Translations under genes and position numbers: made by a program
Part shown: in pieces, positions 1 to 64,000 of the stretch
Position numbering within the stretch: the first letter of the stretch is position 1
How the letters are laid out: each line of letters starts with the position of its first letter
Notes under the pieces: model-generated
Told to the model about the DNA's origin: nothing
Databases searched by the model: none
The model's input: the letters and a program-made list of their open reading frames with translations, nothing else
IMG/VR virus record: IMGVR_UViG_3300010399_000032
Direction: 5' to 3' (one strand)
Source of the DNA: a virus
DNA: 64,000 nucleotides

Positions 1-164
1 CAACCATAGTTTCCCACGATATCCAATGGGCTATTGAATGGCTTATTCATAAAGCGTTTCGACATTTGCGCGTAGGCAATCATCTGATCGGTATATTCAG
101 TGTCAATATAGAAATTGTACACATGCCCATCAGAAATTTTAGAAATAGTTTGGAAATTCATCAT
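1..164 (-). CDS. small hypothetical protein, truncated by window edge
   Basis: ATG at 164 after GAGA, open frame MMNFQTISKISDGHVYNFYID... to window start. Confidence 0.45.
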   Translation of the reverse strand, partial: MMNFQTISKISDGHVYNFYIDTEYTDQMIAYAQMSKRFMNKPFNSPLDIVGNYG

Positions 165-182
165 ATTGTTCTCGGTTAATTG

Positions 183-410
183 TTAATAATATGTATCATG
201 AATGGTATTGAAAAGAGCAAGAGTAATAGGTCCAATGAATCGACTTTGTTGAGCATTAACATTTCGAATCACATCATTACTCACATCGGCGGTTACATAT
301 CTCCGTGCCGAATCACCATAATCTGTCAAAATATGTTTGATCTTGCGTATAAATGAGTAGGCATTATATTCCGTTGAATTGTTAATATTATCTGGTCCCT
401 GGTATATCAT
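183..410 (-). CDS. small hypothetical protein (75 aa)
   Basis: ORF with ATGA overlap on upstream gene stop. Confidence 0.55.
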   Translation of the reverse strand: MIYQGPDNINNSTEYNAYSFIRKIKHILTDYGDSARRYVTADVSNDVIRNVNAQQSRFIGPITLALFNTIHDTYY

Positions 411-1783
411 GGGTGTTCCTGCAAAAAGTAATTCAAATCTTCGGGAGTTCCTAGACTCCAGAATTTGTCCACCTGTTTGATCCTAAATTTCTCACCTCGG
501 TCGATTGCCTCTTGATATACTGGAGCAATATAAAATTCATCAAGATACCTATGGTTCTTGGCTATCATTTCTTCGGCAGATTCAACAAAATCGTGGCCCT
601 TAGCCCAATAATAAAAACCAACGGTTGCCATATTAGATATAACCTGTTTCTCGACAACTCTTGTAACGAATCTATCTTCTCCGAGACCAACATATGAGAA
701 TTTTGGATGGATAGACTCAAATGTGACAATGCCGCCATCTATGTTCTCCGCAGCAAAGGCATACATAACTTCGTTTGAATTCCACTCCACATATTGATCC
801 GAATTGACGATCAGAAGCCGGTCATCATTGTTGATATGTTCCTTGGCTTTCAAGACTGTGCAAGCCGCACCTTCGGTTATTCCGTCAACTTGGACTATTT
901 TACAACCTGGCTTCAAGGCATTCAACATATATTTTAGGTTATATTGCACATAATGGTCTTTTTGAACAAGGAAAATATAGTTAGCTTCAATATTCAAGTT
1001 TTCCAAAACAACCTGAATCATTGGTTTACCCTTAACCTCGATCAATGGTTTAGGAAACTTATAACCAGCATGAGAAAATCGAGACCCCGCACCAGCCATA
1101 GGAATAACCACATTCAATCTGGAATCTCTCCAAGGAATGTTTTCCTTTTTAGTCTGGGTCAGATGTTGTTGGATATTCTCAAATGTAATATCATGGGTTG
1201 ATTCAACACCCATTAATTTTGCTCCCGAATCTAATGCTCCCTGACGCCCAATATGCGAATCTTCAATAATCAAGGTTGTTGCAGGTATAGCCTTGCAAGC
1301 AACCATGCAATTCCAATACATTTGAGGATAAGGTTTGTTGTATTTGACATCCTCGTTGGATTGATAGTAATCAACAAAATCCATAAGCCCTAGGCGAGAA
1401 AGAGATATTTTAACCGTATTTCGGATACTATTTGATGCTACGGCAATCTGGTAGCCTTGGGATTTTAAGGTCTTAAATATGTCAATTAAAGTCTCATTGG
1501 GTGTCATATATGACAACCTACGGAAGGTGGCATCTTGTTTATATTGCCATATGGTATCATAAAGGTTCGTAGGCAGCCCACATTCCTCGGTCAATTTCTT
1601 GAGTTTTGCGGTGGTAGGTAGGCCATCATAAGTCGATAGGTGGTGATCTTTTGAAATTGGCTCCCATCCAACTTGGATCAGGGCATCATTCAGAGCATTA
1701 TAATGCAGTTCACGAGAATCTATTAAAACACCGTCAAGATCAAAGATGATCAGGTTATTATATTCAGTCAAAATCCACCTCAC
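407..1783 (-). CDS. HAD-family phosphatase / sugar nucleotidyltransferase fusion
   Basis: N-term FDLDGVLID, ASNS, KP, EDS HAD motifs; C-term IPMAGAGSRF..PKPLI, NSDQ, LGTPEDL NTP-transferase motifs; exact start uncertain. Confidence 0.85.
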   Translation of the reverse strand: MRWILTEYNNLIIFDLDGVLIDSRELHYNALNDALIQVGWEPISKDHHLSTYDGLPTTAKLKKLTEECGLPTNLYDTIWQYKQDATFRRLSYMTPNETLIDIFKTLKSQGYQIAVASNSIRNTVKISLSRLGLMDFVDYYQSNEDVKYNKPYPQMYWNCMVACKAIPATTLIIEDSHIGRQGALDSGAKLMGVESTHDITFENIQQHLTQTKKENIPWRDSRLNVVIPMAGAGSRFSHAGYKFPKPLIEVKGKPMIQVVLENLNIEANYIFLVQKDHYVQYNLKYMLNALKPGCKIVQVDGITEGAACTVLKAKEHINNDDRLLIVNSDQYVEWNSNEVMYAFAAENIDGGIVTFESIHPKFSYVGLGEDRFVTRVVEKQVISNMATVGFYYWAKGHDFVESAEEMIAKNHRYLDEFYIAPVYQEAIDRGEKFRIKQVDKFWSLGTPEDLNYFLQEHP

Positions 1784-2501
1784 GCATAATTTGTAAGCCT
1801 TCCTCAGGAATTTGAGTTACTGCCCATTTACCCGGTTTTAATGTCTGAGCCATACTATAACGATTGAAATGTGGAGCATTATCTGAATTAAAAAACACTC
1901 GTTCCGACCAATCGATATCTTCCGCAGAACCGGGAAGAAATGTTTCATTAAAAGGTCGATCCCTCAATATATGCTTCCTACAGATTATATATCCACCGGA
2001 AATGTATTGGAGGTGTGTAAAATCCTCACAATCATAGGGAAGTGCATTAATAAATTCTGGTCCATTTTCCTTTGGATTAGCTGCCATGAGAATTCTGGCC
2101 AACTCAGGGCGTTGATTAATAGCCTTAGCCATATGCCAAGGATTCATCATCCAATCGGTATGACGTTTTCCTTCTAAGGTCAAAATCTGATTTGTACAAA
2201 CTTTCCATTGAGGAGTTTCTTCATCAAATGCATTCAATCCTACCAACCAACCGGGATGCAATTGGTAGTAATCATGTAAGATAACCAAAGTATCATACTT
2301 AGCTTTCGATGCTATCCAATTTTTTTTGGTAGTAATCCATTGATCTGGGTTTGCTGCCAATAGGATTTCAAAATTACCTTTTGGTTCATTCATTGACGTA
2401 TATTGGGAATAGATAGAATCTAAAGTCTGAGACAAATATTGAGGATCAGATCCAACACAGATTCCGTAAGTAATATCAAGGCTCATTCCGTGATACCCCA
2501 T
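1764..2501 (-). CDS. GT-A fold glycosyltransferase-like protein
   Basis: ITTKKN..A, LHDY, SGGYII, AEDIDWS motifs resemble GT2; glycan cluster context. Confidence 0.6.
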   Translation of the reverse strand: MGYHGMSLDITYGICVGSDPQYLSQTLDSIYSQYTSMNEPKGNFEILLAANPDQWITTKKNWIASKAKYDTLVILHDYYQLHPGWLVGLNAFDEETPQWKVCTNQILTLEGKRHTDWMMNPWHMAKAINQRPELARILMAANPKENGPEFINALPYDCEDFTHLQYISGGYIICRKHILRDRPFNETFLPGSAEDIDWSERVFFNSDNAPHFNRYSMAQTLKPGKWAVTQIPEEGLQIMREVDFD

Positions 2502-2688
2502 ATTTTACATAGATGGTGGTTACAATTCCCATTCGCATAGTGGTTACAATTCCCACTCGCATATTTTCAATATCATCAGGAATTCTGCTAATTGCTTTGG
2601 TATATTGATCAACAGTATTAGCAATAACATTGTGGGTTTCCATCGTACACCTATCAACAAATAGTCGATATTTGCTAAAAGAACTCAA
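2476..2688 (-). CDS. small hypothetical protein with internal 8-aa duplication
   Basis: TTG start 8 nt after GGAG; MRVGIVTT/MRMGIVTT. Confidence 0.5.
   Translation of the reverse strand: MSSFSKYRLFVDRCTMETHNVIANTVDQYTKAISRIPDDIENMRVGIVTTMRMGIVTTIYVKYGVSRNEP
2516..2563. repeat. 24-bp tandem duplication (2 copies, 1 mismatch)
   Basis: gtggttacaattcccattcgcata / gtggttacaattcccactcgcata. Confidence 0.9.
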
Positions 2689-2707
2689 TTTTCATTCTCC
2701 GAATCAT

Positions 2708-2938
2708 TTATTGGCTCTCCTCACCCTTTATTCCACGATTATCATATAAAAATTTCCATTTTTCCTGTGGAACGTTCATTATAGCTCTAACCCTATTTAT
2801 AACTATGACCGGAATTCGACGGGAAGTATTTAACCCATCCGAACTAGTTAATCCTCTTCGGATGGTTCCATACCAAAGATCCTGCTTGAGTTTAACAGGA
2901 ATACCATCATTTATCTTATCTAAAAATATAGGATTCAT
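2708..2938 (-). CDS. small hypothetical protein (76 aa)
   Basis: ORF tightly packed in operon, starts MNPI. Confidence 0.55.
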   Translation of the reverse strand: MNPIFLDKINDGIPVKLKQDLWYGTIRRGLTSSDGLNTSRRIPVIVINRVRAIMNVPQEKWKFLYDNRGIKGEESQ

Positions 2939-2950
2939 TTTAAGCGCCTA

Positions 2951-3205
2951 TCAATCATGTTTAACCTTTGAAACTATGTGCCTAAACAATGGGCTAAAAG
3001 GTGAAATTCTAAAACAATAAAACCTAAATTGTTCGATATTCCTTTCAAGATTTTGTGGGCTATGCCGATCAGAGCGGGCCCGCCATCGTCTCTCTCTTTC
3101 AATATTATGGAGAGTATCCCAATCATTCAACACCAAACTATGTGAATATTTACTATATTTCATGTCAGGGGTTAAGCTAAGAGCCTTAAGTAGAATTGGT
3201 TTCAT
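2951..3205 (-). CDS. small hypothetical protein (~84 aa)
   Basis: likely start MKPILL at 3205 after GAGG; packed ORF. Confidence 0.5.
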   Translation of the reverse strand: MKPILLKALSLTPDMKYSKYSHSLVLNDWDTLHNIERERRWRARSDRHSPQNLERNIEQFRFYCFRISPFSPLFRHIVSKVKHD

Positions 3206-4151
3206 CCAAAATATCCTCAATATCATTACATGTCTGAGAAATGGTATGGTTAGCCATTACATAATCATACCCCGCATATATCTTATCTTGTACATCCATA
3301 TTCAATCGATTAAAGGCTTTCAATTTCTCGATCAAATCTTTACCATCTTTATATGGATGCCCATAAGGTGATAATTCATCCACAGCACCAACATCAGCCC
3401 GCCCAAACCAAGGAGTTTGGTTCATCATGGCTTCAAGTAGAACTAACCCGTATCCTTCTTCGGTTGAATTAAGAATATAGGCCGAGGCAGACTTAATTGC
3501 AGCCATAACCTCATCCTTAGCACAACCTTTAAACACCTTGACCGAGGCACTTTCCGATGGGGCATTTTCAAACATTCCATATCCATATAAATGGAGTTCT
3601 CCTGCAATACCAGATTGATCATATAAATCCGCCAATTCGGTCATTGCCTTATTTGGATAAAACCCACCCGCCGATACAAAAATAGGAGTATTCGAGGCCT
3701 TAAAATGACCTATGGTTCTTTCAGGCACAATACCATGACGAATTCTCCGGGCCTTGAATAGCTTGTTCTGATCCTTAAGGAAATCAATATCCAATTGACT
3801 GGAATAGGATAGGAACTTATTATTCTCTAATCCCATTTTGGAGATTTCGCTTAGGGAAGGCTTGATGATCATATAGACCACCGGGCTAACGGTATTAATG
3901 TACTGAGAATTGAAATGGATGGTATTTTGGGCAGTCACATCCGATCCATGCACCAAGATCAAATCATAGTGCTGGTTAAGGAGATTGAAATTGGAGGTCA
4001 CCTTAACCCCATTCTGGGAGCCCTGGTGTGTACCACATAAGACGGTTACATCATGCCCTCGCCGGAGAAGTTCCTCAGCCATGTCTCGGACAAAATACTC
4101 CGATCCACCTTCATAAGGAACATAGCGATGGACAACAAACATAATTTTCAT
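3186..4151 (-). CDS. GT-B glycosyltransferase family 4
   Basis: MKIMFVVHRY.P..GGSE..V..MAEEL..RGHDVTV; EGYGLVLLEAM motif. Confidence 0.85.
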   Translation of the reverse strand: MKIMFVVHRYVPYEGGSEYFVRDMAEELLRRGHDVTVLCGTHQGSQNGVKVTSNFNLLNQHYDLILVHGSDVTAQNTIHFNSQYINTVSPVVYMIIKPSLSEISKMGLENNKFLSYSSQLDIDFLKDQNKLFKARRIRHGIVPERTIGHFKASNTPIFVSAGGFYPNKAMTELADLYDQSGIAGELHLYGYGMFENAPSESASVKVFKGCAKDEVMAAIKSASAYILNSTEEGYGLVLLEAMMNQTPWFGRADVGAVDELSPYGHPYKDGKDLIEKLKAFNRLNMDVQDKIYAGYDYVMANHTISQTCNDIEDILDETNST

Positions 4152-4155
4152 TGCT

Positions 4156-4596
4156 TTATCCTACCCTATATGCAATAATGTGTGTCTTTGGATTATAATT
4201 GGCATTCCGCTTTCTCCAATATTCCACGGGATCGGTAAATTGTTCAAATTCACCAGTAGGATCACCTAGGTATTCATAGATTTCTCTCATTGCTTCGATA
4301 ATATCAGTTTTCATACCCATTCCACCAGTGAAACATAATTTATTGTATTTCCATGTCTCGGGAATTCTAGGGTCAATCACTACAGCCGAATTTTCATGAA
4401 CAAAGGCCTTCATGGTGTCACCAAGCTTGAATTCAACCGTAGCTGTTTCAATATTTTCTGCCCACATATTCAAGACACGAATTTGAGGTGCAACCCAACA
4501 ATAATTTCCCCAACTAACGGGGCGAGAACGGCCTGTGCCTATGAGACTGTGACCTGTGACATGGGTGGATATATCCTGTTCTTGCCAGTATTTCAT
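4156..4596 (-). CDS. hypothetical protein
   Basis: 146-aa ORF, ATGA overlap with upstream gene. Confidence 0.65.
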   Translation of the reverse strand: MKYWQEQDISTHVTGHSLIGTGRSRPVSWGNYCWVAPQIRVLNMWAENIETATVEFKLGDTMKAFVHENSAVVIDPRIPETWKYNKLCFTGGMGMKTDIIEAMREIYEYLGDPTGEFEQFTDPVEYWRKRNANYNPKTHIIAYRVG

Positions 4597-5498
4597 ATCA
4601 CAAAGTTATCCCACCAGTTAAGGAAATTATCAATATACGCTACATCAGGTAACCTGTTATCGGTAAATGCCGGTTGACCTAATATATCTAGGTATCGGTT
4701 TTTGTTGTCCCAGATATTGGTGCATTCGTTCCAAAAAGCATGGAAGTCATACCCCTGTTCAGAGATTCGAAAATCGTTGAGATTGAGGAAGCTTCGGGGA
4801 TTAAAATCTTGTTGAACCTTATTCGATCCCCAATAAAGTGGGATGGTATTAGAATAATAGGCGTCGATAAGTTTCTCAGTGACATAACCAGGATAACTCC
4901 CATTTTCAAAAGCCATACCAAAGGCATGTTTATGATAAAATTGAATTTTTAACTCACGGTCTCTCGGAATAACAAATGTGTTATTATTCATATGTGGTCC
5001 GGCCGCGTCTAGTTGATGATAGTTATTAATAAATTCAACAAATCGCGTCCTGATAGAACAGTGAGGATTAGACTGGACATACGCTATCATAGGCAGATTT
5101 TTCTCATGCTTATATTCCCATTCAAATTCAAGATCGATGGGTTTTTCAACCAAATAGTTAAATGGGCGATCACCGAAAGGATTATTGTCCTTGGTAATCG
5201 CCCACATTTCTAAAACGTATAAGGGTAAACGATAATGTCGGGGAGAATTTTCATGATCAAAGGAAATGGCATGATCACATTCTAACCAATTAGGGCGTAC
5301 ATTCTCACCAGTAAAGAAAATCTTCTTTTGGGCTGGGATACGGAGGTGACTTTGGCCAAAATTACCATCACCGAAAATGAGATAATCAGGATATTTGTCA
5401 TCCCTCTCAATATGATATCTTGTGCCTAGCACATTCTCGAAAAAGAGGATAGCATTTTCGTATGTATCTGCAAACCCTAATCTTAAAACTTTGTCCAA
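4593..5498 (-). CDS. GT10 alpha-1,3/4-fucosyltransferase-like protein
   Basis: FTGENVRP, RLPLY and FGMAFENGSYPGYVTEKLIDAY...IPLYWG GT10 motif. Confidence 0.88.
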   Translation of the reverse strand: MDKVLRLGFADTYENAILFFENVLGTRYHIERDDKYPDYLIFGDGNFGQSHLRIPAQKKIFFTGENVRPNWLECDHAISFDHENSPRHYRLPLYVLEMWAITKDNNPFGDRPFNYLVEKPIDLEFEWEYKHEKNLPMIAYVQSNPHCSIRTRFVEFINNYHQLDAAGPHMNNNTFVIPRDRELKIQFYHKHAFGMAFENGSYPGYVTEKLIDAYYSNTIPLYWGSNKVQQDFNPRSFLNLNDFRISEQGYDFHAFWNECTNIWDNKNRYLDILGQPAFTDNRLPDVAYIDNFLNWWDNFVI

Positions 5499-6109
5499 AA
5501 CACTACCCCATTCTGTAACCGATTCAAAGGTTGTCTGATCTTATTTTCAGCCATAAATTCCTTTAGACCATCGGATACAGTATTCAACATCATGTCATGA
5601 ATGGCAATAAGCCCACCTGACTTTATTTTTGGATAATAGTTTTTAAGGTCTAGTTTAACATGTTCCTTAGTATGATCACCATCCACAAAAAGGAAATCAT
5701 ACGTTCCGTCAACAAAATAATCGGAAACATTCTCAGCTTTATCATTTATCAAAAAGGCTCGATCCGGATAAAGGGAAAAATTGGTCTGAGCAATCACCTT
5801 GAACTTATCCATAGTATCCTGTTCAAGCTTACCAATCCAATCATCATATTCAAGGAAAGGATCAATAGTTGTCATAACCATACCGGAGCATGATTCGAGG
5901 ATTAAACAGGTTGATTCTCCGCGGGCCGTACCAATTTCAATACCACGGGCTGAACCCTTGCGTTTCAGATATGGAATCAATCCTTTGACAGGAATATAAT
6001 CCAGGGGCCATTCACCTTCATCAGTGAGTTCCCGTATTGTCATAAAATCACTGGGTGTAGGAATAAAGCCCTTGGGCTTAGTCACGATATCGTTTGTCGA
6101 TAATTGCAT
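5483..6109 (-). CDS. class I SAM methyltransferase (Methyltransf_24-like)
   Basis: IEIGTARGES, DFLFVDGDH, KSGGLIAIHD. Confidence 0.85.
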   Translation of the reverse strand: MQLSTNDIVTKPKGFIPTPSDFMTIRELTDEGEWPLDYIPVKGLIPYLKRKGSARGIEIGTARGESTCLILESCSGMVMTTIDPFLEYDDWIGKLEQDTMDKFKVIAQTNFSLYPDRAFLINDKAENVSDYFVDGTYDFLFVDGDHTKEHVKLDLKNYYPKIKSGGLIAIHDMMLNTVSDGLKEFMAENKIRQPLNRLQNGVVFWTKF

Positions 6110-6977
6110 TTAATTCTCGGATTCTGTTATATTGATGGACGATGGTATATGGTTGCCCATTGGGATTATAGACTGTTCCTTCTTCATCCCAGGAAATTTC
6201 ACCTTGATTGACAAAGTTGTCCTTATAGGGGATTTTATTTCTAAGATATTGCGCTCCAACCTCACCTGAACCTTGTTCAATGGCTTGAGAGGATGTTCCT
6301 ATATGAACAGCCCAATCCGATCCTAATCCAAGGTATTGGGTATTGAGCGACCAAGGAAGTTGCGAAATGGTGATATTAAGAGCCGCTTGATCCGGACCAC
6401 CTCCACCAGGAACATAAGCAGGAGTCCCACGGCAAAGAAGATAGGTATTGAGACACAGGTCCATAAAAACCTCATAATCCCCACCAATAACACCAGCACA
6501 ATAGATTTCATAGTCCTTTACCTTATCAAAAATTACAGGACCAAAAGCCTGAATCATATTGTTCTTTGACCAAGGTTCATCCTTATATCGGAAATTTTCT
6601 GAGCCCAAAACCACAGCACCCATATACAATTCATTTTGAAATGGATCCTTCTGGAAAACTACATCCCTCACATCAGTCATGACAACATAATCAGGTTTCT
6701 CATCCATTTCCTTGAGGAAGTACCATGCATGGATGAACCGTTCAACCACGATATTAAATCCGTCATTGGTTGGATATTTTAGGTCGCCGTTGGCTTCCCT
6801 AGAAAAAGCAAAAATTGAAACACCATGTTTTTCCAGTAACTCCACATCCTTATGATCCATGTTATAAACGATCAATCCGATTGTGCCGGTAAACCCCGTT
6901 CTCTTGATTGATACCAACCAAGGTTCGATTTGTGCATAAGTATAATTCGTTACTGCACCTAAAATCATATCAGTCAT
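6078..6977 (-). CDS. putative glycosyltransferase (GT-A-like)
   Basis: TDVRDVVFQKDPF, CAGVIGG, DQAALN, IVHQYNR motifs. Confidence 0.65.
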   Translation of the reverse strand: MTDMILGAVTNYTYAQIEPWLVSIKRTGFTGTIGLIVYNMDHKDVELLEKHGVSIFAFSREANGDLKYPTNDGFNIVVERFIHAWYFLKEMDEKPDYVVMTDVRDVVFQKDPFQNELYMGAVVLGSENFRYKDEPWSKNNMIQAFGPVIFDKVKDYEIYCAGVIGGDYEVFMDLCLNTYLLCRGTPAYVPGGGGPDQAALNITISQLPWSLNTQYLGLGSDWAVHIGTSSQAIEQGSGEVGAQYLRNKIPYKDNFVNQGEISWDEEGTVYNPNGQPYTIVHQYNRIRELNAIIDKRYRD

Positions 6978-7171
6978 TTATTATTTTCCTTATACATTTT
7001 ATGCAATAATTGTTTAACATCTGGGATCCCACTAACACCATATCGATGCAATAAAGAAGCCACTCTAGGATGAAAATAATCCGTAACAGGCGAATATGTT
7101 ACCCTATCATGAGTATGATAAAATCTTACCTTGTACCATTCAGGGAAAAAATTAATAGGTTTCATGATCAA
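6974..7171 (-). CDS. small hypothetical protein
   Basis: overlapping start/stop on both sides; (MI)MKPINF start. Confidence 0.55.
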   Translation of the reverse strand: MIMKPINFFPEWYKVRFYHTHDRVTYSPVTDYFHPRVASLLHRYGVSGIPDVKQLLHKMYKENNK

Positions 7172-7902
7172 TCATTCCTGATATAGAAATCGTCCCATCG
7201 GCTAATCATTTCAAATTTTCTGTAATATCCCTGGGACGTTAACAAATTATATAGCTTTTGTCTAGTTACCTGATTATAATTATGCTCGACCGTTATGCAA
7301 TGTATGTAATATTTCTTGCTCTTGCGGTTTTTAAAAAATGCCTCAAGAATGTCAAATTCCGAACCTTCGGTATCCACTGACATATAATCGATATAGTTTG
7401 TGGATTTAAGCGCCAGAAGATCAACCAAGGAAATGGTAGGAATTTTTAAGATTGACCCATGAGTTCTCTTTTCGGCATGTTCATCATCCTGCCCATAACC
7501 AGAAATAGTTGAAAGATCAAGTTCATCGGTTTGGATAAAATCAATAGTTTCATCCGATTTAGTCCATACACACTTATTGACTATTCTAGATGTTTTGCGG
7601 ATAGAAACAAGTTGAGCAATGTGATTTGGTAATGGTTCTGCGAGAAGGCCTTTCCATGCATATTCAGATTCGAGCAAATATGTGTTCGAACCGGCAATTC
7701 CATCCGCGGCACCAAATTCCACAAAGGTTCCCTGTCTTTTAAAACCGGATTCATAGAGGGCCCACACATCTTGGAGATTTTGAGACTTGGTTTTATCAAA
7801 GTTATAAAGTACCGCGCCCACAAATTTAACGGCTTCGGGATCATCGCTACTTTTTGCATAATTCAAAAACTCATTTAGTTCGTAACCAAAGTTTTGTTCC
7901 AT
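7168..7902 (-). CDS. FkbM-family methyltransferase
   Basis: FVEFGAADG...SNT, WKGLLAEP, IDYMSVDTEGSEFDIL, ITVEHN. Confidence 0.88.
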   Translation of the reverse strand: MEQNFGYELNEFLNYAKSSDDPEAVKFVGAVLYNFDKTKSQNLQDVWALYESGFKRQGTFVEFGAADGIAGSNTYLLESEYAWKGLLAEPLPNHIAQLVSIRKTSRIVNKCVWTKSDETIDFIQTDELDLSTISGYGQDDEHAEKRTHGSILKIPTISLVDLLALKSTNYIDYMSVDTEGSEFDILEAFFKNRKSKKYYIHCITVEHNYNQVTRQKLYNLLTSQGYYRKFEMISRWDDFYIRND

Positions 7903-8660
7903 GGGAAATTATCTCCGTATTGTTTTTTATAATGTTCATTACCTTGGAGGAAGAAATCTTTGGTAACAGAGTTTGGATTACCATCAAGGCGATAGCATAA
8001 GGTATGTAATCCCGAGCAGGCATAATTCTTATTTTGGGTCGGATTACTCAAATCCACAACAGAGGATAACCATCGCCTATCACCACCCCATCCTGAATGC
8101 CATTTATGCCCCATTAATTCTAAAATGCTTCGATGGAAAATAAATGATGATGTATCAATGAGATAGCTGGGAGATTTATTCTGGGTGAACCAAATAGGCC
8201 ATTTTCCCAGGCTCTCACAATTATCATCTAGGAGATAATTTCCATCTACATCATGAATGCTGCGGAGAGAGTAAGCAAATGAAGCATCTGAGTTAGTTTC
8301 CAGTGTTTCAACAAGAGATTCGATGTGATTTGGTTCATACCAGTTGTCCTCATCTAAAAACATAGCATAATCAGTATCTAGGAGGTGTGAAAAAGCCGCA
8401 TAGATACGATGCCCATAATAACCATTCTTTCCTGTATTCCAAGGTAAAGCACAAATAGTCAAACGACCAGAGGATCGCTCAATTTCATAATTTGATAGTT
8501 CATCAGCTACCTTAGAATCAAACTCATTTCCATCAATAACCACAAGGTGTTTGACATTGGTATAAGTTTGTTGTGCAACTGAGAGAACCGCCTTATTAAG
8601 TGTTTCCTTACCTATGGTAGGGGTAATTACCGTAACAGGCTTATTGATCTTTAGTTTCAT
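7875..8660 (-). CDS. glycosyltransferase family 2
   Basis: VTVITPT, SVAQQTY, VVIDG, FLDEDN. Confidence 0.85.
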   Translation of the reverse strand: MKLKINKPVTVITPTIGKETLNKAVLSVAQQTYTNVKHLVVIDGNEFDSKVADELSNYEIERSSGRLTICALPWNTGKNGYYGHRIYAAFSHLLDTDYAMFLDEDNWYEPNHIESLVETLETNSDASFAYSLRSIHDVDGNYLLDDNCESLGKWPIWFTQNKSPSYLIDTSSFIFHRSILELMGHKWHSGWGGDRRWLSSVVDLSNPTQNKNYACSGLHTLCYRLDGNPNSVTKDFFLQGNEHYKKQYGDNFPWNKTLVTN

Positions 8661-8962
8661 TAAAACTGACCATCACCATCTAGAATAGTTGGGTCCCAAC
8701 CTCCATTACCACTATTTCCCAGGTAATTAATAGATTCTCGATTAAGTTCGGCAGTAACAATACCGGCACACCATGCATTAATTTCATTGATATCTTCCGT
8801 TTCGAAGTTACGATTATACTTATTGGTTATAACATGCAACTCATATATTGGTGCACTTCTCTGTATAATTTCAAGACCGACCACATCTTCGGTTCGGCTT
8901 TTTTTATAGAAACTTTCAATATCTTCTACTCGCAGATATGTATCTTTAATTTTTACAAACAT
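8660..8962 (-). CDS. hypothetical protein
   Basis: probable start MFVKIKD at 8962 just after dUTPase stop. Confidence 0.6.
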   Translation of the reverse strand: MFVKIKDTYLRVEDIESFYKKSRTEDVVGLEIIQRSAPIYELHVITNKYNRNFETEDINEINAWCAGIVTAELNRESINYLGNSGNGGWDPTILDGDGQF

Positions 8963-8963
8963 T

Positions 8964-9518
8964 TTATTTCCCCGTTGATCCATGACCACCAATTCGATTC
9001 GTTTTCTGTGCTGGTGGAAAAGCAGTTTCATCCAACTTATATTCAAGCATCTTAACCAATTCACCTTGGGCCAAGCGATCACCAGGTGAAACAGTATATG
9101 CTTCCTCTGTCACATTTAATAGCATAATCACAAACTCGTCCGTATAATCCCAATCAATAACACCCTCACAGTTTGGTAAGGTGATGCCTTTCTTAAGGGA
9201 AATGCCAGAACGAGGATGGATACGGACAGAATATCCCTCCGGAATATCAAAAATCAGTCCGGTTGGAGCCAAAACTCTTTCACCTGGCATAATAGAAAAT
9301 ACACCAGAAGTTCCGATAATTCGATTAATCGGAGCATTATGGGCATCAAATCCCTTGACCTCATTTAATCCTTGCATAGGTTGATAAGACAAGTCAAAGC
9401 AAGCCGAACCTTCGGTGGCGAAGGTCGGCAAGTTAATTGATGGATGTTTTTTGAAGAATTTTAAGGTAGGAACGTTAGGTGTATCTTCGTTTGAAGTTTG
9501 GGTTTTCACTTTTGTCAT
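8964..9518 (-). CDS. dut: dUTPase (trimeric)
   Basis: GSACFDL, PRSG, GVIDWDY, RLAQG, RIGGHGSTG motifs. Confidence 0.95.
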   Translation of the reverse strand: MTKVKTQTSNEDTPNVPTLKFFKKHPSINLPTFATEGSACFDLSYQPMQGLNEVKGFDAHNAPINRIIGTSGVFSIMPGERVLAPTGLIFDIPEGYSVRIHPRSGISLKKGITLPNCEGVIDWDYTDEFVIMLLNVTEEAYTVSPGDRLAQGELVKMLEYKLDETAFPPAQKTNRIGGHGSTGK

Positions 9519-9533
9519 AATATAACCTTTCGT

Positions 9534-9971
9534 TTATTTGTTTTTTTGCCCTATAGTGTACTTAGCCACCAAATTCCAATCACCTTTCTCTTTGTGAGAG
9601 AGAACTTTGATTTGACTCATTGGTGCCACTGGGCTTGCACTTTTACTCTCATCAACCAAATCATATAACTCCCAATCATGGAGAAGATTTGCGATGGTAT
9701 TTCGTCGGGCCTTATCGTCTTCCGAGAAATCTGCGGCCTTACCATCTAATAAGAACATTTCCTTGAAATGCATAATGGCATATTCGCCTTGTTTATGCAA
9801 AATATGGCATGACTGATAGAGGGTTTTATCCTTTTTTGACGCTATTCCTATTCTGGTGAGAGTTTCCTTGATTTTAAGGAAATCCTCGGGATCAATCAAT
9901 GTGATTTTGAGCCCAAGCCCACGGAATTTATCTGGTTGACCCCCGCTTTCGTTCTGATTTATATTTGTCAT
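9534..9971 (-). CDS. regA: translational repressor RegA
   Basis: DFLKIKETLTRIGIAS..LYQSCHILHKQG.Y.I.HFKE. Confidence 0.97.
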   Translation of the reverse strand: MTNINQNESGGQPDKFRGLGLKITLIDPEDFLKIKETLTRIGIASKKDKTLYQSCHILHKQGEYAIMHFKEMFLLDGKAADFSEDDKARRNTIANLLHDWELYDLVDESKSASPVAPMSQIKVLSHKEKGDWNLVAKYTIGQKNK

Positions 9972-10350
9972 TCAATCCACCTTTATCTAGGCGCTTCTTA
10001 ATGTCGCCAATTTGTTCATCTGATAGGAGCCTGAATGCTTCTTTTGCCTTATCCATTGAATACCCATAATACTCTGAAATAGCGTCTAGATCGTCATTGG
10101 ATTCAAGTTTCTGCCATTTTTGAAATGGTCGCCTCCATGCTCGGACGGTATTTAGTAGGTAATGATTTTGCATTACCCCATCTACATTTGGGCGCATATT
10201 CATCTGGTTGGCATAAAAAATACAGTCTCGGTGATAGGATAACGCGCGGTTGACGATATAAGGCACATAATCCTTCTCATTTTCCGGACCAATGACCACT
10301 TCCTTGGTCTGGAGAATAGCCGGAATAATATCTTTAAATAGTTCGGCCAT
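9928..10350 (-). CDS. gp62: clamp loader small subunit gp62
   Basis: Y.PYIVNRALS, ANQMN, YYGYS..KA.EA; between gp44 and regA. Confidence 0.92.
   Translation of the reverse strand: MAELFKDIIPAILQTKEVVIGPENEKDYVPYIVNRALSYHRDCIFYANQMNMRPNVDGVMQNHYLLNTVRAWRRPFQKWQKLESNDDLDAISEYYGYSMDKAKEAFRLLSDEQIGDIKKRLDKGGLNDKYKSERKRGSTR
10149..10155 (-). promoter_or_regulatory. possible late promoter inside gp62 serving regA
   Basis: CTAAATA on minus strand. Confidence 0.4.
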
Positions 10351-10739
10351 TATTTCCAACTTACCAAAATGTAACATTGTACATCTTTATTCCCAAATTC
10401 TGATTGGGATATAACACTGTGGTCAAATATATTCCATTGGAATTTGTTGTCCGAATCTGCATTAATTCGGTTCATAACATCCCTTATATGATTATAAAAT
10501 TCCTGATTAGACCATTCGGGGGTCTTATCATCCGTATAAAGGACAATTTCTACATCATCTTTACCGGCCCGAGCCGCCATCATTATATTTAATTTAATAT
10601 ATCCTTCGGAAAATACTTCGATATCTTCCTTAACCTTTCTAGAAATGGTTTGTTCCTTTAATTTTCTTTCCCGTTCTTTTTCAGCCTTAGCTTTCTTGGC
10701 ATTAGCGGTTAAAGCTTTCACATCATCAATAAACATCAT
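10350..10739 (-). CDS. hypothetical protein inserted between gp44 and gp62
   Basis: 129-aa ORF overlapping both neighbours. Confidence 0.7.
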   Translation of the reverse strand: MMFIDDVKALTANAKKAKAEKERERKLKEQTISRKVKEDIEVFSEGYIKLNIMMAARAGKDDVEIVLYTDDKTPEWSNQEFYNHIRDVMNRINADSDNKFQWNIFDHSVISQSEFGNKDVQCYILVSWK

Positions 10740-11677
10740 ATAAACTCACAATCTACCATGATTTCGGTTAACATGGCCACAGTATTAATTTCCTGATCAG
10801 CCACAAAAGCCGCTTGGTATTGGTACTTAGAAATGATAACCACGGCCTGTGGTATGCTGGTCGGCTTGACATATTGATATAATGCGTCATAGATCGACCT
10901 GAAAACCCTGGATTGGTCAACATCAGAATTCAGGACAACCCATTTCCTCATTGATGAGAAATCCTTATTCTTAAGGTTCTCAATCAATTCATTGAGGTTT
11001 TTAATCTCTGAAACTTGGGTAAGAGCACCGGAGTTAAGAGGACCAGAAGCCGCCAACCGTTGAAGTTCATTCAAAGCCCGACGATAATCAGGGAAATACC
11101 TGGTTACCAGTTTAACCAATACATCTTCTTGGTACTCAACATTTTCAAGGTTAAGGATTTCCTTGATACGGTCATAAAAAGCTTTGGCCATTTTAGGTTT
11201 GTCCTTAGATTCCAATCGGAATTCAAAGACAGCCATACGAGAAATGATGGCATCGATCAATTTTGACTTAAAGTTGCATGTCAGAATAAACGTGCAATGT
11301 TTGGTAAACTCATCGATCACCCCACGGAAAGAATTCTGGGCCTCAGGAGTTAGACCATCGACCTCATCCAAGATAATAACCTTGCGCCCACCAGCCTTTA
11401 AGGACATGGATGATGCATAAGAAGAAATCTTGGTTCGGAAGGTATCAACACCACGTTCCTTAGATGCATTGATCTTGATATAACTTAGACCAATTTCATC
11501 ACACATGGCTAGAGCCGCCGTGGTCTTACCTGACCCCGGCGGTCCTGAGAATAGGATATTCGGTATCTGTTTATTTGTTACATATGACTGGAAGGCCGAT
11601 TTCAAGCCAGGAGGTAATATACACTCCTCAACAGTATGAGGTCGGTATTTCTCAGCCCAAAGGAATTCTTCATTCAT
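10736..11677 (-). CDS. gp44: clamp loader large subunit gp44
   Basis: LWAEKYRP, GPPGSGKT, ILDEVD, FILTCN, FPDYRR. Confidence 0.97.
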   Translation of the reverse strand: MNEEFLWAEKYRPHTVEECILPPGLKSAFQSYVTNKQIPNILFSGPPGSGKTTAALAMCDEIGLSYIKINASKERGVDTFRTKISSYASSMSLKAGGRKVIILDEVDGLTPEAQNSFRGVIDEFTKHCTFILTCNFKSKLIDAIISRMAVFEFRLESKDKPKMAKAFYDRIKEILNLENVEYQEDVLVKLVTRYFPDYRRALNELQRLAASGPLNSGALTQVSEIKNLNELIENLKNKDFSSMRKWVVLNSDVDQSRVFRSIYDALYQYVKPTSIPQAVVIISKYQYQAAFVADQEINTVAMLTEIMVDCEFI

Positions 11678-11957
11678 GTTTCACCACAGTATCATAAAAT
11701 TCTTCAAATGTCTCAGAGGCTTCTTTTTCCTCTTGGAAACTGTTTTTATGATATACCTTGGCGATACGTCTGACAAGCTTTTTCTCTACACCCAATTCAT
11801 TGAATAGGTCTTCAAGTATTTGCTTTTGTGCATCGCGTTCGGCTTCCACTCTCAGGAAACTATCCGATAGACTCTGGATACCATCCATTAATTCCTTACG
11901 GGCTTCGTCCGTAAGGTTACTTGGATCAATCGTATGATTGGTGTTTTGCTGGTTCAT
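11670..11957 (-). CDS. DsbA/GapR-like dsDNA-binding protein
   Basis: helical 95 aa: S..RVEAERD..K.I.....ELGVEKKLVRRIAKVYHK..F.EE. Confidence 0.7.
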   Translation of the reverse strand: MNQQNTNHTIDPSNLTDEARKELMDGIQSLSDSFLRVEAERDAQKQILEDLFNELGVEKKLVRRIAKVYHKNSFQEEKEASETFEEFYDTVVKHE

Positions 11958-11970
11958 AATTTCCTACCTA

Positions 11971-12429
11971 TTAAAATCGGTTCAGAAAGGTACCTAAATC
12001 CATTTCCTTCATAAATGTCTTAATGAAATCTTTGGCTTCTTCACCACGAAGTTCAACGACCTTGACTTTATCCTTATCAACTTCCTGAGTTGCCTCAGTA
12101 GTTTTAACTACGGTCGCTCCAACTTGACCACCTAAACCCAAGGTATCATATGTTCCAGCCGAAACATCACTGGTCTTCGGGAAGTTAATTTCCTGATCTT
12201 CAACCAGTTCCCAATCCCAAGTTAATAGATCAGCCTGTGAAGCAAGCCAAGGTACCAAATCCCCCTGTGCTGTTTGCATATAGATATATGGCAGGCTCAT
12301 CTTCGAATAAGCATCAGGTCTCTGGATGGCAATCCACATCCCTTTACCATTCCAATTCCTGCGGCGAACCTTGTACCCATCTTCAAGTTGGTCCAATGCC
12401 CATCCAAAATCTTGTTTAAATAGTGTCAT
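11971..12429 (-). CDS. DUF2829 / Tad2-like anti-defence sponge protein with C-terminal extension
   Basis: FGWAL..L..G.KV.R..WNGKGMWI...PYIYM.TAQG.LVPWLASQ.DLL..DW. Confidence 0.85.
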   Translation of the reverse strand: MTLFKQDFGWALDQLEDGYKVRRRNWNGKGMWIAIQRPDAYSKMSLPYIYMQTAQGDLVPWLASQADLLTWDWELVEDQEINFPKTSDVSAGTYDTLGLGGQVGATVVKTTEATQEVDKDKVKVVELRGEEAKDFIKTFMKEMDLGTFLNRF

Positions 12430-12443
12430 AATATATTCCTTTC

Positions 12444-13094
12444 TTACGCGGCGGCCGCCGGATCAGAGGCCTTACCCTTTTCGGATGAATTTTCATCTGA
12501 ACCAGCTTTAATCTTATCTTGTTCCGAGAATCCCATAACTATACCACGAGTAGCATAATCGGCAGAACTTTGAGCCAAGGAGAACATAGTTTCCCGTAGA
12601 TTTCTCTGAGTGCTATTCAGCCACTTATCTGCACCCAGACCATAATCCTTTGCCACATCACCAACCTTGTCAAAATTAGCTCCCAGGAAGATAACTTCCC
12701 AGGCCTTACTCTTGAATTTTTCTACAAGGGTTTTAACCTCATGTTTGTTATATTTCTGGGATGCATTTTCAATTCCGTCGGTCATGACCACGAAAATTGC
12801 CCGGTCCGGATTATCATCCAAAGCCGTCTGCATCATTCGAGCAGATGCATCATAAAGTGGAGTAGTTCCACGCGGTGTTACTTCCTCCAAATTGATATTC
12901 TTCCAATCATCCGTCTTACAATTCCGAATGACCTGATAATCAAATTCATTATTGGCCATATCAAAAATGGCCAATCTGATTTTGGTGTTATGTGGAAGCC
13001 TCTCCGCATAAGCATTAATTGATCCGATGGCTTCTTTTATGAGCCCATTATCATTCATGGATCCAGATCGGTCCAAAAGCATATATACATTCAT
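12444..13094 (-). CDS. stand-alone vWA domain protein
   Basis: DRSGSM MIDAS, GTTPLYDA, MTDGIENAS, WEVIFLGAN. Confidence 0.9.
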   Translation of the reverse strand: MNVYMLLDRSGSMNDNGLIKEAIGSINAYAERLPHNTKIRLAIFDMANNEFDYQVIRNCKTDDWKNINLEEVTPRGTTPLYDASARMMQTALDDNPDRAIFVVMTDGIENASQKYNKHEVKTLVEKFKSKAWEVIFLGANFDKVGDVAKDYGLGADKWLNSTQRNLRETMFSLAQSSADYATRGIVMGFSEQDKIKAGSDENSSEKGKASDPAAAA

Positions 13095-13750
13095 TTCGTT
13101 TCTTCCTCTAAAGCTATAAAATATCTAAGTGTTTTATCCGTATTTTCGAATGTAGCATAACCCTGCAATGAAATCTTAACATCATAATCAGCCGGAGCCA
13201 ATCTAATGTTATTCATCTTGAAAACAGCTTGGAAATCCTTACCATTATAATTCTCGATAATATATTCCGCTGCATTCGAAAGATCATTTGTCGGATCATA
13301 GACCTTCAATACCAAATTACCCTCCTTACCAATTACGGTAAGATGGGTAAATGTATTAAGATTACCAAGTTTGGTTAATTGTTGGAAAATACTCTGAGTA
13401 AGAGTAAATTCAGCATCAGGAAGGTCAATTGTATTCACCTCATCTGACTTAGTGTGCACAATTGCAGGGTTGCAATAGCCATACTTAAGCTGGAGATTTT
13501 TATCCTTCATGGTTAGATAAGAATCCTGGAAAGTTAGATCAGGATCATTGAATGATGAATAGTTGGCCAAGAATTGGGGCAGATCATAGATAGCAAAAGC
13601 CTTAGGAAAACTATCCTTGAGTACGGCTTGACAGTAAATAAAGTCTTCCGGATGGATGGTTTCCTGTTCATTTCCTTCCTTGATTATCAAGGAATCGTTG
13701 ATGGTTGCAAAATTCTTTAGTACAGCTACAGTTGATTCATGTAATTTCAT
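13091..13750 (-). CDS. gp45: sliding clamp gp45
   Basis: MKL...T..VLKNFATIN.S, FAIYDL..FL, Y.IALE. Confidence 0.95.
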   Translation of the reverse strand: MKLHESTVAVLKNFATINDSLIIKEGNEQETIHPEDFIYCQAVLKDSFPKAFAIYDLPQFLANYSSFNDPDLTFQDSYLTMKDKNLQLKYGYCNPAIVHTKSDEVNTIDLPDAEFTLTQSIFQQLTKLGNLNTFTHLTVIGKEGNLVLKVYDPTNDLSNAAEYIIENYNGKDFQAVFKMNNIRLAPADYDVKISLQGYATFENTDKTLRYFIALEEETK

Positions 13751-13782
13751 GTCACATCCTCATATTATTTAAACATTATAGA

Positions 13783-14214
13783 TTATTTCTTTTCGGATGT
13801 CAAGCTTGCTTTGCGCGCTCGGTGATCCTTTACCGCTTTTTCAAGCAAATCTGGATTTTCTTTCAGTAATTCATGTAGATATCCAGAAGCATTGAAAATA
13901 ACCCCACATAACGCCCAAACAATTCCTTCATGGACCTTTTCCTCAAACCCACGGTGGAACGCCCACCAGTCAAAAAAGTGCCGCCAACCCGATTTCATAT
14001 AACTAGACAAAGGAATTCCTTGTTGCCAGTTATCAGACTCTCGGAGACCAGCGGCGGTATGGCGATTTTCATTCATATATGTGCCAAAGGCTTCTACCAC
14101 CAGGGGTGAATAGAAGCCTTCATAATCAATTTTGGTAACGTCTATATTCCTGGTGGCACCTGTTCCAAAATCTCGCATTCCGTTTTTAATTTCTACATTG
14201 GTAGATTTTGCCAT
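13783..14214 (-). CDS. dATP/dGTP diphosphohydrolase-like (DUF5664-like) protein
   Basis: F.TGATR....K.DY, DNWQQGIP...YMKS..RH, ALCGVIFNA. Confidence 0.65.
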   Translation of the reverse strand: MAKSTNVEIKNGMRDFGTGATRNIDVTKIDYEGFYSPLVVEAFGTYMNENRHTAAGLRESDNWQQGIPLSSYMKSGWRHFFDWWAFHRGFEEKVHEGIVWALCGVIFNASGYLHELLKENPDLLEKAVKDHRARKASLTSEKK

Positions 14215-14267
14215 TGTTTAATATCTCCTATAAATCATAAATTTGTCAAAACTATTCGGCTAATGGT

Positions 14268-14456
14268 TTACCTATATTTTCCATTATCAACATCCTCTAA
14301 GTTCCGGGCTATAGCCATACGTATAGGAAAGGTAATAATGGCGGGGCGGCCGCCTGGATTCAGGTCATCCGTTAAAGGTTGCTTATATGCCTCCGCAAAA
14401 AGAGAAACAGATGATCGTAAATTACCCCACAATTTCTTTACAATTTTCCTGTCCAT
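14268..14456 (-). CDS. small hypothetical protein
   Basis: 62-aa ORF overlapping upstream gene end. Confidence 0.45.
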   Translation of the reverse strand: MDRKIVKKLWGNLRSSVSLFAEAYKQPLTDDLNPGGRPAIITFPIRMAIARNLEDVDNGKYR

Positions 14457-15232
14457 CTTGCCACGGCTTCCATATTGCCTTCAAATCCATAGGTACCTAT
14501 GTGAGTGGTTTTCATCCATGGGCAGAGCCAGATAGAACCACCAATTGCTCTCCAATACTGGCAGAACATATAATCTTCCGATAGATAACGATGAGACACT
14601 GGATCAATCACCGTATCAAAATACGCATGAATGGTTCGGCTTCCATCAAAATTCTGTTGCCCAGCATGATCAGGCTTATATTCAAGGTGTGGATACTCCT
14701 CTTTGAATTTAAGGAATACATTCCTCTTGATCAACATAAATCCAGTACCAATCTCCATAACCTCTAAAGGTTCATGCACGGAAAACTTGGTTGTTCCAGG
14801 AACAGGGTTAAACACATAATCACCTGTCACCTTTTGGATTTCCTCCGGAGTAATGTCAGGTTTACTCATTGCTTCCTGTACATTCTTCCAGTTAATTGAC
14901 TTTTTAGGATATGGTCCACCGATAATGTCCTTATCAAGAGCAATGAGGGCTAAAACATCCTGAGGGTCAAATCCTATATCAGAATCAATGAAAAGTAAAT
15001 GGGTAAATTGCTCATTTCTCAAAAATTCATCCACAAGGTAATTACGGGCTCGTGTAATTAAGGATTCATTGAAAAGGAAAGAAAAACGACTTTCGACACC
15101 ATATGCCTGGAAAAGGGTTTGAAGGTCTAAAACCGATTTAGTATAAAGCCCGGCACACTGGCCGCCATACATCGGAGTACATACGAATATCTTGTTTTTA
15201 CGAAGGTCCTCAATATTGATTTTAAGTTCCAT
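14438..15232 (-). CDS. conserved T4-like-phage GT-A fold protein (putative glycosyltransferase)
   Basis: TPMYGG, NESLITRARN, HLLFIDSDIGF, GTGFMLIKR, YLSEDY.FC. Confidence 0.75.
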   Translation of the reverse strand: MELKINIEDLRKNKIFVCTPMYGGQCAGLYTKSVLDLQTLFQAYGVESRFSFLFNESLITRARNYLVDEFLRNEQFTHLLFIDSDIGFDPQDVLALIALDKDIIGGPYPKKSINWKNVQEAMSKPDITPEEIQKVTGDYVFNPVPGTTKFSVHEPLEVMEIGTGFMLIKRNVFLKFKEEYPHLEYKPDHAGQQNFDGSRTIHAYFDTVIDPVSHRYLSEDYMFCQYWRAIGGSIWLCPWMKTTHIGTYGFEGNMEAVARWTGKL

Positions 15233-15316
15233 TATTAATTCACCTATGGTATGGGCGCTCCACGACGCCTTCTCTCTTTATATAGGTGCCCGGGACACCA
15301 TTTATGGAGGTGAACT

Positions 15317-15514
15317 TTATATGTTTATCATATCCAACTTTATACTCTCCCTAACGTTCCAATCACGATTATAAATATGTAAATCGGTTTCATATATTCG
15401 AGATTTTACCGTATGGAAAATTTGAATATTGGGGATTTCTTGCATCCTTTCAATATGACTAAAAATGCCGGAAAACGTATGTTCAATTTTTTTGGAAACT
15501 GGAGTTATTGTCAT
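15317..15514 (-). CDS. small hypothetical protein (array member)
   Basis: ATGA overlap with upstream ORF. Confidence 0.55.
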   Translation of the reverse strand: MTITPVSKKIEHTFSGIFSHIERMQEIPNIQIFHTVKSRIYETDLHIYNRDWNVRESIKLDMINI

Positions 15515-15720
15515 TTTTCAACCATATATTCTTGTACGGAAGGTCTCAACATTCGGCCATCAGTGCTATAAGGTAGTAATGTCCGCCTTCTTTCTGCAAA
15601 ACATCGGGCAATTTCACCTTTTTGTTTGTTAACAGTAATGAAATTATCATAATCATGCTCAAAAATTTCATGTAGTCTATCAACCAAATTTGTGTGTAAT
15701 ACCGAATGTAGGGGCGTCAT
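15511..15720 (-). CDS. small hypothetical protein (array member)
   Basis: GAAGG upstream of ATG; packed. Confidence 0.55.
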   Translation of the reverse strand: MTPLHSVLHTNLVDRLHEIFEHDYDNFITVNKQKGEIARCFAERRRTLLPYSTDGRMLRPSVQEYMVEK

Positions 15721-15889
15721 CTTTACCTTCCTTTAAAATATTGGACATAGACTGTGTTTGCCATATGGTGTGGCGGATATTATCTATGAGAAATTGTGCG
15801 CGCAGAGCGGCTATTCCTATGGGAGAACAAAATGGGAGTTCGGTATTCGCCTTGACACGAATGATCCTATCTAAGTTAATTGGGCGCAA
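15680..15889 (-). CDS. small hypothetical protein (array member)
   Basis: TTG start, overlaps neighbours. Confidence 0.45.
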   Translation of the reverse strand: MRPINLDRIIRVKANTELPFCSPIGIAALRAQFLIDNIRHTIWQTQSMSNILKEGKDDAPTFGITHKFG

Positions 15890-16074
15890 TTATGCAATCC
15901 ATCTTCCAATTCACGCCGTATATTGAAAATAATATCCACTTTGTCGCGGCGGGCCCGGCACGCATTCATATAAGGTTCATTTTTCTGGGAATAATATATG
16001 TAAGTAGGAAATTTTACGCGAAAAAAGCGAGATAATCTTTCCTTCTGTAACTTTCTAAAATTCACTCGTTCCAT
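15871..16074 (-). CDS. small hypothetical protein (array member)
   Basis: ATG 1 nt after upstream stop. Confidence 0.55.
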   Translation of the reverse strand: MERVNFRKLQKERLSRFFRVKFPTYIYYSQKNEPYMNACRARRDKVDIIFNIRRELEDGLHNCAQLT

Positions 16075-16075
16075 T

Positions 16076-16291
16076 TTACACCATTTTTTGCTTAATTTGG
16101 TTTTTAATGTTAATAACCAACCATACTACGGTTGATCGACCTAGACTCTCAGTCCTGGCAGTCCTGGCTCGGTCGAGCTTTACAAGACCCTCGAAGCCGA
16201 GACCGGCCGGCCCACCATCCAATGTTTCTCGTACAGCCATTATTATACCATTGGTATTTTTCTTTAATTGCTCCGGTAAAATCGATTTCAT
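16076..16291 (-). CDS. small hypothetical protein (array member)
   Basis: GGTG RBS, ATGA overlap. Confidence 0.55.
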   Translation of the reverse strand: MKSILPEQLKKNTNGIIMAVRETLDGGPAGLGFEGLVKLDRARTARTESLGRSTVVWLVINIKNQIKQKMV

Positions 16292-16533
16292 ATTTCACCA
16301 CCATATCCATATAGGTGTTTATAATCTGTTGCATCGGAAATTGTGTTATGGAGACCTGAGTTCATTCGTAATATAGGAAGACTTTGGCTATGAAAATAAG
16401 TCGCTATACGAAAAATCTTCCGGTCTTTATCATCAAATTGATCGATCAATTGCCCAATATGATTTCCCGGGAACTTATAAGATTCGGGGAAAGGGAAAAT
16501 ATAAAACAAACGATCAGAAACCTGCTTCATCAT
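16288..16533 (-). CDS. small hypothetical protein (array member)
   Basis: GGAGATA-ATG start at 16533. Confidence 0.6.
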   Translation of the reverse strand: MMKQVSDRLFYIFPFPESYKFPGNHIGQLIDQFDDKDRKIFRIATYFHSQSLPILRMNSGLHNTISDATDYKHLYGYGGEI

Positions 16534-16543
16534 TATCTCCAAT

Positions 16544-16573
16544 AAAAAACCGGAGGCCATAGACCTCCGGTTT
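16544..16573 (-). terminator. intrinsic terminator after DUF6745 gene
   Basis: AAACCGGAGG-N7-CCTCCGGTTT followed by T-run on minus strand. Confidence 0.8.
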
Positions 16574-16606
16574 CGGCTTGTTCCCTAGACGGACGACGGA
16601 ACCAGC

Positions 16607-17491
16607 TTACGAACAGACTTCCTCATTGAACTTCTCGGGATTAAAGCCAAATGATGCAGCGATAACCTCATGAGGAGTACTTCCTGGCATTGCACCAAGA
16701 TGGAACTTACGGCGAGTACCATCTGGTTCTAGAGTGCTATTATTGACCTCGATGATCCGCACCGGCTGGCCAGCAACCTGCATTTCAATGAGCCGGCGTG
16801 GATTACCAGCGCCATCAACGTCCTCGGAAATCACCTTGCTATTACGTTCCGAGAGATAACGGTCAAAACCATAAATCTCCAACATAATACGACGGAGCTC
16901 CGCGTTGGTTTCCTTCTCAATCACATCTGGATTGAGACGGTCCTTGTCGGTGATGATCCAGGTATTCTCATTCGGAATGGTATAACCATGCCAAGAATAG
17001 AGACCATTTCCATCAAAATACTTGATGGCCATACCATTTTCGGCATGGAGGCGACCCGCGGCATCACGGTGGAGTTCCTCAGGGCGCTCGGTGATAATCG
17101 CCAACTCATCATAAGCCCACCACCAACCAGCATTCGCAGCAATGGTCATCATGGGGTGCAACTTCTTGATTTCGGGAATATCAACCGAATCAATCTGGTC
17201 AAAGAAATCATAGAATGAAAGGAAATAGATATCGTGCTGACCATAAATCACGTTATCAAACACACCGCCAATATTCTTGTGAATATAGGCCGCCGCTGCA
17301 AACGGCGAATCAAACCACATAAACTTACCAGGAGGCGGAAGATCAGCCACCTTGTAAGCTTCATTCACGGCTTCCTCAACCAACTTTCGGTCGGAGCGCC
17401 CAGTTGCCAGCCCAATCTTGACCCACTTGTCAACGACCTTGGGCATAAGGGCAATTTCATCATCAGTGAGTTTCGTAAGCTTCTCAGCCAT
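16607..17491 (-). CDS. DUF6745-domain protein
   Basis: YGQHD..FL.FYDFF, GWWW, ERP..LHRD..GRLH...G.AI...DG..LY.WHG, E.NAELRRIMLE.YG, V.NSTLEPDGT.RKF.L. Confidence 0.8.
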   Translation of the reverse strand: MAEKLTKLTDDEIALMPKVVDKWVKIGLATGRSDRKLVEEAVNEAYKVADLPPPGKFMWFDSPFAAAAYIHKNIGGVFDNVIYGQHDIYFLSFYDFFDQIDSVDIPEIKKLHPMMTIAANAGWWWAYDELAIITERPEELHRDAAGRLHAENGMAIKYFDGNGLYSWHGYTIPNENTWIITDKDRLNPDVIEKETNAELRRIMLEIYGFDRYLSERNSKVISEDVDGAGNPRRLIEMQVAGQPVRIIEVNNSTLEPDGTRRKFHLGAMPGSTPHEVIAASFGFNPEKFNEEVCS

Positions 17492-17540
17492 AATATAGAC
17501 TCTTTTCAGTTTCCGTTATGATCTAGAAGTAGTGCAGGAA

Positions 17541-18053
17541 TTAATCCTGCACCACGCGCTCCTCAGCACCGGCGCTTTCAATCTGGCGACCGATGTAGTA
17601 ATTACCAGCCTTGAGGCGGATGGCATCATGCTCCTGGTGACCCAGGACAACACCAACATCACCACCGCCTTCGACGGTAAGCGTACCAATATAAAGATCG
17701 GTACGGGTGATAACCTTGGCCTTCATCAACTGCTCGGTGACGCCAGGGTCCTTAAACATACGGACCACAGCGGCCTTGACATTCTGAGCACCGGCGAGGA
17801 GTTCCTCAACGGCCCGATCAGTCTTAACAGGCTGAGAGGCCTGTACACGGTCCATCACATCGATGGAGTGGTGATGCCCGGTCATTTCACCTTCCAGTAC
17901 AACCAAACGGCCGTCCTTGGGTTCAATTTCACTGACTGGATTCACCTTGATAGTATCTGGAAGGCGGAAAATCAACACGTCACCCTGGCGTGCCACACCC
18001 GTCTTACCATCGTAATCATGAACACTCATAATAGTTTCCTTTGTTTGTTTCAT
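17541..18053 (-). CDS. His-motif protein that usually partners DUF6745
   Basis: RQGDVL, LEGEMTGHHH, HQEHDAI.L..G.Y...RQ.E. Confidence 0.75.
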   Translation of the reverse strand: MKQTKETIMSVHDYDGKTGVARQGDVLIFRLPDTIKVNPVSEIEPKDGRLVVLEGEMTGHHHSIDVMDRVQASQPVKTDRAVEELLAGAQNVKAAVVRMFKDPGVTEQLMKAKVITRTDLYIGTLTVEGGGDVGVVLGHQEHDAIRLKAGNYYIGRQIESAGAEERVVQD

Positions 18054-18071
18054 TCCTTAGTATGGAAGATA

Positions 18072-18110
18072 GTCTAGCAAAATCGGGGGCGTTTGTCTAC
18101 CTCCGATTTT
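18072..18110 (-). promoter_or_regulatory. sigma70-like promoter overlapped by an inverted repeat
   Basis: TAGACA-N17-TAGACT on minus strand, within AAAATCGGAGG...CCCCCGATTTT dyad. Confidence 0.55.
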
Positions 18111-18114
18111 ATAT

Positions 18115-18330
18115 TTAGACGGCTAAACGATAAAAAGCCGTACGGTCACCGTTTACATTACGGTAATTGGTGAAGATATCAAAACCTTCCTGACGGAGGT
18201 CATAAATGCGCTTTGAAATTGCATCCGATGGCACCTTCGTAACTCTGGAAAGACGGCGGCTCGTAATACCGGGGGTCTCAGTGTTATCATATAGTGCGGA
18301 AAGAATGCGGTCAATCTGTGAATTTCTCAT
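18115..18330 (-). CDS. small winged HTH DNA-binding protein
   Basis: IL..L......GIT...L......P...ISKRIYDLR.EG..I......V.G....YRL. Confidence 0.75.
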   Translation of the reverse strand: MRNSQIDRILSALYDNTETPGITSRRLSRVTKVPSDAISKRIYDLRQEGFDIFTNYRNVNGDRTAFYRLAV

Positions 18331-18351
18331 TATTTAATCCTTTATCTGGGG

Positions 18352-18507
18352 CTAGAACCGACCAAAAATTATAATCAGCCCTAGCGCAATAATTACTGAC
18401 CCTATGATTATAGAGATTAGTTTAAGGAATGGCAAGATGAGTATGAAAGCCACCAACATAAACAAGAAAAGGAACATAATCCCCCAGGAAATCTCAATAG
18501 TATCCAT
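18352..18507 (-). CDS. 51-aa hydrophobic membrane protein (not in ORF track)
   Basis: MDTIEISWGIMFLFLFMLVAFILILPFLKLISIIIGSVIIALGLIIIFGRF*, AAGGA RBS. Confidence 0.6.
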   Translation of the reverse strand: MDTIEISWGIMFLFLFMLVAFILILPFLKLISIIIGSVIIALGLIIIFGRF

Positions 18508-18530
18508 GGTTTATCTATTCCTTTTCAGTA

Positions 18531-19736
18531 TTAGAAAGTTTGCTCGGCATTTTCGGCCGGCGGCGATGGCTCCGGTGCAGGAGGAACAATTTCCGCGTCG
18601 ACCTTCTGGTAGAGTTCAAGGAACCCCTTCTTCATTTCATTATCGAAGCGGTTCAGACAAAGGGTAATTGCCTTCATCTTATCATATCCGAAGATCATAT
18701 ACGCCTCAGCAATATGCACAAGCCGGCGAGTGGAAATCAAATCATTGATTGCACCCTGTTCAAAACTCTTACGAGTAATGTTGGCCCATTGAACGAGATT
18801 TCCGACAAAGGCATCATTCTCATAATCATGCATTGCAAACACGTTACGGAGGATCTTTTCCTCAATCTTGATAGGTGGATAATCCTGTTCAAAGGTGATG
18901 GGGAAACGCTCTAGGAACGCCTCATTAAGCACATTGGTTCCGATGAACCGACCATCAGATGAACCCTTACCCTTGGTATTAGCCGTTGCAATGATGGTAA
19001 AACCAGGTGCTGGATAGACCACGCGGTTGATTGGCTTAAGGAAAATAGGCTTTCCTTCCAGGACAGGCTGGAGGCACATCAACTTGGAATCACCCAGATC
19101 GATTTCATCCAGGAGCAGGACAGCGCCTCGCTCCATAGCGATAACAACCGCTCGGTCACGCCAAACAGTCTGACCATTGGCCAATTCGAAACCACCAATC
19201 AGGTCATCCTCATCCGTCTCACGGGTAATATTCACCCGGATCAATTCTCGCCCAGTCTGGGCGCAAACTTCCTCAGGGGTAATGGTCTTGCCGTTACCGG
19301 ACAGACCCGTGATAAAGATTGGATAAAACTTACGGGAAGCAACGATTGACTTGATATCCCCATAATTGCCAAAGGGCACATAACCCGGCAATGGCTTAGG
19401 AATATAGGAAATCGCGGGAGGAGCCTCAGTACTCGGGTTCATTGCAGGGGCCTGAACCGACACCGGCTCAGGTGCGATATTGACCACGGGCTGAGGAGAC
19501 TGTACGGGAACAATACGATCCTGCCGGGATCGCTTGGCAGGACCTGCAACTGGTCCGGTCAGTGAATAAACACCACGAGCAACGCGCAACTTAGGATCAT
19601 TAGTCAGCCAGGCCGGCAACTTGATCTTGAGCGCCGAGGAAACATTAATAACCTGGGCCCGGTTGACGGTCTTAACGTCACCATAAAATTCCTTAATCTT
19701 ATCAAGGAATTCTTGACGGTCTACATGCTTAGGCAT
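18531..19736 (-). CDS. MoxR/CobS-like AAA+ ATPase
   Basis: GLSGNGKT, LLLDEIDL, ATANTKGKGS.DGRFIGTNVLNEAFLERF, ISTRRLVHI. Confidence 0.92.
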   Translation of the reverse strand: MPKHVDRQEFLDKIKEFYGDVKTVNRAQVINVSSALKIKLPAWLTNDPKLRVARGVYSLTGPVAGPAKRSRQDRIVPVQSPQPVVNIAPEPVSVQAPAMNPSTEAPPAISYIPKPLPGYVPFGNYGDIKSIVASRKFYPIFITGLSGNGKTITPEEVCAQTGRELIRVNITRETDEDDLIGGFELANGQTVWRDRAVVIAMERGAVLLLDEIDLGDSKLMCLQPVLEGKPIFLKPINRVVYPAPGFTIIATANTKGKGSSDGRFIGTNVLNEAFLERFPITFEQDYPPIKIEEKILRNVFAMHDYENDAFVGNLVQWANITRKSFEQGAINDLISTRRLVHIAEAYMIFGYDKMKAITLCLNRFDNEMKKGFLELYQKVDAEIVPPAPEPSPPAENAEQTF

Positions 19737-19767
19737 GGCATATCCTTTTAAATGTCACAATAGGAAG

Positions 19768-19803
19768 GTAATAACGGTTGCCTCGGTTTTCAAGGCAACC
19801 GGG
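19768..19803 (-). promoter_or_regulatory. inverted repeat with possible promoter upstream of AAA gene
   Basis: GGTTGCCTTG-AAAAC-CGAGGCAACC dyad; TTGAAA-N17-TACCTT. Confidence 0.4.
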
Positions 19804-19805
19804 TT

Positions 19806-22130
19806 CTATTCTCCAGTGATTACAGAAATAAATTTCTGCAAAACCACTCGGTTCAGTTTCTTAGATTCATACATCTTCTGGAAGGCCTTAGCGAGACCGG
19901 CCTTGGACTCCTTCTTTACAACCATTCCTTCCATTCCCAATTCGTTCATGAACTTAGGATTCACAAGGTATTCCAGATCGTAACCGGAATTGACCGTCTG
20001 CACATAACCATCCTTGATATAGGTATCTCGCATTTGAGTGGCCTTGGTATAATCAACCTTATACCGACTTGAAATATAATCGGCCAGCTTAACCCGGTGA
20101 CCGGCATCATAGATGTGGAAATTGATCAGATTGACACCGCAACGATCCCGCAAACGCACCAAAAGAGGATTGGTCACCGTAAACTTGGAATTATATCCAT
20201 ATCCATATCCATTTCCAATTTCCATGGGATAGACCTTACGAGTCTCATTATCTTGCATATAACCTTCATCAGGAGCATACATGCCCTTGTTTTCCTGCTG
20301 GAATTCACTCCAGGTCGGGTAAGATGCATTGGAATCACCATCAGTCAAGAAAATAACATTGGTTACCTCAATCTTATACTTGGCCTGGAAAGCCTTAATA
20401 ATTTCCTCAGAAGCCACGATAGCTTCATTAAGAGGAGTACCAGGCATAGTATCCCTCTCACACCGGAAACCATTCGCCATACCCCACAAATACACCAGCA
20501 TGGTATTATACTCACTTTGGGTCATTCGCGAGGATAGGAAATTACGGAACTTAAGATTGCCGAATTGAATGGTATTAGCCTTTCTGGTTTGTTGGTCATA
20601 AACCTTAGGCCATATTTGATTAATGTTATTATAATCAGCCCCATTAACATCCCGGAAACTATATACATCAAACGGAACATTAATCTGCCGACAAAACATC
20701 GACAAAGAAATCAATTGCTTAACCGTGGCGCGCAACTTGTTAGCCATTGAACCGGACCAATCAATAAACATGATAAATCCATGGTTCTTACCCTCTTGCA
20801 CCGTTTCACGGCGAAGGAACAAGTCATTATGATAAGCATAGGCATGAACCTTGCCCATATCAAGCTTACCGGACCGAGAAATTGAGGTCCTCAACTGCTC
20901 CTCAGCCGCCTTGCGCATTTCAAATTCCTTAACCAAGTAAGCGACGGTCGCTTGCTCAGTCTGCCGGAACTGATTAAATTCATTGGTGATTACTTCCAAT
21001 GTCTGGTATGGTCGATTCGGATACTTGCTATTTCGCAGATTATTCCAATAAGTATTATAATCTTGGATGACAACCTTATAATCATCAATGGACTTAAGGG
21101 CTGCACCAGGGTTAACCTTAGGAATTTCACTATAACCAATCAGAGGCGCGTCATTCTTGACCATATCCTCCAGAACCTTATTACCCGACTCAATGGTCGA
21201 AGCCTCAGGCAAAGACAGAGGGTCGTGATCCTCATCCTCAGATTTAGGTTCAGGATTTTCGTCACCAGATCCACCACCTTCATCAGAAGGCGAGGTCTCA
21301 TCATCCTCTGAGGTATCCTCCGATTCAGGTTCGGGAGTATCATCTTCAAATTCAACGGGAGTAGAAGGAGGAGGAGTCGGCATTTCCTCCTCCTCCTCAT
21401 CAAGAAGGTCCTCGATTTCCTCAGTGTCCGGAGTTTCCGGCTCAGGAAGATCATCCTCCTCAAATGTACCTTCACCACCGCCGGTGGGCTTAATCTTCAA
21501 AGTAGAAATGGGAGAAAGCTTTTGCTTTGACAATGCACAAAACTTTACGATTTCCTTGGTCAGGGCAACGGTGTCCTCCCAAGTCTTAAGATCATAAGCC
21601 TTATCGATAAAGACTTGCTCCTTGGGGCTAAACTTAATCAACATCCCGCGAGCAAGCCCGGCCTTGAAATAAACATTCATACGGTCGATGAAGGGCATCT
21701 TGTTGACCTTAGCATCATCCGTCGTACCAAAAAAACCACGATACCAGAGTTCCTGGTATCCCTTGGCATAGTCAATACGGCACCCAGGATAACGAATCTT
21801 CTGGAGCATGTCATTACGGACATCCTCCACCACATTCAAATAACCCTTGATACTGCCCACCCGCGTAGGATCACCAAAAGTGTCCTGGGCGATGGATTCC
21901 ATATCCTCAAGCCAACCTCCAGCAGGGGTGACTAGAGCATGACCCACCTCATGGATCAGCAACATATCATACAAGTGATCCGAAATATCATCCCAGACAG
22001 GGAGATTAAGGACACGGTGGAGCAAATCAAAAGACGCGGTCTTGGCCCCGGGGACATGGCGAACCAAAATGTCCTCGGTGGCCAACATCCGCGCCAACGA
22101 TGCTTTGATTGTGTGGTGATTAGTCGGCAT
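19806..22130 (-). CDS. zincin metallopeptidase - acidic linker - vWA protein (CobT-like partner of AAA+)
   Basis: HEVGH + NVVED, E/D/P-rich linker, DWSGSM MIDAS, GTPLNEA, FLTDGDS. Confidence 0.9.
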   Translation of the reverse strand: MPTNHHTIKASLARMLATEDILVRHVPGAKTASFDLLHRVLNLPVWDDISDHLYDMLLIHEVGHALVTPAGGWLEDMESIAQDTFGDPTRVGSIKGYLNVVEDVRNDMLQKIRYPGCRIDYAKGYQELWYRGFFGTTDDAKVNKMPFIDRMNVYFKAGLARGMLIKFSPKEQVFIDKAYDLKTWEDTVALTKEIVKFCALSKQKLSPISTLKIKPTGGGEGTFEEDDLPEPETPDTEEIEDLLDEEEEEMPTPPPSTPVEFEDDTPEPESEDTSEDDETSPSDEGGGSGDENPEPKSEDEDHDPLSLPEASTIESGNKVLEDMVKNDAPLIGYSEIPKVNPGAALKSIDDYKVVIQDYNTYWNNLRNSKYPNRPYQTLEVITNEFNQFRQTEQATVAYLVKEFEMRKAAEEQLRTSISRSGKLDMGKVHAYAYHNDLFLRRETVQEGKNHGFIMFIDWSGSMANKLRATVKQLISLSMFCRQINVPFDVYSFRDVNGADYNNINQIWPKVYDQQTRKANTIQFGNLKFRNFLSSRMTQSEYNTMLVYLWGMANGFRCERDTMPGTPLNEAIVASEEIIKAFQAKYKIEVTNVIFLTDGDSNASYPTWSEFQQENKGMYAPDEGYMQDNETRKVYPMEIGNGYGYGYNSKFTVTNPLLVRLRDRCGVNLINFHIYDAGHRVKLADYISSRYKVDYTKATQMRDTYIKDGYVQTVNSGYDLEYLVNPKFMNELGMEGMVVKKESKAGLAKAFQKMYESKKLNRVVLQKFISVITGE

Positions 22131-22153
22131 TTCTTCTCTCTAATTACACATCC

Positions 22154-22182
22154 AATATAATGTATGGAAATCAGAGTTTCAA
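22154..22182 (-). promoter_or_regulatory. sigma70-like early promoter
   Basis: TTGAAA-N17-TATATT upstream of peptidase-vWA gene. Confidence 0.7.
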
Positions 22183-22202
22183 CCGTTCATATGGAAAATC
22201 TG

Positions 22203-22219
22203 TGCATACCAGCTATGCA
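22203..22219. promoter_or_regulatory. palindromic LysR-type operator candidate
   Basis: TGCATA-N5-TATGCA (contains T-N11-A) about 65 bp upstream of predicted TSS. Confidence 0.4.
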
Positions 22220-22234
22220 TCCAGAGCATAGCTA

Positions 22235-23524
22235 TTATCTACCAACTTGGTCGAGATATTTTGCCTTGGTCTCATCCCATGACATATAGATCAAATCATC
22301 ATAGAAAAGCGTCTCAGAGGACACTCTCCCCTGCTCCTGGAGAGACTTAATACGTTTAGCTGCATACTTGGTCTTCCAAATATCCGAGAGGTCCTGGTAG
22401 CTTGTAGGAAACGCCTTAACCAATTGAGATTCATGTATTTCTCCTCTTAGAAATTCTCGGGAATTATTATAGAGAGGAGAAAAATAGATTCCTCTTTGGT
22501 GTTCCGATCTAATAAGGTCTTTAGGAATACTTAGCTTTGAATAAACAAAATTGTAAGAACGGTTCTTATGATCACGTTTATATGGTTGACCTGATGGTTT
22601 CTTTGCTACATACCATTCGAAATACTTGCGAGGATATTCAGCCATCAACCATTTTTGTAACATTTTCACAGTAGGTCTTGTAGCTTCATAGGAAACCGAG
22701 CCGGATGAATATCCCATTTTCTGCCAATACTTTAATCCATCATATTGACTTAAACCTCCTTGCTTGTCCTTACCATATAAGGAAGTTGTAGTGACACCGA
22801 TAAGAGTATCTCCGTACTCGGCTTTCCATCTTTGCTGTACTTCATCTGATAAGCACAATAAAGCCAGCAGTTTTCCGCCCACATAATTGTATCCTAATGG
22901 TTGTAGAGGAACAATCGTTGAGCCAATTGCAGTATAATTGATCATATGACCTTGAGTTTTGTTGGTTCTTTCCCATCCAATATATTGGTCACGAGGGGTC
23001 AAATCAAGAAAATCGGATGAAATACAAATAACACCCAGATATTTTCCTGTTACAGAATCTTCAACAATATAATTAAGATTTCGACCAATATTTGAATTAT
23101 TCTTCATAGTCGAAGTAAAAGTTCGGATACAATTCCAAGTCTCGGAGAGGTCTGCTTCCTTTGTATAGACTAGTCGAGGTTGGATATTAAGGAAATCATT
23201 AACTTCATTAGGAATCCAAAGATTAGATTTGACTTGCCTGATCAATTTATCTTGTTCGGGATCAATCAACTTGGTCTTTTTACCAAATAAAGTCATGACT
23301 GTATGAGTTGGATATTTGTTATGTATTTCGTGCCACTTCTGAAATAAAGTATATTCTCCTACACTCATTTGTGAGGCGTAAGTCAAATCCATCACTAATG
23401 CATTATATAGAGCATCCTGGTTAATTTTCTCAAAACTATCAGGATTGTTGTCTTTAACCCATTGATTATATTGTGCTTCTAACAGAGGGTCGGTGTCATC
23501 CTCAAGAATTTCAGTATCGGTCAT
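22235..23524 (-). CDS. DUF4338 / DruA-like domain protein
   Basis: GRNL.Y.V.D..TGKYLGVI...SD...L..RD.YIGW; P..P.GYN..GGKLLALL; TTTSLYG...SQY. Confidence 0.7.
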   Translation of the reverse strand: MTDTEILEDDTDPLLEAQYNQWVKDNNPDSFEKINQDALYNALVMDLTYASQMSVGEYTLFQKWHEIHNKYPTHTVMTLFGKKTKLIDPEQDKLIRQVKSNLWIPNEVNDFLNIQPRLVYTKEADLSETWNCIRTFTSTMKNNSNIGRNLNYIVEDSVTGKYLGVICISSDFLDLTPRDQYIGWERTNKTQGHMINYTAIGSTIVPLQPLGYNYVGGKLLALLCLSDEVQQRWKAEYGDTLIGVTTTSLYGKDKQGGLSQYDGLKYWQKMGYSSGSVSYEATRPTVKMLQKWLMAEYPRKYFEWYVAKKPSGQPYKRDHKNRSYNFVYSKLSIPKDLIRSEHQRGIYFSPLYNNSREFLRGEIHESQLVKAFPTSYQDLSDIWKTKYAAKRIKSLQEQGRVSSETLFYDDLIYMSWDETKAKYLDQVGR

Positions 23525-23713
23525 TTACATATCCCTGTACCGGCTGCAAAAAAGGTATAAGTATCAAGGTTAAAAGTCTGCCAGAACCCACATTGGGAAA
23601 CCGTATATATTTCAGAAAAAAAACCGAAAATCATACATATCAGTACAACGACCCATAACATAATAGCCGAGTTCATTTATCTGTTCCTTCCAGGATGGAC
23701 TCTCTATCAATGA

Positions 23714-24172
23714 TCACGTAATGCATTCCTTTAAATATTGATCAAATTTAGTTTGCATATTTTCATATATTCCTAATCCCATATTACAAACACCACATAA
23801 TAACCCACGAACTTTACCGGTAAAATGATCATGATCTACATGTAAGATATCGTAATGTTCTTTGCATATTTTACAATTACCGTGTTGGTCATCATATAAT
23901 TTTATATAATCATCAAAGGTAAAATCTATGATACCTCGGTTAATCCATTGTTTTTCCATAAATTTAGGTCGATATTGTTTTCTATATTCAGCAGCTTTGA
24001 TCGGATCATAACGTTCTTTAAAAATATTAGGATTATCAGAAATCATTTTATTATATCGATTCTTAGCCATCATTTTCAATCGATCTTTATGTTTAGCTGT
24101 ATAAAGCTTCATATAATTTGGATCACTCCTAGGTGGCAAATCTGAATAAATTTCTCGTTTCTTTCGAGCCAT
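23714..24172 (-). CDS. endonuclease VII-type free-standing homing endonuclease
   Basis: CKIC...LHVDHDH.TGKVRGLLC..CN.GLG. Confidence 0.85.
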   Translation of the reverse strand: MARKKREIYSDLPPRSDPNYMKLYTAKHKDRLKMMAKNRYNKMISDNPNIFKERYDPIKAAEYRKQYRPKFMEKQWINRGIIDFTFDDYIKLYDDQHGNCKICKEHYDILHVDHDHFTGKVRGLLCGVCNMGLGIYENMQTKFDQYLKECIT

Positions 24173-24204
24173 ATTAATTTCCTAAATTATGTATGGCTAT
24201 TTAG
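24167..24204 (-). promoter_or_regulatory. late promoter plus hairpin covering RBS/AUG of endonuclease
   Basis: CTAAATA at 24198-24204; AGCCATA..TAATTT-AGG-AAATTA.TATGGCT stem. Confidence 0.6.
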
Positions 24205-24212
24205 TAAACGCA

Positions 24213-25946
24213 TTATTTAATTTCTTGCTGATCTTCTATTATAGAGGAAAAATTTCCTTTTTTATGAAAACGAATTATTTTCTCAAACTTATCTAATAAT
24301 GCATCTGTCTTATGACTAATAACAATTGTATTAGTTCCATCAAGTAAGTCAAGCATTATTTTAAGGAAATCATCAACACCATTACCATCTAGGGATGAAT
24401 CAAAAATTTCATCCAATATCAATAGGTTAGTATTAACAGAATTCTTGAGGCGAGCCACTTTTCTCCATGTAAAGAGTATTGCTAGGTCAATTCGCATCTT
24501 TTCTCCCTCGGAAAAGTTCTGATAGGAAAATTCATCCCTATACCTAGACCTTATTGTTTCCTCAAAATTTTCGTTCATATTAAAATCAACAAAGAAACCC
24601 ATATCGGTAAGGTATTTGTTGACTTGCTTATTGATAATGGGAATATATTGCTTAATGATTTTAGATTTGATACCACCATCCTTAAGGAGATTGACGGCAA
24701 CCTCTAGGTATTGCCGATCATCAAGTAAGTCAGATTTCTTAGCTTCCAGTTCACGGAGTTCCCTACGTTTATTTTGGAGGGCTTCTGTGTTCTGGGCAAT
24801 TAACTGGTCATCAGATTGGAATCTGGTGATTGTTTGGGTTAGAGATTGGATGTTTTCAGAATAGCTTTGGATGACGGACTGTTTGGAAATGATTTCTTCT
24901 GCCAATTTTTGAGCAGCCGATTGCGATCCCACCAAATTGGTAATGTTCCGTTGAGTTTGGTCGATTTTGGTATGAAGGTCAGACAAGGCGGAGGAAATTG
25001 TGGTAATTTTCCGCCCGGCCTCAAATAATGCCGTAGCCTTAAATTCTCCATCGATAGTCTGTTTACACGTAGGGCAAGTGTCACTGTGATCATAGAATTC
25101 AACATCCTTTTTATGCCTCGTAATGTTATGTTCAATTTTAACTTGGAGAGCAAGGAGTTCCTTGTTCTTTGCCAAAAGATTTGGTAGGTCCTTGGTTGTA
25201 TCAAGGAGTGCATTCTTCTTATTGGTCAGAACTTCTATTTCCTTGGTCAATCTATCAATATCGACCTGGTATTGGGTCTTATTGGCTTCCAGCCCTGCAA
25301 CTTTCTCAGCCACATTTTCCTTGGAACTTTTGAGATTCTTGACCAGGAGTTCTTCGGTTTCAATAGTTGAAGCTAATTTAATTGCATTCTGTTGAAATTG
25401 TTCCTTGTTTTCCTGGAGTTTGGTCTTTGCTATACCACCCATAACCGAGAATACCTGGATATCCAGAAGGTCTTCAATTACAATACGCCGGTCAGCAGGA
25501 GTTAATTGCATGAATGGCACAAAAGAAGCTGAACCTAAAATAACAATCTGGGAGAATGATTTAGGTGTCATTTTAAGGATATGAGAATTCACAAAATCCT
25601 GGTAATCAAGAGTTGTTGAATTCTGATCGATTAAGCGACCATCCTTATATACCTCAAAGATATTAGGCTTCATTCCTCGAATGATCTTATAGTTATGATT
25701 ATCCGCAAAGAATTTTAATTCAACCAATAGGTCGCGCCCATTAACAGAATTTAATAATTGTGGCTTATTGATTTTCCTAAAAGGTTTTCCAAATAGAGCA
25801 AAGGTCAGGGCATCCAGAATTGTGGATTTCCCTGACCCATTTTCACCAATCATGAGTGTGGTTTTGGTCGTATTGAGCTTAACTTCCGTCCATACGTTGC
25901 CTGTTGAAAGCAGGTTTTTCCATCTAATCGTTTTGAATGTGATCAA
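24213..25946 (-). CDS. gp46: recombination endonuclease subunit gp46 (Rad50-like)
   Basis: GENGSGKS, CPTC zinc hook, FSEGEK, LILDEIFDSSLD, VISH. Confidence 0.97.
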   Translation of the reverse strand: MITFKTIRWKNLLSTGNVWTEVKLNTTKTTLMIGENGSGKSTILDALTFALFGKPFRKINKPQLLNSVNGRDLLVELKFFADNHNYKIIRGMKPNIFEVYKDGRLIDQNSTTLDYQDFVNSHILKMTPKSFSQIVILGSASFVPFMQLTPADRRIVIEDLLDIQVFSVMGGIAKTKLQENKEQFQQNAIKLASTIETEELLVKNLKSSKENVAEKVAGLEANKTQYQVDIDRLTKEIEVLTNKKNALLDTTKDLPNLLAKNKELLALQVKIEHNITRHKKDVEFYDHSDTCPTCKQTIDGEFKATALFEAGRKITTISSALSDLHTKIDQTQRNITNLVGSQSAAQKLAEEIISKQSVIQSYSENIQSLTQTITRFQSDDQLIAQNTEALQNKRRELRELEAKKSDLLDDRQYLEVAVNLLKDGGIKSKIIKQYIPIINKQVNKYLTDMGFFVDFNMNENFEETIRSRYRDEFSYQNFSEGEKMRIDLAILFTWRKVARLKNSVNTNLLILDEIFDSSLDGNGVDDFLKIMLDLLDGTNTIVISHKTDALLDKFEKIIRFHKKGNFSSIIEDQQEIK

Positions 25947-27004
25947 TTGAAATCCATAGTCAGTGCTTCGGTATGAATACCTAGCATTAATTTCTTAAGT
26001 TTATCAGAATCTACAGCTAAAGTCAAACTATCTATGTAATGTGATAATAGAGTTGGGGTATCTTCCGCAGCATCAACAGTATCTTCGGCTGTATCAATAA
26101 AATTTGTTACATCTTCAACCACGGTAATATCATGTGGATTGGCCTTATAAAGTGCATCAAGGAAAGTTTCAAAGGCATATAGATCATTTTTGGAGGCTGC
26201 CACCACTTTGACATATGAATTGGCTAAACCTTCCGGATCAACCTGTTGTTTCGCAGGATCCCGATCATCATATGAAATCATACGGAACATATGATAGGGG
26301 TTTTGCAGGAATTCTAAGGATCGGGATTCAGTATCAAAAATACTAAACCCACGAGGATCATTATAGTCACTCCAATTATGCTCAGTAAAAGCGCCGAGAT
26401 ACCTAATATTGCCAATACGGCTAGGATGATGGAAATGCCCAGAATACACAATAGGAAAATCTTGAAATAATACAGGGTCCATACCATGGTCAGATATACG
26501 CCCTTTAAGTTCTTCAAAACCCTTAAGATCAAGGTGGGAAAAAATGATATTAGTGAACTTTTTTGCATGATCTAACATTTCTAATGTTTCAGCTTGGTTC
26601 TCGGGGGTGATCCAAGGCAATAACAAAACATCCGTACCACCAAAATCAACCAGGGTTGGAACGGAATAAATCTTAATATTTTGATAACGACTACCTACCA
26701 ATTCCCTTAAGGAATTGATTTCATGGGTATTCTTGAAATATTCATCATGGTTACCCGCGAGAATATGGATAGGAATACCTAAATCATTCAAAGGTTGAAG
26801 GAAATCAACCCGGGCTCGATGAGCGGTAACAAAATTCACATACTTGCGGCGATCATACAAATCACCCAAATGAACAATAGCATCAAACTTACGATTCTGG
26901 GCTTCGGTAATAAACCAATCAGTAGATTTTTTGAAGTAATCATAAAAGACTTGGTCATCATTGCGAATTCCATAATGGGTATCGGTAATTAATCCGAGTT
27001 TCAT
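25943..27004 (-). CDS. gp47: recombination endonuclease subunit gp47 (Mre11-like)
   Basis: TDTHYG, HLGD.YDRRK, GNHD, SGHFH. Confidence 0.97.
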   Translation of the reverse strand: MKLGLITDTHYGIRNDDQVFYDYFKKSTDWFITEAQNRKFDAIVHLGDLYDRRKYVNFVTAHRARVDFLQPLNDLGIPIHILAGNHDEYFKNTHEINSLRELVGSRYQNIKIYSVPTLVDFGGTDVLLLPWITPENQAETLEMLDHAKKFTNIIFSHLDLKGFEELKGRISDHGMDPVLFQDFPIVYSGHFHHPSRIGNIRYLGAFTEHNWSDYNDPRGFSIFDTESRSLEFLQNPYHMFRMISYDDRDPAKQQVDPEGLANSYVKVVAASKNDLYAFETFLDALYKANPHDITVVEDVTNFIDTAEDTVDAAEDTPTLLSHYIDSLTLAVDSDKLKKLMLGIHTEALTMDFN

Positions 27005-27219
27005 CCGGACCTCTTAACATACATTGGTTGGTCTCTCACAATATGTATAGGATGGGTCTGCTCGATATCAAAATCCTTGATAGCAGCCTCAATTTCTACC
27101 TGAATAGCTTCCAATGTGTTACGGTAATTTGTTCGAATGTTGGTGGGGTTCCGTGTATCCCTGAGATTATCCAATAAGTTCTGGATCGGGATCGGTAGGT
27201 TCAATTTTTCCTTGATCAT
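27001..27219 (-). CDS. hypothetical protein
   Basis: 72-aa ORF between gp55 and gp47. Confidence 0.6.
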   Translation of the reverse strand: MIKEKLNLPIPIQNLLDNLRDTRNPTNIRTNYRNTLEAIQVEIEAAIKDFDIEQTHPIHIVRDQPMYVKRSG

Positions 27220-27784
27220 TCATTATCTCCTGTCGGGCAAACTTTTGCAGCCCCTTCAGTTCCTTACGCTTGCGTTTCTTTTCGGCTTCTTTAGCCTCAA
27301 ATCGTTCCATAAAGGCATTGATGTTATCATACATTTTACCTGAAACAACTCGATTATCATCTTCATCTACCAAATCAGATGAATCAATCAAAGTATCTCG
27401 GAAAAACTTGTACTTGGTATAACGATCTTTTTCCTCTTTGGCTATACGACGCAGGAAGGCATAATACACGACCTGAGTAAAATATGCAAATGGATTCTGA
27501 TATCTAACAGGATCAAAATCATGAAAGTACACCATACAATTCTCGATAGCATCGGCAATCATTTCATCCCGAAAGGAATAATTGATAAACCTCGGCATGG
27601 TGGACAATCGTGTAGCAATACGAACTATGCAGTCTCCTAGGTAGTTGGTTAGTTGTGGTGGTGTTTTTCCTTCTAGTTTATTTTTTTCAATTATCTCTCT
27701 ATATTTGACTATTTCAGAATAAAATTTCTTATTATCAATATAATTGGCTTTTTCTTTCTTTTCGTTCATTTTTCCTATTGCCAT
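27167..27784 (-). CDS. gp55: late sigma factor gp55
   Basis: YIDNK.F, F.NYS.RDEMI.DAIENC, NPFAYFTQ..YYAFLRRI.KE. Confidence 0.96.
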   Translation of the reverse strand: MAIGKMNEKKEKANYIDNKKFYSEIVKYREIIEKNKLEGKTPPQLTNYLGDCIVRIATRLSTMPRFINYSFRDEMIADAIENCMVYFHDFDPVRYQNPFAYFTQVVYYAFLRRIAKEEKDRYTKYKFFRDTLIDSSDLVDEDDNRVVSGKMYDNINAFMERFEAKEAEKKRKRKELKGLQKFARQEIMNDQGKIEPTDPDPELIG

Positions 27785-27827
27785 TGATGTAAAAGTACAT
27801 TACGCTCCGCGCGTCCATTAGATTCGT

Positions 27828-27908
27828 TTAACGTTCCTTAGTAACTTTCCGTGTTTCTACTATTCGATACTTTTCGAACTTCTTAGTTAATTTCGATATT
27901 GCTTCCAT
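27828..27908 (-). CDS. possible 26-aa basic peptide
   Basis: strong GGAGAGGAG RBS then MEAISKLTKKFEKYRIVETRKVTKER*. Confidence 0.35.
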   Translation of the reverse strand: MEAISKLTKKFEKYRIVETRKVTKER

Positions 27909-27960
27909 ATTATTCTCCTCTCCAACCGAAGTGGTGAGCGAACGAAGTGAAGCGAACTCG

Positions 27961-28440
27961 CTACGCGACCTCTCCTCCACTCTCCTTACCTTTTCTAGAG
28001 GCCAGGAGTGTTTCCAGTAGAACCAAACCTTCCTGATTCGTTAGGTCCTCCTTTTCCACTATATCTGGGTTGTTGCTGATAGGAGGAACATTATGTTCGG
28101 CCTTAAGCTCCTCAGCATCTTTTTCAGTAAAATATTGTTGGTAGTGTGAAACTAATCGGGGGTGGGGCGTTCCATATGTGATAATGTCCGATTCATAAAT
28201 TTTGAATTCCTGATCCTTAACGATAATAGGTAACACCCACTCAATAAGTGAAATGGTTAACCTTTCGTGAGGATCAGGATTTTTTGATTCCTGATCATAG
28301 AAATAAAGGACTTTAAGAGGGTTATACAATACAAAGTGAGAATCTTCCACGTCATCGGCATCAACCATTAAAGTCTCCGCAATTAGGTCTTCACCGGTGA
28401 CCAAACGGACAAAGTGAATCGATGTTTGAGATTCAATCAT
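27961..28440 (-). CDS. conserved hypothetical protein between uvsW and gp55
   Basis: VRLVTGEDLIA..NPL motif; conserved position in cyanophage-like T4 genomes. Confidence 0.75.
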   Translation of the reverse strand: MIESQTSIHFVRLVTGEDLIAETLMVDADDVEDSHFVLYNPLKVLYFYDQESKNPDPHERLTISLIEWVLPIIVKDQEFKIYESDIITYGTPHPRLVSHYQQYFTEKDAEELKAEHNVPPISNNPDIVEKEDLTNQEGLVLLETLLASRKGKESGGEVA

Positions 28441-28442
28441 TT

Positions 28443-29921
28443 TTATGTTTCCTTGAGTTGGATTCTGTATGTTTTGAATGGAAATTTTTCCTCACTGTAT
28501 AGGTTAAGACGGGCCCTAAAGTGCCTTAGGGTATGGTTTTCATGGGTTTTATAATGTAGATCATCAGCTATGTCATACAATACGGCTACATCTTTATTCT
28601 GATTCAGACGTAATGCTCGCCCAATGGATTGTAAGACACGGATTCGAGATTTTGAGGGGGCGGTAAAGATGATATTATGTAGGTTTTGGATATTTATACC
28701 GGTTGAAAAGGTTCCTACGGAAGCGATGATAATACAGTTAGATTCCGTTTCAACCAGTTTTCGGATTTCTTCCCTAATTTCCACATCAGTTTTACCATAC
28801 ACAAAATAGACATTCCTTCCGGTTCCCTCCAATTTCTTCCGGATCATTTCCTCAAGAATCATACCATGTTTCTTCACATACTGGAATAATACCAGGGTGT
28901 TTTTGGTCATAGCTACGGCCAGATTGGCAATATATTTATTCCTGGTTTCATTTAGGACCAGGAATTCAATTTCTTCCTGATAAGAGGCACCCTTAAGGGC
29001 TTTCTTGATATGATCTGGATATTCCAGGACTAATCCATTGATTGCAAACTCTGCGGCAAATTTCTGTTTGATTAATTCATGGGTTGAAATAACTCGGTGT
29101 ACCGGCCCGAACAACCCTTCCAATACCATTTGGTGGGTCTTAGTGCCATCTAATGTTCCGGTGGTACCAATCCTGAATTCTGCATTAATCAAATTGGACA
29201 TAATGTATTGGATGGACTTGGCCGTGAATAAATGCGCTTCATCCCCGATCACAAAATCGAATTGCTCGAAAAATTCAGGTGGCATTGTATAGAGACTTTG
29301 CCATGTCGATATGGTAATTGGCTTCTTGGAGTCTTTATCCTGCCCCTGATATATCTTATGTATCAGGGAACCAAACGGTAACCCATTGTTTTCCGAATAC
29401 TCGATAAAATCCCCTGCCATTTGTTCAACCAGGTTAATCGTAGGGACAATAATAAGCCCCTTTTTGTACTTTTTAGCGAGAAGGAAGTTAATGAGGAGAT
29501 AGATAATAAGTGATTTACCGGAAGCTGTTGGGGAGAGAAGTAAGATTCTTTGTCGATTAATCGCTGAAATGACAGCATCCAATTGATATTCCCTAGGATC
29601 ATGCTTCGGATTGAGTTTTTGGGTGAAAGTTTGAATTTCATCCAAGGTAACGTTGAATGAGTCATCATCTTCATAATCATATTCATAATTATTATCCTTA
29701 CAGAAAGCTTTAATCTCGGTGACCAATCCGCGATAGATTTTATTCCATCGTCGGTCAAATAAGCGTATTTTACCATCCCATCGGTGGTTTTTATATGCTG
29801 GAGTAAATCGGGCTCCAGGAACCTCAAAGGTAAACTTATCGGCTAATTCTAACGCAATGCCTTTATCGCATTGAATTTGTACCCAGGTCTGATTAATGTT
29901 CTTGATAGTTAAGTCAGGCAT
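28443..29921 (-). CDS. uvsW: RNA-DNA helicase UvsW
   Basis: WDGKIRLF, SPTASGKSLI, GDEAH, GTTGTL, QSIGRALR. Confidence 0.97.
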   Translation of the reverse strand: MPDLTIKNINQTWVQIQCDKGIALELADKFTFEVPGARFTPAYKNHRWDGKIRLFDRRWNKIYRGLVTEIKAFCKDNNYEYDYEDDDSFNVTLDEIQTFTQKLNPKHDPREYQLDAVISAINRQRILLLSPTASGKSLIIYLLINFLLAKKYKKGLIIVPTINLVEQMAGDFIEYSENNGLPFGSLIHKIYQGQDKDSKKPITISTWQSLYTMPPEFFEQFDFVIGDEAHLFTAKSIQYIMSNLINAEFRIGTTGTLDGTKTHQMVLEGLFGPVHRVISTHELIKQKFAAEFAINGLVLEYPDHIKKALKGASYQEEIEFLVLNETRNKYIANLAVAMTKNTLVLFQYVKKHGMILEEMIRKKLEGTGRNVYFVYGKTDVEIREEIRKLVETESNCIIIASVGTFSTGINIQNLHNIIFTAPSKSRIRVLQSIGRALRLNQNKDVAVLYDIADDLHYKTHENHTLRHFRARLNLYSEEKFPFKTYRIQLKET

Positions 29922-30364
29922 TAAGTCTCGCCTCGGGTGAATCTGAGATATTCATTATAGTTCCGGAATTGCCAGGTACGATTGTTAAGTTCCTTAAGGA
30001 TATATTCACAGGTTTTGACAATTTCCTCATAATTGGCTTTTCTCATAAGGAGGGTATTAAGTTCCTTATCACCATCGATATATTTCTGAGCGCCGGCCGA
30101 TGTTGATGTTTTCATCCAAGGTTCCGTAAATCCGTATTTTTCCAAGTCTTCCTTATTATTCAAGTCACCTTTATAATAATCCGTCTTAATGGATTTTTGT
30201 TCATTGTAGTTAGCCGTAACCTTTTTGGCCAAAACCGAATTGGTGGCCATGATCCTGGTATATTTGGCATGTAGTTTGGAAATGTTTAGGTTTTCATCCA
30301 AGATGTTGGTTCGGTCAATCTCAGAATCCTTTTCCCATTCATCCAAGAGCGTCACAATATCCAT
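29921..30364 (-). CDS. uvsY: recombination mediator UvsY
   Basis: W..DS.ID...L......I.KLHAKY, YY.G, NR.WQ; adjacent to uvsW. Confidence 0.9.
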   Translation of the reverse strand: MDIVTLLDEWEKDSEIDRTNILDENLNISKLHAKYTRIMATNSVLAKKVTANYNEQKSIKTDYYKGDLNNKEDLEKYGFTEPWMKTSTSAGAQKYIDGDKELNTLLMRKANYEEIVKTCEYILKELNNRTWQFRNYNEYLRFTRGET

Positions 30365-30389
30365 AGTATATCTCCATGTAGATCATACT

Positions 30390-30418
30390 AATCTAGCAAA
30401 AAAAACTAATAAAGGCAA
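30390..30418 (-). promoter_or_regulatory. sigma70-like promoter for uvsY operon
   Basis: TTGCCT-N17-TAGATT with TGC just upstream of -10. Confidence 0.6.
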
Positions 30419-30466
30419 CAAATTTCTTTGCTATTTCAACTATCTATCATCCTAAATGCGAGAAAG

Positions 30467-31003
30467 TTAGAGTCTCTGGATTTCGAAATAGTCGTATTGG
30501 AAAGTCAGGTCGAAGGTGAGGGTGTTTTTGGCATCATCCGCATTATTATACATGAGCATTCCTAGATAGGTGGGATGACAATTGGCGAATTTTATTTGCA
30601 TGAGTGGGTTATTAGCATTGGTGTTAATGGTCATGATGCCATCCACATACAGAGTTTTTAACGGAAAATCTGTATTGATCATATGCTTATTTTTGATGTA
30701 TTCCGAATATGCGGTTGGTGTAGTCAGACCTTTCATCCATTCATATGTTTCCTGCCAAGTCTTTAGGTCTTCATCACATAAAGCTGTAAGGTTGATAGGA
30801 TCATAGTTGAGGTGATCCGAATGTCTCCAAATCTGGGCATGAGGATTTCCTTGTGGTGCTGGTGTGTTAGAGACGGATGGCAGAATAGCAGATGCCAGGA
30901 AATATTTAAGGAATGGTAATTGAGGGAATATCAGGGTGTATTGCGTTGATTGCGCAAGTGAGATATTTTGTGGTTGCGTTGTAAGTTGTGATTGCTGTGA
31001 CAT
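30467..31003 (-). CDS. gp3: tail completion / sheath stabiliser gp3
   Basis: YF...A.LPSVS, L.YDP......DEDL..W.E.Y.WM, F..C.PT.LG, TF.YDYF; after gp23. Confidence 0.88.
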   Translation of the reverse strand: MSQQSQLTTQPQNISLAQSTQYTLIFPQLPFLKYFLASAILPSVSNTPAPQGNPHAQIWRHSDHLNYDPINLTALCDEDLKTWQETYEWMKGLTTPTAYSEYIKNKHMINTDFPLKTLYVDGIMTINTNANNPLMQIKFANCHPTYLGMLMYNNADDAKNTLTFDLTFQYDYFEIQRL

Positions 31004-31054
31004 TTGACCTCTATACGTGATCCCGTATAAATGATGAATATACGCGGATGTGTA

Positions 31055-31061
31055 TATTTAG
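31055..31061 (-). promoter_or_regulatory. late promoter (gp3)
   Basis: CTAAATA. Confidence 0.7.
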
Positions 31062-31163
31062 GAAGATATTAATTCTGTTTGTTTAAATCGACCTTTGGTA
31101 TAAATTGTCGGATCAAAGGTTTCTTTTTTGATTCTAGTATTTTTATTATCTTTGTTTTTCCAT

Positions 31164-31194
31164 AAAAATACCTCCGTAATTGCTTACGGAGGTA
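31164..31194 (-). terminator. gp23 terminator
   Basis: 11-bp stem TACCTCCGTAA-GCAA-TTACGGAGGTA then TTTTT. Confidence 0.9.
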
Positions 31195-31264
31195 AGTAGG
31201 TTATTTCTCTGAGTTATTATCGAAATATTATTCTAAATAATTACACCAGAGAAAAATGTGTCTG

Positions 31265-32587
31265 TCAGGTCAAATTCCTTACACGGAAGATGCGGTAGTA
31301 GATATTAGCCTGAGTTGCATTGTTACGATCACCAACCACACCGTCACCGGCGGTGGTAGCAAATGGGTTTGCAACCATTCCATACCTGGTCTTGAAACCG
31401 ATCTTTGGCTGGAAGGTTTGTGGGTCGATAGCACGAACCATCTGGAGTGGAACGTATGGGCAGTAGAAGATACCTGCGTCGAATGGTGAAGTTCCCTTGT
31501 AACCAACGGTCACAAGTTCATCACCAACCTTTGAACCACCAAAGTATGGATCAATATAAACCTTGATACGACCGTGCATAACACCAACAAAGGTATTACC
31601 AGTATCGTCAACGTTTAGGTCAACCTGGAGGGCTGGGGTGTAATCGAGAATACCTGCCATTGACAATGCAGATGCAACGTCAGAAGACACGATAATCACA
31701 TTACCCTTACCACGCCTAGTAGCACGAGCGATAGCATTACATTCACGTTCAATCTGGAAGACAAGACCCTTGAACTTTTCAACTGACCAACGACCGTTTG
31801 AGTCGGTGTCAAGGTCGAAAGTACCAGCGGTTGTCACACCATACTGAGCACCAGCGGTAGCTGTACGGTAAATCTTACGAACAACTTCTCGGTTGATATC
31901 AGCGAGGATTTCAGTTGAGAGGATGTTTGAAAGTTCCGTTTCAGCGTCAAGACCGTGGATAGCCTTAAGGTCCTGAGCAAGTTCCATTGAGTATTCAGCC
32001 TTTAGAGCACGAGAGGTTGCAGTAACCGTGGTGCGCTGAATATCAAATGCCATTTCGGCGAAGTAGTTGCCTGAGTCATTTCCTAGACCTTCAGCGACCG
32101 AGGTAGACATACCACCAGCCACACCATAGGTGGTTGAGTCTGATAGTGCGAATACAGGGTCAGTGTTGGTTAGTGAACCAGAAACGTTACCATTAGCACC
32201 GGCAGCATTGGTACCAGAGAAACCGGTATTAGCTTCGTTGAATAGGGCTTCTGTTCCTGACTGTGCAGCATAACGTGAACGCATTGCGAAAATCAAACCG
32301 GTAGGTCCAGTCATAGGCTGAACACCGCAGATATCGTAAGCGATTAGGTTAGGCAACGCGCGTCGAATCAACGAAATGAGGATTGGGTCGTAGTTGTTGA
32401 TTGAAGCACCAGTTGCGTTGGTTGGGGCGCTTTCATTTAGAATCTGAGCTTCCTCAGCCATTGCTTTTTCCTGGTTCTCCAGGACCAAAGCCGTAACCGC
32501 ACGGCGGTATGGGTCCTTGATTGGCTTTAGGCCTTCAAAGTCCAGAACGGGCGACCACTTAGATTCTAGCTGTTCTGTTAGATACAT
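31265..32587 (-). CDS. gp23: major capsid protein gp23
   Basis: GVQPMTGPTGLIFAMR, SRALKAEYSMELAQDLKAIHGLDAE, FQPKIGFKTRYG. Confidence 0.99.
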   Translation of the reverse strand: MYLTEQLESKWSPVLDFEGLKPIKDPYRRAVTALVLENQEKAMAEEAQILNESAPTNATGASINNYDPILISLIRRALPNLIAYDICGVQPMTGPTGLIFAMRSRYAAQSGTEALFNEANTGFSGTNAAGANGNVSGSLTNTDPVFALSDSTTYGVAGGMSTSVAEGLGNDSGNYFAEMAFDIQRTTVTATSRALKAEYSMELAQDLKAIHGLDAETELSNILSTEILADINREVVRKIYRTATAGAQYGVTTAGTFDLDTDSNGRWSVEKFKGLVFQIERECNAIARATRRGKGNVIIVSSDVASALSMAGILDYTPALQVDLNVDDTGNTFVGVMHGRIKVYIDPYFGGSKVGDELVTVGYKGTSPFDAGIFYCPYVPLQMVRAIDPQTFQPKIGFKTRYGMVANPFATTAGDGVVGDRNNATQANIYYRIFRVRNLT

Positions 32588-32635
32588 CGAATATGTCCTT
32601 CTATTGAGTTAGTTATAGTTTTTTCTCATTGATAT

Positions 32636-32642
32636 TATTTAG
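32636..32642 (-). promoter_or_regulatory. late promoter (gp23)
   Basis: CTAAATA ~50 nt upstream of ATG. Confidence 0.75.
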
Positions 32643-32655
32643 TTTTTTCTGGTTT

Positions 32656-33963
32656 TTAGGCCTTAGTTGGAACTGGAACCGTGGTGCGGCCGAGTGCTTT
32701 AACATACTTGGCCATTGGGCCAGTAGTTTCTTCTGCAATAAAGGTCTTACCTTCATCACCAGGAGCAACTGGATTAATGGTTTCCATTGGTTTCACTGTA
32801 ACTGGGAAATAATTTTCCTTAAGAGTCTGGAGTTTACCGCTGAAAGTTGTTTCATCAGTGTAATCCAAACCTTCGGCAAGAGTTTTAATTTTTGCTGCTT
32901 GAACGGTGGTCAAGCCTTCGGTAATTGTATTAATTGCCTTTTCACGCTTACTTTCGTTCAAGTTCTTAGTAAGTTCAACATTGTTTGCAATCTCCTCATT
33001 TAAGCGAGTTTCGAGATTTGAAACGGTCTGGGTCAATTCCTCAACCACATTGACTTTTTCATCAGGAATATCAATGTAATGTTCCTGGAACAAAGTCTTA
33101 AGACCAGTGATAAAATCTTCGGTAAGTTCTGAACGGAGACCGGTTTCGATAGCAACTTCATTTTCCTTGACCCAGTTTTCAACAACATAGTTCAAGTAAT
33201 TATCAGTCTTTTCAGAAAGTTCGGTCTGGATCTGTTCAATTTCCTCAGCCAAGGTTGCAGAAGCAGCTTCTTGGAACTTCTTGACTTCGATTTCAACCTG
33301 TTCCTTAACGGCCGCTTCGAAAATAGTCTTAGCTTTGTTCTTGAATTCTTCTGATAGGTTTTCACCTGAAAGTAGAGCATTCACATGCTCCGACATGTCA
33401 ACCTGGTAATTTTCTGGTAGTGGTGAAGTTTCTTCCTCTACGATTTCAAAGTTTTCCGAAATAGCTTCGGCGATCTGGTCTTCATTAAGACCTTCGGCAA
33501 CTAGTGCATCAATGAAACCGGCGAGTTCTTCGGAAATGGCTGGGCCTTTATAAAGGTCTTCCTCGTCATCCCCGTCATTTTTTGAAAGAAGTTCTGCATT
33601 AGGTTCATTAACGGACTTTGGATAACCATCGTCAACCTGAGCCTGAGCCTTTTTCTTTTCTGGAGGTACCTGATTGCTGGTTGGAGCAGAGGTATCTTGC
33701 TTAACTGGTGCATTGGCAATCGCTCCTGCGTTTTCACCATCACCCAATGAGGTTGGGGCTTGGATAACTTGCTGAGGACCACCTAGAGCATGTTCTGGAT
33801 ATTCAACTCCAGACTTTGGTCGAAGGGTAGCTTCATTAGGAGCAGGACCTGCAATAGTAGTAAGTGGTTGACCACCTAGACCGGTTTCAATAGATTCCTT
33901 GAGGTCCTTCTTTCCCTTATTCTTCAAAACAGCCTTCGCGGTATCTGTTAATGATGGCATCAA
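32656..33963 (-). CDS. gp22: prohead scaffold gp22
   Basis: LSEEFK.KA.TIFEAAV, YL.YVVE.W..EN..AIE.GLRSE, LKENYF. Confidence 0.95.
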   Translation of the reverse strand: MMPSLTDTAKAVLKNKGKKDLKESIETGLGGQPLTTIAGPAPNEATLRPKSGVEYPEHALGGPQQVIQAPTSLGDGENAGAIANAPVKQDTSAPTSNQVPPEKKKAQAQVDDGYPKSVNEPNAELLSKNDGDDEEDLYKGPAISEELAGFIDALVAEGLNEDQIAEAISENFEIVEEETSPLPENYQVDMSEHVNALLSGENLSEEFKNKAKTIFEAAVKEQVEIEVKKFQEAASATLAEEIEQIQTELSEKTDNYLNYVVENWVKENEVAIETGLRSELTEDFITGLKTLFQEHYIDIPDEKVNVVEELTQTVSNLETRLNEEIANNVELTKNLNESKREKAINTITEGLTTVQAAKIKTLAEGLDYTDETTFSGKLQTLKENYFPVTVKPMETINPVAPGDEGKTFIAEETTGPMAKYVKALGRTTVPVPTKA

Positions 33964-33983
33964 TAATACTCCTTATTTCCTTT

Positions 33984-33991
33984 TATTTATA
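33984..33991 (-). promoter_or_regulatory. late promoter (gp22)
   Basis: TATAAATA, T4 consensus. Confidence 0.75.
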
Positions 33992-34646
33992 TTTCTGTGA
34001 TTTTTGACATGAAATTCGTGAAAATTTTCAAAGCTGTAGCTTCAATTTCAGTCTTGCTGGCTTCCTTGATAAGTTTTCTAGACCTATCATAGTCAACCAT
34101 TGACCAGTGACCTGTTGGAGTCATAGTCCATTCAGCCTGTTCCATAATACCTTGCACAAATGCGCCTGGAGCAGAAGGATCAGCCACCACGTCTGCCGCG
34201 GTTGCTAATTTAAAATCATCCTGTACCAATTGATATCCATTATGGGGTTTCAGAGACCCTACGCCTCGTGTTGAAACACCCAGTGAAGCTCCACCCTCTA
34301 TTAGACTTTTCACGATCTTTCCATTTGGAGTATCTAGAACTTTTGCTTTTCCGACGAAATTGTTACCGTCGGGATGTAGCTCGGTGATCATGTGACTTAC
34401 ACGATCTAAATTGATTGAAGGTGCATCTGGGTGCCCTAGTTCACCAAATGCACGGTTTTTGGTAACATAATCTCGGTTGTACCTACCGACTTCTCTTTCA
34501 AGAATATCTTTAGGATACCAACGACCATTCTTGTTCACCACATTTGATTGTAAGAAAACACCCTTAAGATAGAGGTTTTTGCCTCCCTTACCGTCTTCCT
34601 CAGTCAAAAATTCAGTTTCAATGGTTTCTTCTGTAATGAGTTTCAT
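33987..34646 (-). CDS. gp21: prohead protease gp21
   Basis: N.NGRWYP, AFGELGHP, LGVSTRGVGS, DVVADPSAP.AFV. Confidence 0.97.
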   Translation of the reverse strand: MKLITEETIETEFLTEEDGKGGKNLYLKGVFLQSNVVNKNGRWYPKDILEREVGRYNRDYVTKNRAFGELGHPDAPSINLDRVSHMITELHPDGNNFVGKAKVLDTPNGKIVKSLIEGGASLGVSTRGVGSLKPHNGYQLVQDDFKLATAADVVADPSAPGAFVQGIMEQAEWTMTPTGHWSMVDYDRSRKLIKEASKTEIEATALKIFTNFMSKITEI

Positions 34647-34664
34647 TGGTTATCCCTTTGGAAT

Positions 34665-34671
34665 TATTTAT
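34665..34671 (-). promoter_or_regulatory. late promoter (gp21)
   Basis: ATAAATA. Confidence 0.65.
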
Positions 34672-34684
34672 GAATTCCTTATTT

Positions 34685-35011
34685 TTAATCAATTAATTGA
34701 CCGTTTATAATGTGACCATGCCAATGCCCTGTCATAGAAGCGTCAATTGATGGTTCTAAAGTTAGAGTTTCAAAATCTTCACCTATTCGTTTCCATGTCG
34801 GAACTGGTTGAACCCAGGTCGTTTCAGGTAAAAGATTATTAGGATCAATAGGAGTTACGTAAACAGCTAACCTAGTTCCTTTATCGATAGATTCTTCACA
34901 TTTTTTACATGGGCATCGAAAGGTGAAGCCAATTTTTATAGTTTTAGATGATTCAGATATAGAATTCAACCCGAACCACCTCGGTTTATAATCTATTAAT
35001 TTCCTGATCAT
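34685..35011 (-). CDS. DUF6527-like Cys/His protein
   Basis: FRCPCKKC, W.R.G..FE.LTL.PSI......HWHGHI.NG; start MIRKL at ATGA overlap. Confidence 0.6.
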   Translation of the reverse strand: MIRKLIDYKPRWFGLNSISESSKTIKIGFTFRCPCKKCEESIDKGTRLAVYVTPIDPNNLLPETTWVQPVPTWKRIGEDFETLTLEPSIDASMTGHWHGHIINGQLID

Positions 35012-35277
35012 GCCCAACAAATAACGTTGGCTGTGGTGGATGGTCCTATAGCCTGGGCTCGGAAATTGATAATCTGCCCTGCGGTGACTGGATAGGTAAT
35101 CCATGTATTGGAGTCATCCAGCATATTCAAGTTACCATTCTGGGTGACATAGATGAACCTAGGAAATGGTCGACCATTCGCCGTATCCCCAAGGGTGGTA
35201 TTAGCACCTGCGGCTACTGAATAATGGATGGTACCTGGATCGGCTCCGCCATTTTTTGCTACTCGTAGTGAAGTCAT
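35008..35277 (-). CDS. putative capsid spike-base protein (RcGTA Rcc01079-like)
   Basis: R.IYV...GNL.........TY.V.AG.I.......I...TTA..I..W pattern; head-gene context. Confidence 0.55.
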   Translation of the reverse strand: MTSLRVAKNGGADPGTIHYSVAAGANTTLGDTANGRPFPRFIYVTQNGNLNMLDDSNTWITYPVTAGQIINFRAQAIGPSTTANVICWA

Positions 35278-35288
35278 TTATGTTTTCC

Positions 35289-35705
35289 TTATAATCCCAT
35301 TGCTTTTCTTTTGCGTAATGATCTTGCGCGCTTGATTAAGGTCCTTGACATTTTGGCCCTTCTTTTGATTTTACCTCGGCGTTGACCCATTCTTCGGTCA
35401 CGTCTTTCTTTTGGTGTCATGCGGGTTAATTTACCACCACGCATGGTATATCCTTTGGCTGTAGAGACCTTTTTACGTCTTTGAACTTTACCCTTACGGA
35501 TCCGGATCCTAATGATCCTTATTCGACCTTCATGTAGAGGAATCTTTTCATCTTCTATATCTGAGTCATCTTCTCTCCCAAATCCGGCTGCCAGTGATTT
35601 TTTCAATTCGGCCAGGTATTTGGCTTTCTTATATTCTAAGGCTTTCTCGATAAGATGTTTTGCCATTTCTAGGCGGTTGTTTCTGATTTCTTCAACCAGG
35701 TTCAT
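35289..35705 (-). CDS. prohead core protein gp68-like
   Basis: very basic C-term RIR.GKVQRR..VS...GY....GKL.RM...ER..R..G. Confidence 0.8.
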   Translation of the reverse strand: MNLVEEIRNNRLEMAKHLIEKALEYKKAKYLAELKKSLAAGFGREDDSDIEDEKIPLHEGRIRIIRIRIRKGKVQRRKKVSTAKGYTMRGGKLTRMTPKERRDRRMGQRRGKIKRRAKMSRTLIKRARSLRKRKAMGL

Positions 35706-37222
35706 TACAACCTCCTTACGGCAAACTCTAGTACCTTGTAGAAGGATTCTGAATTTTCATTCAGGAGCTTTTGAAGATGGGCCTTATTCTTTTTGTTGAC
35801 ATTCTCGGAGAGATTGATAATTCTACGAGCCATGGTTTCGGTTACAGGAACTTCATCTTTTCCAACAATGATATCTTGGGATTCAATTTTGTTTTCGACC
35901 ATCGTTTTCAGTGTTTTAAGTACATCTTCCGCCACTTCCCTGCGGGCTGGTACACGATCCGGATCAGGCTGGTCAGCAATTGTTCGGTTTGCGCGCCTTG
36001 AAAGCACCACATTTTGAACGGCTAGAGCACCACGATCATATGGACCTGGTTCTGGATGCTCAGGTTCTGGTAGATTTCCTTGCAATGTTCTATGCCCATT
36101 AAAGGCTGGGTGTGCATATGAGTGTGGTATATAATCCGATGAATCGGGCTGCATAGCCTGGATTGGTTGTTGATTATAAAATTGATGCGGCTGTTGTGCT
36201 ACCGGTGTTGCATTTGGTTCAAGTACAGGTGGTTTCTTTAGGGCGGGTGGTTGGACCTCAGGAATTTCAGCTTCCTTAAGATCGGCATTAAACTTTCTAC
36301 GATAGATAGCCTTACCTATAGATGCTCCTAGTGCCGCTGCTCCCGCTGTCATAACACGAGAGATTGGACCATCAGCATCGATATTCTTATGGTAATGAGC
36401 AAAGTCCTGAGCAAGATTGCGCTTCATATGAGCTTCCCGAGCCTCAGAATCCTGTTGGCGTTTTTGTACGGCATCCATGGCTCTCTTGCGCATTATTTTA
36501 TCCTGAAGATCATTCTGTAGAGAAGGCTGAGCCCTTTGATTTACTTGATTGATTTTAACTTCAGGTGCTACAGGTTTTTGTCGCGCTATAGGAGGAGGAA
36601 TTGTAGCTGTAACTGACCATGATGGCTGAGCTTGCGCTTTTACAGGTGTTCCTTTTGGTTGTTCGGATGCAGGTTTCTCCGGTTCCTTTTCATCCTTATC
36701 TTGTTTGGGAGGACCATTTGGTTCAAACTTCTTAAGTTCTTCTGGAGATAAAGCGGGTCTTAGTCGGTTTTTACCGGCCGGGGTTAGTTTATTCCAATCA
36801 TCAGCCGTAAAAGCCTTGCTATTAGATTCTTGTAAGTCTTCTTGAATTCCAATGGATTGGAAAGGAACTGATATATACTTGTTAATCTTATCTGCCCAAT
36901 AAAGGGCAACTTTTTCCCCGCCAGGAAAAACTCGAATTGCTCGACGCTTTAAGATTAAGAGAGGTGGAATGCGGGTGATATCCACATCCGTCATTCCTTT
37001 AAAACCGGAAGAAGCAGCGGCAATGCCGGCATCCTCGGAAATTAATTTTTCTACCAAATCAACCAAGGCATTATGCTCGGCTGGTGATTGGCGTAGATTA
37101 CCACGATCCATAGCCCTATTGATCAAGGTTACTTCATTTTCCTTAAGCAGACCCGAACCAACCAAGGTGGTTAGTTTATTTGTAACTGGCTGTGCGGTTT
37201 GAATCTGCTTAAGAGACTTCAT
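35705..37222 (-). CDS. large prohead core / internal head protein
   Basis: PP.LILKRR.IR.FP.G.KVALY motif, P/Q-rich insert, I/L-x-E sites, position between gp20 and gp68. Confidence 0.6.
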   Translation of the reverse strand: MKSLKQIQTAQPVTNKLTTLVGSGLLKENEVTLINRAMDRGNLRQSPAEHNALVDLVEKLISEDAGIAAASSGFKGMTDVDITRIPPLLILKRRAIRVFPGGEKVALYWADKINKYISVPFQSIGIQEDLQESNSKAFTADDWNKLTPAGKNRLRPALSPEELKKFEPNGPPKQDKDEKEPEKPASEQPKGTPVKAQAQPSWSVTATIPPPIARQKPVAPEVKINQVNQRAQPSLQNDLQDKIMRKRAMDAVQKRQQDSEAREAHMKRNLAQDFAHYHKNIDADGPISRVMTAGAAALGASIGKAIYRRKFNADLKEAEIPEVQPPALKKPPVLEPNATPVAQQPHQFYNQQPIQAMQPDSSDYIPHSYAHPAFNGHRTLQGNLPEPEHPEPGPYDRGALAVQNVVLSRRANRTIADQPDPDRVPARREVAEDVLKTLKTMVENKIESQDIIVGKDEVPVTETMARRIINLSENVNKKNKAHLQKLLNENSESFYKVLEFAVRRL

Positions 37223-37375
37223 TTATTTCTTGTCACCCAAAAAGGTTTTGCCAACTTCAATCTTACGTTCTTCAAGCTTTCCAATGGCCTTATCGGTCAA
37301 TGCTGCATTGAATTGCTGTTTCATGATATCGAGTTTACCTTCGTGGAGGGCTGCAATTGCTGCCTTAACTGTCAT
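37223..37375 (-). CDS. gp67-like small prohead core protein (50 aa; not in ORF track)
   Basis: MTVKAAIAALHEGKLDIMKQQFNAALTDKAIGKLEERKIEVGKTFLGDKK*, AGGAG RBS. Confidence 0.75.
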   Translation of the reverse strand: MTVKAAIAALHEGKLDIMKQQFNAALTDKAIGKLEERKIEVGKTFLGDKK

Positions 37376-37397
37376 GAGTATCTCCTATTATTTAATA

Positions 37398-37404
37398 TAT
37401 TTAT
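37398..37404 (-). promoter_or_regulatory. late promoter (gp67-like)
   Basis: ATAAATA. Confidence 0.65.
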
Positions 37405-37405
37405 G

Positions 37406-38230
37406 TTATTGGGTATCTACTTCACAATTATAGATATACATGTCCAGAGTATTATCTGGGCTCTGATAGGTTCCAACCATTTTTGTTGGGCCGGAAACAA
37501 CTTTCACCTTCGATCCACGAGGCAGGATGAATTCACCTTGACCTGGGGTGGATGAAAAATTGTCAGCCAGCATACCTTTTGATCCCTTGGGAATATGCAT
37601 CTGAAATAATGTGCCTCCACCATGAGTCGGATCGACTTGAGATATTGCTGTCTCAATATTCAGGGTGGTTGATCGGAAACCTTTAAACTTAACTATGGAT
37701 CCGGGAGTTAATTGGTCCGTACTAAGATTATCCGAAACAATGGAATATGCAGTAACATCCTTTGGGGTTTTACTCTTATGGAGGGCAGAATCCAAAGATT
37801 TTACTAATTCTGGTGTATGATCGTCAGGGGTTAATGGTTGAATTTTATCAGCCTTAATACCCGTTGGTAGAGAATTTAAAACCGCATTAACTGAGGCATA
37901 ATTGGCATCTGTATAAGATTTTAAAGCTGATAGCTCATCATTGGTATATTTGGTTGGTTGATAGGCCTTATTAAGGTCCATCATATCCTGCCCGACAATT
38001 GGTTTTAATTGTTTGGCTAGATTACCGAAATCATTACCTGATTGAGCCACATAAGTATTGGTACGTACTGCCTTGTTAAACGGAACCAATTTTCCGTCTT
38101 GGACAATATGGGTAACTTGTTGTGTGTGAGGGTCTTCATATCTTCCAAATCCAACGTATTGTAATCCAAGTGACTTAGCTTGAGCCGCTGGATCGGTTGC
38201 TTCGGATAGGAATTCACTTAAGCGTTTCAT
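37406..38230 (-). CDS. ADP-ribosyltransferase-like protein (VIP2/C3/Alt fold) with capsid-targeting-like N-terminus
   Basis: AL..YT...Y..VN..L, LDSAL.K, GFRSTTL, QGEFILPRG; MKRLSEFLSE N-term. Confidence 0.75.
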   Translation of the reverse strand: MKRLSEFLSEATDPAAQAKSLGLQYVGFGRYEDPHTQQVTHIVQDGKLVPFNKAVRTNTYVAQSGNDFGNLAKQLKPIVGQDMMDLNKAYQPTKYTNDELSALKSYTDANYASVNAVLNSLPTGIKADKIQPLTPDDHTPELVKSLDSALHKSKTPKDVTAYSIVSDNLSTDQLTPGSIVKFKGFRSTTLNIETAISQVDPTHGGGTLFQMHIPKGSKGMLADNFSSTPGQGEFILPRGSKVKVVSGPTKMVGTYQSPDNTLDMYIYNCEVDTQ

Positions 38231-39894
38231 CTTTTTTCCGGTGACTCAATATCTTCTGGGTTGATCATGTATTTTGATTCAGGAGGTAGCCCATTATCAT
38301 CCTCATTATCTTGTTCCTGATTAGGAGGTTCATAACCTGGTGGTTGACCTTGAGGGGCCATGCCACCAGTAGGATCAACTGGATTACCTTCTGAATCGAT
38401 TGGGTTACCATTTGAATCCATTGGAGGAGCTAATTGGGATTGCTCATCTTGAATTTCTTGATTAATTTCCTCGACTTCATCGTCATCGAGACGGAGAATA
38501 TTCTTTTGTACATAAGCCATTGAAAGGTATTTACCAACAAATGGATCGGCTTGTGCTAGAAGTTGTAGGCGATTTGATAGGAGCTCCGCTTCCTTTAACT
38601 CGGTGAAGTTATTATCTTTAAGGAAATCATAAAAAATATCTTCTTTAAATTCATTCCATTCTTCTACGGAACAAATCTTCTTAAGTACCAATTGAACTCG
38701 CATGATATCATCGAATAAAATGGAAAACCTACTACGTAATTTTTCCACATATTTGGTGAACTTAAGTTCATCGCGTGTGATTTCGGTTGATCGACCTAGA
38801 GAAAATCCATTTTGTGGATCGAGGCGACCAATAGGAACACCTAGAGATTTATAAAGTTTACGTTCAAAATAATGGACGTCCTCTATATCTCCCAGGTTTT
38901 GGCCAGCAGGAAGGGTATCAATTTCCGTACCACGCGAACCTTCGCGTCGGGGAAGCCAGAAGTCTTCAAGCATTGACATATGCTTTCGGTCATCACGGAT
39001 TTCACCGGTGGTTGAGTCATAGACCAACTTATTACGGTATTTGGTCATGATATCTTTTAGATATTGCTCGGCCTTAATGGTGGGCATATTTCCAACGTCA
39101 ACATAGAAAATTCTACGTTCGGGAGCACGGCTTAAACGATAGATAACCGTAGCATCCTCGACCATTCGAAGATTGTTGAGTGGTTTGATAGCTTTATGGA
39201 GATAGGAGAGAACCATGGCTCTCTTGGAGTCCATGAGACCTGAGTTGACATTAACGATAGCATCTGTGGCAATTTTTGCACCCATATTTGATTGAGTACC
39301 AATTACACCACGTTCATTATACATATAATATTCAACGGTCTTTTTGATGATTTCCATACCGGTACGTTGGTCAATACCTTTTTCGATTTCGCGAACCTTA
39401 CGGATACGGCGAGGATCAATATATCGGATTTCCTGGATACCTTCCGCCGGGCGTTTATCATCAATAATTAAGTGATAGAACATACGCCCATCAATATACC
39501 AACGTCGGAAAATATCTGACCCCATATTACCAAAATTAAGCAATTTGAGGATGTTTCCGAATTCGTCCTCAATTGCTTTTTTGACTGATTGAGGTTGTTT
39601 GAGATTATCTGTAATAATATCAACGGAATGCCCCGAATCTTCCATAACTATGGCTTCATTGACAATATCGTCAACAGCCGATTCAATTTCAGGTTGCATG
39701 GCCATTTCACGATATCGAGTAATTAACTCAATTTCGTTTCTGACTATTCCGTCAAGGTCTACGTAAGTTCCATAATATGATCCGGATTGGATAGTAACGG
39801 CACCATCATCACTCTGAGGGAGTGCGAAAGTCTTGTTTTCATCCGGTTTATTAATAGGAGCCTTACGTAACTCGAATCCAAAGATAGATACCAA
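38227..39894 (-). CDS. gp20: portal protein gp20
   Basis: FRRWYIDGR, YRLSRAPERRIFYVDVGN, EDFWLPRREG.RGTEI. Confidence 0.98.
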   Translation of the reverse strand: MVSIFGFELRKAPINKPDENKTFALPQSDDGAVTIQSGSYYGTYVDLDGIVRNEIELITRYREMAMQPEIESAVDDIVNEAIVMEDSGHSVDIITDNLKQPQSVKKAIEDEFGNILKLLNFGNMGSDIFRRWYIDGRMFYHLIIDDKRPAEGIQEIRYIDPRRIRKVREIEKGIDQRTGMEIIKKTVEYYMYNERGVIGTQSNMGAKIATDAIVNVNSGLMDSKRAMVLSYLHKAIKPLNNLRMVEDATVIYRLSRAPERRIFYVDVGNMPTIKAEQYLKDIMTKYRNKLVYDSTTGEIRDDRKHMSMLEDFWLPRREGSRGTEIDTLPAGQNLGDIEDVHYFERKLYKSLGVPIGRLDPQNGFSLGRSTEITRDELKFTKYVEKLRSRFSILFDDIMRVQLVLKKICSVEEWNEFKEDIFYDFLKDNNFTELKEAELLSNRLQLLAQADPFVGKYLSMAYVQKNILRLDDDEVEEINQEIQDEQSQLAPPMDSNGNPIDSEGNPVDPTGGMAPQGQPPGYEPPNQEQDNEDDNGLPPESKYMINPEDIESPEKR

Positions 39895-39895
39895 T

Positions 39896-40498
39896 TTATA
39901 TTTCCTTGCCTACAATTCGCCTTGATTCCCATGATTTAATGGCGGCTATTTTACGTTTTTCCCGACCATTAATAATTTTTAATTGCCCTTCCGGGCTGGC
40001 CCAATATGCTATATGACTAGCGCTCATTTGAGTTTTAGTTTCAGAGGAATGTACATGACCTAGATGACTAGTATTTCCTTTAACCTTTTCGGAAATCTTA
40101 CGTTTAGACTCTTCCGAAAAAGGTTTTCCTAATCGTAATTTGGTACCTTTCATTCTTTCTGACATTTTTTGACGAGCTTCGGTGGAATGTTTATATCCCG
40201 AAACTCCATCACCACCTTCAGTTAAATTGTACCCTTTGGTTCTATCAGTTGTTTCGAATAAATTGATAAAATAAGGCTCCATGCGATGGAGAGTAAGATT
40301 CTTATCCTCGCTTTGATATTCAATCGTCCAGATGAATTTATTCCATCCATCGTGCCTAATTGCCGTATGAAAATATCTATCGGATTTATGTGTTTCGGCA
40401 AGATATTTGTGGTCTTTTTGTCTTTGTGGCCAATTACTATCAAATCCAATATAACTTTTTCCATTTAAGGTATTGGTAGCCTTATAAATGGTGAACAT
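39896..40498 (-). CDS. GIY-YIG homing endonuclease (Seg-like, NUMOD3 repeats)
   Basis: TIYKATN.LNGKSYIG, GYNLTEGGDG, HS.E.R.KMS repeats. Confidence 0.9.
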   Translation of the reverse strand: MFTIYKATNTLNGKSYIGFDSNWPQRQKDHKYLAETHKSDRYFHTAIRHDGWNKFIWTIEYQSEDKNLTLHRMEPYFINLFETTDRTKGYNLTEGGDGVSGYKHSTEARQKMSERMKGTKLRLGKPFSEESKRKISEKVKGNTSHLGHVHSSETKTQMSASHIAYWASPEGQLKIINGREKRKIAAIKSWESRRIVGKEI

Positions 40499-40506
40499 TA
40501 TATTCT

Positions 40507-40535
40507 GCTCCGGTTAAAGATTAGAATACCGGAAC
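40507..40535 (-). promoter_or_regulatory. hairpin sequestering endonuclease RBS
   Basis: GUUCCGGU...ACCGGAGC 8-bp stem incl. one G-U; gp19 stop in loop. Confidence 0.45.
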
Positions 40536-41120
40536 GTTATATTGAGGGATTGCACCACCATTACTTGCACTAACGGTGGAAACTTCCCACCACTGATACG
40601 CAAACGTTACGGCATATTCCTCGATGGTATCATTTGCCGACCAATCAACTTCAATAGGTGAAACGTCAATTGGGAAGATACCAATAAAGTTATATGACTT
40701 TAGAGGTGTACCATCCTTACCATACTGGAGAACAGTGGCTTGAGTGGTGTAACCTAGAGGAGAATCGAATGAAGGATCACGTAAATTTCCTCGGTGAGAG
40801 TTGATTCCATTAAGCCAAAGTTCAAAGGCATTACGGACTTTGAAATCTTCGTCATTTAGAAGGGTAACCGTCCACTCAGGGAATGTACGGTTACCTGCAA
40901 ACTTCAATTCTCTACCAAAGTAGTTAACGGGAATAGGGTTTACGGTTGAACCTGGAAGTTGTGCGGCTCGACAAAAGAATGTCAACTGTGACGACACACC
41001 AAGAGCATCCGCCGTTCCAGCTAAGGCTAGACCTGGAAATGTTAGTGAAACCTCAAACAGATTCGGTCTGGCACCATCCAGTGCCATTGCCGACCTAAAA
41101 TCTTGTAGTGTAAAAGGCAT
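40521..41120 (-). CDS. gp19: tail tube protein gp19
   Basis: GARPNLFEV, C.AAQLPGS, GRELKFAG.RTF.EW.VT..NDEDF. Confidence 0.97.
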   Translation of the reverse strand: MPFTLQDFRSAMALDGARPNLFEVSLTFPGLALAGTADALGVSSQLTFFCRAAQLPGSTVNPIPVNYFGRELKFAGNRTFPEWTVTLLNDEDFKVRNAFELWLNGINSHRGNLRDPSFDSPLGYTTQATVLQYGKDGTPLKSYNFIGIFPIDVSPIEVDWSANDTIEEYAVTFAYQWWEVSTVSASNGGAIPQYNVPVF

Positions 41121-41146
41121 ATCTTAACTCCTTGTATTTCTTGGAT

Positions 41147-41153
41147 TATTTAT
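41147..41153 (-). promoter_or_regulatory. late promoter (gp19)
   Basis: ATAAATA. Confidence 0.65.
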
Positions 41154-41743
41154 GTGGCATACTCACAAAGCCAATGCTTATAGTGGTTGAGATTGCCTTT
41201 GGCTACGGAAACCATGTTACCAGCATGTAATTTATTTTCTTTACAAAAATCAATCAAACCTTTAATTCTAAAACATTCACCTTGAGGATTGGTGATTATA
41301 TATTCTTTTTGTCGATTTGGGCTTTTTGATCCCTTACGTCTAATATTTTCCTGAACTGTCCATGGGCTAGGAAGACCTTTATTCCAACTAGGTTTACCTC
41401 GTTTAGACGCGGCAATTTTTTCCTTGGTTTCATCAGATGGATGCCACCCAAACGTTGCATCCCCACCCAAGGTCATATTATATCCATTTTCACCAAATGT
41501 GTTAAAATGGTTGATCCAGAAATTTTCTCGTTCATTGAGAAGATATTCTTTATTTTCGCTTTGTTCTAATATCGACCATTCAAAATTATCCCATCCATGG
41601 GCCCGAATGGCTCGGTGAAAATGTAATTCTGAACCGCGTTTGGCAGCACTTTTATGCGCTGTTTTCCGGTAGGGCCAATTACAATCAAATCCTACGTAAG
41701 ACTTACCATTTAGTTTATTTTCGGCCCGATAGATTGTGCACAT
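41150..41743 (-). CDS. GIY-YIG homing endonuclease (Seg-like)
   Basis: TIYRAEN.LNGKSYVG, GYNMTLGGD, ETKEKI...K.GK.SWNKG, C-terminal HTH-like tail. Confidence 0.9.
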   Translation of the reverse strand: MCTIYRAENKLNGKSYVGFDCNWPYRKTAHKSAAKRGSELHFHRAIRAHGWDNFEWSILEQSENKEYLLNERENFWINHFNTFGENGYNMTLGGDATFGWHPSDETKEKIAASKRGKPSWNKGLPSPWTVQENIRRKGSKSPNRQKEYIITNPQGECFRIKGLIDFCKENKLHAGNMVSVAKGNLNHYKHWLCEYAT

Positions 41744-41745
41744 TG

Positions 41746-41776
41746 AATACTCCCAGTTTTATCCGGGAGTATTTAG
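41746..41776 (-). promoter_or_regulatory. late promoter overlapping RBS-occluding hairpin
   Basis: CTAAATA 41770-41776; AAUACUCCCGG-AUAAAA-CUGGGAGUAUU stem. Confidence 0.75.
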
Positions 41777-41805
41777 GTGATTTTTAGAAGTTATCTACTA
41801 CTAAC

Positions 41806-43515
41806 TCAAAACTTGCCCACCACTTCGCTAAAGTCAACACCAGTACCAACAGCCACAAAGTTCAACTGGATAAAGTTGATTGAACGGGCTGGCTTGATGT
41901 AAATGTCTCCAACAAACTGGTTAGAATCGATAACTTGTGGTGTGTTATTGGTTTCATCGCAAACCACTCGGAAATCAAAGATACCACGACGGCCCTGGAC
42001 GTCCCGGAGGAATGGTTCCACCAAAGAAACGAATTGAGCACGAGTGAAAGCATCGTTGAATTCGAATAGTGAGTACTTTGCCGCTCTTGAAATTGCCTTT
42101 TCCAGAACAATGAATAGACGACGAACATTAATACGGTCGAAAGCCGATGGCTTGGACTGTAGGGTCTTATCACCATATAGAATTGTTCCGTTACCTTGGA
42201 AGGTGACAACCGGGTTAACACCATTATTATAAAGAGTATCTCGGTCAGTTTTTGTTGGGTTCCAAGATAGTTTTGTTACATTGAGAACACCACCGCGGTT
42301 GAAACCGGCTGGTGACCACCATGCATCACGCTGGTAATCAGTACGAACACAGAGACCTGCCATATCACCGTTAAGTGGGACCCAACGGAAGACAGAGTTA
42401 TACTTGTCATACATGTACTTCCATCCAGAATCCATAAAGGCATAAGATGAAGTTGTGTAGGTGTTTCGGTCAGCAACAACAGAAGTTGCCTCGTTTCCTA
42501 CATTATTGACAACCGATGCACGGAGAGGAGAAGCAAAGACCACACAGTCTCGACGGTTTCCAGCAATATTATCAATGACATAGTTAACGGTATTAGCACC
42601 GAAATCTGAGGTCAAAACGAGTGAAACGTCCACGGTATCTGGGTTACGGAATAAATCATAACCCTGGTTAACGAGACCAGAAGATGACATATTGAAGGTA
42701 CCATTGGTTAGGCTTGATGTATAAGCTACGTTATCACCAACACCATATACAACTGATCCTCCGGCCGATGCCGATCCCCAATTTGCGGCATTCGCTAGCC
42801 CAATGCCTGTATCCGGATGTGACAACCACCAGATGTACTTTGATTTTTGGTTGATTTGGTTAACATAGTAATTTGAAGTACCATCGTCATTAATTGCATC
42901 GGATGCCTTTGAAACGAAAGCAAACTTTTCTAGGACGGTATTGGCCGTCCCCGTGAATCGACCATCCTGGTCAACCACGACAACATGCAATTCGTCATTT
43001 GAACCACCATTATTTGATACGTAAGTTGATGTGGTTGGAGGGCCCTGGAAATAGCTAGACCATGACCATGAAGTAAAGGCTGAGGTATTTGGACCAGGGA
43101 AAACTGAAACCTGCAAAGAGTTACCAATGTCTCCAGGCCATTTAGCTGCCCACATACCATGAGTATTAGCACCACCAGAATAATTTTCATTATAGTCAAT
43201 ATTATTCTGGATGGTAGCACCGGCACCATTGGCCACGGCGTTTAACATTGTCGGAGTACCATTTGCTCGGACAATTTGCAAATTCTGCCCATATGCTAGG
43301 AAAGAAGCAGCCGTAAAGAAATCCACGAAATTGTTTTGGTTAGGTTCACCGTATTGGTTAACTAGATCAATTTCTGATGAAACCGTATGGATTTCATTGA
43401 CAGGTCCCCAAACGAAATTACCCACCATACCGGCATTAGTGGTACCAACGGCTGGGACGATGGTGGTCAGATCAATTTCTGAGAAATTAACGCCCGGAGA
43501 AATTTGGAAAACCAT
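41806..43515 (-). CDS. gp18: tail sheath protein gp18
   Basis: SPGV..SEIDLT, WGP, SPAGFNRG, GDKT....PSAFDRINVRRLF. Confidence 0.98.
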   Translation of the reverse strand: MVFQISPGVNFSEIDLTTIVPAVGTTNAGMVGNFVWGPVNEIHTVSSEIDLVNQYGEPNQNNFVDFFTAASFLAYGQNLQIVRANGTPTMLNAVANGAGATIQNNIDYNENYSGGANTHGMWAAKWPGDIGNSLQVSVFPGPNTSAFTSWSWSSYFQGPPTTSTYVSNNGGSNDELHVVVVDQDGRFTGTANTVLEKFAFVSKASDAINDDGTSNYYVNQINQKSKYIWWLSHPDTGIGLANAANWGSASAGGSVVYGVGDNVAYTSSLTNGTFNMSSSGLVNQGYDLFRNPDTVDVSLVLTSDFGANTVNYVIDNIAGNRRDCVVFASPLRASVVNNVGNEATSVVADRNTYTTSSYAFMDSGWKYMYDKYNSVFRWVPLNGDMAGLCVRTDYQRDAWWSPAGFNRGGVLNVTKLSWNPTKTDRDTLYNNGVNPVVTFQGNGTILYGDKTLQSKPSAFDRINVRRLFIVLEKAISRAAKYSLFEFNDAFTRAQFVSLVEPFLRDVQGRRGIFDFRVVCDETNNTPQVIDSNQFVGDIYIKPARSINFIQLNFVAVGTGVDFSEVVGKF

Positions 43516-43552
43516 TATTAATACTCCTTTTTGTAATTGTATATACTGGTTT

Positions 43553-43559
43553 TATTTAG
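43553..43559 (-). promoter_or_regulatory. late promoter (gp18)
   Basis: CTAAATA. Confidence 0.7.
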
Positions 43560-43573
43560 GATTTTGTGTTTTT

Positions 43574-45265
43574 TCAGAGGGTTGGACCCCAGTTGAAGTC
43601 ATCGAATGGGTATCTCCGTTTAATGTCTTCTTTCCAGATATCTCCGTCAACATCCACTAAAAATTCGTCCTGGAGACCATCATCAATGATACCGAAAGGT
43701 ACAATATTGATATCTTCTATCCGGTATTGTTCATCTTGTAGAGCTTTTCGGATATCATTATTGACAGATTGTTTGAACATTTTCTGTGCAGCCAACCATG
43801 CAAAGTTGACCAATGTCATGGCCAAGTCATCATGATTTCCTTCTTCCGCCGCGAAAGTTTGTTTGGTTTGGGTGAAGGTTTGTAGTTCGAGAATGGTATC
43901 CTCATCTTGGACAATCAATTTATCATTTTCAATCAAAGTTTTGAGGTTGGCGCAACCAATACGTTTGGTTTGGACGCTGGTTTTTAAACCATTTTGAATG
44001 GCTGTCTTAAAACCTGATGAAACTTCCTGACCATTACGCCCTCCTCGTTGAATCTTCAATAATCCAGCATACTCTAAATCGTTATGAAGGGTATCAGCAA
44101 CTTGGAGACCTATGGTATTGATTTCAACTAATACAAAGGCTTCATTGTACATATTAGCATAGGCATAGATAACCGTTGGGAAAACCATGGTATTCATCTT
44201 ATTGCTCTGGTACCTGGCCACTTGGACATAAGGAATTTTTGATACATCAAAGATAGAAAATGTTGAATAGTCTAATCCAAGCCCTTCGGATACGTCCACG
44301 ATAATAGCATATACATGATCGGGTTCAGGTAGATTGAAAATGTGCATGGCTTTCTTACCATGTTCATCTTCATCCTCTCGGGTTTCTACTGGGGTGATGG
44401 CTCGCATTGAAATAAGCTTGGCCGCCGAAATAAGCGTATTTGTACTTCCAATGAATTCTGTATTGAACTCTTGTCGGAACTGTTCTTCCGAGGTGTTTTC
44501 AATAGTTTCCTTCTTCCAGACCTCATCACGCCCAGGCACATCCCACCAATTAATTTCGATGGGAATATATGAGTTTTCTTTTTCAACGGCCTTTTTCCAT
44601 ATGGAGTGGAAAAGGTTAAGACCTAGTGGGGTAGAAACAATGATAACCTTGGTGTTTTTACCAGATGAAATTGTAGGATAAGTTGAATCAAAGAAAGCTT
44701 TAGCTATACCATTAGGAACGTGAGCAAACTCGTCAAGGAATAGAATATTGAAGGTTTTACCACGGACAGAAGCACCTGAGGTTGCATCTGCAATTGCAAG
44801 TGAACCATTTGAGAATTGAATAGATCCTTTATTCCATTCCACCACACCTTGCTGTAGGAACCTAGGAAGATATTCAAAAGCAAGTTGCAATCTTGACATG
44901 ATTTCTCGGGCTGTGCTGGCCTTATTAGCCAAAATAGCAACTCGCCCAAATTCATTAAATAGTAAAAAGTGTAGAAGATATGCCACGGCTGTAGTTGTCT
45001 TACCAACCTGTCTAGGCAATTTACATATCGTGAAACGGTTATTATGGAAGGTATTGATCATGTTCTCCTGGAATGGATACATGTCAAAATTGGTTAGACC
45101 ATTATCCAATGTAACGATCTTAATGTAATTCCTAGAAAAATAAACAGGATCATCCATACACTTTTTATATTCATCTAACTCCTGTTGAGTGTATTGATGA
45201 ATGTAACCTTCTTTAGGTAAGTTCGGATTGGCGTGATATCCACCGTTATTGGGATTGGTTGCCAT
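43574..45265 (-). CDS. gp17: terminase large subunit gp17
   Basis: PRQVGKTT, FLDEFAHV, VSTP.G.N.F, DVSEG.G.DYS, HDDL. Confidence 0.98.
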   Translation of the reverse strand: MATNPNNGGYHANPNLPKEGYIHQYTQQELDEYKKCMDDPVYFSRNYIKIVTLDNGLTNFDMYPFQENMINTFHNNRFTICKLPRQVGKTTTAVAYLLHFLLFNEFGRVAILANKASTAREIMSRLQLAFEYLPRFLQQGVVEWNKGSIQFSNGSLAIADATSGASVRGKTFNILFLDEFAHVPNGIAKAFFDSTYPTISSGKNTKVIIVSTPLGLNLFHSIWKKAVEKENSYIPIEINWWDVPGRDEVWKKETIENTSEEQFRQEFNTEFIGSTNTLISAAKLISMRAITPVETREDEDEHGKKAMHIFNLPEPDHVYAIIVDVSEGLGLDYSTFSIFDVSKIPYVQVARYQSNKMNTMVFPTVIYAYANMYNEAFVLVEINTIGLQVADTLHNDLEYAGLLKIQRGGRNGQEVSSGFKTAIQNGLKTSVQTKRIGCANLKTLIENDKLIVQDEDTILELQTFTQTKQTFAAEEGNHDDLAMTLVNFAWLAAQKMFKQSVNNDIRKALQDEQYRIEDINIVPFGIIDDGLQDEFLVDVDGDIWKEDIKRRYPFDDFNWGPTL

Positions 45266-45698
45266 TGTCTTTCAATTGTTTTAGAAGTTCTGATGGAGTA
45301 CCAACAAACACCGCCTTTTCAACGTTGATTGGAGTTTGACCTTGGGTTTGTGGTTCTGCGAGGGCTTTGGTTTCTCCTTGCAATCCATACAAATCTTTTG
45401 TGGTTTCTGCTATGGTTTTCATCATTGTAGCCAGAACCTCATAGGCTCTTGGTGATTCTAGGTCTTTTGCTAGTTGTGAGATATTATCAATAGCCGTTGA
45501 CCCTTTAGTAATAATTGTTCTGAGGGTATTTCGGCTAAGTTTATAATCAGCATCCTGATCTTCATTGATTACCAAAGGGGCATGAGTAGCCACCACAGGA
45601 AGTTCCGGTGGGACAGTAATAACCGCGACTGGTTTGGTATTTTCTTTAGGTACCTCGGTATATTCAATATCAAGGGCATCTGCTATGGTTTCTGACAT
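45246..45698 (-). CDS. gp16: terminase small subunit gp16
   Basis: DY..SR..L..II.KG, SPRAYEV, VFVGT..EL.K.LK. Confidence 0.93.
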   Translation of the reverse strand: MSETIADALDIEYTEVPKENTKPVAVITVPPELPVVATHAPLVINEDQDADYKLSRNTLRTIITKGSTAIDNISQLAKDLESPRAYEVLATMMKTIAETTKDLYGLQGETKALAEPQTQGQTPINVEKAVFVGTPSELLKQLKDNGNQSQ

Positions 45699-46699
45699 TA
45701 GGTATTAGGCCATTCTGTTATCGTTGTAGTATATCCATAATTTGAATTTGGTAGAGCCGTGATTGGATTAGGAACAATGTCAATATTGACCAATTTGAGA
45801 GGATTGGCATCGAAACTCAACAATTCATATGCAGCATTGGTTGAAACTGCTTGGATCAGATCATTTGCTTTGAAAGTGCCCTGGACACCTCCTAATTGTA
45901 ATTGCCCAGTTCCTCGTATCCATGATAGAACTTGCCCATATGCCGTTGCATTGTTATATTGGCTACCCACATAAACAATATCCCCAACCTTGTAATCCCC
46001 ATTATTTCCTGCATAGGTATTAATGCGAGTGATATAACCAGATTCAATGGATGGATCATTATAAATGTTTGTGATAACCTCGCGAATGATCTTAGGTGTT
46101 TGAATTGGTCCCCAATAATCAACCTGCATATTGAAATTGAATGTCCAATAGACTATTCGGATAGATTCATTATCACCTTCATATTGAACCTGGTAATCAA
46201 CCGATTCAAGCGTTACAGGTATATCCTTCTTGATACCAACCGTGGCATTAATTTCTGCATATGGTGTATGGGTCGGATTAAAGAAGGGTAAAATCTGTTC
46301 GATGATTTGATAACCATCATCAATATTACGTGCATAGACAGCAAGCTCAAATGTTAAATCCCATGGAACACCTTGATATTGTGTTACCAGCCCAGTTGAG
46401 GTATTTGCCTTACCTATTTTAAGTAATTGATTTTGTTTACGAATAGGAGCCGGGCTCATTCCGACTAGATTATATGATAATCTAGGAAAAGTCAGGGATG
46501 TTTCCTTCTGAAAATTAGGGTCTTCTAAGGAACGAGTAACATACTTTTCCTTAGGTGCATAGACGATAGGCACGATATATCGTTCAAGTTCCGTCGAATC
46601 GGGCTTGGTACGAACAAGAGTTATGTTATTGAAAATGTTACCAAAAAGTACCGTATATTTACGGGTCAACTGATTATAAAAAGGTCTATTGGTGAGCAT
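45698..46699 (-). CDS. gp15: tail sheath stabiliser/terminator gp15 with extra C-terminal domain
   Basis: FG..FNNI, VPI.YAPKEK, PRLS, QIIEQILPFFNP. Confidence 0.93.
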   Translation of the reverse strand: MLTNRPFYNQLTRKYTVLFGNIFNNITLVRTKPDSTELERYIVPIVYAPKEKYVTRSLEDPNFQKETSLTFPRLSYNLVGMSPAPIRKQNQLLKIGKANTSTGLVTQYQGVPWDLTFELAVYARNIDDGYQIIEQILPFFNPTHTPYAEINATVGIKKDIPVTLESVDYQVQYEGDNESIRIVYWTFNFNMQVDYWGPIQTPKIIREVITNIYNDPSIESGYITRINTYAGNNGDYKVGDIVYVGSQYNNATAYGQVLSWIRGTGQLQLGGVQGTFKANDLIQAVSTNAAYELLSFDANPLKLVNIDIVPNPITALPNSNYGYTTTITEWPNT

Positions 46700-47571
46700 T
46701 ATGGTTCTCCAAAGACATTAGGATCAGAAGTGATATCAATAAAGGTATTTGCTTCTGTTTCCACAACACGGTTATCGTATATATCATATGGTGCCAGAGA
46801 TTCGAGAGTTTCTTCTGTGGTGGCCACATAAGATGTATTTGAGGTTACACCAACCACAGCAACATTAGTCGTTATATCACCTTGAACATTTTGCACCTTA
46901 AGAATCTTTTGGACTGGGTTCCAGTCAACAGATAAAGCGGAAAAAGTTGGATTTGTTTGGGTACCTTGATAAACATTTTCACCTATGTTGTAATTACCTG
47001 AACCTGTACCGAGATAAATTTCGGCTGTATAGGCATTATTGGTTTGAACCGCATCCACTTCTTCGATTCCTGTGTCGATATTTTCATTGCTATAACGGAA
47101 GGTTTCACATTGACATTCATAGATATAGGCATTGAACTTACCCAAGGTATAGAACATGCGTTTTTCTTCCACAAATTTGATTTCAAACATCTTTTTCATG
47201 GAATTGACATAGATCAAGTCACCTTCCCTTGGGCGGGTTCTGACCTTGGCTGGGACATATCTCTGAAAGGTTGGAGTGGCTACCGTTAAGATGGCATTAT
47301 CACGCATTTCCATACCAAATTTGGAGAAGAATTCACCATCACCACCAAATTGAGTAACAGTTCCTATATACATTTCAAGCGTATAAGCCTTATCGAATTT
47401 CGATAAAGTATCTTCACCAAATAAACGGTCGATATTACCATAAGATTCACGGGGAATATATTGGACATCCGCACCATTAATACGAATAGCCTCAGCAGCT
47501 ATGTCCTGAAAGAGCCGCTGTTCGGAGGTAGTAGCTGGATTTACGTTGCGGAAATAATTTGATACGCCCAT
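46699..47571 (-). CDS. gp14: neck protein gp14
   Basis: E.I.I.G.DV.YIPR, FGED.LSKF, FFSKFG, RPREGDLIY. Confidence 0.95.
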   Translation of the reverse strand: MGVSNYFRNVNPATTSEQRLFQDIAAEAIRINGADVQYIPRESYGNIDRLFGEDTLSKFDKAYTLEMYIGTVTQFGGDGEFFSKFGMEMRDNAILTVATPTFQRYVPAKVRTRPREGDLIYVNSMKKMFEIKFVEEKRMFYTLGKFNAYIYECQCETFRYSNENIDTGIEEVDAVQTNNAYTAEIYLGTGSGNYNIGENVYQGTQTNPTFSALSVDWNPVQKILKVQNVQGDITTNVAVVGVTSNTSYVATTEETLESLAPYDIYDNRVVETEANTFIDITSDPNVFGEP

Positions 47572-48315
47572 TTAGCCTACAAGGAATTGTGGTGGTTCTT
47601 GGAAGGAAGATCGAATGTCATCTTCAATTTCCTTAATCTCATCAATGGCTTCATTATAAATTTGTTGCCCATTCATGGATACTCCACCTGGAAGGACCAT
47701 TCCCTCGAACTTTTTCATGTTGGTGCCCCATTGCTTCTTAATATAAGCAGTGGCCAATCTTTTGAGCATTCGGTCGTTATAAACCGAGGTATATGTATCT
47801 GCATTAATTTCTGAGAAACCTTCAATAACGATCCAGGTTCCGGCCGGTACTCTGGTAGCCCATTCCCAGTCAATATAAAGAATATGAGTGTGCTTATTGA
47901 AGCGAATAGGAACGTCACCGATGAATAACATATCTAACGTAGCCAAGTGCTGCATAATGATTTCATATCCAACATAGGAAGTAGATGTGAAGGTTGGAAG
48001 GTCATTAAGTCGAATTTGATAATTGATATCGAACATATTTCCGATATTATTATTCTGGGATTGTCGGAAAATACGGGTCACCCCAATGTAATCTCCCGGG
48101 ATAGTTATATATTTGTTAGTAATATCAACGGCTTGGACCTGATACGGAATATAATTCCTTTCGGTTCCTTCAAAATTAAATTCACGGAAAAACTGAAAAG
48201 CCTGGTCTATTTGATCATCGACCTGATCATCATCTACGTTGATTTCAACAACTGGGAAACCTAGTTGTCTAAGGCACCAATTCTTTAAATCACTTCTACT
48301 TGCTGGTGTTGACAT
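47572..48315 (-). CDS. gp13: neck protein gp13
   Basis: CLR.LG.PV.EINVDDDQ, K.QWG.N..KF.G..LPGGV..NG. Confidence 0.95.
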   Translation of the reverse strand: MSTPASRSDLKNWCLRQLGFPVVEINVDDDQVDDQIDQAFQFFREFNFEGTERNYIPYQVQAVDITNKYITIPGDYIGVTRIFRQSQNNNIGNMFDINYQIRLNDLPTFTSTSYVGYEIIMQHLATLDMLFIGDVPIRFNKHTHILYIDWEWATRVPAGTWIVIEGFSEINADTYTSVYNDRMLKRLATAYIKKQWGTNMKKFEGMVLPGGVSMNGQQIYNEAIDEIKEIEDDIRSSFQEPPQFLVG

Positions 48316-48739
48316 TTTGCTTCCTGGTTAAAAATTTCTCGAAACTTATTGCATCTGATTTTCCAATCTGGAAGGTCCGAATAAACATAAAGAATGTCAG
48401 AGATATAAAGAAATTAACATTCAGAACTCGGCACGCTTCATAAAAAATACCATCAAAGATTAATTTGTTGACGGTGGGGTATGTTTCATATAGATAATCA
48501 TGTATAACGGCCGCTTTCGCCCATGGACCATCCGGTCGGAAAATATAATTGAATGGTTTAGGAATAGATGCAAAATCTGTTATAAACCCCACTGGTACTG
48601 TAACTACATCAAACGGTGAATCTAGGTCTCCAATATTATACGTAAAACTTTCGGTCACCCTATAGAGTGGTAGATTAAATCCGCTGCCGGATGTTTTTCC
48701 TGTGGGTTCATAGGCCAAGGGGGTCGTAAAACTCGACAT
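48296..48739 (-). CDS. DUF1353-family protein
   Basis: VPVGFITDFASIP, AAVIHDYLY, D.IF.EA...L.V. Confidence 0.85.
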   Translation of the reverse strand: MSSFTTPLAYEPTGKTSGSGFNLPLYRVTESFTYNIGDLDSPFDVVTVPVGFITDFASIPKPFNYIFRPDGPWAKAAVIHDYLYETYPTVNKLIFDGIFYEACRVLNVNFFISLTFFMFIRTFQIGKSDAISFEKFLTRKQNVNTSK

Positions 48740-49215
48740 TATTTGTAATCCTTGGCGGTCATCCACATATTGGCCAAATTCTCCGTAGGAATATTTAGCA
48801 TACTCATGAGTAATTGTGTCTCAGGATGCTCCCAATGTATGACTGTGGAATAATTCCACCATACCGTAGCTTCCTGTTGGAGTTCCGCACTAGGTAATTT
48901 GCTGATAACATTAGCTACATCTGTCATAGCCACATTGTTTCGGACTAATCCTAGACGTAATTGACTAGGAGTAAGAGGAAAATCTGCCGGACCTAAAGTC
49001 TTATATGTCCAAATTTTCTGAGCTATTCCATTAGCCGAATCAATATTATATGAAAATGTATCGATCACCTGGTTTGAATTGATGGTTGGCCGAATCTCCT
49101 GGAGAGGCATGGTGGTTCCATCAGGAACATTAATGGTTACACTACCAAGGTCCTCATCCCCGATAATTACTCCGGAGGTATTCAATATAGCGATTTTTCC
49201 AGTAATTTTGGCCAT
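48739..49215 (-). CDS. hypothetical, tail-fibre-associated
   Basis: LTPSQLRLGL, A.VWW.YS....EHP motif typical of fibre-adjacent proteins. Confidence 0.55.
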   Translation of the reverse strand: MAKITGKIAILNTSGVIIGDEDLGSVTINVPDGTTMPLQEIRPTINSNQVIDTFSYNIDSANGIAQKIWTYKTLGPADFPLTPSQLRLGLVRNNVAMTDVANVISKLPSAELQQEATVWWNYSTVIHWEHPETQLLMSMLNIPTENLANMWMTAKDYK

Positions 49216-49649
49216 TATTGTTTTCCGTAAATTGTTTTGATGGCTTTCATGGTATTAGCCATAGAGATAAATTCATTCGAATTTACCCCTTTAAAGATGG
49301 CATCTAATTGATCAGCTATGGATGGATACGTCTTTAATCGTTTGATATAATAATCTTCATCATCCGGGCGAACAATATCATTCTTAGTTAATGTGTGTGT
49401 GGTATTTGATCCATCGAACCTGGTAATAACTTGAATAGGATTAGTATTTGCCCAGATAGCTTCTTTTGCATCAATTTGAGCTTGGATGTTATCGGATCGA
49501 CTGTTTATGTAGGTCATTAAATCCACATTAGGTGGAACAAAGACTTTCCATGGATATGTGTTTGCATTATATGTTATATCAACATATGCAAGGGTTCTAA
49601 TCCCATCAGGTGATCCTGTGATACCGGTTAGATTAATTGTAATAGCCAT
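49215..49649 (-). CDS. hypothetical, tail-fibre assembly-like
   Basis: Y...R...YPSI.DQLDAI.K ... I..IK..Y.K motif. Confidence 0.6.
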   Translation of the reverse strand: MAITINLTGITGSPDGIRTLAYVDITYNANTYPWKVFVPPNVDLMTYINSRSDNIQAQIDAKEAIWANTNPIQVITRFDGSNTTHTLTKNDIVRPDDEDYYIKRLKTYPSIADQLDAIFKGVNSNEFISMANTMKAIKTIYGKQ

Positions 49650-51004
49650 TAATCTTGTTCCTTATTTGGTTTAATTGCTACTAATCTGAAATTGATGCCT
49701 GGATGTATACCATGTGGTTTTTCAGTAACAACCTTGAACCCCTCCTCCTCCAGATGCTTACCGAGTGTTTCGGCCGACCAGCCCCATAGGTGAGCCGAAT
49801 AAGTTCCCTCCTTAAGTGTTTCAGGAGTAACATTATTGGCCGAGATACCATAGATTGCTGTTAGATATGTTCCTGGATCATCATCGATGTGTCGGGCCAT
49901 TTCTAGTACATCCGGGCATTCAATAATAAGTTTTCCTCCTGGTTTCAAGGCTTTGAACCAACTTTTTGTAACATCCAGAACCTGGAGGTTGAGTAAATGT
50001 TCCAAGATATGTGATGCTAGGATTTCATCTACTGAATTTTCAGGAAGTTTTATTGTTGTGATATCTTCATGGAAATCAGCTTCGGGTGATGTTTTATCTA
50101 TTGCAAAATACCCTTCAAGTTTGTCCCTTCCACTACCCATGTTGAGTTTAACCGGGAGACCCTTGCTGTTATTTTCTTGAATTTTTCCTGATAAACTATA
50201 TGATCCTTCAGGAACTCTACTCAACCAACGCTCATCCATAAATTTCTTGTCTTTAAGGGTCATGCGGGTTGTTGGTTTGATATTGGTGTAATAATCGTTA
50301 AGGTCCACTCCTTCCCATGCCGTGTATTTTCCTGTGGCGAGGTCCATATGGAGACATTGAACGGAGGTATCAACTAGAAGTTTTATTCCATGTTTGTGAA
50401 TACGATGAACAAAAAAATTATCTTCTCCCACGAAAGGAAAACCATGCTGTTCACTAGCCACACATGCCCAAGGAATATCTGGTTCTTGCTCTTGTATTTC
50501 GCGTAATAAATCCAATGGAATTAACATGCAATCCATACCAGTTTGCCAGGCTTCAATGATTTTCCTTGGTTCTGGAGAAATATCAGGAATTTTGATGATA
50601 TTGTTTTCTCGCACCATGATCATGGCATTAGACATTTTCATATAATAAACACCAGTCACGATTGACCTGGGATTAGCTTCTGCCGTTTGGCGTAACTTGT
50701 CAAAGGCGTCCCAAGGAACAACCGTATCTTCCCCAATAAAAAACATATATTTGGCTTCGGGAACAGACAAGCAAGCATCAATTAGATAGTTTCGTGCCAC
50801 ATCTACTTTTTCCCCACCAATATCAACGTAACCATGGGAATATCCCATCAAATCTACATGAGTCAACCCATGCCCTTTAAAGGATTGGGCTGGAATTTCT
50901 GCCAAATTTCTCCTAGGTTGAGCAATAATGACATATGGTGCAATAGTTTCTGATTCGGCTTTAATTTCTCTTAAGGTATCGAAAATTTTCTCTTTAGAAT
51001 ACAT
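49649..51004 (-). CDS. glycosyltransferase-like / class I methyltransferase fusion
   Basis: VARN, FFIGED, TGVYY.K, GMDCMLI, GEDNFF (GT-A); LNMGSG, SHILEHL, LKPGGKLIIECPD (MTase). Confidence 0.8.
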   Translation of the reverse strand: MYSKEKIFDTLREIKAESETIAPYVIIAQPRRNLAEIPAQSFKGHGLTHVDLMGYSHGYVDIGGEKVDVARNYLIDACLSVPEAKYMFFIGEDTVVPWDAFDKLRQTAEANPRSIVTGVYYMKMSNAMIMVRENNIIKIPDISPEPRKIIEAWQTGMDCMLIPLDLLREIQEQEPDIPWACVASEQHGFPFVGEDNFFVHRIHKHGIKLLVDTSVQCLHMDLATGKYTAWEGVDLNDYYTNIKPTTRMTLKDKKFMDERWLSRVPEGSYSLSGKIQENNSKGLPVKLNMGSGRDKLEGYFAIDKTSPEADFHEDITTIKLPENSVDEILASHILEHLLNLQVLDVTKSWFKALKPGGKLIIECPDVLEMARHIDDDPGTYLTAIYGISANNVTPETLKEGTYSAHLWGWSAETLGKHLEEEGFKVVTEKPHGIHPGINFRLVAIKPNKEQD

Positions 51005-51011
51005 GATGTTC

Positions 51012-52142
51012 TCACAGTTTATTGAAAAATGGATGTAGTGCGACCATATTTAGGTTCATACCAGAATATGTAGTAATTTTTTGACCCACCGATGCAGACA
51101 GCGGAACAAAATGAATATCTCCATTTGGAGCTAGAATCCCGCCTGCGTAAGCACTAGACGCAGTATAAATCAGAGAATAAGTGGATACAATTCCGGTCGC
51201 CGAAATTTTTTGTCCTCTATTTCCTGATAATTTGACGAAGTGGATGTCACCATTCGGAGATAGGACTCCTCCTAGATACGCATTAGACGCAGTGTAAACC
51301 AGCGAGTATGTAGAGACGACTCCGGCAACCGAGATCTTCTGTCCTACAGTCGCGGTTCTGGGAACAAAATGAATATCTCCATTTGGAGCTAGAACTCCAC
51401 CACCATATTCAACAGCAGCATTTGTATAGATCAATGAATAGGTTGAGACTACACCCGCAGAGGATATTTTTTGCCCAACGATTGCTGCCAAAGGTACAAA
51501 ATGGATATCCCCATTTGGAGCTAGAACTCCACCTTGATATGCATTAAATGTAGTGTAAACCAGAGAATATGTGGATACCACACCGGAGGATGAGATTTTT
51601 TGTCCAACATTGGCTTGAGAGGGAACAAAATGAATATCTCCATTTGGAGATAGGACTCCTCCAGAATATCCACCAATAACAGTATAAACCAATGAGTATG
51701 TCGAAACAACTCCCGAAGAAGAAATTTTTTGACCTACAGCACCGTAAGGCACAAAGTGGATATCACCATTTGGAGCTAGAACTCCACCGGATGATGCACC
51801 CAAAGAGCTTGTATAGATCAGGGAATAGGTGAACGCCACCCCTGAAGCTGATATTTTTTGGCCAACAGTAGTTTGATATGGAACAAAATGGATATCACCA
51901 TTTGGAGCTAGAACTCCACCTTGATATGCATTAGATGTTGTGTAGACCAAAGAATATGTAGAAACTACCGTCTTATTGAAAAGTTGCCCCGCTGCTTGTG
52001 TTTCTGCTAAGAGGTTTTTGAAATTATTCCAGGCCGATAGGGTTGTATCCAAAGTACTAGAATCTGCCGTTGGAATTACCCATTGGAGGGTGTTGGCTAC
52101 TTCTGTCTTGAAATGTGGATTTATTTTGTTCGTATTTGTCAT
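51012..52142 (-). CDS. 7-repeat beta-propeller protein (paralogue C)
   Basis: 7 x VVSTYSLVYT..AY.GGVLAPNGDIHFVP....VGQKIS..G; ends HPFFNKL. Confidence 0.8.
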   Translation of the reverse strand: MTNTNKINPHFKTEVANTLQWVIPTADSSTLDTTLSAWNNFKNLLAETQAAGQLFNKTVVSTYSLVYTTSNAYQGGVLAPNGDIHFVPYQTTVGQKISASGVAFTYSLIYTSSLGASSGGVLAPNGDIHFVPYGAVGQKISSSGVVSTYSLVYTVIGGYSGGVLSPNGDIHFVPSQANVGQKISSSGVVSTYSLVYTTFNAYQGGVLAPNGDIHFVPLAAIVGQKISSAGVVSTYSLIYTNAAVEYGGGVLAPNGDIHFVPRTATVGQKISVAGVVSTYSLVYTASNAYLGGVLSPNGDIHFVKLSGNRGQKISATGIVSTYSLIYTASSAYAGGILAPNGDIHFVPLSASVGQKITTYSGMNLNMVALHPFFNKL

Positions 52143-53152
52143 TATAATTTATTTAACCATGGTGATGAAATAACTCCAAAATCTAGTGGTACGGCCGGTA
52201 GGGTTGAAATTTTTTGCCCTACAGAAGCAGTATCCGGAATGAAGTGGATATCACCATTTGGAGATAGGACTCCACCTGCATATGCACTTGCAGTTGTATA
52301 AACTAAGGAATAGGTTGAAACCACTCCGTTGATATCTATTTTTTGCCCAACGGGCGCGTTCGTCGGAATGAAGTGGATATCACCATTTGGAGATAGGACT
52401 CCACCTGCATATGCACTATTAATATCGGTATAAACTAAGGAATAGGTTGAAACCACTCCGTTGATATCTATTTTTTGCCCAACGGGCGCGTTCGCCGGAA
52501 TGAAGTGGATATCTCCATTGGGGGCCAAAACACCACCAAAATATGCACCATTAATATCGGTATAAACTAAGGAATAGGTTGAAACCACTCCGTTGATATC
52601 TATTTTTTGACCAACTGTAGCTGCATATGGACCGAAGTGGATATCTCCATTTTGTGATAGAACCCCACCAGCATATGCGGTAAAGGATGTATAAATCAAG
52701 GAATAAGTAGAGACGACTCCTGATGCTGATATTTTTTGGCCGACTGTGGCAAGAAACGGAGCGAAGTGTATATTCCCGTTCGGATCTAGAGTACCACCCA
52801 AATAGGCTTCTGTAATTATGGAATAGGTAGAAACCGCTCCGTTGATATTTATTTTTTGCCCAACCGTTGCTGAATATGGAACGAAGTGAATATCCCCGTT
52901 TGGAGCCAGAACACCACCAACATGTGCGCCATTAATATTGGTATAAATCAAGGAATAAGTAGAAACCACTGCCTGTTCCGCGGCATTGAATAATTGCCCC
53001 GGTACAGAACTTTTCCTTAATAGATATTGGAATGCCGTAAAGGCTGCTAAATCGGTTCCAATAGATGAATTATCGGCCGTTGGAAGGATACCTCGACCAA
53101 CAGTTTGTACATTTGATAGCCATGATGGGCTAATTTTGAAAACATCTGTCAT
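52142..53152 (-). CDS. 6-repeat beta-propeller protein (paralogue B)
   Basis: 6 copies of same repeat; ends SPWLNKL. Confidence 0.8.
   Translation of the reverse strand: MTDVFKISPSWLSNVQTVGRGILPTADNSSIGTDLAAFTAFQYLLRKSSVPGQLFNAAEQAVVSTYSLIYTNINGAHVGGVLAPNGDIHFVPYSATVGQKININGAVSTYSIITEAYLGGTLDPNGNIHFAPFLATVGQKISASGVVSTYSLIYTSFTAYAGGVLSQNGDIHFGPYAATVGQKIDINGVVSTYSLVYTDINGAYFGGVLAPNGDIHFIPANAPVGQKIDINGVVSTYSLVYTDINSAYAGGVLSPNGDIHFIPTNAPVGQKIDINGVVSTYSLVYTTASAYAGGVLSPNGDIHFIPDTASVGQKISTLPAVPLDFGVISSPWLNKL
52240..52610. repeat. near-identical 132-bp tandem blade repeats
   Basis: gtataaactaaggaataggttgaaaccactccgttgatatctattttttg at 52296, 52428, 52560. Confidence 0.9.
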
Positions 53153-54279
53153 AGCTTATTTAACCATGGTGAACAAAGTGTACCAATTCCGAATGGAAGT
53201 GCTGATGTGGTGGAGATTTTTTGCCCAACTGTAGCAGAATATGGAATAAGGTAAATGTCTCCGGCCGCCGTCAATATTCCTCCAAAAAATGCCGAAGAAG
53301 TAGTATAAACCAATGAATAGGTTGAAACTACACCAGATGAACTTATTTTTTGGCCAACTTTTGCAGAATATGGAACAAAATGGATGTCGCCGTTCGGGGC
53401 TAGAACTCCTCCAGCATATGCTCCAACAGATGTTGTATAAACTAAGGAATATGTGGATATTACTCCTGCAACCGATATTTTTCGACCAATTGAAGCACTA
53501 TACGGAATGAAGTGAATGTCGCCGTTCGGGGCTAGAACTATTCCAGTATAATTTGATCCTCCAAGAGTGTATGTGGAAACAACGCCGGCCGCCGATATCT
53601 TCTGCCCGAATAATGCATTAAAAGGAGAGAAATAAATGTCCCCATTAGGGGCTAGAACTCCTCCTCTATAAGCAATTGTAGTGGTATAAACTAAGGAATA
53701 TGTGGATACTATTCCGGCTGCGGATATCTTTTGACCTACTTTTGCACTACACGGAATAAAGTGAATGTCCCCGTTAGGAGCTATGACACCACCATCATAC
53801 GCATCTCCAGAGTTGGTGGTATAAGCCAAGGAATATGTGGATATTACTCCGTTGATATCTATTTTTTGACCGACAGCGGCCGTCGCCGGAACGAAATGTA
53901 TGTCCCCGTTAGGAGCCAGGACTCCTCCTCTATATCCTCCTGCTGTAGTATATACCAGTGAATAAGTTGAAACCGACCCATTTGCTGATATTTTTTGGCC
54001 GTTGGCAGCCCCATATGGAACGAAATGTATGTCCCCGTTAGGAGCCAGGACTCCTCCTGTATAAGCAGTACTAGGCTTATAAACTAGTGAATATGTTGAA
54101 ACTATTGTGGTAGAGTAGATAGAGGCCGCGGTGTTGCTCTTTTGTAAAAGATCGGAAAAACCATACCAAGCTTTTAAATCTGTTCCAATACCTCCATCGT
54201 TACCCGGTGGTAAAATACCATCGGTAGTTTCAAGTACATCTTGTTGCCATTGAACGGAAATAATATCTGTGTTAGCCAT
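53149..54279 (-). CDS. 7-repeat beta-propeller protein (paralogue A)
   Basis: 7 copies of same repeat; ends SPWLNKL. Confidence 0.8.
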   Translation of the reverse strand: MANTDIISVQWQQDVLETTDGILPPGNDGGIGTDLKAWYGFSDLLQKSNTAASIYSTTIVSTYSLVYKPSTAYTGGVLAPNGDIHFVPYGAANGQKISANGSVSTYSLVYTTAGGYRGGVLAPNGDIHFVPATAAVGQKIDINGVISTYSLAYTTNSGDAYDGGVIAPNGDIHFIPCSAKVGQKISAAGIVSTYSLVYTTTIAYRGGVLAPNGDIYFSPFNALFGQKISAAGVVSTYTLGGSNYTGIVLAPNGDIHFIPYSASIGRKISVAGVISTYSLVYTTSVGAYAGGVLAPNGDIHFVPYSAKVGQKISSSGVVSTYSLVYTTSSAFFGGILTAAGDIYLIPYSATVGQKISTTSALPFGIGTLCSPWLNKL

Positions 54280-54280
54280 A

Positions 54281-57200
54281 TTATGTGCCTATGACAGTTG
54301 CAGTATATTGATTTGCTGTGGGGGCTGAAACGAATACCAAATTAGCTGAATTTGCTGTAACATAAAGAATATCCGGATAGACCAAATAACCACTAGCCCA
54401 TTCTCTCACTGAAATGAAAATATTATTTGCAAAACTCAAATTGTGGGTAAGGGTGTAAGTTGTACTTGAACCATCGCCTACGTTTGCGGTATAAGAACTA
54501 AATGATCCACCTCCACCACTTGCGGTACTTGCAATGGTGACGGAATCATTGATCGTATCAGGCGTTAGAGTAATATTTGAACCGGCAATGAGAGTAAGAT
54601 TTGCAGATGGACCATTGGCAATAACTAATGTACCTGCAACATTTATTGCTCCAAAATCATTAGCTGTTGCCGCAGAATTGGCTTTGGCATATGCACCTTG
54701 AGCCGTTATCAAAACGTTATTTGATGATAGGTATGCATTATTCGCCAACACATAAGCAGCATTGGCCTGACCATATGCCGATCCTGCGGTTGTATTATCC
54801 GCATTGGCTTTCGTGAATGCGCCCTGTGCTGTAACTAATACGGTATTGGCGAAGTTATAGGCATTATTACCCTGAGTGTAAGCTAGATTTGCCTCGGCAA
54901 ATGCACCTTGTGCCGTAACCAATACGGTATTTGAGGAATTATATGCGTTGTTTCCTTGGGTGTAAGCCAAATTAGCTTCTGCATATGCTGACCTGGCCGT
55001 GATGTTATCGGCATTGGCTTGGGCAAATGCACCTTGAGCCGTTATCAAAACTGAGTTGGATGAAATATAAGCGTTGTTGGCAAGAATATATGCGGCATTG
55101 GCCTGACCATATGCCGATCCTGCGGTTGTATTATCCGCATTGGCTTTCGTGAATGCGCCCTGTGCTGTAACCAATACAGTGTTTGATGAGTTATAGGCAT
55201 TATTACCCTGAGTATATGCCAGGTTAGCTTCCGCAAATGCACCTTGAGCCGTTACGAGAACCGTATTAGCTTGACCGTATGCGGCATTGGCTTGATTATA
55301 GGCTGAATTGGCTTGGGTATATACCGTAGAAATCCAAACAACGTTGGCTCCTCGCATGAGATACCAGGTATTGGTTGAATTGGCATAGAATTGGACGGTT
55401 TCTCCCTGATACAACGTAATAGCCGTATTAGCGACCTGATTCTCGATTGAACCAAAAATTTGAGGATAAACCGACAAATCCAAGGTCGTTTCATTTTTTA
55501 TTGCAATTCGGGACCAAGTATTTGCAACAGGAAGGATTAATCCTGTATTACCTGTATTTGCCGTCCGGATTTCCTGGAAACTATGATTTCCTGAAACTGG
55601 GCGGGCCGTTGCTTGGGTTGAACCATTTGCTGAAACAGATACTACCAAAGTTGCCAATGGCATAGCTGTATTTGCAATCAAGGAAACGGCATTAACTTCT
55701 GCAAATGCCGCTTGGGCGGTAATATTTGAGTTATTTGCCTGATCATATGCGGTATTAGCTTGTACATAAGCAGCATTTGCCTGATTAAAGGCTGCATTAG
55801 CTTGGTTATATGCACTGGTAACACCTGAACCACCGGCCGAATTTGCCGTGGCATAAGCGCTTTGAGCCGTTGCAAGGGCCAAGTTAGCTTCCGTATATGC
55901 TGATCCAACAGTGATATTATCATTGTTGGCCATAAGATACGCAGATTGCGCGGTGATTAAGACCGTATTCGACGCATTATATGCGTTGTTTCCTTGGCTA
56001 TAGGCCAGATTTGCCTCGGCAAATGCTCCCTGTGCTGTGACAAGAACCGTATTGGATGAATTGTAGGCATTATTTCCTTGGCTGTAGGCTAGGTTAGCTT
56101 CCGAAAAAGCTCCTTGTGCTGTAACCAATACGGTATTAGCAAAATTGTAAGCATTGTTGCCTTGAGTATATGCCAGGTTAGCTTCTGCATAGGCCGCTCG
56201 GGCAGTAATATTAGAATTGTTGGCTTGGGTAAAGGCCCCCTGAGCCGTAACCAATACGGTATTTGAGGAATTATATGCGTTGTTTCCTTGGCTATAGGCC
56301 AGATTTGCCTCAGCGAAGGCGCCTTGCGCCGTTAAGAGAACCGTATTAGATGAATTGTAGGCATCATTTGCATGAGTATATGCTGTATTGGCTTCAAGGA
56401 AAGCTCCTTGAGCCGTCACTAGAACCGTATTGGATGAGAGATAGGCATTATTGGCCAGAACGTAGGCCGCATTAGCTTCTATATAAGCACCGACGGCCGT
56501 AATGTTTACAGAGTTCGCATAAGCCCAAGCAGTATTGGCCTCAAGGAAGGCACCTTGAGCCGTTATCAAAACGTTATTTGATGATAGGTATGCATTATTC
56601 GCCAACACATAAGCAGCATTGGCTTGACCATAAGAAGACCCGGCTGTTGTGTTGGCGGACTGTGCCAAAGATTCGGCTGCATTGGCTTGTGAATAAGCTG
56701 AGACCACCGTGATATTATCGGCATTGGCTTGGGCAAATGCACCTTGTGCCGTAACCAGTACGGTATTTGAGGAATTGTAGGCATTATTGGCATGAATATA
56801 AGCAGCATTGGCTTCATCATAGGCCGGTACTACATTAATTGTATTGGCATAATCATACGCATTATTGGCTAAAACGTAGGCCGAGTTAGCTTCGGTAAAT
56901 GCGCCCTGAGCCGTTATCAATACGGTATTGGCCCAGTTATAGGCATTGTTACCTTGGATGTATGCGGAATTTGCCTCAGAAAAAGCCGATCCAACAGTTA
57001 CATTAACGGAATTTGCGTAGGTCCAAGCAGTATTGGCCTCAAGGAAAGCCCCCTGAGCGGTTATCAGTACCGTATTTGAGGAATTATAAGCATTATTGGC
57101 CAAATCGTAAGCAGCATTCGCTTCTGTATAAGCCGAAATTACTGTTATATTAGCATTATTAGCCAAATCATATGCTGAGTTTGCTTCAATATATGCTGAA

Positions 57201-57586
57201 ATTGCCGTGATGTTTGCTGCATTAGCCTGAGCGAAAGCCGCATAAAGGCTAGTATTATCGGTGTTAGCTTGAGCTAATGCTTGGGTGGCAATGGAATTTG
57301 CAGTATTGGCCTGGTCGTATGCTGAACCTGCCGTTATGTTTACATTATTGGCCTGGTCGTATGCTGACCCGGCTATGGTATTAGCTGAATTAGCTAAATC
57401 CCATGCGGTGTTAGCTTCCACATATGCGGATTGTGACGTAATATTGACAGAATTGGCCTCACCGAAAGCTGCCTGAGCCGTCGTGAGTGCTAATTGACCT
57501 GTTACAGAATCAGATGATTGAATTGTTGGGACGCCGGCTCGAATTTGTCTCTGGCCGATGGAAACTTTAGTTGTTATGTTTCCCAT
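54281..57586 (-). CDS. long Ala/Asn-rich heptad-repeat fibre protein
   Basis: A-x-x-x-A-N-x heptads, 28-aa unit AQGAFAEANLAYSQGNNAYNSSNTVLVT; globular insert; C-term GDGSSTTYTLTHNL domain. Confidence 0.75.
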   Translation of the reverse strand: MGNITTKVSIGQRQIRAGVPTIQSSDSVTGQLALTTAQAAFGEANSVNITSQSAYVEANTAWDLANSANTIAGSAYDQANNVNITAGSAYDQANTANSIATQALAQANTDNTSLYAAFAQANAANITAISAYIEANSAYDLANNANITVISAYTEANAAYDLANNAYNSSNTVLITAQGAFLEANTAWTYANSVNVTVGSAFSEANSAYIQGNNAYNWANTVLITAQGAFTEANSAYVLANNAYDYANTINVVPAYDEANAAYIHANNAYNSSNTVLVTAQGAFAQANADNITVVSAYSQANAAESLAQSANTTAGSSYGQANAAYVLANNAYLSSNNVLITAQGAFLEANTAWAYANSVNITAVGAYIEANAAYVLANNAYLSSNTVLVTAQGAFLEANTAYTHANDAYNSSNTVLLTAQGAFAEANLAYSQGNNAYNSSNTVLVTAQGAFTQANNSNITARAAYAEANLAYTQGNNAYNFANTVLVTAQGAFSEANLAYSQGNNAYNSSNTVLVTAQGAFAEANLAYSQGNNAYNASNTVLITAQSAYLMANNDNITVGSAYTEANLALATAQSAYATANSAGGSGVTSAYNQANAAFNQANAAYVQANTAYDQANNSNITAQAAFAEVNAVSLIANTAMPLATLVVSVSANGSTQATARPVSGNHSFQEIRTANTGNTGLILPVANTWSRIAIKNETTLDLSVYPQIFGSIENQVANTAITLYQGETVQFYANSTNTWYLMRGANVVWISTVYTQANSAYNQANAAYGQANTVLVTAQGAFAEANLAYTQGNNAYNSSNTVLVTAQGAFTKANADNTTAGSAYGQANAAYILANNAYISSNSVLITAQGAFAQANADNITARSAYAEANLAYTQGNNAYNSSNTVLVTAQGAFAEANLAYTQGNNAYNFANTVLVTAQGAFTKANADNTTAGSAYGQANAAYVLANNAYLSSNNVLITAQGAYAKANSAATANDFGAINVAGTLVIANGPSANLTLIAGSNITLTPDTINDSVTIASTASGGGGSFSSYTANVGDGSSTTYTLTHNLSFANNIFISVREWASGYLVYPDILYVTANSANLVFVSAPTANQYTATVIGT

Positions 57587-57924
57587 TACCTAGTGACTCC
57601 TGCATTAACGGTAATTGTACCTTCCAGAACCCTTGTAACATTTCCGCTAGGAGAAGTGGTTATAACATCGAAAAGGTATCTTTGTGGGAGGATATTGAGA
57701 GAATTTGCCGCGGACATAGATAAGGAAATAATACCGTTAGGACCATCCGTAACAGTACAAATAAGATTCGCTGAAATGTTAGATGAGTAAAATGATCGCT
57801 TTAATTGTGATTGTGCCGTGTACCCAACCACATTAATTGCGGTATTGGTTGTATCATCTGTTAAGGTAAGCGTATCATTCCAATCTGAACCTTGGTCGAT
57901 AAAAAGATCAATATAGTCTGCCAT
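57586..57924 (-). CDS. small virion structural protein (Ig-like)
   Basis: L.IDQG.D, GYTA.SQL.., RYLFDV.......TRVLEG.ITV..GVT. Confidence 0.7.
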   Translation of the reverse strand: MADYIDLFIDQGSDWNDTLTLTDDTTNTAINVVGYTAQSQLKRSFYSSNISANLICTVTDGPNGIISLSMSAANSLNILPQRYLFDVITTSPSGNVTRVLEGTITVNAGVTR

Positions 57925-57945
57925 TTACTTCTCCATTTGGTGAAG

Positions 57946-57952
57946 TATTTAG
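57946..57952 (-). promoter_or_regulatory. late promoter for fibre/propeller operon
   Basis: CTAAATA 22 nt upstream of ATG. Confidence 0.7.
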
Positions 57953-57954
57953 GT

Positions 57955-58926
57955 TTAACCAATATTTTTCACTAAGGTAACAAGGACTCTAGGATTTGTA
58001 TTGGCATCAATGAACGTGTAATAAAAAAGCACGTCCGTAGCACCGGCGGTAGATGATAGATTAGCCGTTAATTTGTTAGGGAAAACGTAATTATTTTCAT
58101 AGGTCATGGAAGCTCCACCACCAGCGGGTTGGGTAAAACGTCGTGATCCTGAAACACCAGATTTGAAATTTGTTGGATTTTTGAGTAGGATATTACCACC
58201 CAGGATTAAACTATCATTAAGAGTTGTGCTCATATCAAAAGCTACGTTTCCAGATATACCGGCACCTGTGTTGGCCTCGGCGGCCGCTGCCCAAATACCA
58301 GATATTTCTGCTACTCGACCTACATTATTCGCTTTAAATTGACTTCCTGTTGCCCAGATGGTAGCACCATTTTGAGTGGCTGATCCTAAGGTATTGGCCT
58401 GGGCATAAGCCGCCTGGGCTGTAATATTGGCACTATTAGCTAAAGCATATGCTGAGTTGGCTTCCGCGAAAGCTCCTTGGGCTGTTCCGGATACTGATGT
58501 TACCGAAGCTGTTGTTGCCGCGGCATTAGCACCAGCGAAAGCTCCTTGGGCAGTAGTAAGTGCGGTGTTAGCATCTACATATGCCGCATTAGCTTGGTTA
58601 TATGCAGTATTCGCTTGCCCATAAACAATGGAAATTTGAGAATTTGCACCATTCCAGACGGATTGTGCATAATTATAAATTTGACTGGTTACATTCGAAG
58701 AAGACAAATTTATCGCGGAATTATCAGTTATAACCTGGGAAGGAGTAATGGTTATGTAAGTAGTTCCAAATTTTGCCTGTGATCCATTGACAACCAAAGG
58801 AGCACTATTAGAAATCAGATTAAGCACATTGGCCGCGTCCAATGCATTAGACCACGCCAATTGTTGGTTAACCCGGGTTAACCAAGTAAAAAATGTATCT
58901 CCAACTGATACGTTAGCGAACGCCAT
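57955..58926 (-). CDS. short fibre-like virion protein
   Basis: DTF..W....N N-term, A-x-x-x-A-N heptads, C-term Q...G...LS....A.DVL.YY tip domain. Confidence 0.65.
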   Translation of the reverse strand: MAFANVSVGDTFFTWLTRVNQQLAWSNALDAANVLNLISNSAPLVVNGSQAKFGTTYITITPSQVITDNSAINLSSSNVTSQIYNYAQSVWNGANSQISIVYGQANTAYNQANAAYVDANTALTTAQGAFAGANAAATTASVTSVSGTAQGAFAEANSAYALANSANITAQAAYAQANTLGSATQNGATIWATGSQFKANNVGRVAEISGIWAAAAEANTGAGISGNVAFDMSTTLNDSLILGGNILLKNPTNFKSGVSGSRRFTQPAGGGASMTYENNYVFPNKLTANLSSTAGATDVLFYYTFIDANTNPRVLVTLVKNIG

Positions 58927-59143
58927 TTATTAATCCTTCTAGTAGAGCCTTAATATCTTTGAGGTCGTGTTCTATGGTATTTACCTTTTCGGCCAATTCC
59001 TCATTTTGTGATTTGGCTTCCGTAGCTATTTCAGCTATTCTTTTTTTGCTTCTATATTCAGTAATTTTGCGTTTATCGGTTTCAACTAGCCCTAGACTAT
59101 GTGAATCGCGCATCATCGTGGTATCTTTAACTTTAATGAGCAT
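58913..59143 (-). CDS. small coiled-coil hypothetical virion-associated protein
   Basis: RD..S.GLV.TD......Y, L.DIK.LL..L. Confidence 0.65.
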   Translation of the reverse strand: MLIKVKDTTMMRDSHSLGLVETDKRKITEYRSKKRIAEIATEAKSQNEELAEKVNTIEHDLKDIKALLEGLINGVR

Positions 59144-61779
59144 TATAGTGGTAGTGCAATGGCTCTTAGGTTATAAAGAACTGGGACATGGGTAGTGTCA
59201 CTCGAAACTAATACAACCTTTAGAGCAAATGTGTTGAAATAGGTATATGTAGCTGATCCTGAGGTATAAGTGATACCTGTCTGCCCACCGGCCGTATCCA
59301 CCATATCATATTCAAATTCAATGGCATCATTTTCAAATGATCCCTCGGTAGATACTCCTTGGGTACCAATTGAGCGATTCATGAGGACCCATGGTTTACG
59401 AGAAAATGGATCAGGATCAGTTGCAGCTTTGATCTTATAATAAACCAAAATATCAGTGTTATTTGGTCGGTATGCTGTTAGGAAAACTTTTAGATCATTA
59501 GCATCGAAACCATCCGCTAAGGTGACTGCTCGGCTGATATATTTAGATTCGGCTGGCCCACCTGAGAAAGCTGTTTCGGAAGCAATAGAAATAACTCCGG
59601 TATTGGATCCTACAGAAACAGATACATTATCCGTATATCCGGAACCACCCGCGGCCAACTGAATTGAAGTCAGGTAACCACTTGAATTGGCATTACCATA
59701 AGCTTTTGCCCCAGAACCTGCTGTGGAGGTTATGGTCAAAGGAATATTAGCATTTGCAGGGAAACCGGCTAATGCAGTCGCAATGGTGAAATCCGATTGT
59801 GCCAAATTAGCATTATCAATATAATTCTGGAATGAAATAAATTGACCTGTACTTGGATAAATCACAGGAGAAATTGCAGTATCCCCAGTACTCATTGTTA
59901 TTACCAAATCATATGGTGATGTGGTTGAATTCAAGAGAACACGGCTATCTGGAATGATTTCATTATCGAGTTTATAGGCTTCCAATGTCTGCCCGGGGAA
60001 TGAATGCTGGTATGATAGTGAGGTATTACCATAAATTTGCCCATTGAGGTGGGTTAGGAATTTATCCACCACAATATCTGAACCATTTGCGGCTGGCAGA
60101 TTTGAAGATAGTTGAACTGTTCCTGAGGTTGCAAACTGAGCTTGATAGATATTAAAGGTCATGACCTCGGTTTGGATGGCATCCCAGGTATAATCATTCT
60201 TTGATTTGAATAAGCTACCTGAATATGGTGAGGCTGAAACAATTCTATTTGTTCCTAGGATGGTACCACCAAGTTCGGCTACGAAAACTTCATATTCCAA
60301 ACTGTCAGATGAAACGACGAGTGCGTAATCGCCTGGAGGAAGATAAACAGGTGTTGCGAATTTGAAATTGGTTGGAATAGATGCATCATCCGAAATATTG
60401 ACATTTTCCGAAAGTTTTACGGAAACACTTAATGGAACCACTGAGATAGATGATGGATATCCATTCACCATTGGGCGAATATCAACCGTTACTGGTAAGA
60501 TATTGTCCTTTGATCGGAAGAAAATGTCCAATGAAGTTAGGAACATTGCCGATGTTACATAGAATTGTTGAGCAATTGGGTCCCAACCTGGATCAGATTG
60601 ACCAACACCAAATGATCCACCACCTTTTCCACTTGAACTTGAGGTTGCAGGTGGGGTTGATGGTGTTGGGGTTGGTGTAACAACAGGAGTTATGGATTGA
60701 ACGGAAGAAACCGATGTTGATTGCATAACAATCGAATCTTTAGTTTCTTGGATACCAGTTGCGTCAAACTTATAATCTGCATAAGTTGTTGCAGAAGATG
60801 TATCATTGGATGGATCATCAATAATACGGAAAATTCTTTCACCAGTACGGAACATACCGGCAGGAATATTAAAGATACCTGAAATTTGACCTTCATCATC
60901 CGTATAGAATGTTTGACCAATAGAGAAACTGATATCTCCGGCCGGGGTGAAAATCGAAACTGGGTCGGAAATAGAAGCAGAAACTAAGTTTGCCAATGTT
61001 CCTTGTGCAGAAGACAAGGTAAGTGTCCTAGTGACATTATTAAATCCAACAATATTAGCTGTTAATGGTGGGTGAGCCAGTTTTTTACCTGGAACAAAGG
61101 TGATGGTATTTGAACCATCCGTGCCCCAAAAATTATTGGCCATAGCAACGCTTCGGATAGGAAGTTGCACGGTGTTAGCGGTATTTGATGAGAACCATGA
61201 TGCAAGATTACCACCACCGCGGGTTTCATAATATTCAATAGTTCCGGTGTTGCCGCTGCTATGTAGTGTAAGTGTCTGCCCTGGTAGGAACCGACCATTA
61301 ATCTGAGCTCCATTGTATAGATGGAACTTTCTCTTACGATCCCGACTATCACCAGTATCTTGGAGAGTCGTATTGGCATTTCCTGTATCAAAATATCGGC
61401 CATAAGCCAGAACAGGAGCAATATTATCTGATCCAGCACCCGCAGTTACAATATCAGCATTGGCGGAGAACCCAACGGTTGAAATATGCAAAACATTGGT
61501 GTTGTCTTGCATCCTGAGATAATCGGATTTGATGATATAGTCTGTTACATCCTGACCATCAAAATTGAACCAGACGCGACGATTTGGGCGAAGCCCGCGC
61601 GCAATGAATGAAACTTGACGGTTAGGAATATAAGGAATAATAGAAATGTCAATAACACCGTTATCATACTGACTAGTTGTTACCGTAGTTGTTGTTTTGG
61701 TGGTAACAATAGCAGATGGTGAGGTAGTAGTTGACGTACTAACCGAGGTTTGTTTAGTAGTGGTTAAACCTGTTGACAT
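59143..61779 (-). CDS. large virion structural protein (C-terminal DUF4815/VrlC-like part)
   Basis: GLRPN.R..F.FDG, F.TGERIFR, DPIAQ.F, F.TS.DIFF..KD...PV, GSLFKS.N..TW, KYISR.VTL. Confidence 0.75.
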   Translation of the reverse strand: MSTGLTTTKQTSVSTSTTTSPSAIVTTKTTTTVTTSQYDNGVIDISIIPYIPNRQVSFIARGLRPNRRVWFNFDGQDVTDYIIKSDYLRMQDNTNVLHISTVGFSANADIVTAGAGSDNIAPVLAYGRYFDTGNANTTLQDTGDSRDRKRKFHLYNGAQINGRFLPGQTLTLHSSGNTGTIEYYETRGGGNLASWFSSNTANTVQLPIRSVAMANNFWGTDGSNTITFVPGKKLAHPPLTANIVGFNNVTRTLTLSSAQGTLANLVSASISDPVSIFTPAGDISFSIGQTFYTDDEGQISGIFNIPAGMFRTGERIFRIIDDPSNDTSSATTYADYKFDATGIQETKDSIVMQSTSVSSVQSITPVVTPTPTPSTPPATSSSSGKGGGSFGVGQSDPGWDPIAQQFYVTSAMFLTSLDIFFRSKDNILPVTVDIRPMVNGYPSSISVVPLSVSVKLSENVNISDDASIPTNFKFATPVYLPPGDYALVVSSDSLEYEVFVAELGGTILGTNRIVSASPYSGSLFKSKNDYTWDAIQTEVMTFNIYQAQFATSGTVQLSSNLPAANGSDIVVDKFLTHLNGQIYGNTSLSYQHSFPGQTLEAYKLDNEIIPDSRVLLNSTTSPYDLVITMSTGDTAISPVIYPSTGQFISFQNYIDNANLAQSDFTIATALAGFPANANIPLTITSTAGSGAKAYGNANSSGYLTSIQLAAGGSGYTDNVSVSVGSNTGVISIASETAFSGGPAESKYISRAVTLADGFDANDLKVFLTAYRPNNTDILVYYKIKAATDPDPFSRKPWVLMNRSIGTQGVSTEGSFENDAIEFEYDMVDTAGGQTGITYTSGSATYTYFNTFALKVVLVSSDTTHVPVLYNLRAIALPL

Positions 61780-61791
61780 TTATTATCCTTG

Positions 61792-64000
61792 TTATAGAGG
61801 TAGACCAAACCAACGTTGGGCTGCATCTGTTTTTGTTCCGAGAGGATTATTAGGTATTGTATTGGCCACAATTGCATCATTGACACCAGTTGCATTGATA
61901 ATAATATCTGGGGCTTGTCGAGTGTCAATCCAATTACAATCCGGTGGATCCATAACAACTGCACCTACCCATTGCGCTAACATGTATGGTTGTACTTCTT
62001 CCCATTTAGTTGCCGCTGTCTGAGTAATTGCTAATTGTTCCGTAAACTGGAGTAGAGCAATTTGACCAGCAACCTGAGTATTTGTGTTAGCAGTTACAGT
62101 AAACTGTGAAGCCACCACATTTTGTGCTGGGCGCATATTCTGTTTGGTGGTATCAATTGACACGAAATAATCAGGATTTGATACATCGCCATATGACTGA
62201 GTTGAAAAATTATCAGTCAGGATACCATATTTAGTTCTTTCCAGACCATTTACATCCAAGATTGACATTGAAGCTGTTGCCGCTTCTAGTAAGCTAAGTG
62301 ATTGATAATATTCAAGATTTGAAATACGAGTCTCAAGATTACCGATATCACGCATGGTATAGCGTTTATTTTCTACGAATTGAACGCCAACATTAGCTGT
62401 TGAAATAGTATATGGATCGAGAGATAGTTTATAAAGAACCATTGAATCTGTCTGGAGAGGAGGTTCAATTGGATTTTTACTTGAAATACCATCAACCACT
62501 CGGAAAGGATTATTCAAATCCTTAGTCATAATGACCGAAGATTTCCTTGGAAGATAAAAACTATAATCCTGAAGGAAGCCAGTACCATCATATGGTGCTC
62601 GGGCTTCATCAAGTTCATAGTTTGGTGTGGTCTGGGTCTTATTGGTTCTCACTGGTCGGAAATCAATACAATCACGGAGACGATAAACCGTACCATCTGT
62701 GGCGGTATATGATGGAATTCCAGCATATGTTTCAGGAGAAATATATGAATCGACATTGAAGTAACCTAGACCATCTGATGAACCACCAGAATGATCATAC
62801 CACTTGAAGCAAACTACAAGGGGACCAAGTTTTGGTGAGACTCCTGGTTTAAGTGATAGATGAGCAAAGTTATACCAAGTATCACGTTGACCATTATCAA
62901 AATAGAAATCATTTGTGACATTATTGTATTGGGATAATAGGGCACCCGTCGAAACTGCGGTACCACTTAAATCATAAATGGCATCAATTGATTTAACGTC
63001 CGACATAAACATTTGCATCCATTCACCTGGTAAGTTGGATGGATTGGTAATAATGGCCTGCCCAGTGCCATCACCTACGGTATTAACTTGGACGGTTGTT
63101 ATACCGGCCGAGGTATTTTGAGTAAGAGAAGTACCGGCAGCCAAAATATTTGTGGTATTAGAGCTACGGAGAGTTTTGGTCTTAGGCTTTGATTCAGAAC
63201 CAGAATTGATATTAACTCGTACATAGGCGGTGAAAGGAATAGTTGCACCTTCACCTGGTACCTGGAGAGTTGCAGTCTGACCACCGGCACCAATTGACAC
63301 ATTAGATAGAGAAATACGTTTACCATTGCCTGTACGGAAAGGAATAATTCCACTAAGAGTAGTTGTTGCCTGACCGGTCGAATCGTTGGTACTATAGAAA
63401 GTTTCACCGGAAGATAGAGAAATAGTTGCCACACCCGCACTAGAAAAAGCGGTTGGGTTAGGAATATATTTCATATACTGGTAGGTCTGATTAGAAATGG
63501 TATTTGGAGTTAACCATTGATCACCTACATCATAGAGCAGAGTTATTTGGTCGGTGTTATAAAGTCGCGCATAACCATTGGCACTATTTTTCGATGAAAT
63601 ATGTACATTAGCCGATGCAGCGGATGGGGCTCCAGAAGTGTAGGTTGAATTCTTGATGATGGAATTGGCTGAGTCGAAATCCAAATCTACTGAAATATTT
63701 GAAGTTGCTGTAGGACCATTGATCCAGGTATCACCGATAGTAATAACTTTGGTGCCACCGTTCCAACCAGTAATAGTGTATTTTTCACCGGCGCCGGCAC
63801 CATTGATCACTCGGACCGTTGAACCAATATAGGCTCCATTAACAGAAGTGAATTTTCCTGTTGAGTCGTAAAGGGTTATAGTATTTGGTGTGCTGGATAC
63901 TGCATTGGATGTTAGGTTAGCTAATCGGAAATCAAACAAAGAAATGGACAAAATGTCATTGTTTGAATCGGCTGCATTGACCGTACCGTAATATTTGACC
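61792..64000 (-). CDS. DUF4815/VrlC-like virion protein, 5' end outside window
   Basis: DNGQRD..Y, YF.VDSY, LRD.IDFRP, NKRYTMRDIG.LE.RI.NLEYY.SLSLLE. Confidence 0.8.
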   Translation of the reverse strand, partial: VKYYGTVNAADSNNDILSISLFDFRLANLTSNAVSSTPNTITLYDSTGKFTSVNGAYIGSTVRVINGAGAGEKYTITGWNGGTKVITIGDTWINGPTATSNISVDLDFDSANSIIKNSTYTSGAPSAASANVHISSKNSANGYARLYNTDQITLLYDVGDQWLTPNTISNQTYQYMKYIPNPTAFSSAGVATISLSSGETFYSTNDSTGQATTTLSGIIPFRTGNGKRISLSNVSIGAGGQTATLQVPGEGATIPFTAYVRVNINSGSESKPKTKTLRSSNTTNILAAGTSLTQNTSAGITTVQVNTVGDGTGQAIITNPSNLPGEWMQMFMSDVKSIDAIYDLSGTAVSTGALLSQYNNVTNDFYFDNGQRDTWYNFAHLSLKPGVSPKLGPLVVCFKWYDHSGGSSDGLGYFNVDSYISPETYAGIPSYTATDGTVYRLRDCIDFRPVRTNKTQTTPNYELDEARAPYDGTGFLQDYSFYLPRKSSVIMTKDLNNPFRVVDGISSKNPIEPPLQTDSMVLYKLSLDPYTISTANVGVQFVENKRYTMRDIGNLETRISNLEYYQSLSLLEAATASMSILDVNGLERTKYGILTDNFSTQSYGDVSNPDYFVSIDTTKQNMRPAQNVVASQFTVTANTNTQVAGQIALLQFTEQLAITQTAATKWEEVQPYMLAQWVGAVVMDPPDCNWIDTRQAPDIIINATGVNDAIVANTIPNNPLGTKTDAAQRWFGLPL

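Follow-up and report, generated by a model that had tools for sequence, protein, structure and literature searches.

The winged-HTH (wHTH), His-motif and DUF6745 genes and the six small ORFs that share the minus strand of the phage DNA studied here (15317–18330) raise the question of whether they form one system. The window, i.e., the whole stretch of DNA analyzed, is 64 kb of a 151.8-kb T4-like phage genome (IMGVR_UViG_3300010399_000032). An earlier note on this DNA had joined the HTH gene and the pair into a self-contained unit, with the small ORFs as specificity modules. The explanation preferred here, which is considered rather probable, is that three separate elements lie side by side here: a wHTH gene of the phage backbone together with its terminator, a mobile pair bracketed by hairpins, and six unrelated orphan mini-genes. 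In annotation, the pair should be kept apart from the neighboring HTH gene and from the small ORFs.

The wHTH gene and the insert behind it

The wHTH gene (18115–18330, minus strand) encodes a protein of 71 aa matching PF14090 (HTH_39, E 2e-6), which has no match among the PADLOC-DB models at E 0.1. Homologues with 30–47% identity are found in 15 related phage contigs without the pair, where they lie between a cobS-like and a glycosyltransferase-like gene. The HTH gene is a backbone gene of the phage lineage and stands outside the cassette.

In the window, the slot between the HTH gene and the glycosyltransferase-like gene contains a 2.9-kb insert, consisting of the pair and the six small ORFs; in the 15 relatives, the two genes are ~145 nt apart, with a terminator in between. 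A hairpin with A- and U-tracts is found 3′ of the HTH gene (18079–18111, minus strand; dG -17.4 kcal/mol, z -3.7), and none of 200 shuffles folds as well. Relatives carry a terminator hairpin of the HTH gene at the equivalent position, and the hairpin of the window most probably terminates the HTH gene and marks the upstream boundary of the insert. The proposal of a promoter with a dyad at 18072–18110 finds no support, since the hairpin sits at the position of the relatives' HTH terminator; a single, weak sigma-70-like match (9/12) occurs there, and the region has no more such matches than shuffles do. No direct repeats flanking the insert and no enrichment of T4 late promoters were found in the region searched, and megablast of the region against phages gave no match. 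The GC content is 48–54% in the pair and 30–43% in the six ORFs. As cobS/cobT are likewise GC-richer than the phage backbone, composition alone is no proof of separate origins for the pair and the ORFs.

The His-motif and DUF6745 pair

The His-rich partner is encoded directly upstream of DUF6745 (17541–18029, minus strand; phrog_27831, E 6e-12). Its frame is open to 18053, but translation probably begins at the ATG at 18029, for a length of 162 aa shared with homologues. The motifs reported earlier in this small protein are present as RQGDV, GEMTGHHH and HQEH; 105 homologues were found, and Q15, G16, D17, G51, H52, H54, H131, E133 and H134 are invariant in 62 homologues. These His, Glu and Asp residues suggest that the partner binds metal. 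The AlphaFold2 model is confident (pLDDT 87.7) and beta-rich with a helical insert. No match was obtained in Pfam, NCBIfam or PADLOC (the last at E 0.1), the short-form partners gave no functional lead in Pfam, and the fold found no match in the PDB by Foldseek or by VIA-align (48,161 representatives, and a second look), the best Z being 3.0. A cupin barrel was considered; there is no Pfam cupin match and nothing above Z 3.0, although a distant relation could escape both.

The DUF6745 protein (16607–17491, minus strand) has 294 aa and matches PF20530 over residues 81–289 (E 4.7e-47; 160.4 bits with a cut-off of 27) and phrog_31813 (E 2.6e-15); 497 homologues were found. It is a compact, repeat-less form, and the observation that the insert between the SP and YGQHD motifs is nearly absent proved accurate: the spacer has 19 residues without a repeat, against 50–250 residues of tetrapeptide repeat in longer homologues. 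Such a tract is frequent in the family but not universal, at least 18 other clusters, forming a clade, have the compact form too, and one cyanobacterial cluster has fused LRRs. The model is again confident (pLDDT 93.3), and Foldseek and VIA-align gave no match of the fold in the PDB (best Z 4.2, for residues 217–268 only). The window protein has no match in PADLOC-DB at E 0.1. One long DUF6745 did match the PADLOC model 'REase_II', and this match was set aside as a low-complexity artefact because it is located in the repeat tract.

For both proteins, profile searches of PDB sequences and searches of ESM Atlas, NCBIfam and PADLOC gave no functional lead, and the BFVD search returned a single uncharacterized phage protein. 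Although confidently modeled, both lack a relative of solved structure, and every annotation calls them hypothetical. Bacterial genomes contain at least 600 pattern matches and viral contigs at least 311 relatives, and cultured phages carry the pair as well (gp175/gp174 of Ma-LMM01 and gp37/gp38 of prophiGD102-1). Where there was room on both sides of DUF6745 (163 testable loci), the His partner adjoined it in 160, in phages, Actinomycetes and Rhizobiales, and viral loci show no conserved third gene. By this pattern of neighborhood, the two genes are an obligate, self-contained and widely conserved pair; the self-contained unit of the earlier note stands for the pair and falls for the HTH gene. 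No paper naming DUF6745 or PF20530 was found in the literature, and the earlier statement that the pair is widespread and uncharacterized was right: it ranks among the more widespread of the gene pairs that lack literature.

Six small ORFs and the repeat mini-genes of relatives

Behind DUF6745, a strong intrinsic-terminator-like hairpin closes the cassette (16540–16574, minus strand; 13-bp stem and U6, dG -25.9 kcal/mol, z -2.9), which confirms the terminator noticed earlier at 16544–16573. The six overlapping ORFs of 65–81 aa described downstream were also recovered; they lie on the minus strand and tile 15317–16533 with overlaps of 4–41 nt. The orphan s1 (16288–16533, 81 aa, or 90 aa from 16560, inside the hairpin) has GGAG upstream of ATGATG, its stop is overlapped by the ATGA start of the orphan s2 (16076–16291, 71 aa), and the orphan s3 (15871–16074, 67 aa) comes next. 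The least certain gene among the six is s4 (15680–15889, 69 aa), which has a TTG start, begins with MRPI and is missing from the gene calls of the public protein collection. The last two are also orphans, s5 (15511–15720, 69 aa) beginning with MTPL and s6 (15317–15514, 65 aa) having an ATGA start that overlaps the stop of s5. The relatives of s1 are its own cluster and one 71%-identical protein with an identical C-terminal half, and a degenerate DNA pattern for this conserved half has no match in IMG/VR. No homologue of the six ORFs was found in 241 DUF6745 loci, 80 related T4-like loci (321 in total) or GenBank phages.

In some related phage loci, repeat mini-genes accompany the pair. In L167/L164, a repeat-less DUF6745 with 54% identity to that of the window has chained tetrad-repeat mini-genes on its flanks, and there as in L046 and L033, the tiny genes beside the repeat-less DUF6745 represent the repeat tract in free-standing copies; in L078, mini-genes lie beside the pair while DUF6745 keeps a short residual tract. 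The mini-genes encode 46–78 aa, are on the same strand with ATGA chaining and start with MKPV. The six ORFs share position, size and chaining with the repeat mini-genes of L167, L164, L046 and L033, and s5 has the same M-x-P-hydrophobic start.

Identity-level tetrad repeats are absent from the six ORFs. No ORF in the 18 kb around the pair reaches a period-4 identity score of 0.5 (relatives' mini-genes, 0.5–0.75), no four-residue-repeat ORF exists within the 64-kb window, and HMMs of the QV, SV and SAV mini-proteins do not match the window even at E 100 (hmmsearch --max). In s5, hydrophobic residues do recur with a period of four through seven degenerate tetrads. Its period-4 hydrophobic power (1.89) exceeds that of every other small ORF of the window, out of 401, and is reached by none of 500 shuffles; the signal is absent from s1–s4 and s6. 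Among 1.84 billion representatives, s5 has no true homologue, the matches having been set aside as spurious repeat 'proteins.'

The suggestion that insert loss goes together with arrays amounts to a trend at best. Generic small-ORF arrays lie downstream at 3/15 compact and 2/75 long loci (p 0.03, confounded by GC content), and in low-GC loci alone at 3/12 compact and 2/15 long loci. True tetrad mini-genes are found at 4/17 compact and 6/81 long loci (p 0.07), and 13 of the 17 compact loci have none nearby. The idea that small ORFs are specificity modules survives in part, as free-standing tract copies do exist in some relatives, but the ORFs of the window have no repeat, HMM match or homologue. 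The six ORFs show no link to the pair: the terminator stands between them, the GC content differs, repeats are missing, and there is no homology to the mini-proteins or at DUF6745 loci.

Rival readings, the proposed mechanism and known systems

Whether the six ORFs are genes at all can be asked, because they score poorly in codon usage (-0.02 to 0.10, where chunks of real genes have a mean of 0.24 and a 5th percentile of 0.10), homologues occur only in near-identical phages, and s4 needs its TTG start. That they are mere open frames in a decaying spacer is nevertheless considered very improbable: the ORFs cover 99% of 1.25 kb on one strand at ~37% GC, with SD-like sequences and coupled stops and starts in most; moreover, 92–99% protein identity is kept in relatives, and the diverged half of s1 stays in frame despite two single-residue indels. 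If they are genes, all six proteins, or some of them (s4 and s5), could be diverged free-standing modules, a non-repeat or decayed tetrad library that docks in trans on the repeat-less core and gives it variable specificity. The relatives that combine a compact DUF6745 with tetrad mini-genes of the same position, size and ATGA chaining speak for such modules, as do the top-ranking period-4 signal of s5 and the MTPL and MRPI starts of s5 and s4 beside the MKPV of relatives. The reading is judged improbable, however, in view of the absence of an identity-level tetrad repeat from every one of the six, the failure of the mini-protein HMMs, the missing period-4 signal in five, the terminator between pair and array, the lack of an ORF homologue near any other DUF6745 gene, and the commonness of chained small ORFs throughout this phage genome. 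If it were true, a split core with exchangeable small proteins would not depend on the tetrad repeat.

A further rival concerns the pair itself, which, instead of acting in counter-defence, may serve the cell as a small metal-dependent enzyme system or be a defence or superinfection-exclusion module borrowed by phages. In Actinomadura, Streptomyces and relatives, the pair occupies a conserved chromosomal position next to RecQ-like, ThrE and HemN-like genes (in these high-GC genomes, spurious overlapping frames intrude into the clustering of neighbors, and opposite-strand blocks alone are usable), and this synteny with housekeeping genes agrees more readily with a role in the cell than with one in conflict. 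Many invariant residues of both proteins are polar or charged, and in temperate phages the pair is found at moron-like positions near terminase genes. On the other side, neither protein matches a PADLOC defence model, the hypervariable tract or the LRRs on the core resemble a recognition module more than a housekeeping enzyme, and strictly lytic-type T4-like phages also carry the pair. On balance, a role outside counter-defence is regarded as rather unlikely.

Under the preferred explanation of three separate things, the cassette would be a mobile one of two genes with hairpins at both ends. The His partner may form a complex with DUF6745. What this complex binds would be tuned, in the majority of homologues, by a rapidly changing tetrapeptide tract, or by LRRs, placed between the DUF6745 N- and C-domains. 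By analogy with Tweety gp54, the pair may serve phages in conflicts with their host or with competing phages. Since the tract is missing, the DUF6745 of the window would have a fixed geometry. The six mini-genes would be the filler type of T4-like variable slots, transcribed apart from the cassette and not modules of it. A repeat-less core in a large phage without repeat mini-genes within at least 64 kb probably works alone, and the window is a counter-example to the idea of a detached repeat library. Its copy of the pair, compact and hairpin-bracketed, is suited to expression and structural work.

Among known systems, the pairs of Ma-LMM01 (gp174/gp175) and prophiGD102-1 (gp38/gp37) resemble that of the window in combining PF20530/phrog_31813 with phrog_27831 and in order, strand and invariant residues. 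They differ in that gp38 of prophiGD102-1 has about 50 DQLx tetrads, whereas the DUF6745 of the window lacks the tract between the N- and C-domains, and in that their partners have 123–131 aa, whereas that of the window is the long form with the helical insert. In Tweety gp54, unique N- and C-terminal regions flank 40–48 tetrapeptide repeats, and this tunable counter-defence protein acts against prophage defence with an activity set by repeat number; the part of the account drawn on here describes no partner (PMC9262239). The likeness is one of architecture to the DUF6745 family as a whole and an analogy only, as the window copy lacks repeats; the window DUF6745, used as a tblastn query against the phage collection, retrieved 11 records, Tweety (gp54, phrog_3416) not among them. 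The loci L167/L164, L046, L033 and L078 are like the window in that a large phage carries a compact DUF6745 and a His partner followed by chained same-strand ORFs of 45–80 aa, but their mini-genes carry tetrad repeats, whereas the six ORFs have neither a repeat nor an HMM match. In the hyperplastic regions of T4-like phages, series of small and rapidly evolving orphan genes separate the conserved core genes. The window likewise has chained orphan ORFs of 60–80 aa in a slot between conserved replication-module genes, and the slot varies between relatives. With no difference seen for the six ORFs, the reading adopted here is that they are genes of such a T4-like hyperplastic region.

Pairing and distribution of the DUF6745 module

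The DUF6745 gene of the window (16607-17491, minus strand) encodes a protein of 294 aa that matches PF20530 (E 4.7e-47). Directly upstream lies the gene of a His-motif protein (17541-18029, minus strand); since its homologues are about 162 aa long, translation probably begins at the ATG at 18029 and not at 18053. We fetched 241 DUF6745 loci (81 viral contigs, 80 bacterial genomes and 80 metagenomes) and screened the ORFs for both proteins by HMM. Where there is room both before and after the DUF6745 gene (163 loci), 160 have the His partner, which is almost always immediately upstream and in the same orientation, and in six viral loci immediately downstream; 16 high-GC genome loci missed the strict adjacency rule solely through inflated longest-ORF calls. 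The two genes are an obligate, strictly paired module. No third conserved gene stands beside the pair in the viral loci, where its neighbours include RecE-like, methyltransferase, primase-like and terminase genes. Among cultured phages the pair occurs as gp175/gp174 of Ma-LMM01 and gp37/gp38 of prophiGD102-1, all four annotated as hypothetical. A literature search found no mention of DUF6745 or PF20530, and the window's pair adds a member to this known, so far unstudied family.

The partner has no Pfam family and matches phrog_27831. Over 62 aligned homologues, a His/Glu/Asp set is invariant together with further residues (Q15, G16, D17, G47, G51, H52, H54, H131, E133 and H134), as is a C-terminal G-x-Q-x-ES...R...D stretch. 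The protein occurs in two sizes, a short one of about 100-118 aa and a long one of 155-180 aa with a helical insert, and the window has the long form.

The earlier note had described a long repetitive insert as frequent in DUF6745 homologues, and alignment with 19 homologues bore this out. In longer relatives, 50-250 residues of tetrapeptide repeat (SAVx, SNVx, DQLx) stand precisely where the 65-residue N-terminal region, with SP at its end, meets the DUF6745 domain. The window's protein has about 20 residues at this point, and so has a clade that counts at least 18 further 90%-identity clusters. A cyanobacterial cluster in Atlas has DUF6745 fused to LRRs, which fits a variable recognition region on a constant core; the tract or the LRRs stand at one fixed point of the protein. 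In 58 of the 241 loci (23 viral, 34 metagenome, 1 genome) the contig ends within the 5' part of the DUF6745 gene. The long forms are probably under-counted, because the repeat tract appears to break short-read assemblies.

An insert in a T4-like backbone

The window is a portion of a T4-like phage, with genes for a clamp loader (10736-11677), a gp45-type sliding clamp (13091-13750), a CobS-like AAA protein (18531-19736) and a CobT-like protein (19806-22130), all on the minus strand. The last two genes have 45-49% GC, vs 36-43% in adjoining backbone genes, and are syntenic in all relatives. Elsewhere, large minus-strand ORFs contain 129-132-nt and 84-nt tandem DNA repeats (51103-52678 and 54816-57203), and one of these ORFs (54281-57586, 1101 aa) repeats an NQANAAY-like heptad; the products are probably tail-fibre-like.

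Every element listed in the earlier note is present. A winged HTH of 71 aa (PF14090, E 2e-6) is encoded at 18115-18330; that note had counted it as part of one unit with the pair. Among 80 loci fetched around relatives of the CobS-like gene, 15 share the HTH gene, and all 15 have the order cobT, cobS, HTH, glycosyltransferase-like gene, gp45, gp44. In these relatives the next gene follows the HTH match at a distance of about 145 nt, and the spacer holds a terminator hairpin. The window has a hairpin in the same place (about 18079-18111; dG -17.4, z -3.7), and therefore a 2.9-kb insert separates the HTH terminator from the glycosyltransferase-like gene. This hairpin is the dyad formerly read as part of a promoter; its only sigma-70-like match is weak, and the number of such matches in the region is not above shuffles. 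The region's best match (TTGCCA-17-TATAAT, 18435-18407) lies within a 51-aa hydrophobic ORF (18352-18507) between the cobS-like gene and the HTH, for which the public collection has no call.

The insert contains the pair, a strong terminator (about 16540-16574; dG -25.9, z -2.9) and six small ORFs, so that hairpins bracket the pair in the manner of a cassette. No direct repeats flanking the insert were found, nor any DNA match of the region to GenBank phages. A single unit of HTH, pair and array was rejected, the HTH being a backbone gene and the array showing no link to the pair.

Small ORFs and detached repeat genes

The six ORFs tile 15317-16533 on the minus strand, most with an SD-like sequence and stop-start coupling. 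By codon usage they score weakly, and their proteins are 92-99% identical in near-identical phages. In a relative of the first ORF (s1, 16288-16533), the diverged N-terminal half stays in frame across two single-residue indels. We take all six as real genes, the fourth (s4, 15680-15889) being least certain. Their GC (30-43%, backbone-like, vs 48-54% in the pair) is only a hint, because cobS and cobT are also GC-richer. The s1 relative (P0243, on a 2,191-bp contig) has 40 identical C-terminal residues and 40 N-terminal ones about 40% identical, and the same contig carries relatives of s2, s3 and s6 at 94-99% identity; this split suggests a mosaic boundary directly downstream of the cassette terminator.

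Free-standing repeat genes beside a repeat-less DUF6745 are a real phenomenon, of which the window is not an instance. In L167 (a 113-kb contig with the pair after a DnaB-like helicase gene) and L164, the DUF6745 is compact and 54% identical to that of the window, and the pair is flanked by chained 46-78-aa ORFs reading MKPV-(xxQV)n-DQLKEDMK. These QV-repeat mini-genes (L167 8976-9400, L164 1761-2185) contain, in another phase, a further open frame (MIKSIIKSG...), most likely a repeat by-product and not a gene. Loci L046 and L078 have SV-/SAV-type arrays, and L033 a single SV-type ORF. Like L167 and L164, the window has a compact DUF6745, but its small ORFs lack the tetrad repeat.

The earlier note suggested, as speculation, that the small ORFs supply specificity modules in trans to the two-protein core, which we consider improbable. 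No ORF in the 64-kb window has a four-residue repeat, HMMs of three mini-protein types find no match there even at E 100, and no small-ORF homologue occurs in the 241 DUF6745 loci, the 80 cobS loci or, at E 0.01, GenBank phages. Beyond close relatives, s1 has no match in a 5.8-billion-protein collection, and the fifth ORF (s5, 15511-15720) only spurious repeat translations among 1.84 billion representatives. The proposed link between insert loss and arrays shows up as trends only: generic downstream small-ORF arrays accompany 3/15 compact vs 2/75 long forms (p 0.03), a GC-confounded difference (3/12 vs 2/15 in low-GC loci alone), and true tetrad mini-genes 4/17 vs 6/81 (p 0.07), with several 'long' singles doubtful. 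Mini-genes are absent from the flanks of 13 of the 17 non-redundant compact loci, several of these 13 having 2.5-8 kb per side. One weak lead speaks for the modules: s5 opens with MTPL and shows hydrophobic residues spaced four apart across seven tetrads. Its period-4 power (1.89) tops that of all 401 small ORFs in the window, is reached by 0 of 500 shuffles and lies within the QV mini-protein range (1.3-3.0). The s4 protein begins MRPI, an M-x-P-hydrophobic start seen in only 11 of the 401. These could be decayed library members, or chance. That lead aside, the array is ordinary orphan filler.

Structure models and possible role of the pair

AlphaFold2, run on the homologue alignments, gave confident models for the partner (pLDDT 87.7, pTM 0.80) and DUF6745 (pLDDT 93.3, pTM 0.83). 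Neither matched the PDB with Foldseek (every E-value > 0.4) or with VIA-align over 48,161 representatives (top Z 3.0 for the partner and 4.2 for DUF6745, the latter only over beta-meander residues 217-268), and second-look VIA-align runs gave the same outcome. A BFVD search returned one uncharacterised phage protein. A new fold is not claimed, because these comparisons barely cover the N-terminal half of DUF6745.

The partner would bind metal and form a complex with DUF6745, which phages may deploy against systems of the host or of rival phages. For the pair, a role in the cell or in defence is a less likely reading, favoured by the chromosomal copies that Actinomycetes conserve. In Actinomadura, Streptomyces and their relatives, it has a conserved neighbourhood of RecQ-like, ThrE and HemN-like genes. 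The full block, of RecQ-like helicase, ThrE exporter, HemN-like radical SAM and sulfatase-like genes, accompanies it in L085 and in about 70 further actinomycete loci, a sign of vertical inheritance in Streptosporangiales and Streptomyces. Under the preferred reading of a phage-deployed complex, the variable region might tune the target or the spacing of the two DUF6745 domains, in analogy to the tuning proposed for Tweety gp54 (PMC9262239); the window's copy has no such tract and would act with fixed specificity.

Follow-up and report, generated by a model that had tools for sequence, protein, structure and literature searches.

The DNA described here, from an uncultured T4-like phage, encodes, within its late genes, a compact, sharply defined and widespread cassette that unites the end of a long fibre, three paralogous β-propellers, a glycosyltransferase (GT) often fused to a methyltransferase (MT), and a 144-residue partner protein. 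We propose, with a probability of about one half, that the comparative sequence data describe a mobile fibre-tip adhesin module whose late-made enzyme pair would add a (methylated) sugar to part of the virion. In the abundant uncultured phages of water and soil, no part is less well understood than host recognition. The cassette is unusual in having a fixed set of three adhesin paralogues, each with docking ends specific to its position, a designed-looking invariant propeller frame with hypervariable loops, and an obligate pair of enzymes whose predicted product is a methylated sugar.

Organization of the Gene Run

Within the 64,000-nt stretch of DNA analyzed here (the window), gene calls place abutting genes without a break on the minus strand from 57924 to 49215, in the order LtfC-like collar, 1101-residue fibre, three propellers, GT-A glycosyltransferase/SAM methyltransferase fusion (GT-MT), and 144-residue protein (Table 1). 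Neighboring genes overlap by 1-4 nt or are separated by 1-7 nt, and every gene of the uninterrupted late run that had been proposed from the sequence was recovered in place on this strand. The unbroken run goes on downstream with DUF1353, gp13, gp14, gp15, gp16 and gp17. Two genes between the conserved block and gp13, the 158-residue gene and the DUF1353 gene (PF07087, E 6e-19; phrog_1158, E 2e-30, a PHROG labelled tail assembly chaperone), were considered as members of the cassette and ruled out, as neither has a relative in 77 related loci. The original prediction had also described the last two genes of its run as fibre-assembly-like, a label that found no support: the 144-residue protein is a conserved companion of the GT and the 158-residue protein falls outside the conserved cassette. 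A search for tRNAs and other RNA features found none.

Table 1. Genes and promoter-like motifs of the cassette region, with the evidence for each assignment.
Feature	Coordinates	Strand	Basis
LtfC-like β-sandwich protein, 112 aa (candidate collar)	57586-57924	-	phrog_1084, phrog_3304
Segmented coiled-coil fibre, 1101 aa	54281-57586	-	tail-fibre PHROGs
Propeller paralogue 1, 376 aa, 7 blades	53149-54279	-	blade count, AF2 model
Propeller paralogue 2 (propB), 336 aa, 6 blades	52142-53152	-	blade count
Propeller paralogue 3, 376 aa, 7 blades	51012-52142	-	blade count, position-3 signatures
GT-A glycosyltransferase/class I SAM methyltransferase fusion, 451 aa	49649-51004	-	PHROG, Pfam, AF2
144-aa putative GT partner	49215-49649	-	conserved beside GT
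158-aa protein	48739-49215	-	PHROGs of unknown function only
DUF1353 protein	48296-48766	-	PF07087, phrog_1158
CTAAATA late-promoter-like motif	57946-57952	-	22 nt before LtfC-like start codon
Second CTAAATA motif	51047-51053	-	43 nt before GT-MT start, within end of propeller 3

The run had been assigned to one late promoter at its head. A CTAAATA motif is present at that site, and two more copies occur inside the run, one before the GT-MT gene and one 26 nt before DUF1353, so that a single promoter is not established. CTAAATA as such is not enriched in the window (13 copies vs. 14 expected by chance), yet 12 of the 13 lie on the coding strand, and nine of those 12 precede a start codon, among them those of gp23 and gp18, by 22-59 nt. 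Beyond the window, 14 of 52 distinct loci carry the related motif [CTA]TAAATA in the 100 nt before the GT gene, vs. 3.5% of background 100-nt windows, an eight-fold enrichment. The T4 late promoter TATAAATA was considered and rejected (four copies vs. seven expected, none in the region), and sigma-70-like sites and terminators occur at or below chance frequency.

The fibre gene contains 84-nt tandem repeats, and its product comprises 28-residue super-repeats, an internal β domain, and a conserved C-terminal domain of ~70 residues, with matches to tail-fibre PHROGs (e.g. phrog_13173, E 2e-25). Because the gene holds the position of wac (fibritin) in T4, a neck-whisker rather than a tail-fibre location may apply. 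The 112-residue protein encoded before it matches phrog_1084 (E 1e-23) and phrog_3304, "L-shaped tail fiber protein assembly" (E 7e-17), while scoring 21.7 bits against the Pfam family LtfC (PF23926), under the cut-off of 27. It is a candidate collar or attachment protein of the fibre, by homology with LtfC, which in phage DT57C forms a dodecameric collar holding the lateral fibres (PMC10713586).

Conservation of the Cassette Across Uncultured Phages

The core from trio to partner recurs nearly unchanged in ~100 other uncultured phage fragments in IMG/VR, where relatives amount to ~150 propeller-bearing stretches, 118 GTs and 183 copies of the 144-residue gene. Among 45 non-redundant loci with both flanks, exactly three propeller genes are present in 40, and the GT and 144-residue genes directly follow the propellers in 43; these loci, the query's nearest relatives, are phylogenetically non-independent, and fewer independent events lie behind them than the counts suggest. 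Single fused propeller forms and four-gene loci also occur. A scan anchored on the GT likewise found three propellers upstream in 47 of 51 loci, and linkage between trio and GT-MT in other genomes, on which the original prediction had staked its case, thus holds. On these data, that trio and GT are functionally coupled is well supported.

The cassette is carried by more than one kind of phage. T4-like contigs have gp13-gp18 downstream of it, and it is also present in genomes of 56-63 kb (91-100% complete) that have no match to PF04984, the one tail-sheath family searched. One T4-like contig (L074) bears the cassette version of the other class. In the 25 short-class loci matched, the gene immediately before the trio ends in a counterpart of the last ~70 fibre residues, 39-56% identical, although its length ranges from 113 to 1745 residues. 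Moreover, the type of this upstream C-terminal domain and the type of the propeller N-terminal anchor switch together in all of ~60 loci and across backbones. Movement of the whole unit, comprising fibre end, trio, GT and partner, between unrelated phage backbones appears to be the best explanation for this distribution. Compared at the nucleotide level with 50,697 phage records, the region as a whole gave no match. A protein search turned up no more than single propellers from two Cylindrospermopsis phages, plus weak matches in Streptococcus prophages, with no cultured phage carrying the cassette.

A Trio of Propellers With Position-Specific Termini

The three propellers of the window are 60-62% identical to one another and have in common an N-terminal stretch of ~55 residues and a C-terminal P[WF][LF]NKL, confirming the trio of paralogues first noticed from the sequence. 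Propeller 3 bears the position-3 signatures, namely SP.F and L.E in the N-terminus and HPFFNKL at the end. All three are built from blades of 40-45 residues. The gene for propB contains a 132-nt tandem repeat (3.4 copies, 87% identity), and the protein is one blade short of its orthologues elsewhere, which have ~375 residues; the missing blade may be a repeat collapsed during assembly. Comparison of 889 blades from 141 proteins gave entropies of 0-1 bit at frame positions and 2.8-3.8 bits in three loop segments. The description of these propellers as hypervariable accordingly fits the three loop segments and not the near-invariant blade frame, whose conserved residues recur in every blade; in repeat alignments the register of the blades is ambiguous. 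Such a frame with variable loops may serve as a natural binder scaffold.

The AF2 model of propeller 1 has seven four-stranded blades at pLDDT ~92; confidence is lower, at pLDDT 55-66, in the C-terminal tail and in the N-terminal 58 residues, which form two helices. Its best solved match in Foldseek is the Vgb lyase 2z2n (TM 0.90, rmsd 2.4 Å over ~300 residues, 16-18% identity), and the family profile matches 2qc5 at E 1.9e-10. The window propellers score 45.7, 29.1 and 40.6 bits against PF24684, all under the 50-bit gathering threshold, and a fused relative (L076) scores 118 bits. At E<=0.001, a search of 1.84 billion representatives gave 2255 relatives for propeller 3, in which the propeller unit usually forms the C-terminal end of a longer protein: it caps a collagen-repeat protein of Hokovirus and a 1130-residue protein beside the virion structural genes of Cylindrospermopsis phage Cr-LKS4, and also matches a viral protein of 1138 residues. 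The N-domain of the long class is common to viral proteins ending in YadA_head, Peptidase_S74 or Gly_rich_2 (TM 0.95-0.98), and some propeller paralogues carry inserted ConA-like lectin domains. An N-x-S/T or DNSS motif in the flexible N-terminal linker was considered as a sugar acceptor and dropped as too inconsistent, DNSS being present in ~17-82% of proteins by class and position and missing from two of the three paralogues in the window.

A tree built from the termini only requires five changes of position label among 54 sequences, vs. at least 20 in shuffles; the whole-protein tree requires 18, vs. at least 57. By this measure the propeller termini form three position-specific lineages. 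That they covary with the upstream fibre's C-terminal domain would suit three distinct docking roles on that fibre.

The Glycosyltransferase and its Small Partner

The GT-MT enzyme comprises a GT-A glycosyltransferase (residues ~20-250) and a class I SAM methyltransferase (~280-450), with PHROG matches to both activities, a Pfam Methyltransf_11 score of 26.6 bits (cut-off 21.2), no membrane segment, and an AF2 model at pLDDT 85. In VIA the GT domain most closely resembles STIV A197 (Z 18.1, rmsd 2.7, 176/191 residues; Foldseek E 3.7e-9), followed by human ColGalT1 (Z 15.0) and mimivirus R699 (Z 14.6) at 10-12% identity; these three act or are proposed to act on proteins (PMC4187194, PMC9546862). 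The GT-A folds of TarP and RmlT, wall-teichoic-acid and rhamnose transferases, are also among the structural matches, and the MT domain (residues 281-448) matches many SAM methyltransferases at Z 13-15 in VIA. Thirty GT homologues have 60 invariant columns, including D93 and G193-E194-D195. At the candidate DxD motif the sequence reads F-I-G-E-D-T, an ExD-like variant in which G91, D93 and T94 are invariant in the same homologues. Across loci the fusion partners of the GT come from two different methyltransferase families, one being Methyltransf_24/TylF of the sugar O-methyltransferase type, and the MT domain is missing in 10 of 45 loci. The family is essentially viral: among single genomes from 185,579 prokaryote species it has three matches, all on MAG contigs.

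The 144-residue gene overlaps the GT stop codon by 1 nt and follows the GT in 43 of 45 loci; conversely, a scan anchored on this gene found a GT domain directly upstream in 59 of 62. Its product ends in a conserved motif, PDYY..R...YP...DQLDA..KG, and on this conservation appears to be an obligate partner of the GT. No Pfam family or PDB match was found for it, a search of 27 homologues against Pfam at E<=1 yielded nothing consistent, and sequence profiles of the GT-MT and the 144-residue protein had no meaningful match among all PDB chains. Assignment as XkdW or as a tail-assembly chaperone was dropped, the Atlas scores of 0.83 being sub-threshold. The pair is predicted to make a (methylated) sugar. 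In one genome (G001), the GT and 144-residue genes are found in the replication module, 40 kb from the propellers and beside a nucleotide-sugar epimerase, which indicates that propellers can be encoded without an adjacent GT and that the enzyme need not be late everywhere.

Proposed Mechanism and Alternatives

By homology, the LtfC-like protein would anchor the long coiled-coil fibre to the particle. The comparative evidence suggests that the three seven-bladed paralogues dock on the conserved C-terminal domain of this fibre, each through its own N-terminal anchor and C-terminal tail, and may together form a three-member distal head. Strand topology would place the hypervariable A-B and C-D loops on one face of each rigid, near-invariant frame, where they could contact a host surface structure, probably a glycan, making the trio the putative host-recognition part. 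The GT-A enzyme, probably complexed with its 144-residue partner and made late alongside the fibre-tip proteins, would transfer a sugar that the fused methyltransferase may then O-methylate, onto propellers, fibre or partner during assembly. Of the originally predicted receptor-binding or decoration apparatus, a modular, virion-distal, probably receptor-binding unit with trio and GT coupled is retained; its two fibre-assembly-like genes are read differently, as described above. A stricter version, with an obligatory 1:1:1 hetero-trimeric head on the fibre C-terminal domain that needs an O-methylated sugar from the GT(-MT)/144-residue pair for maturation, and that is exchanged as one unit between myoviruses and ~60-kb phages, strikes us as doubtful. 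It would be an asymmetric receptor-binding organelle whose assembly depends on glycosylation by enzymes of the phage itself.

The same gene order could arise if the GT(-MT) and its partner modified the host glycan that the propellers recognize, blocking superinfection and keeping progeny off debris; the enzymes would then travel with the adhesin genes since both must match the same receptor. Glycosyltransferases in the host-recognition clusters of pelagimyophages are read in this way (PMC7029224), TarP and RmlT are among the structural matches, and the displaced pair in G001, beside its epimerase, would agree with a sugar-nucleotide pathway and with genes expressed early or midway in infection. 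We nevertheless consider this unlikely: the enzyme has no membrane segment, nearly all loci place it within the structural run and often behind a late-type motif of its own, its nearest folds are protein-directed or virus-particle-associated GTs, and the obligate small partner is left unexplained. If the GT decorates the fibre tip, T4-like phages would join mycobacteriophages and giant viruses in having glycosylated virions, and the receptor-binding organelle itself would be a target; if it modifies the host, a receptor-masking function would be genetically tied to matching adhesins.

The trio might instead represent three receptor-binding proteins that work independently, each occupying a separate site as a monomer or homo-oligomer, much as where a phage carries several tailspikes, and that widen or layer the host range. 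Tandem paralogues with distinct N-terminal docking parts are known in DT57C LtfA/LtfB (PMC10713586). Exchange or homogenization of propeller bodies between positions (18 label changes vs. five for the termini) and the existence of single fused and four-gene forms are also in keeping with independence. Host-range paralogue sets usually differ in number, however, whereas ~90% of loci, on two unrelated backbones, have exactly three, and we hold this independent arrangement to be improbable. Far less probable still is an enzymatic role, in which the propellers would serve as a lyase, lactonase or depolymerase that breaks down a polymer on the host surface and not as binding modules. Profile and fold (TM 0.9) do make them genuine, if distant, relatives of virginiamycin/streptogramin B lyase, and the weak Streptococcus phage matches are annotated "putative hydrolase"; yet the same residues are conserved in each blade, which is how a structural repeat looks rather than a lone active site, the variable positions cluster in surface loops, and all three Pfam scores fall under the family cut-off.

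Comparison With Known Systems

Virus-encoded GTs glycosylate the capsid proteins of chloroviruses and mycobacteriophages, and virion glycosylation in mycobacteriophages was reportedly described by Freeman et al. in 2023, as cited in PMC12801897. As in such systems, the cassette GT is a soluble GT-A enzyme that the virus itself encodes, within a late/structural gene block. Its closest solved fold is STIV A197 (PMC4187194), and its fusion to a methyltransferase resembles chlorovirus PBCV-1 A064R, which comprises two GT domains and a sugar 2-O-methyltransferase (PMC7826918). Unlike A064R, A197 and the mycobacteriophage systems, the cassette GT has an obligate 144-residue partner, and it is linked to fibre-tip propellers rather than to capsid proteins; glycosylation by the cassette is a prediction. 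The second- and third-best fold matches, ColGalT1 and R699 (PMC9546862, PMC12279948), belong to collagen-modifying systems, and giant viruses (Hokovirus) also attach this propeller type to collagen-repeat proteins, but the cassette has neither collagen repeats nor a hydroxylase. Pelagimyophages and cyanomyophages are likewise T4-like and aquatic, with GTs among the tail-fibre genes upstream of gp13 (PMC7029224). The GTs described for them are GT8-type LPS enzymes in variable sets, read as host O-chain modifiers, and a fixed unit of propeller trio, GT and partner is not described there (PMC7029224).

Vgb (PF24684; PDB 2z2n, 2qc5) has the seven-bladed fold of the cassette propellers, with the blade motif in the same register. 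Vgb is a stand-alone bacterial antibiotic-resistance enzyme, whereas the cassette propellers form a fixed trio in phage structural operons and differ from it in their near-identical blade repeats, hypervariable loops and virion-anchor termini. The LtfC and LtfA/LtfB system of DT57C is similar in having a small LtfC-like gene before the fibre and several adjacent distal binding proteins (PMC10713586), and attachment through N-terminal parts is predicted for the cassette as in DT57C. Unlike in DT57C, the distal parts of the cassette are propellers, always three, with position-specific termini, and they are followed by a glycosyltransferase pair.

A conserved propeller-glycosyltransferase cassette

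Gene calling recovered, on the minus strand, every gene named by the original prediction, all at its coordinates (see table). The run is uninterrupted, as had been claimed, with neighbors overlapping by 1-4 nt or sitting no more than 7 nt apart, and it extends past 49215 into a DUF1353 gene and then gp13-gp17.

Features of the window, by gene calls, motif search and profile matches
Feature	Coordinates	Strand	Position or content
112-aa protein	57586-57924	-	first gene of run
1101-aa fiber	54281-57586	-	second gene
Paralogue 1, 376 aa	53149-54279	-	third gene; β-propeller
Paralogue 2, 336 aa	52142-53152	-	fourth gene; β-propeller
Paralogue 3, 376 aa	51012-52142	-	fifth gene; β-propeller
451-aa glycosyltransferase-methyltransferase fusion (GT-MT)	49649-51004	-	then 144-aa (49215-49649) and 158-aa (48739-49215) proteins
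CTAAATA motif	57946-57952		before first gene
Tandem repeat in paralogue 2	52235-52678		132-nt period
β-rich fiber domain	55300-55700		fiber residues ~640-760
323-aa protein	57955-58926		just upstream of promoter-like motif
878-aa and 719-aa proteins	59143-63951		phrog_358 matches
CobS-like ATPase and large peptidase-like protein	18531-22130		phrog_249, phrog_459
T4-type core, part 1 (PHROG profiles)			gp13-position head-tail adaptor, gp14-position head closure protein, gp15 sheath stabilizer, small and large terminase, gp18 sheath, gp20 portal
T4-type core, part 2			further along window: gp23 major head protein, scaffold, gp46/47, helicase, clamp loader

To examine conservation, IMG/VR was scanned with paralogue 1, which gave 152 confirmed stretches; 77 loci were retained and all window proteins were mapped onto them. 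Nearly all loci uncut by a contig end share one gene order: three propellers, the glycosyltransferase (GT), and the 144-aa gene. Exactly three propeller genes are present in 40 of the 45 non-redundant loci having sequence on both sides (in three more, a split third gene adds a fragment to the three), and the GT and 144-aa gene lie directly downstream in 43. A GT-anchored scan found three propellers upstream in 47/51 loci, while anchoring on the 144-aa gene placed the GT directly upstream in 59/62, the remaining three being a fused 270-aa form. The propeller-GT linkage expected by the original prediction thus recurs in other genomes. At one locus (L004) no enzyme accompanies the trio. On that contig, GT-MT sits 40 kb away, together with the 144-aa gene, in the replication module behind clamp-loader genes (L080:9700-11540; both loci belong to genome G001), with a nucleotide-sugar epimerase, dUTPase and Hsp20 downstream. 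From the three-way anchored counts and this joint displacement, the GT and 144-aa gene are an obligate pair, almost always tied to the trio. Elsewhere in L080, a 300-aa protein adjoining the sliding-clamp gene (16083-16985) matches phrog_1574 (E 8e-64), a family of unknown function that the cassette GT domain also matches weakly; possibly, this is a GT-like paralogue widespread among T4-like phages.

Among prokaryotes, sampled as one genome per species across 185,579 species, only three such loci were found, all on MAG contigs; the cassette family is essentially viral. The longest of the three again carries the trio and GT. L219, a 256.7-kb contig assigned to a Lentimicrobiaceae MAG, has an additional propeller gene 5 kb downstream of its trio and GT; it probably represents a large phage that was placed in a bacterial bin.

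The window itself derives from an uncultured, divergent T4-like myovirus, given its T4-type core, a portal only ~52% identical to those of its best cultured relatives (T4-like cyanophages), and the lack of any match in a nucleotide search against 50,697 phage records. Every long gene lies on the minus strand. The 878-aa and 719-aa proteins match separate parts of phrog_358 (2056 positions, function unknown) and look like a giant structural protein in split form. The region of the CobS-like and peptidase-like genes has raised G+C (0.45-0.47, vs ~0.40 elsewhere).

Late-type motifs within the run

The run had been assigned to one late promoter. The motif concerned, CTAAATA, lies 22 nt before the first gene. 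Its total count in the window is not above chance; of its 13 copies, 12 are on the coding strand, nine of these preceding a start codon by 22-59 nt (those of gp23 and gp18 included). By its placement, CTAAATA behaves like a late-type element. Two more copies fall within the run, preceding GT-MT by 43 nt and DUF1353 by 26 nt, and in 14 of 52 related loci [CTA]TAAATA occurs in the 100 nt before the GT gene, vs 3.5% of background windows. That a single promoter serves all these genes is thus not established, and the GT-MT enzyme is plausibly expressed late.

Propellers with a constant frame and variable loops

The three paralogues share 60-62% pairwise identity and, as predicted, have the N-terminal ~55 residues and a terminal P[WF][LF]NKL in common. 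Between these ends lie repeats of 40-45 aa, numbering 7, 6 and 7; the 20 blades have a mean mutual identity of 68%. Entropy across 889 blades from 141 related proteins is 0-1 bit at frame positions and 2.8-3.8 bits in three loop segments, located before GG, after FVP and, more weakly, after QKI. The description of these propellers as hypervariable thus fits the loops but not the entire proteins. The blades are also tandem repeats in DNA, with a 129-nt period at 68% identity in paralogue 3, and 3.4 copies of a 132-nt repeat at 87% identity in paralogue 2. The latter has six blades vs seven in its orthologues, which could reflect recent blade duplication or deletion or, as it is one blade short, a repeat collapsed in assembly.

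Paralogue 1, modeled from a 47-sequence alignment, is predicted to be a seven-bladed propeller (pLDDT ~92). Its first 58 residues, forming two helices, and last ~15 residues have pLDDT 55-66, as expected of parts requiring a partner. Of solved structures, virginiamycin B lyase matches best (TM 0.90, rmsd 2.4 Å), a kinship also seen by sequence profile (E 1.9e-10), with the window propellers below the Pfam cut-off. A catalytic role is unlikely for the propellers, because the same conserved residues recur in every blade. Compared with predicted viral structures, the propeller has its best named match in a Hokovirus collagen-repeat protein, followed by an unnamed 1138-aa viral protein. In Cylindrospermopsis phage Cr-LKS4, the propeller is the end of a 1130-aa protein adjoining annotated virion structural proteins. 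An exhaustive search of 1.84 billion representatives returned, at E≤0.001, 2255 relatives; most of the long ones have the propeller unit at their C-terminal end, beginning at about residue 20 of the query.

Three positional lineages

In a whole-protein tree of 139 sequences, the position label (first, second or third gene) changes 18 times vs at least 57 in shuffles, and in the long class of propellers (~460 aa) each position is nearly a clade. For the short class (~375 aa, the window type), a tree of 54 sequences built from the termini only (N-terminal ~58 residues plus C-terminal tail) requires 5 changes vs at least 20 in shuffles. By eye, third paralogues can be told apart by SP.F and L[DN]E signatures in place of the SP.W and L.[KR]S of the other two, a rule to which the window conforms. 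The fewer changes for the termini, together with these position-specific signatures, suggest that the termini have been kept distinct while the blades were partly homogenized, a pattern that fits three non-interchangeable docking roles.

Fiber ends and propeller anchors co-vary

The 112-aa protein matches phrog_3304, "L-shaped tail fiber protein assembly" (E 7e-17), and its match to Pfam LtfC is below threshold. In phage DT57C, lateral fibers insert into LtfC, which forms a dodecameric collar (PMC10713586). The adjacent 1101-aa fiber has tail-fiber PHROG matches and forms a segmented coiled coil in which units of 84 nt (28 aa) repeat. A β-rich domain of ~120 aa interrupts the coiled coil; its residue pattern resembles the C-terminal domain of long-class fibers, and BLAST with this domain gave no significant match. 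The 323-aa protein shares AYxQANxA coiled-coil repeats with the 1101-aa fiber and had no match in PHROG or Pfam; it may be a second, shorter fiber.

Short-class propellers occur in T4-like contigs in which gp13-gp18 follow the cassette. Long-class propellers have an additional ~95-residue N-terminal domain and reside in 56-63-kb genomes (91-100% complete by CheckV, one with terminal repeats), none of which has a match to sheath family PF04984. Predicted structures show this N-domain (TM 0.95-0.98) in viral proteins with YadA-head, Peptidase_S74 or glycine-rich distal parts, suggesting a general fiber anchor with exchangeable ends. ConA-like lectin domains or glycine-rich domains are inserted in some propeller paralogues. 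Immediately upstream of the trio lies a gene of 113 to 1745 aa that, whatever its length, always closes with a class-specific ~70-aa domain. One T4-like contig, L074, pairs a long-class fiber end with long-class anchors, so fiber end and anchors move as one unit. Of the available evidence for propeller docking on the fiber C-terminal domain, this co-movement is the best.

A glycosyltransferase with a variable methyltransferase half

GT-MT is modeled as two domains (pLDDT 85). Residues ~22-250 comprise a GT-A glycosyltransferase, whose nearest solved structures are STIV A197 (Z 18.1), a candidate enzyme for glycosylating the STIV capsid (PMC4187194), human ColGalT1 (Z 15.0), and mimivirus R699 (Z 14.6), a collagen glucosyltransferase (PMC9546862). 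Residues ~280-450 comprise a class I SAM methyltransferase, with Pfam Methyltransf_11 above threshold. Across 30 homologues the GT domain stays constant (60 invariant columns). The C-terminal half varies, being Methyltransf_11 in 28 loci, Methyltransf_24/TylF (a different family, of the macrocin sugar O-methyltransferase type) in 5, and absent in 10. At one locus, a separate GT2-methyltransferase fusion gene (L070:15536-16801) lies 3.5 kb downstream of a GT-only cassette enzyme. Two independent fusions of GTs to methyltransferases argue that the methyl group would go onto the transferred sugar. Chlorovirus PBCV-1 A064R (GT-GT-MT) likewise combines both activities, building and 2-O-methylating the rhamnose that caps the capsid glycan (PMC7826918).

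Proposed role

We propose that the unit would form a fiber-tip host-recognition module of collar, fiber, three-member propeller head and co-made enzyme pair. The propellers are likely distal, virion-borne adhesins (probability roughly 0.75), with variable loops predicted by strand topology to lie on one face. The trio may act either as a single heteromeric head or as three separate adhesins. As to the target of the GT(-MT) enzyme, our favored reading, held tentatively, is a virion component, to which late-operon placement, late-type motifs, nearest folds and viral precedents all point. Modification of a host surface glycan, the interpretation put on the GTs of pelagimyophage host-recognition clusters (PMC7029224), is favored by the displaced GT-MT and 144-aa pair of G001; we regard it as a genuine but less likely alternative.

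The cassette is real and conserved, and its chemistry and stoichiometry are what we infer. Within the literature that could be searched, it has not been described. It is not a new category, belonging to two known kinds of system: modular phage adhesin sets and virus-encoded glycosylation.
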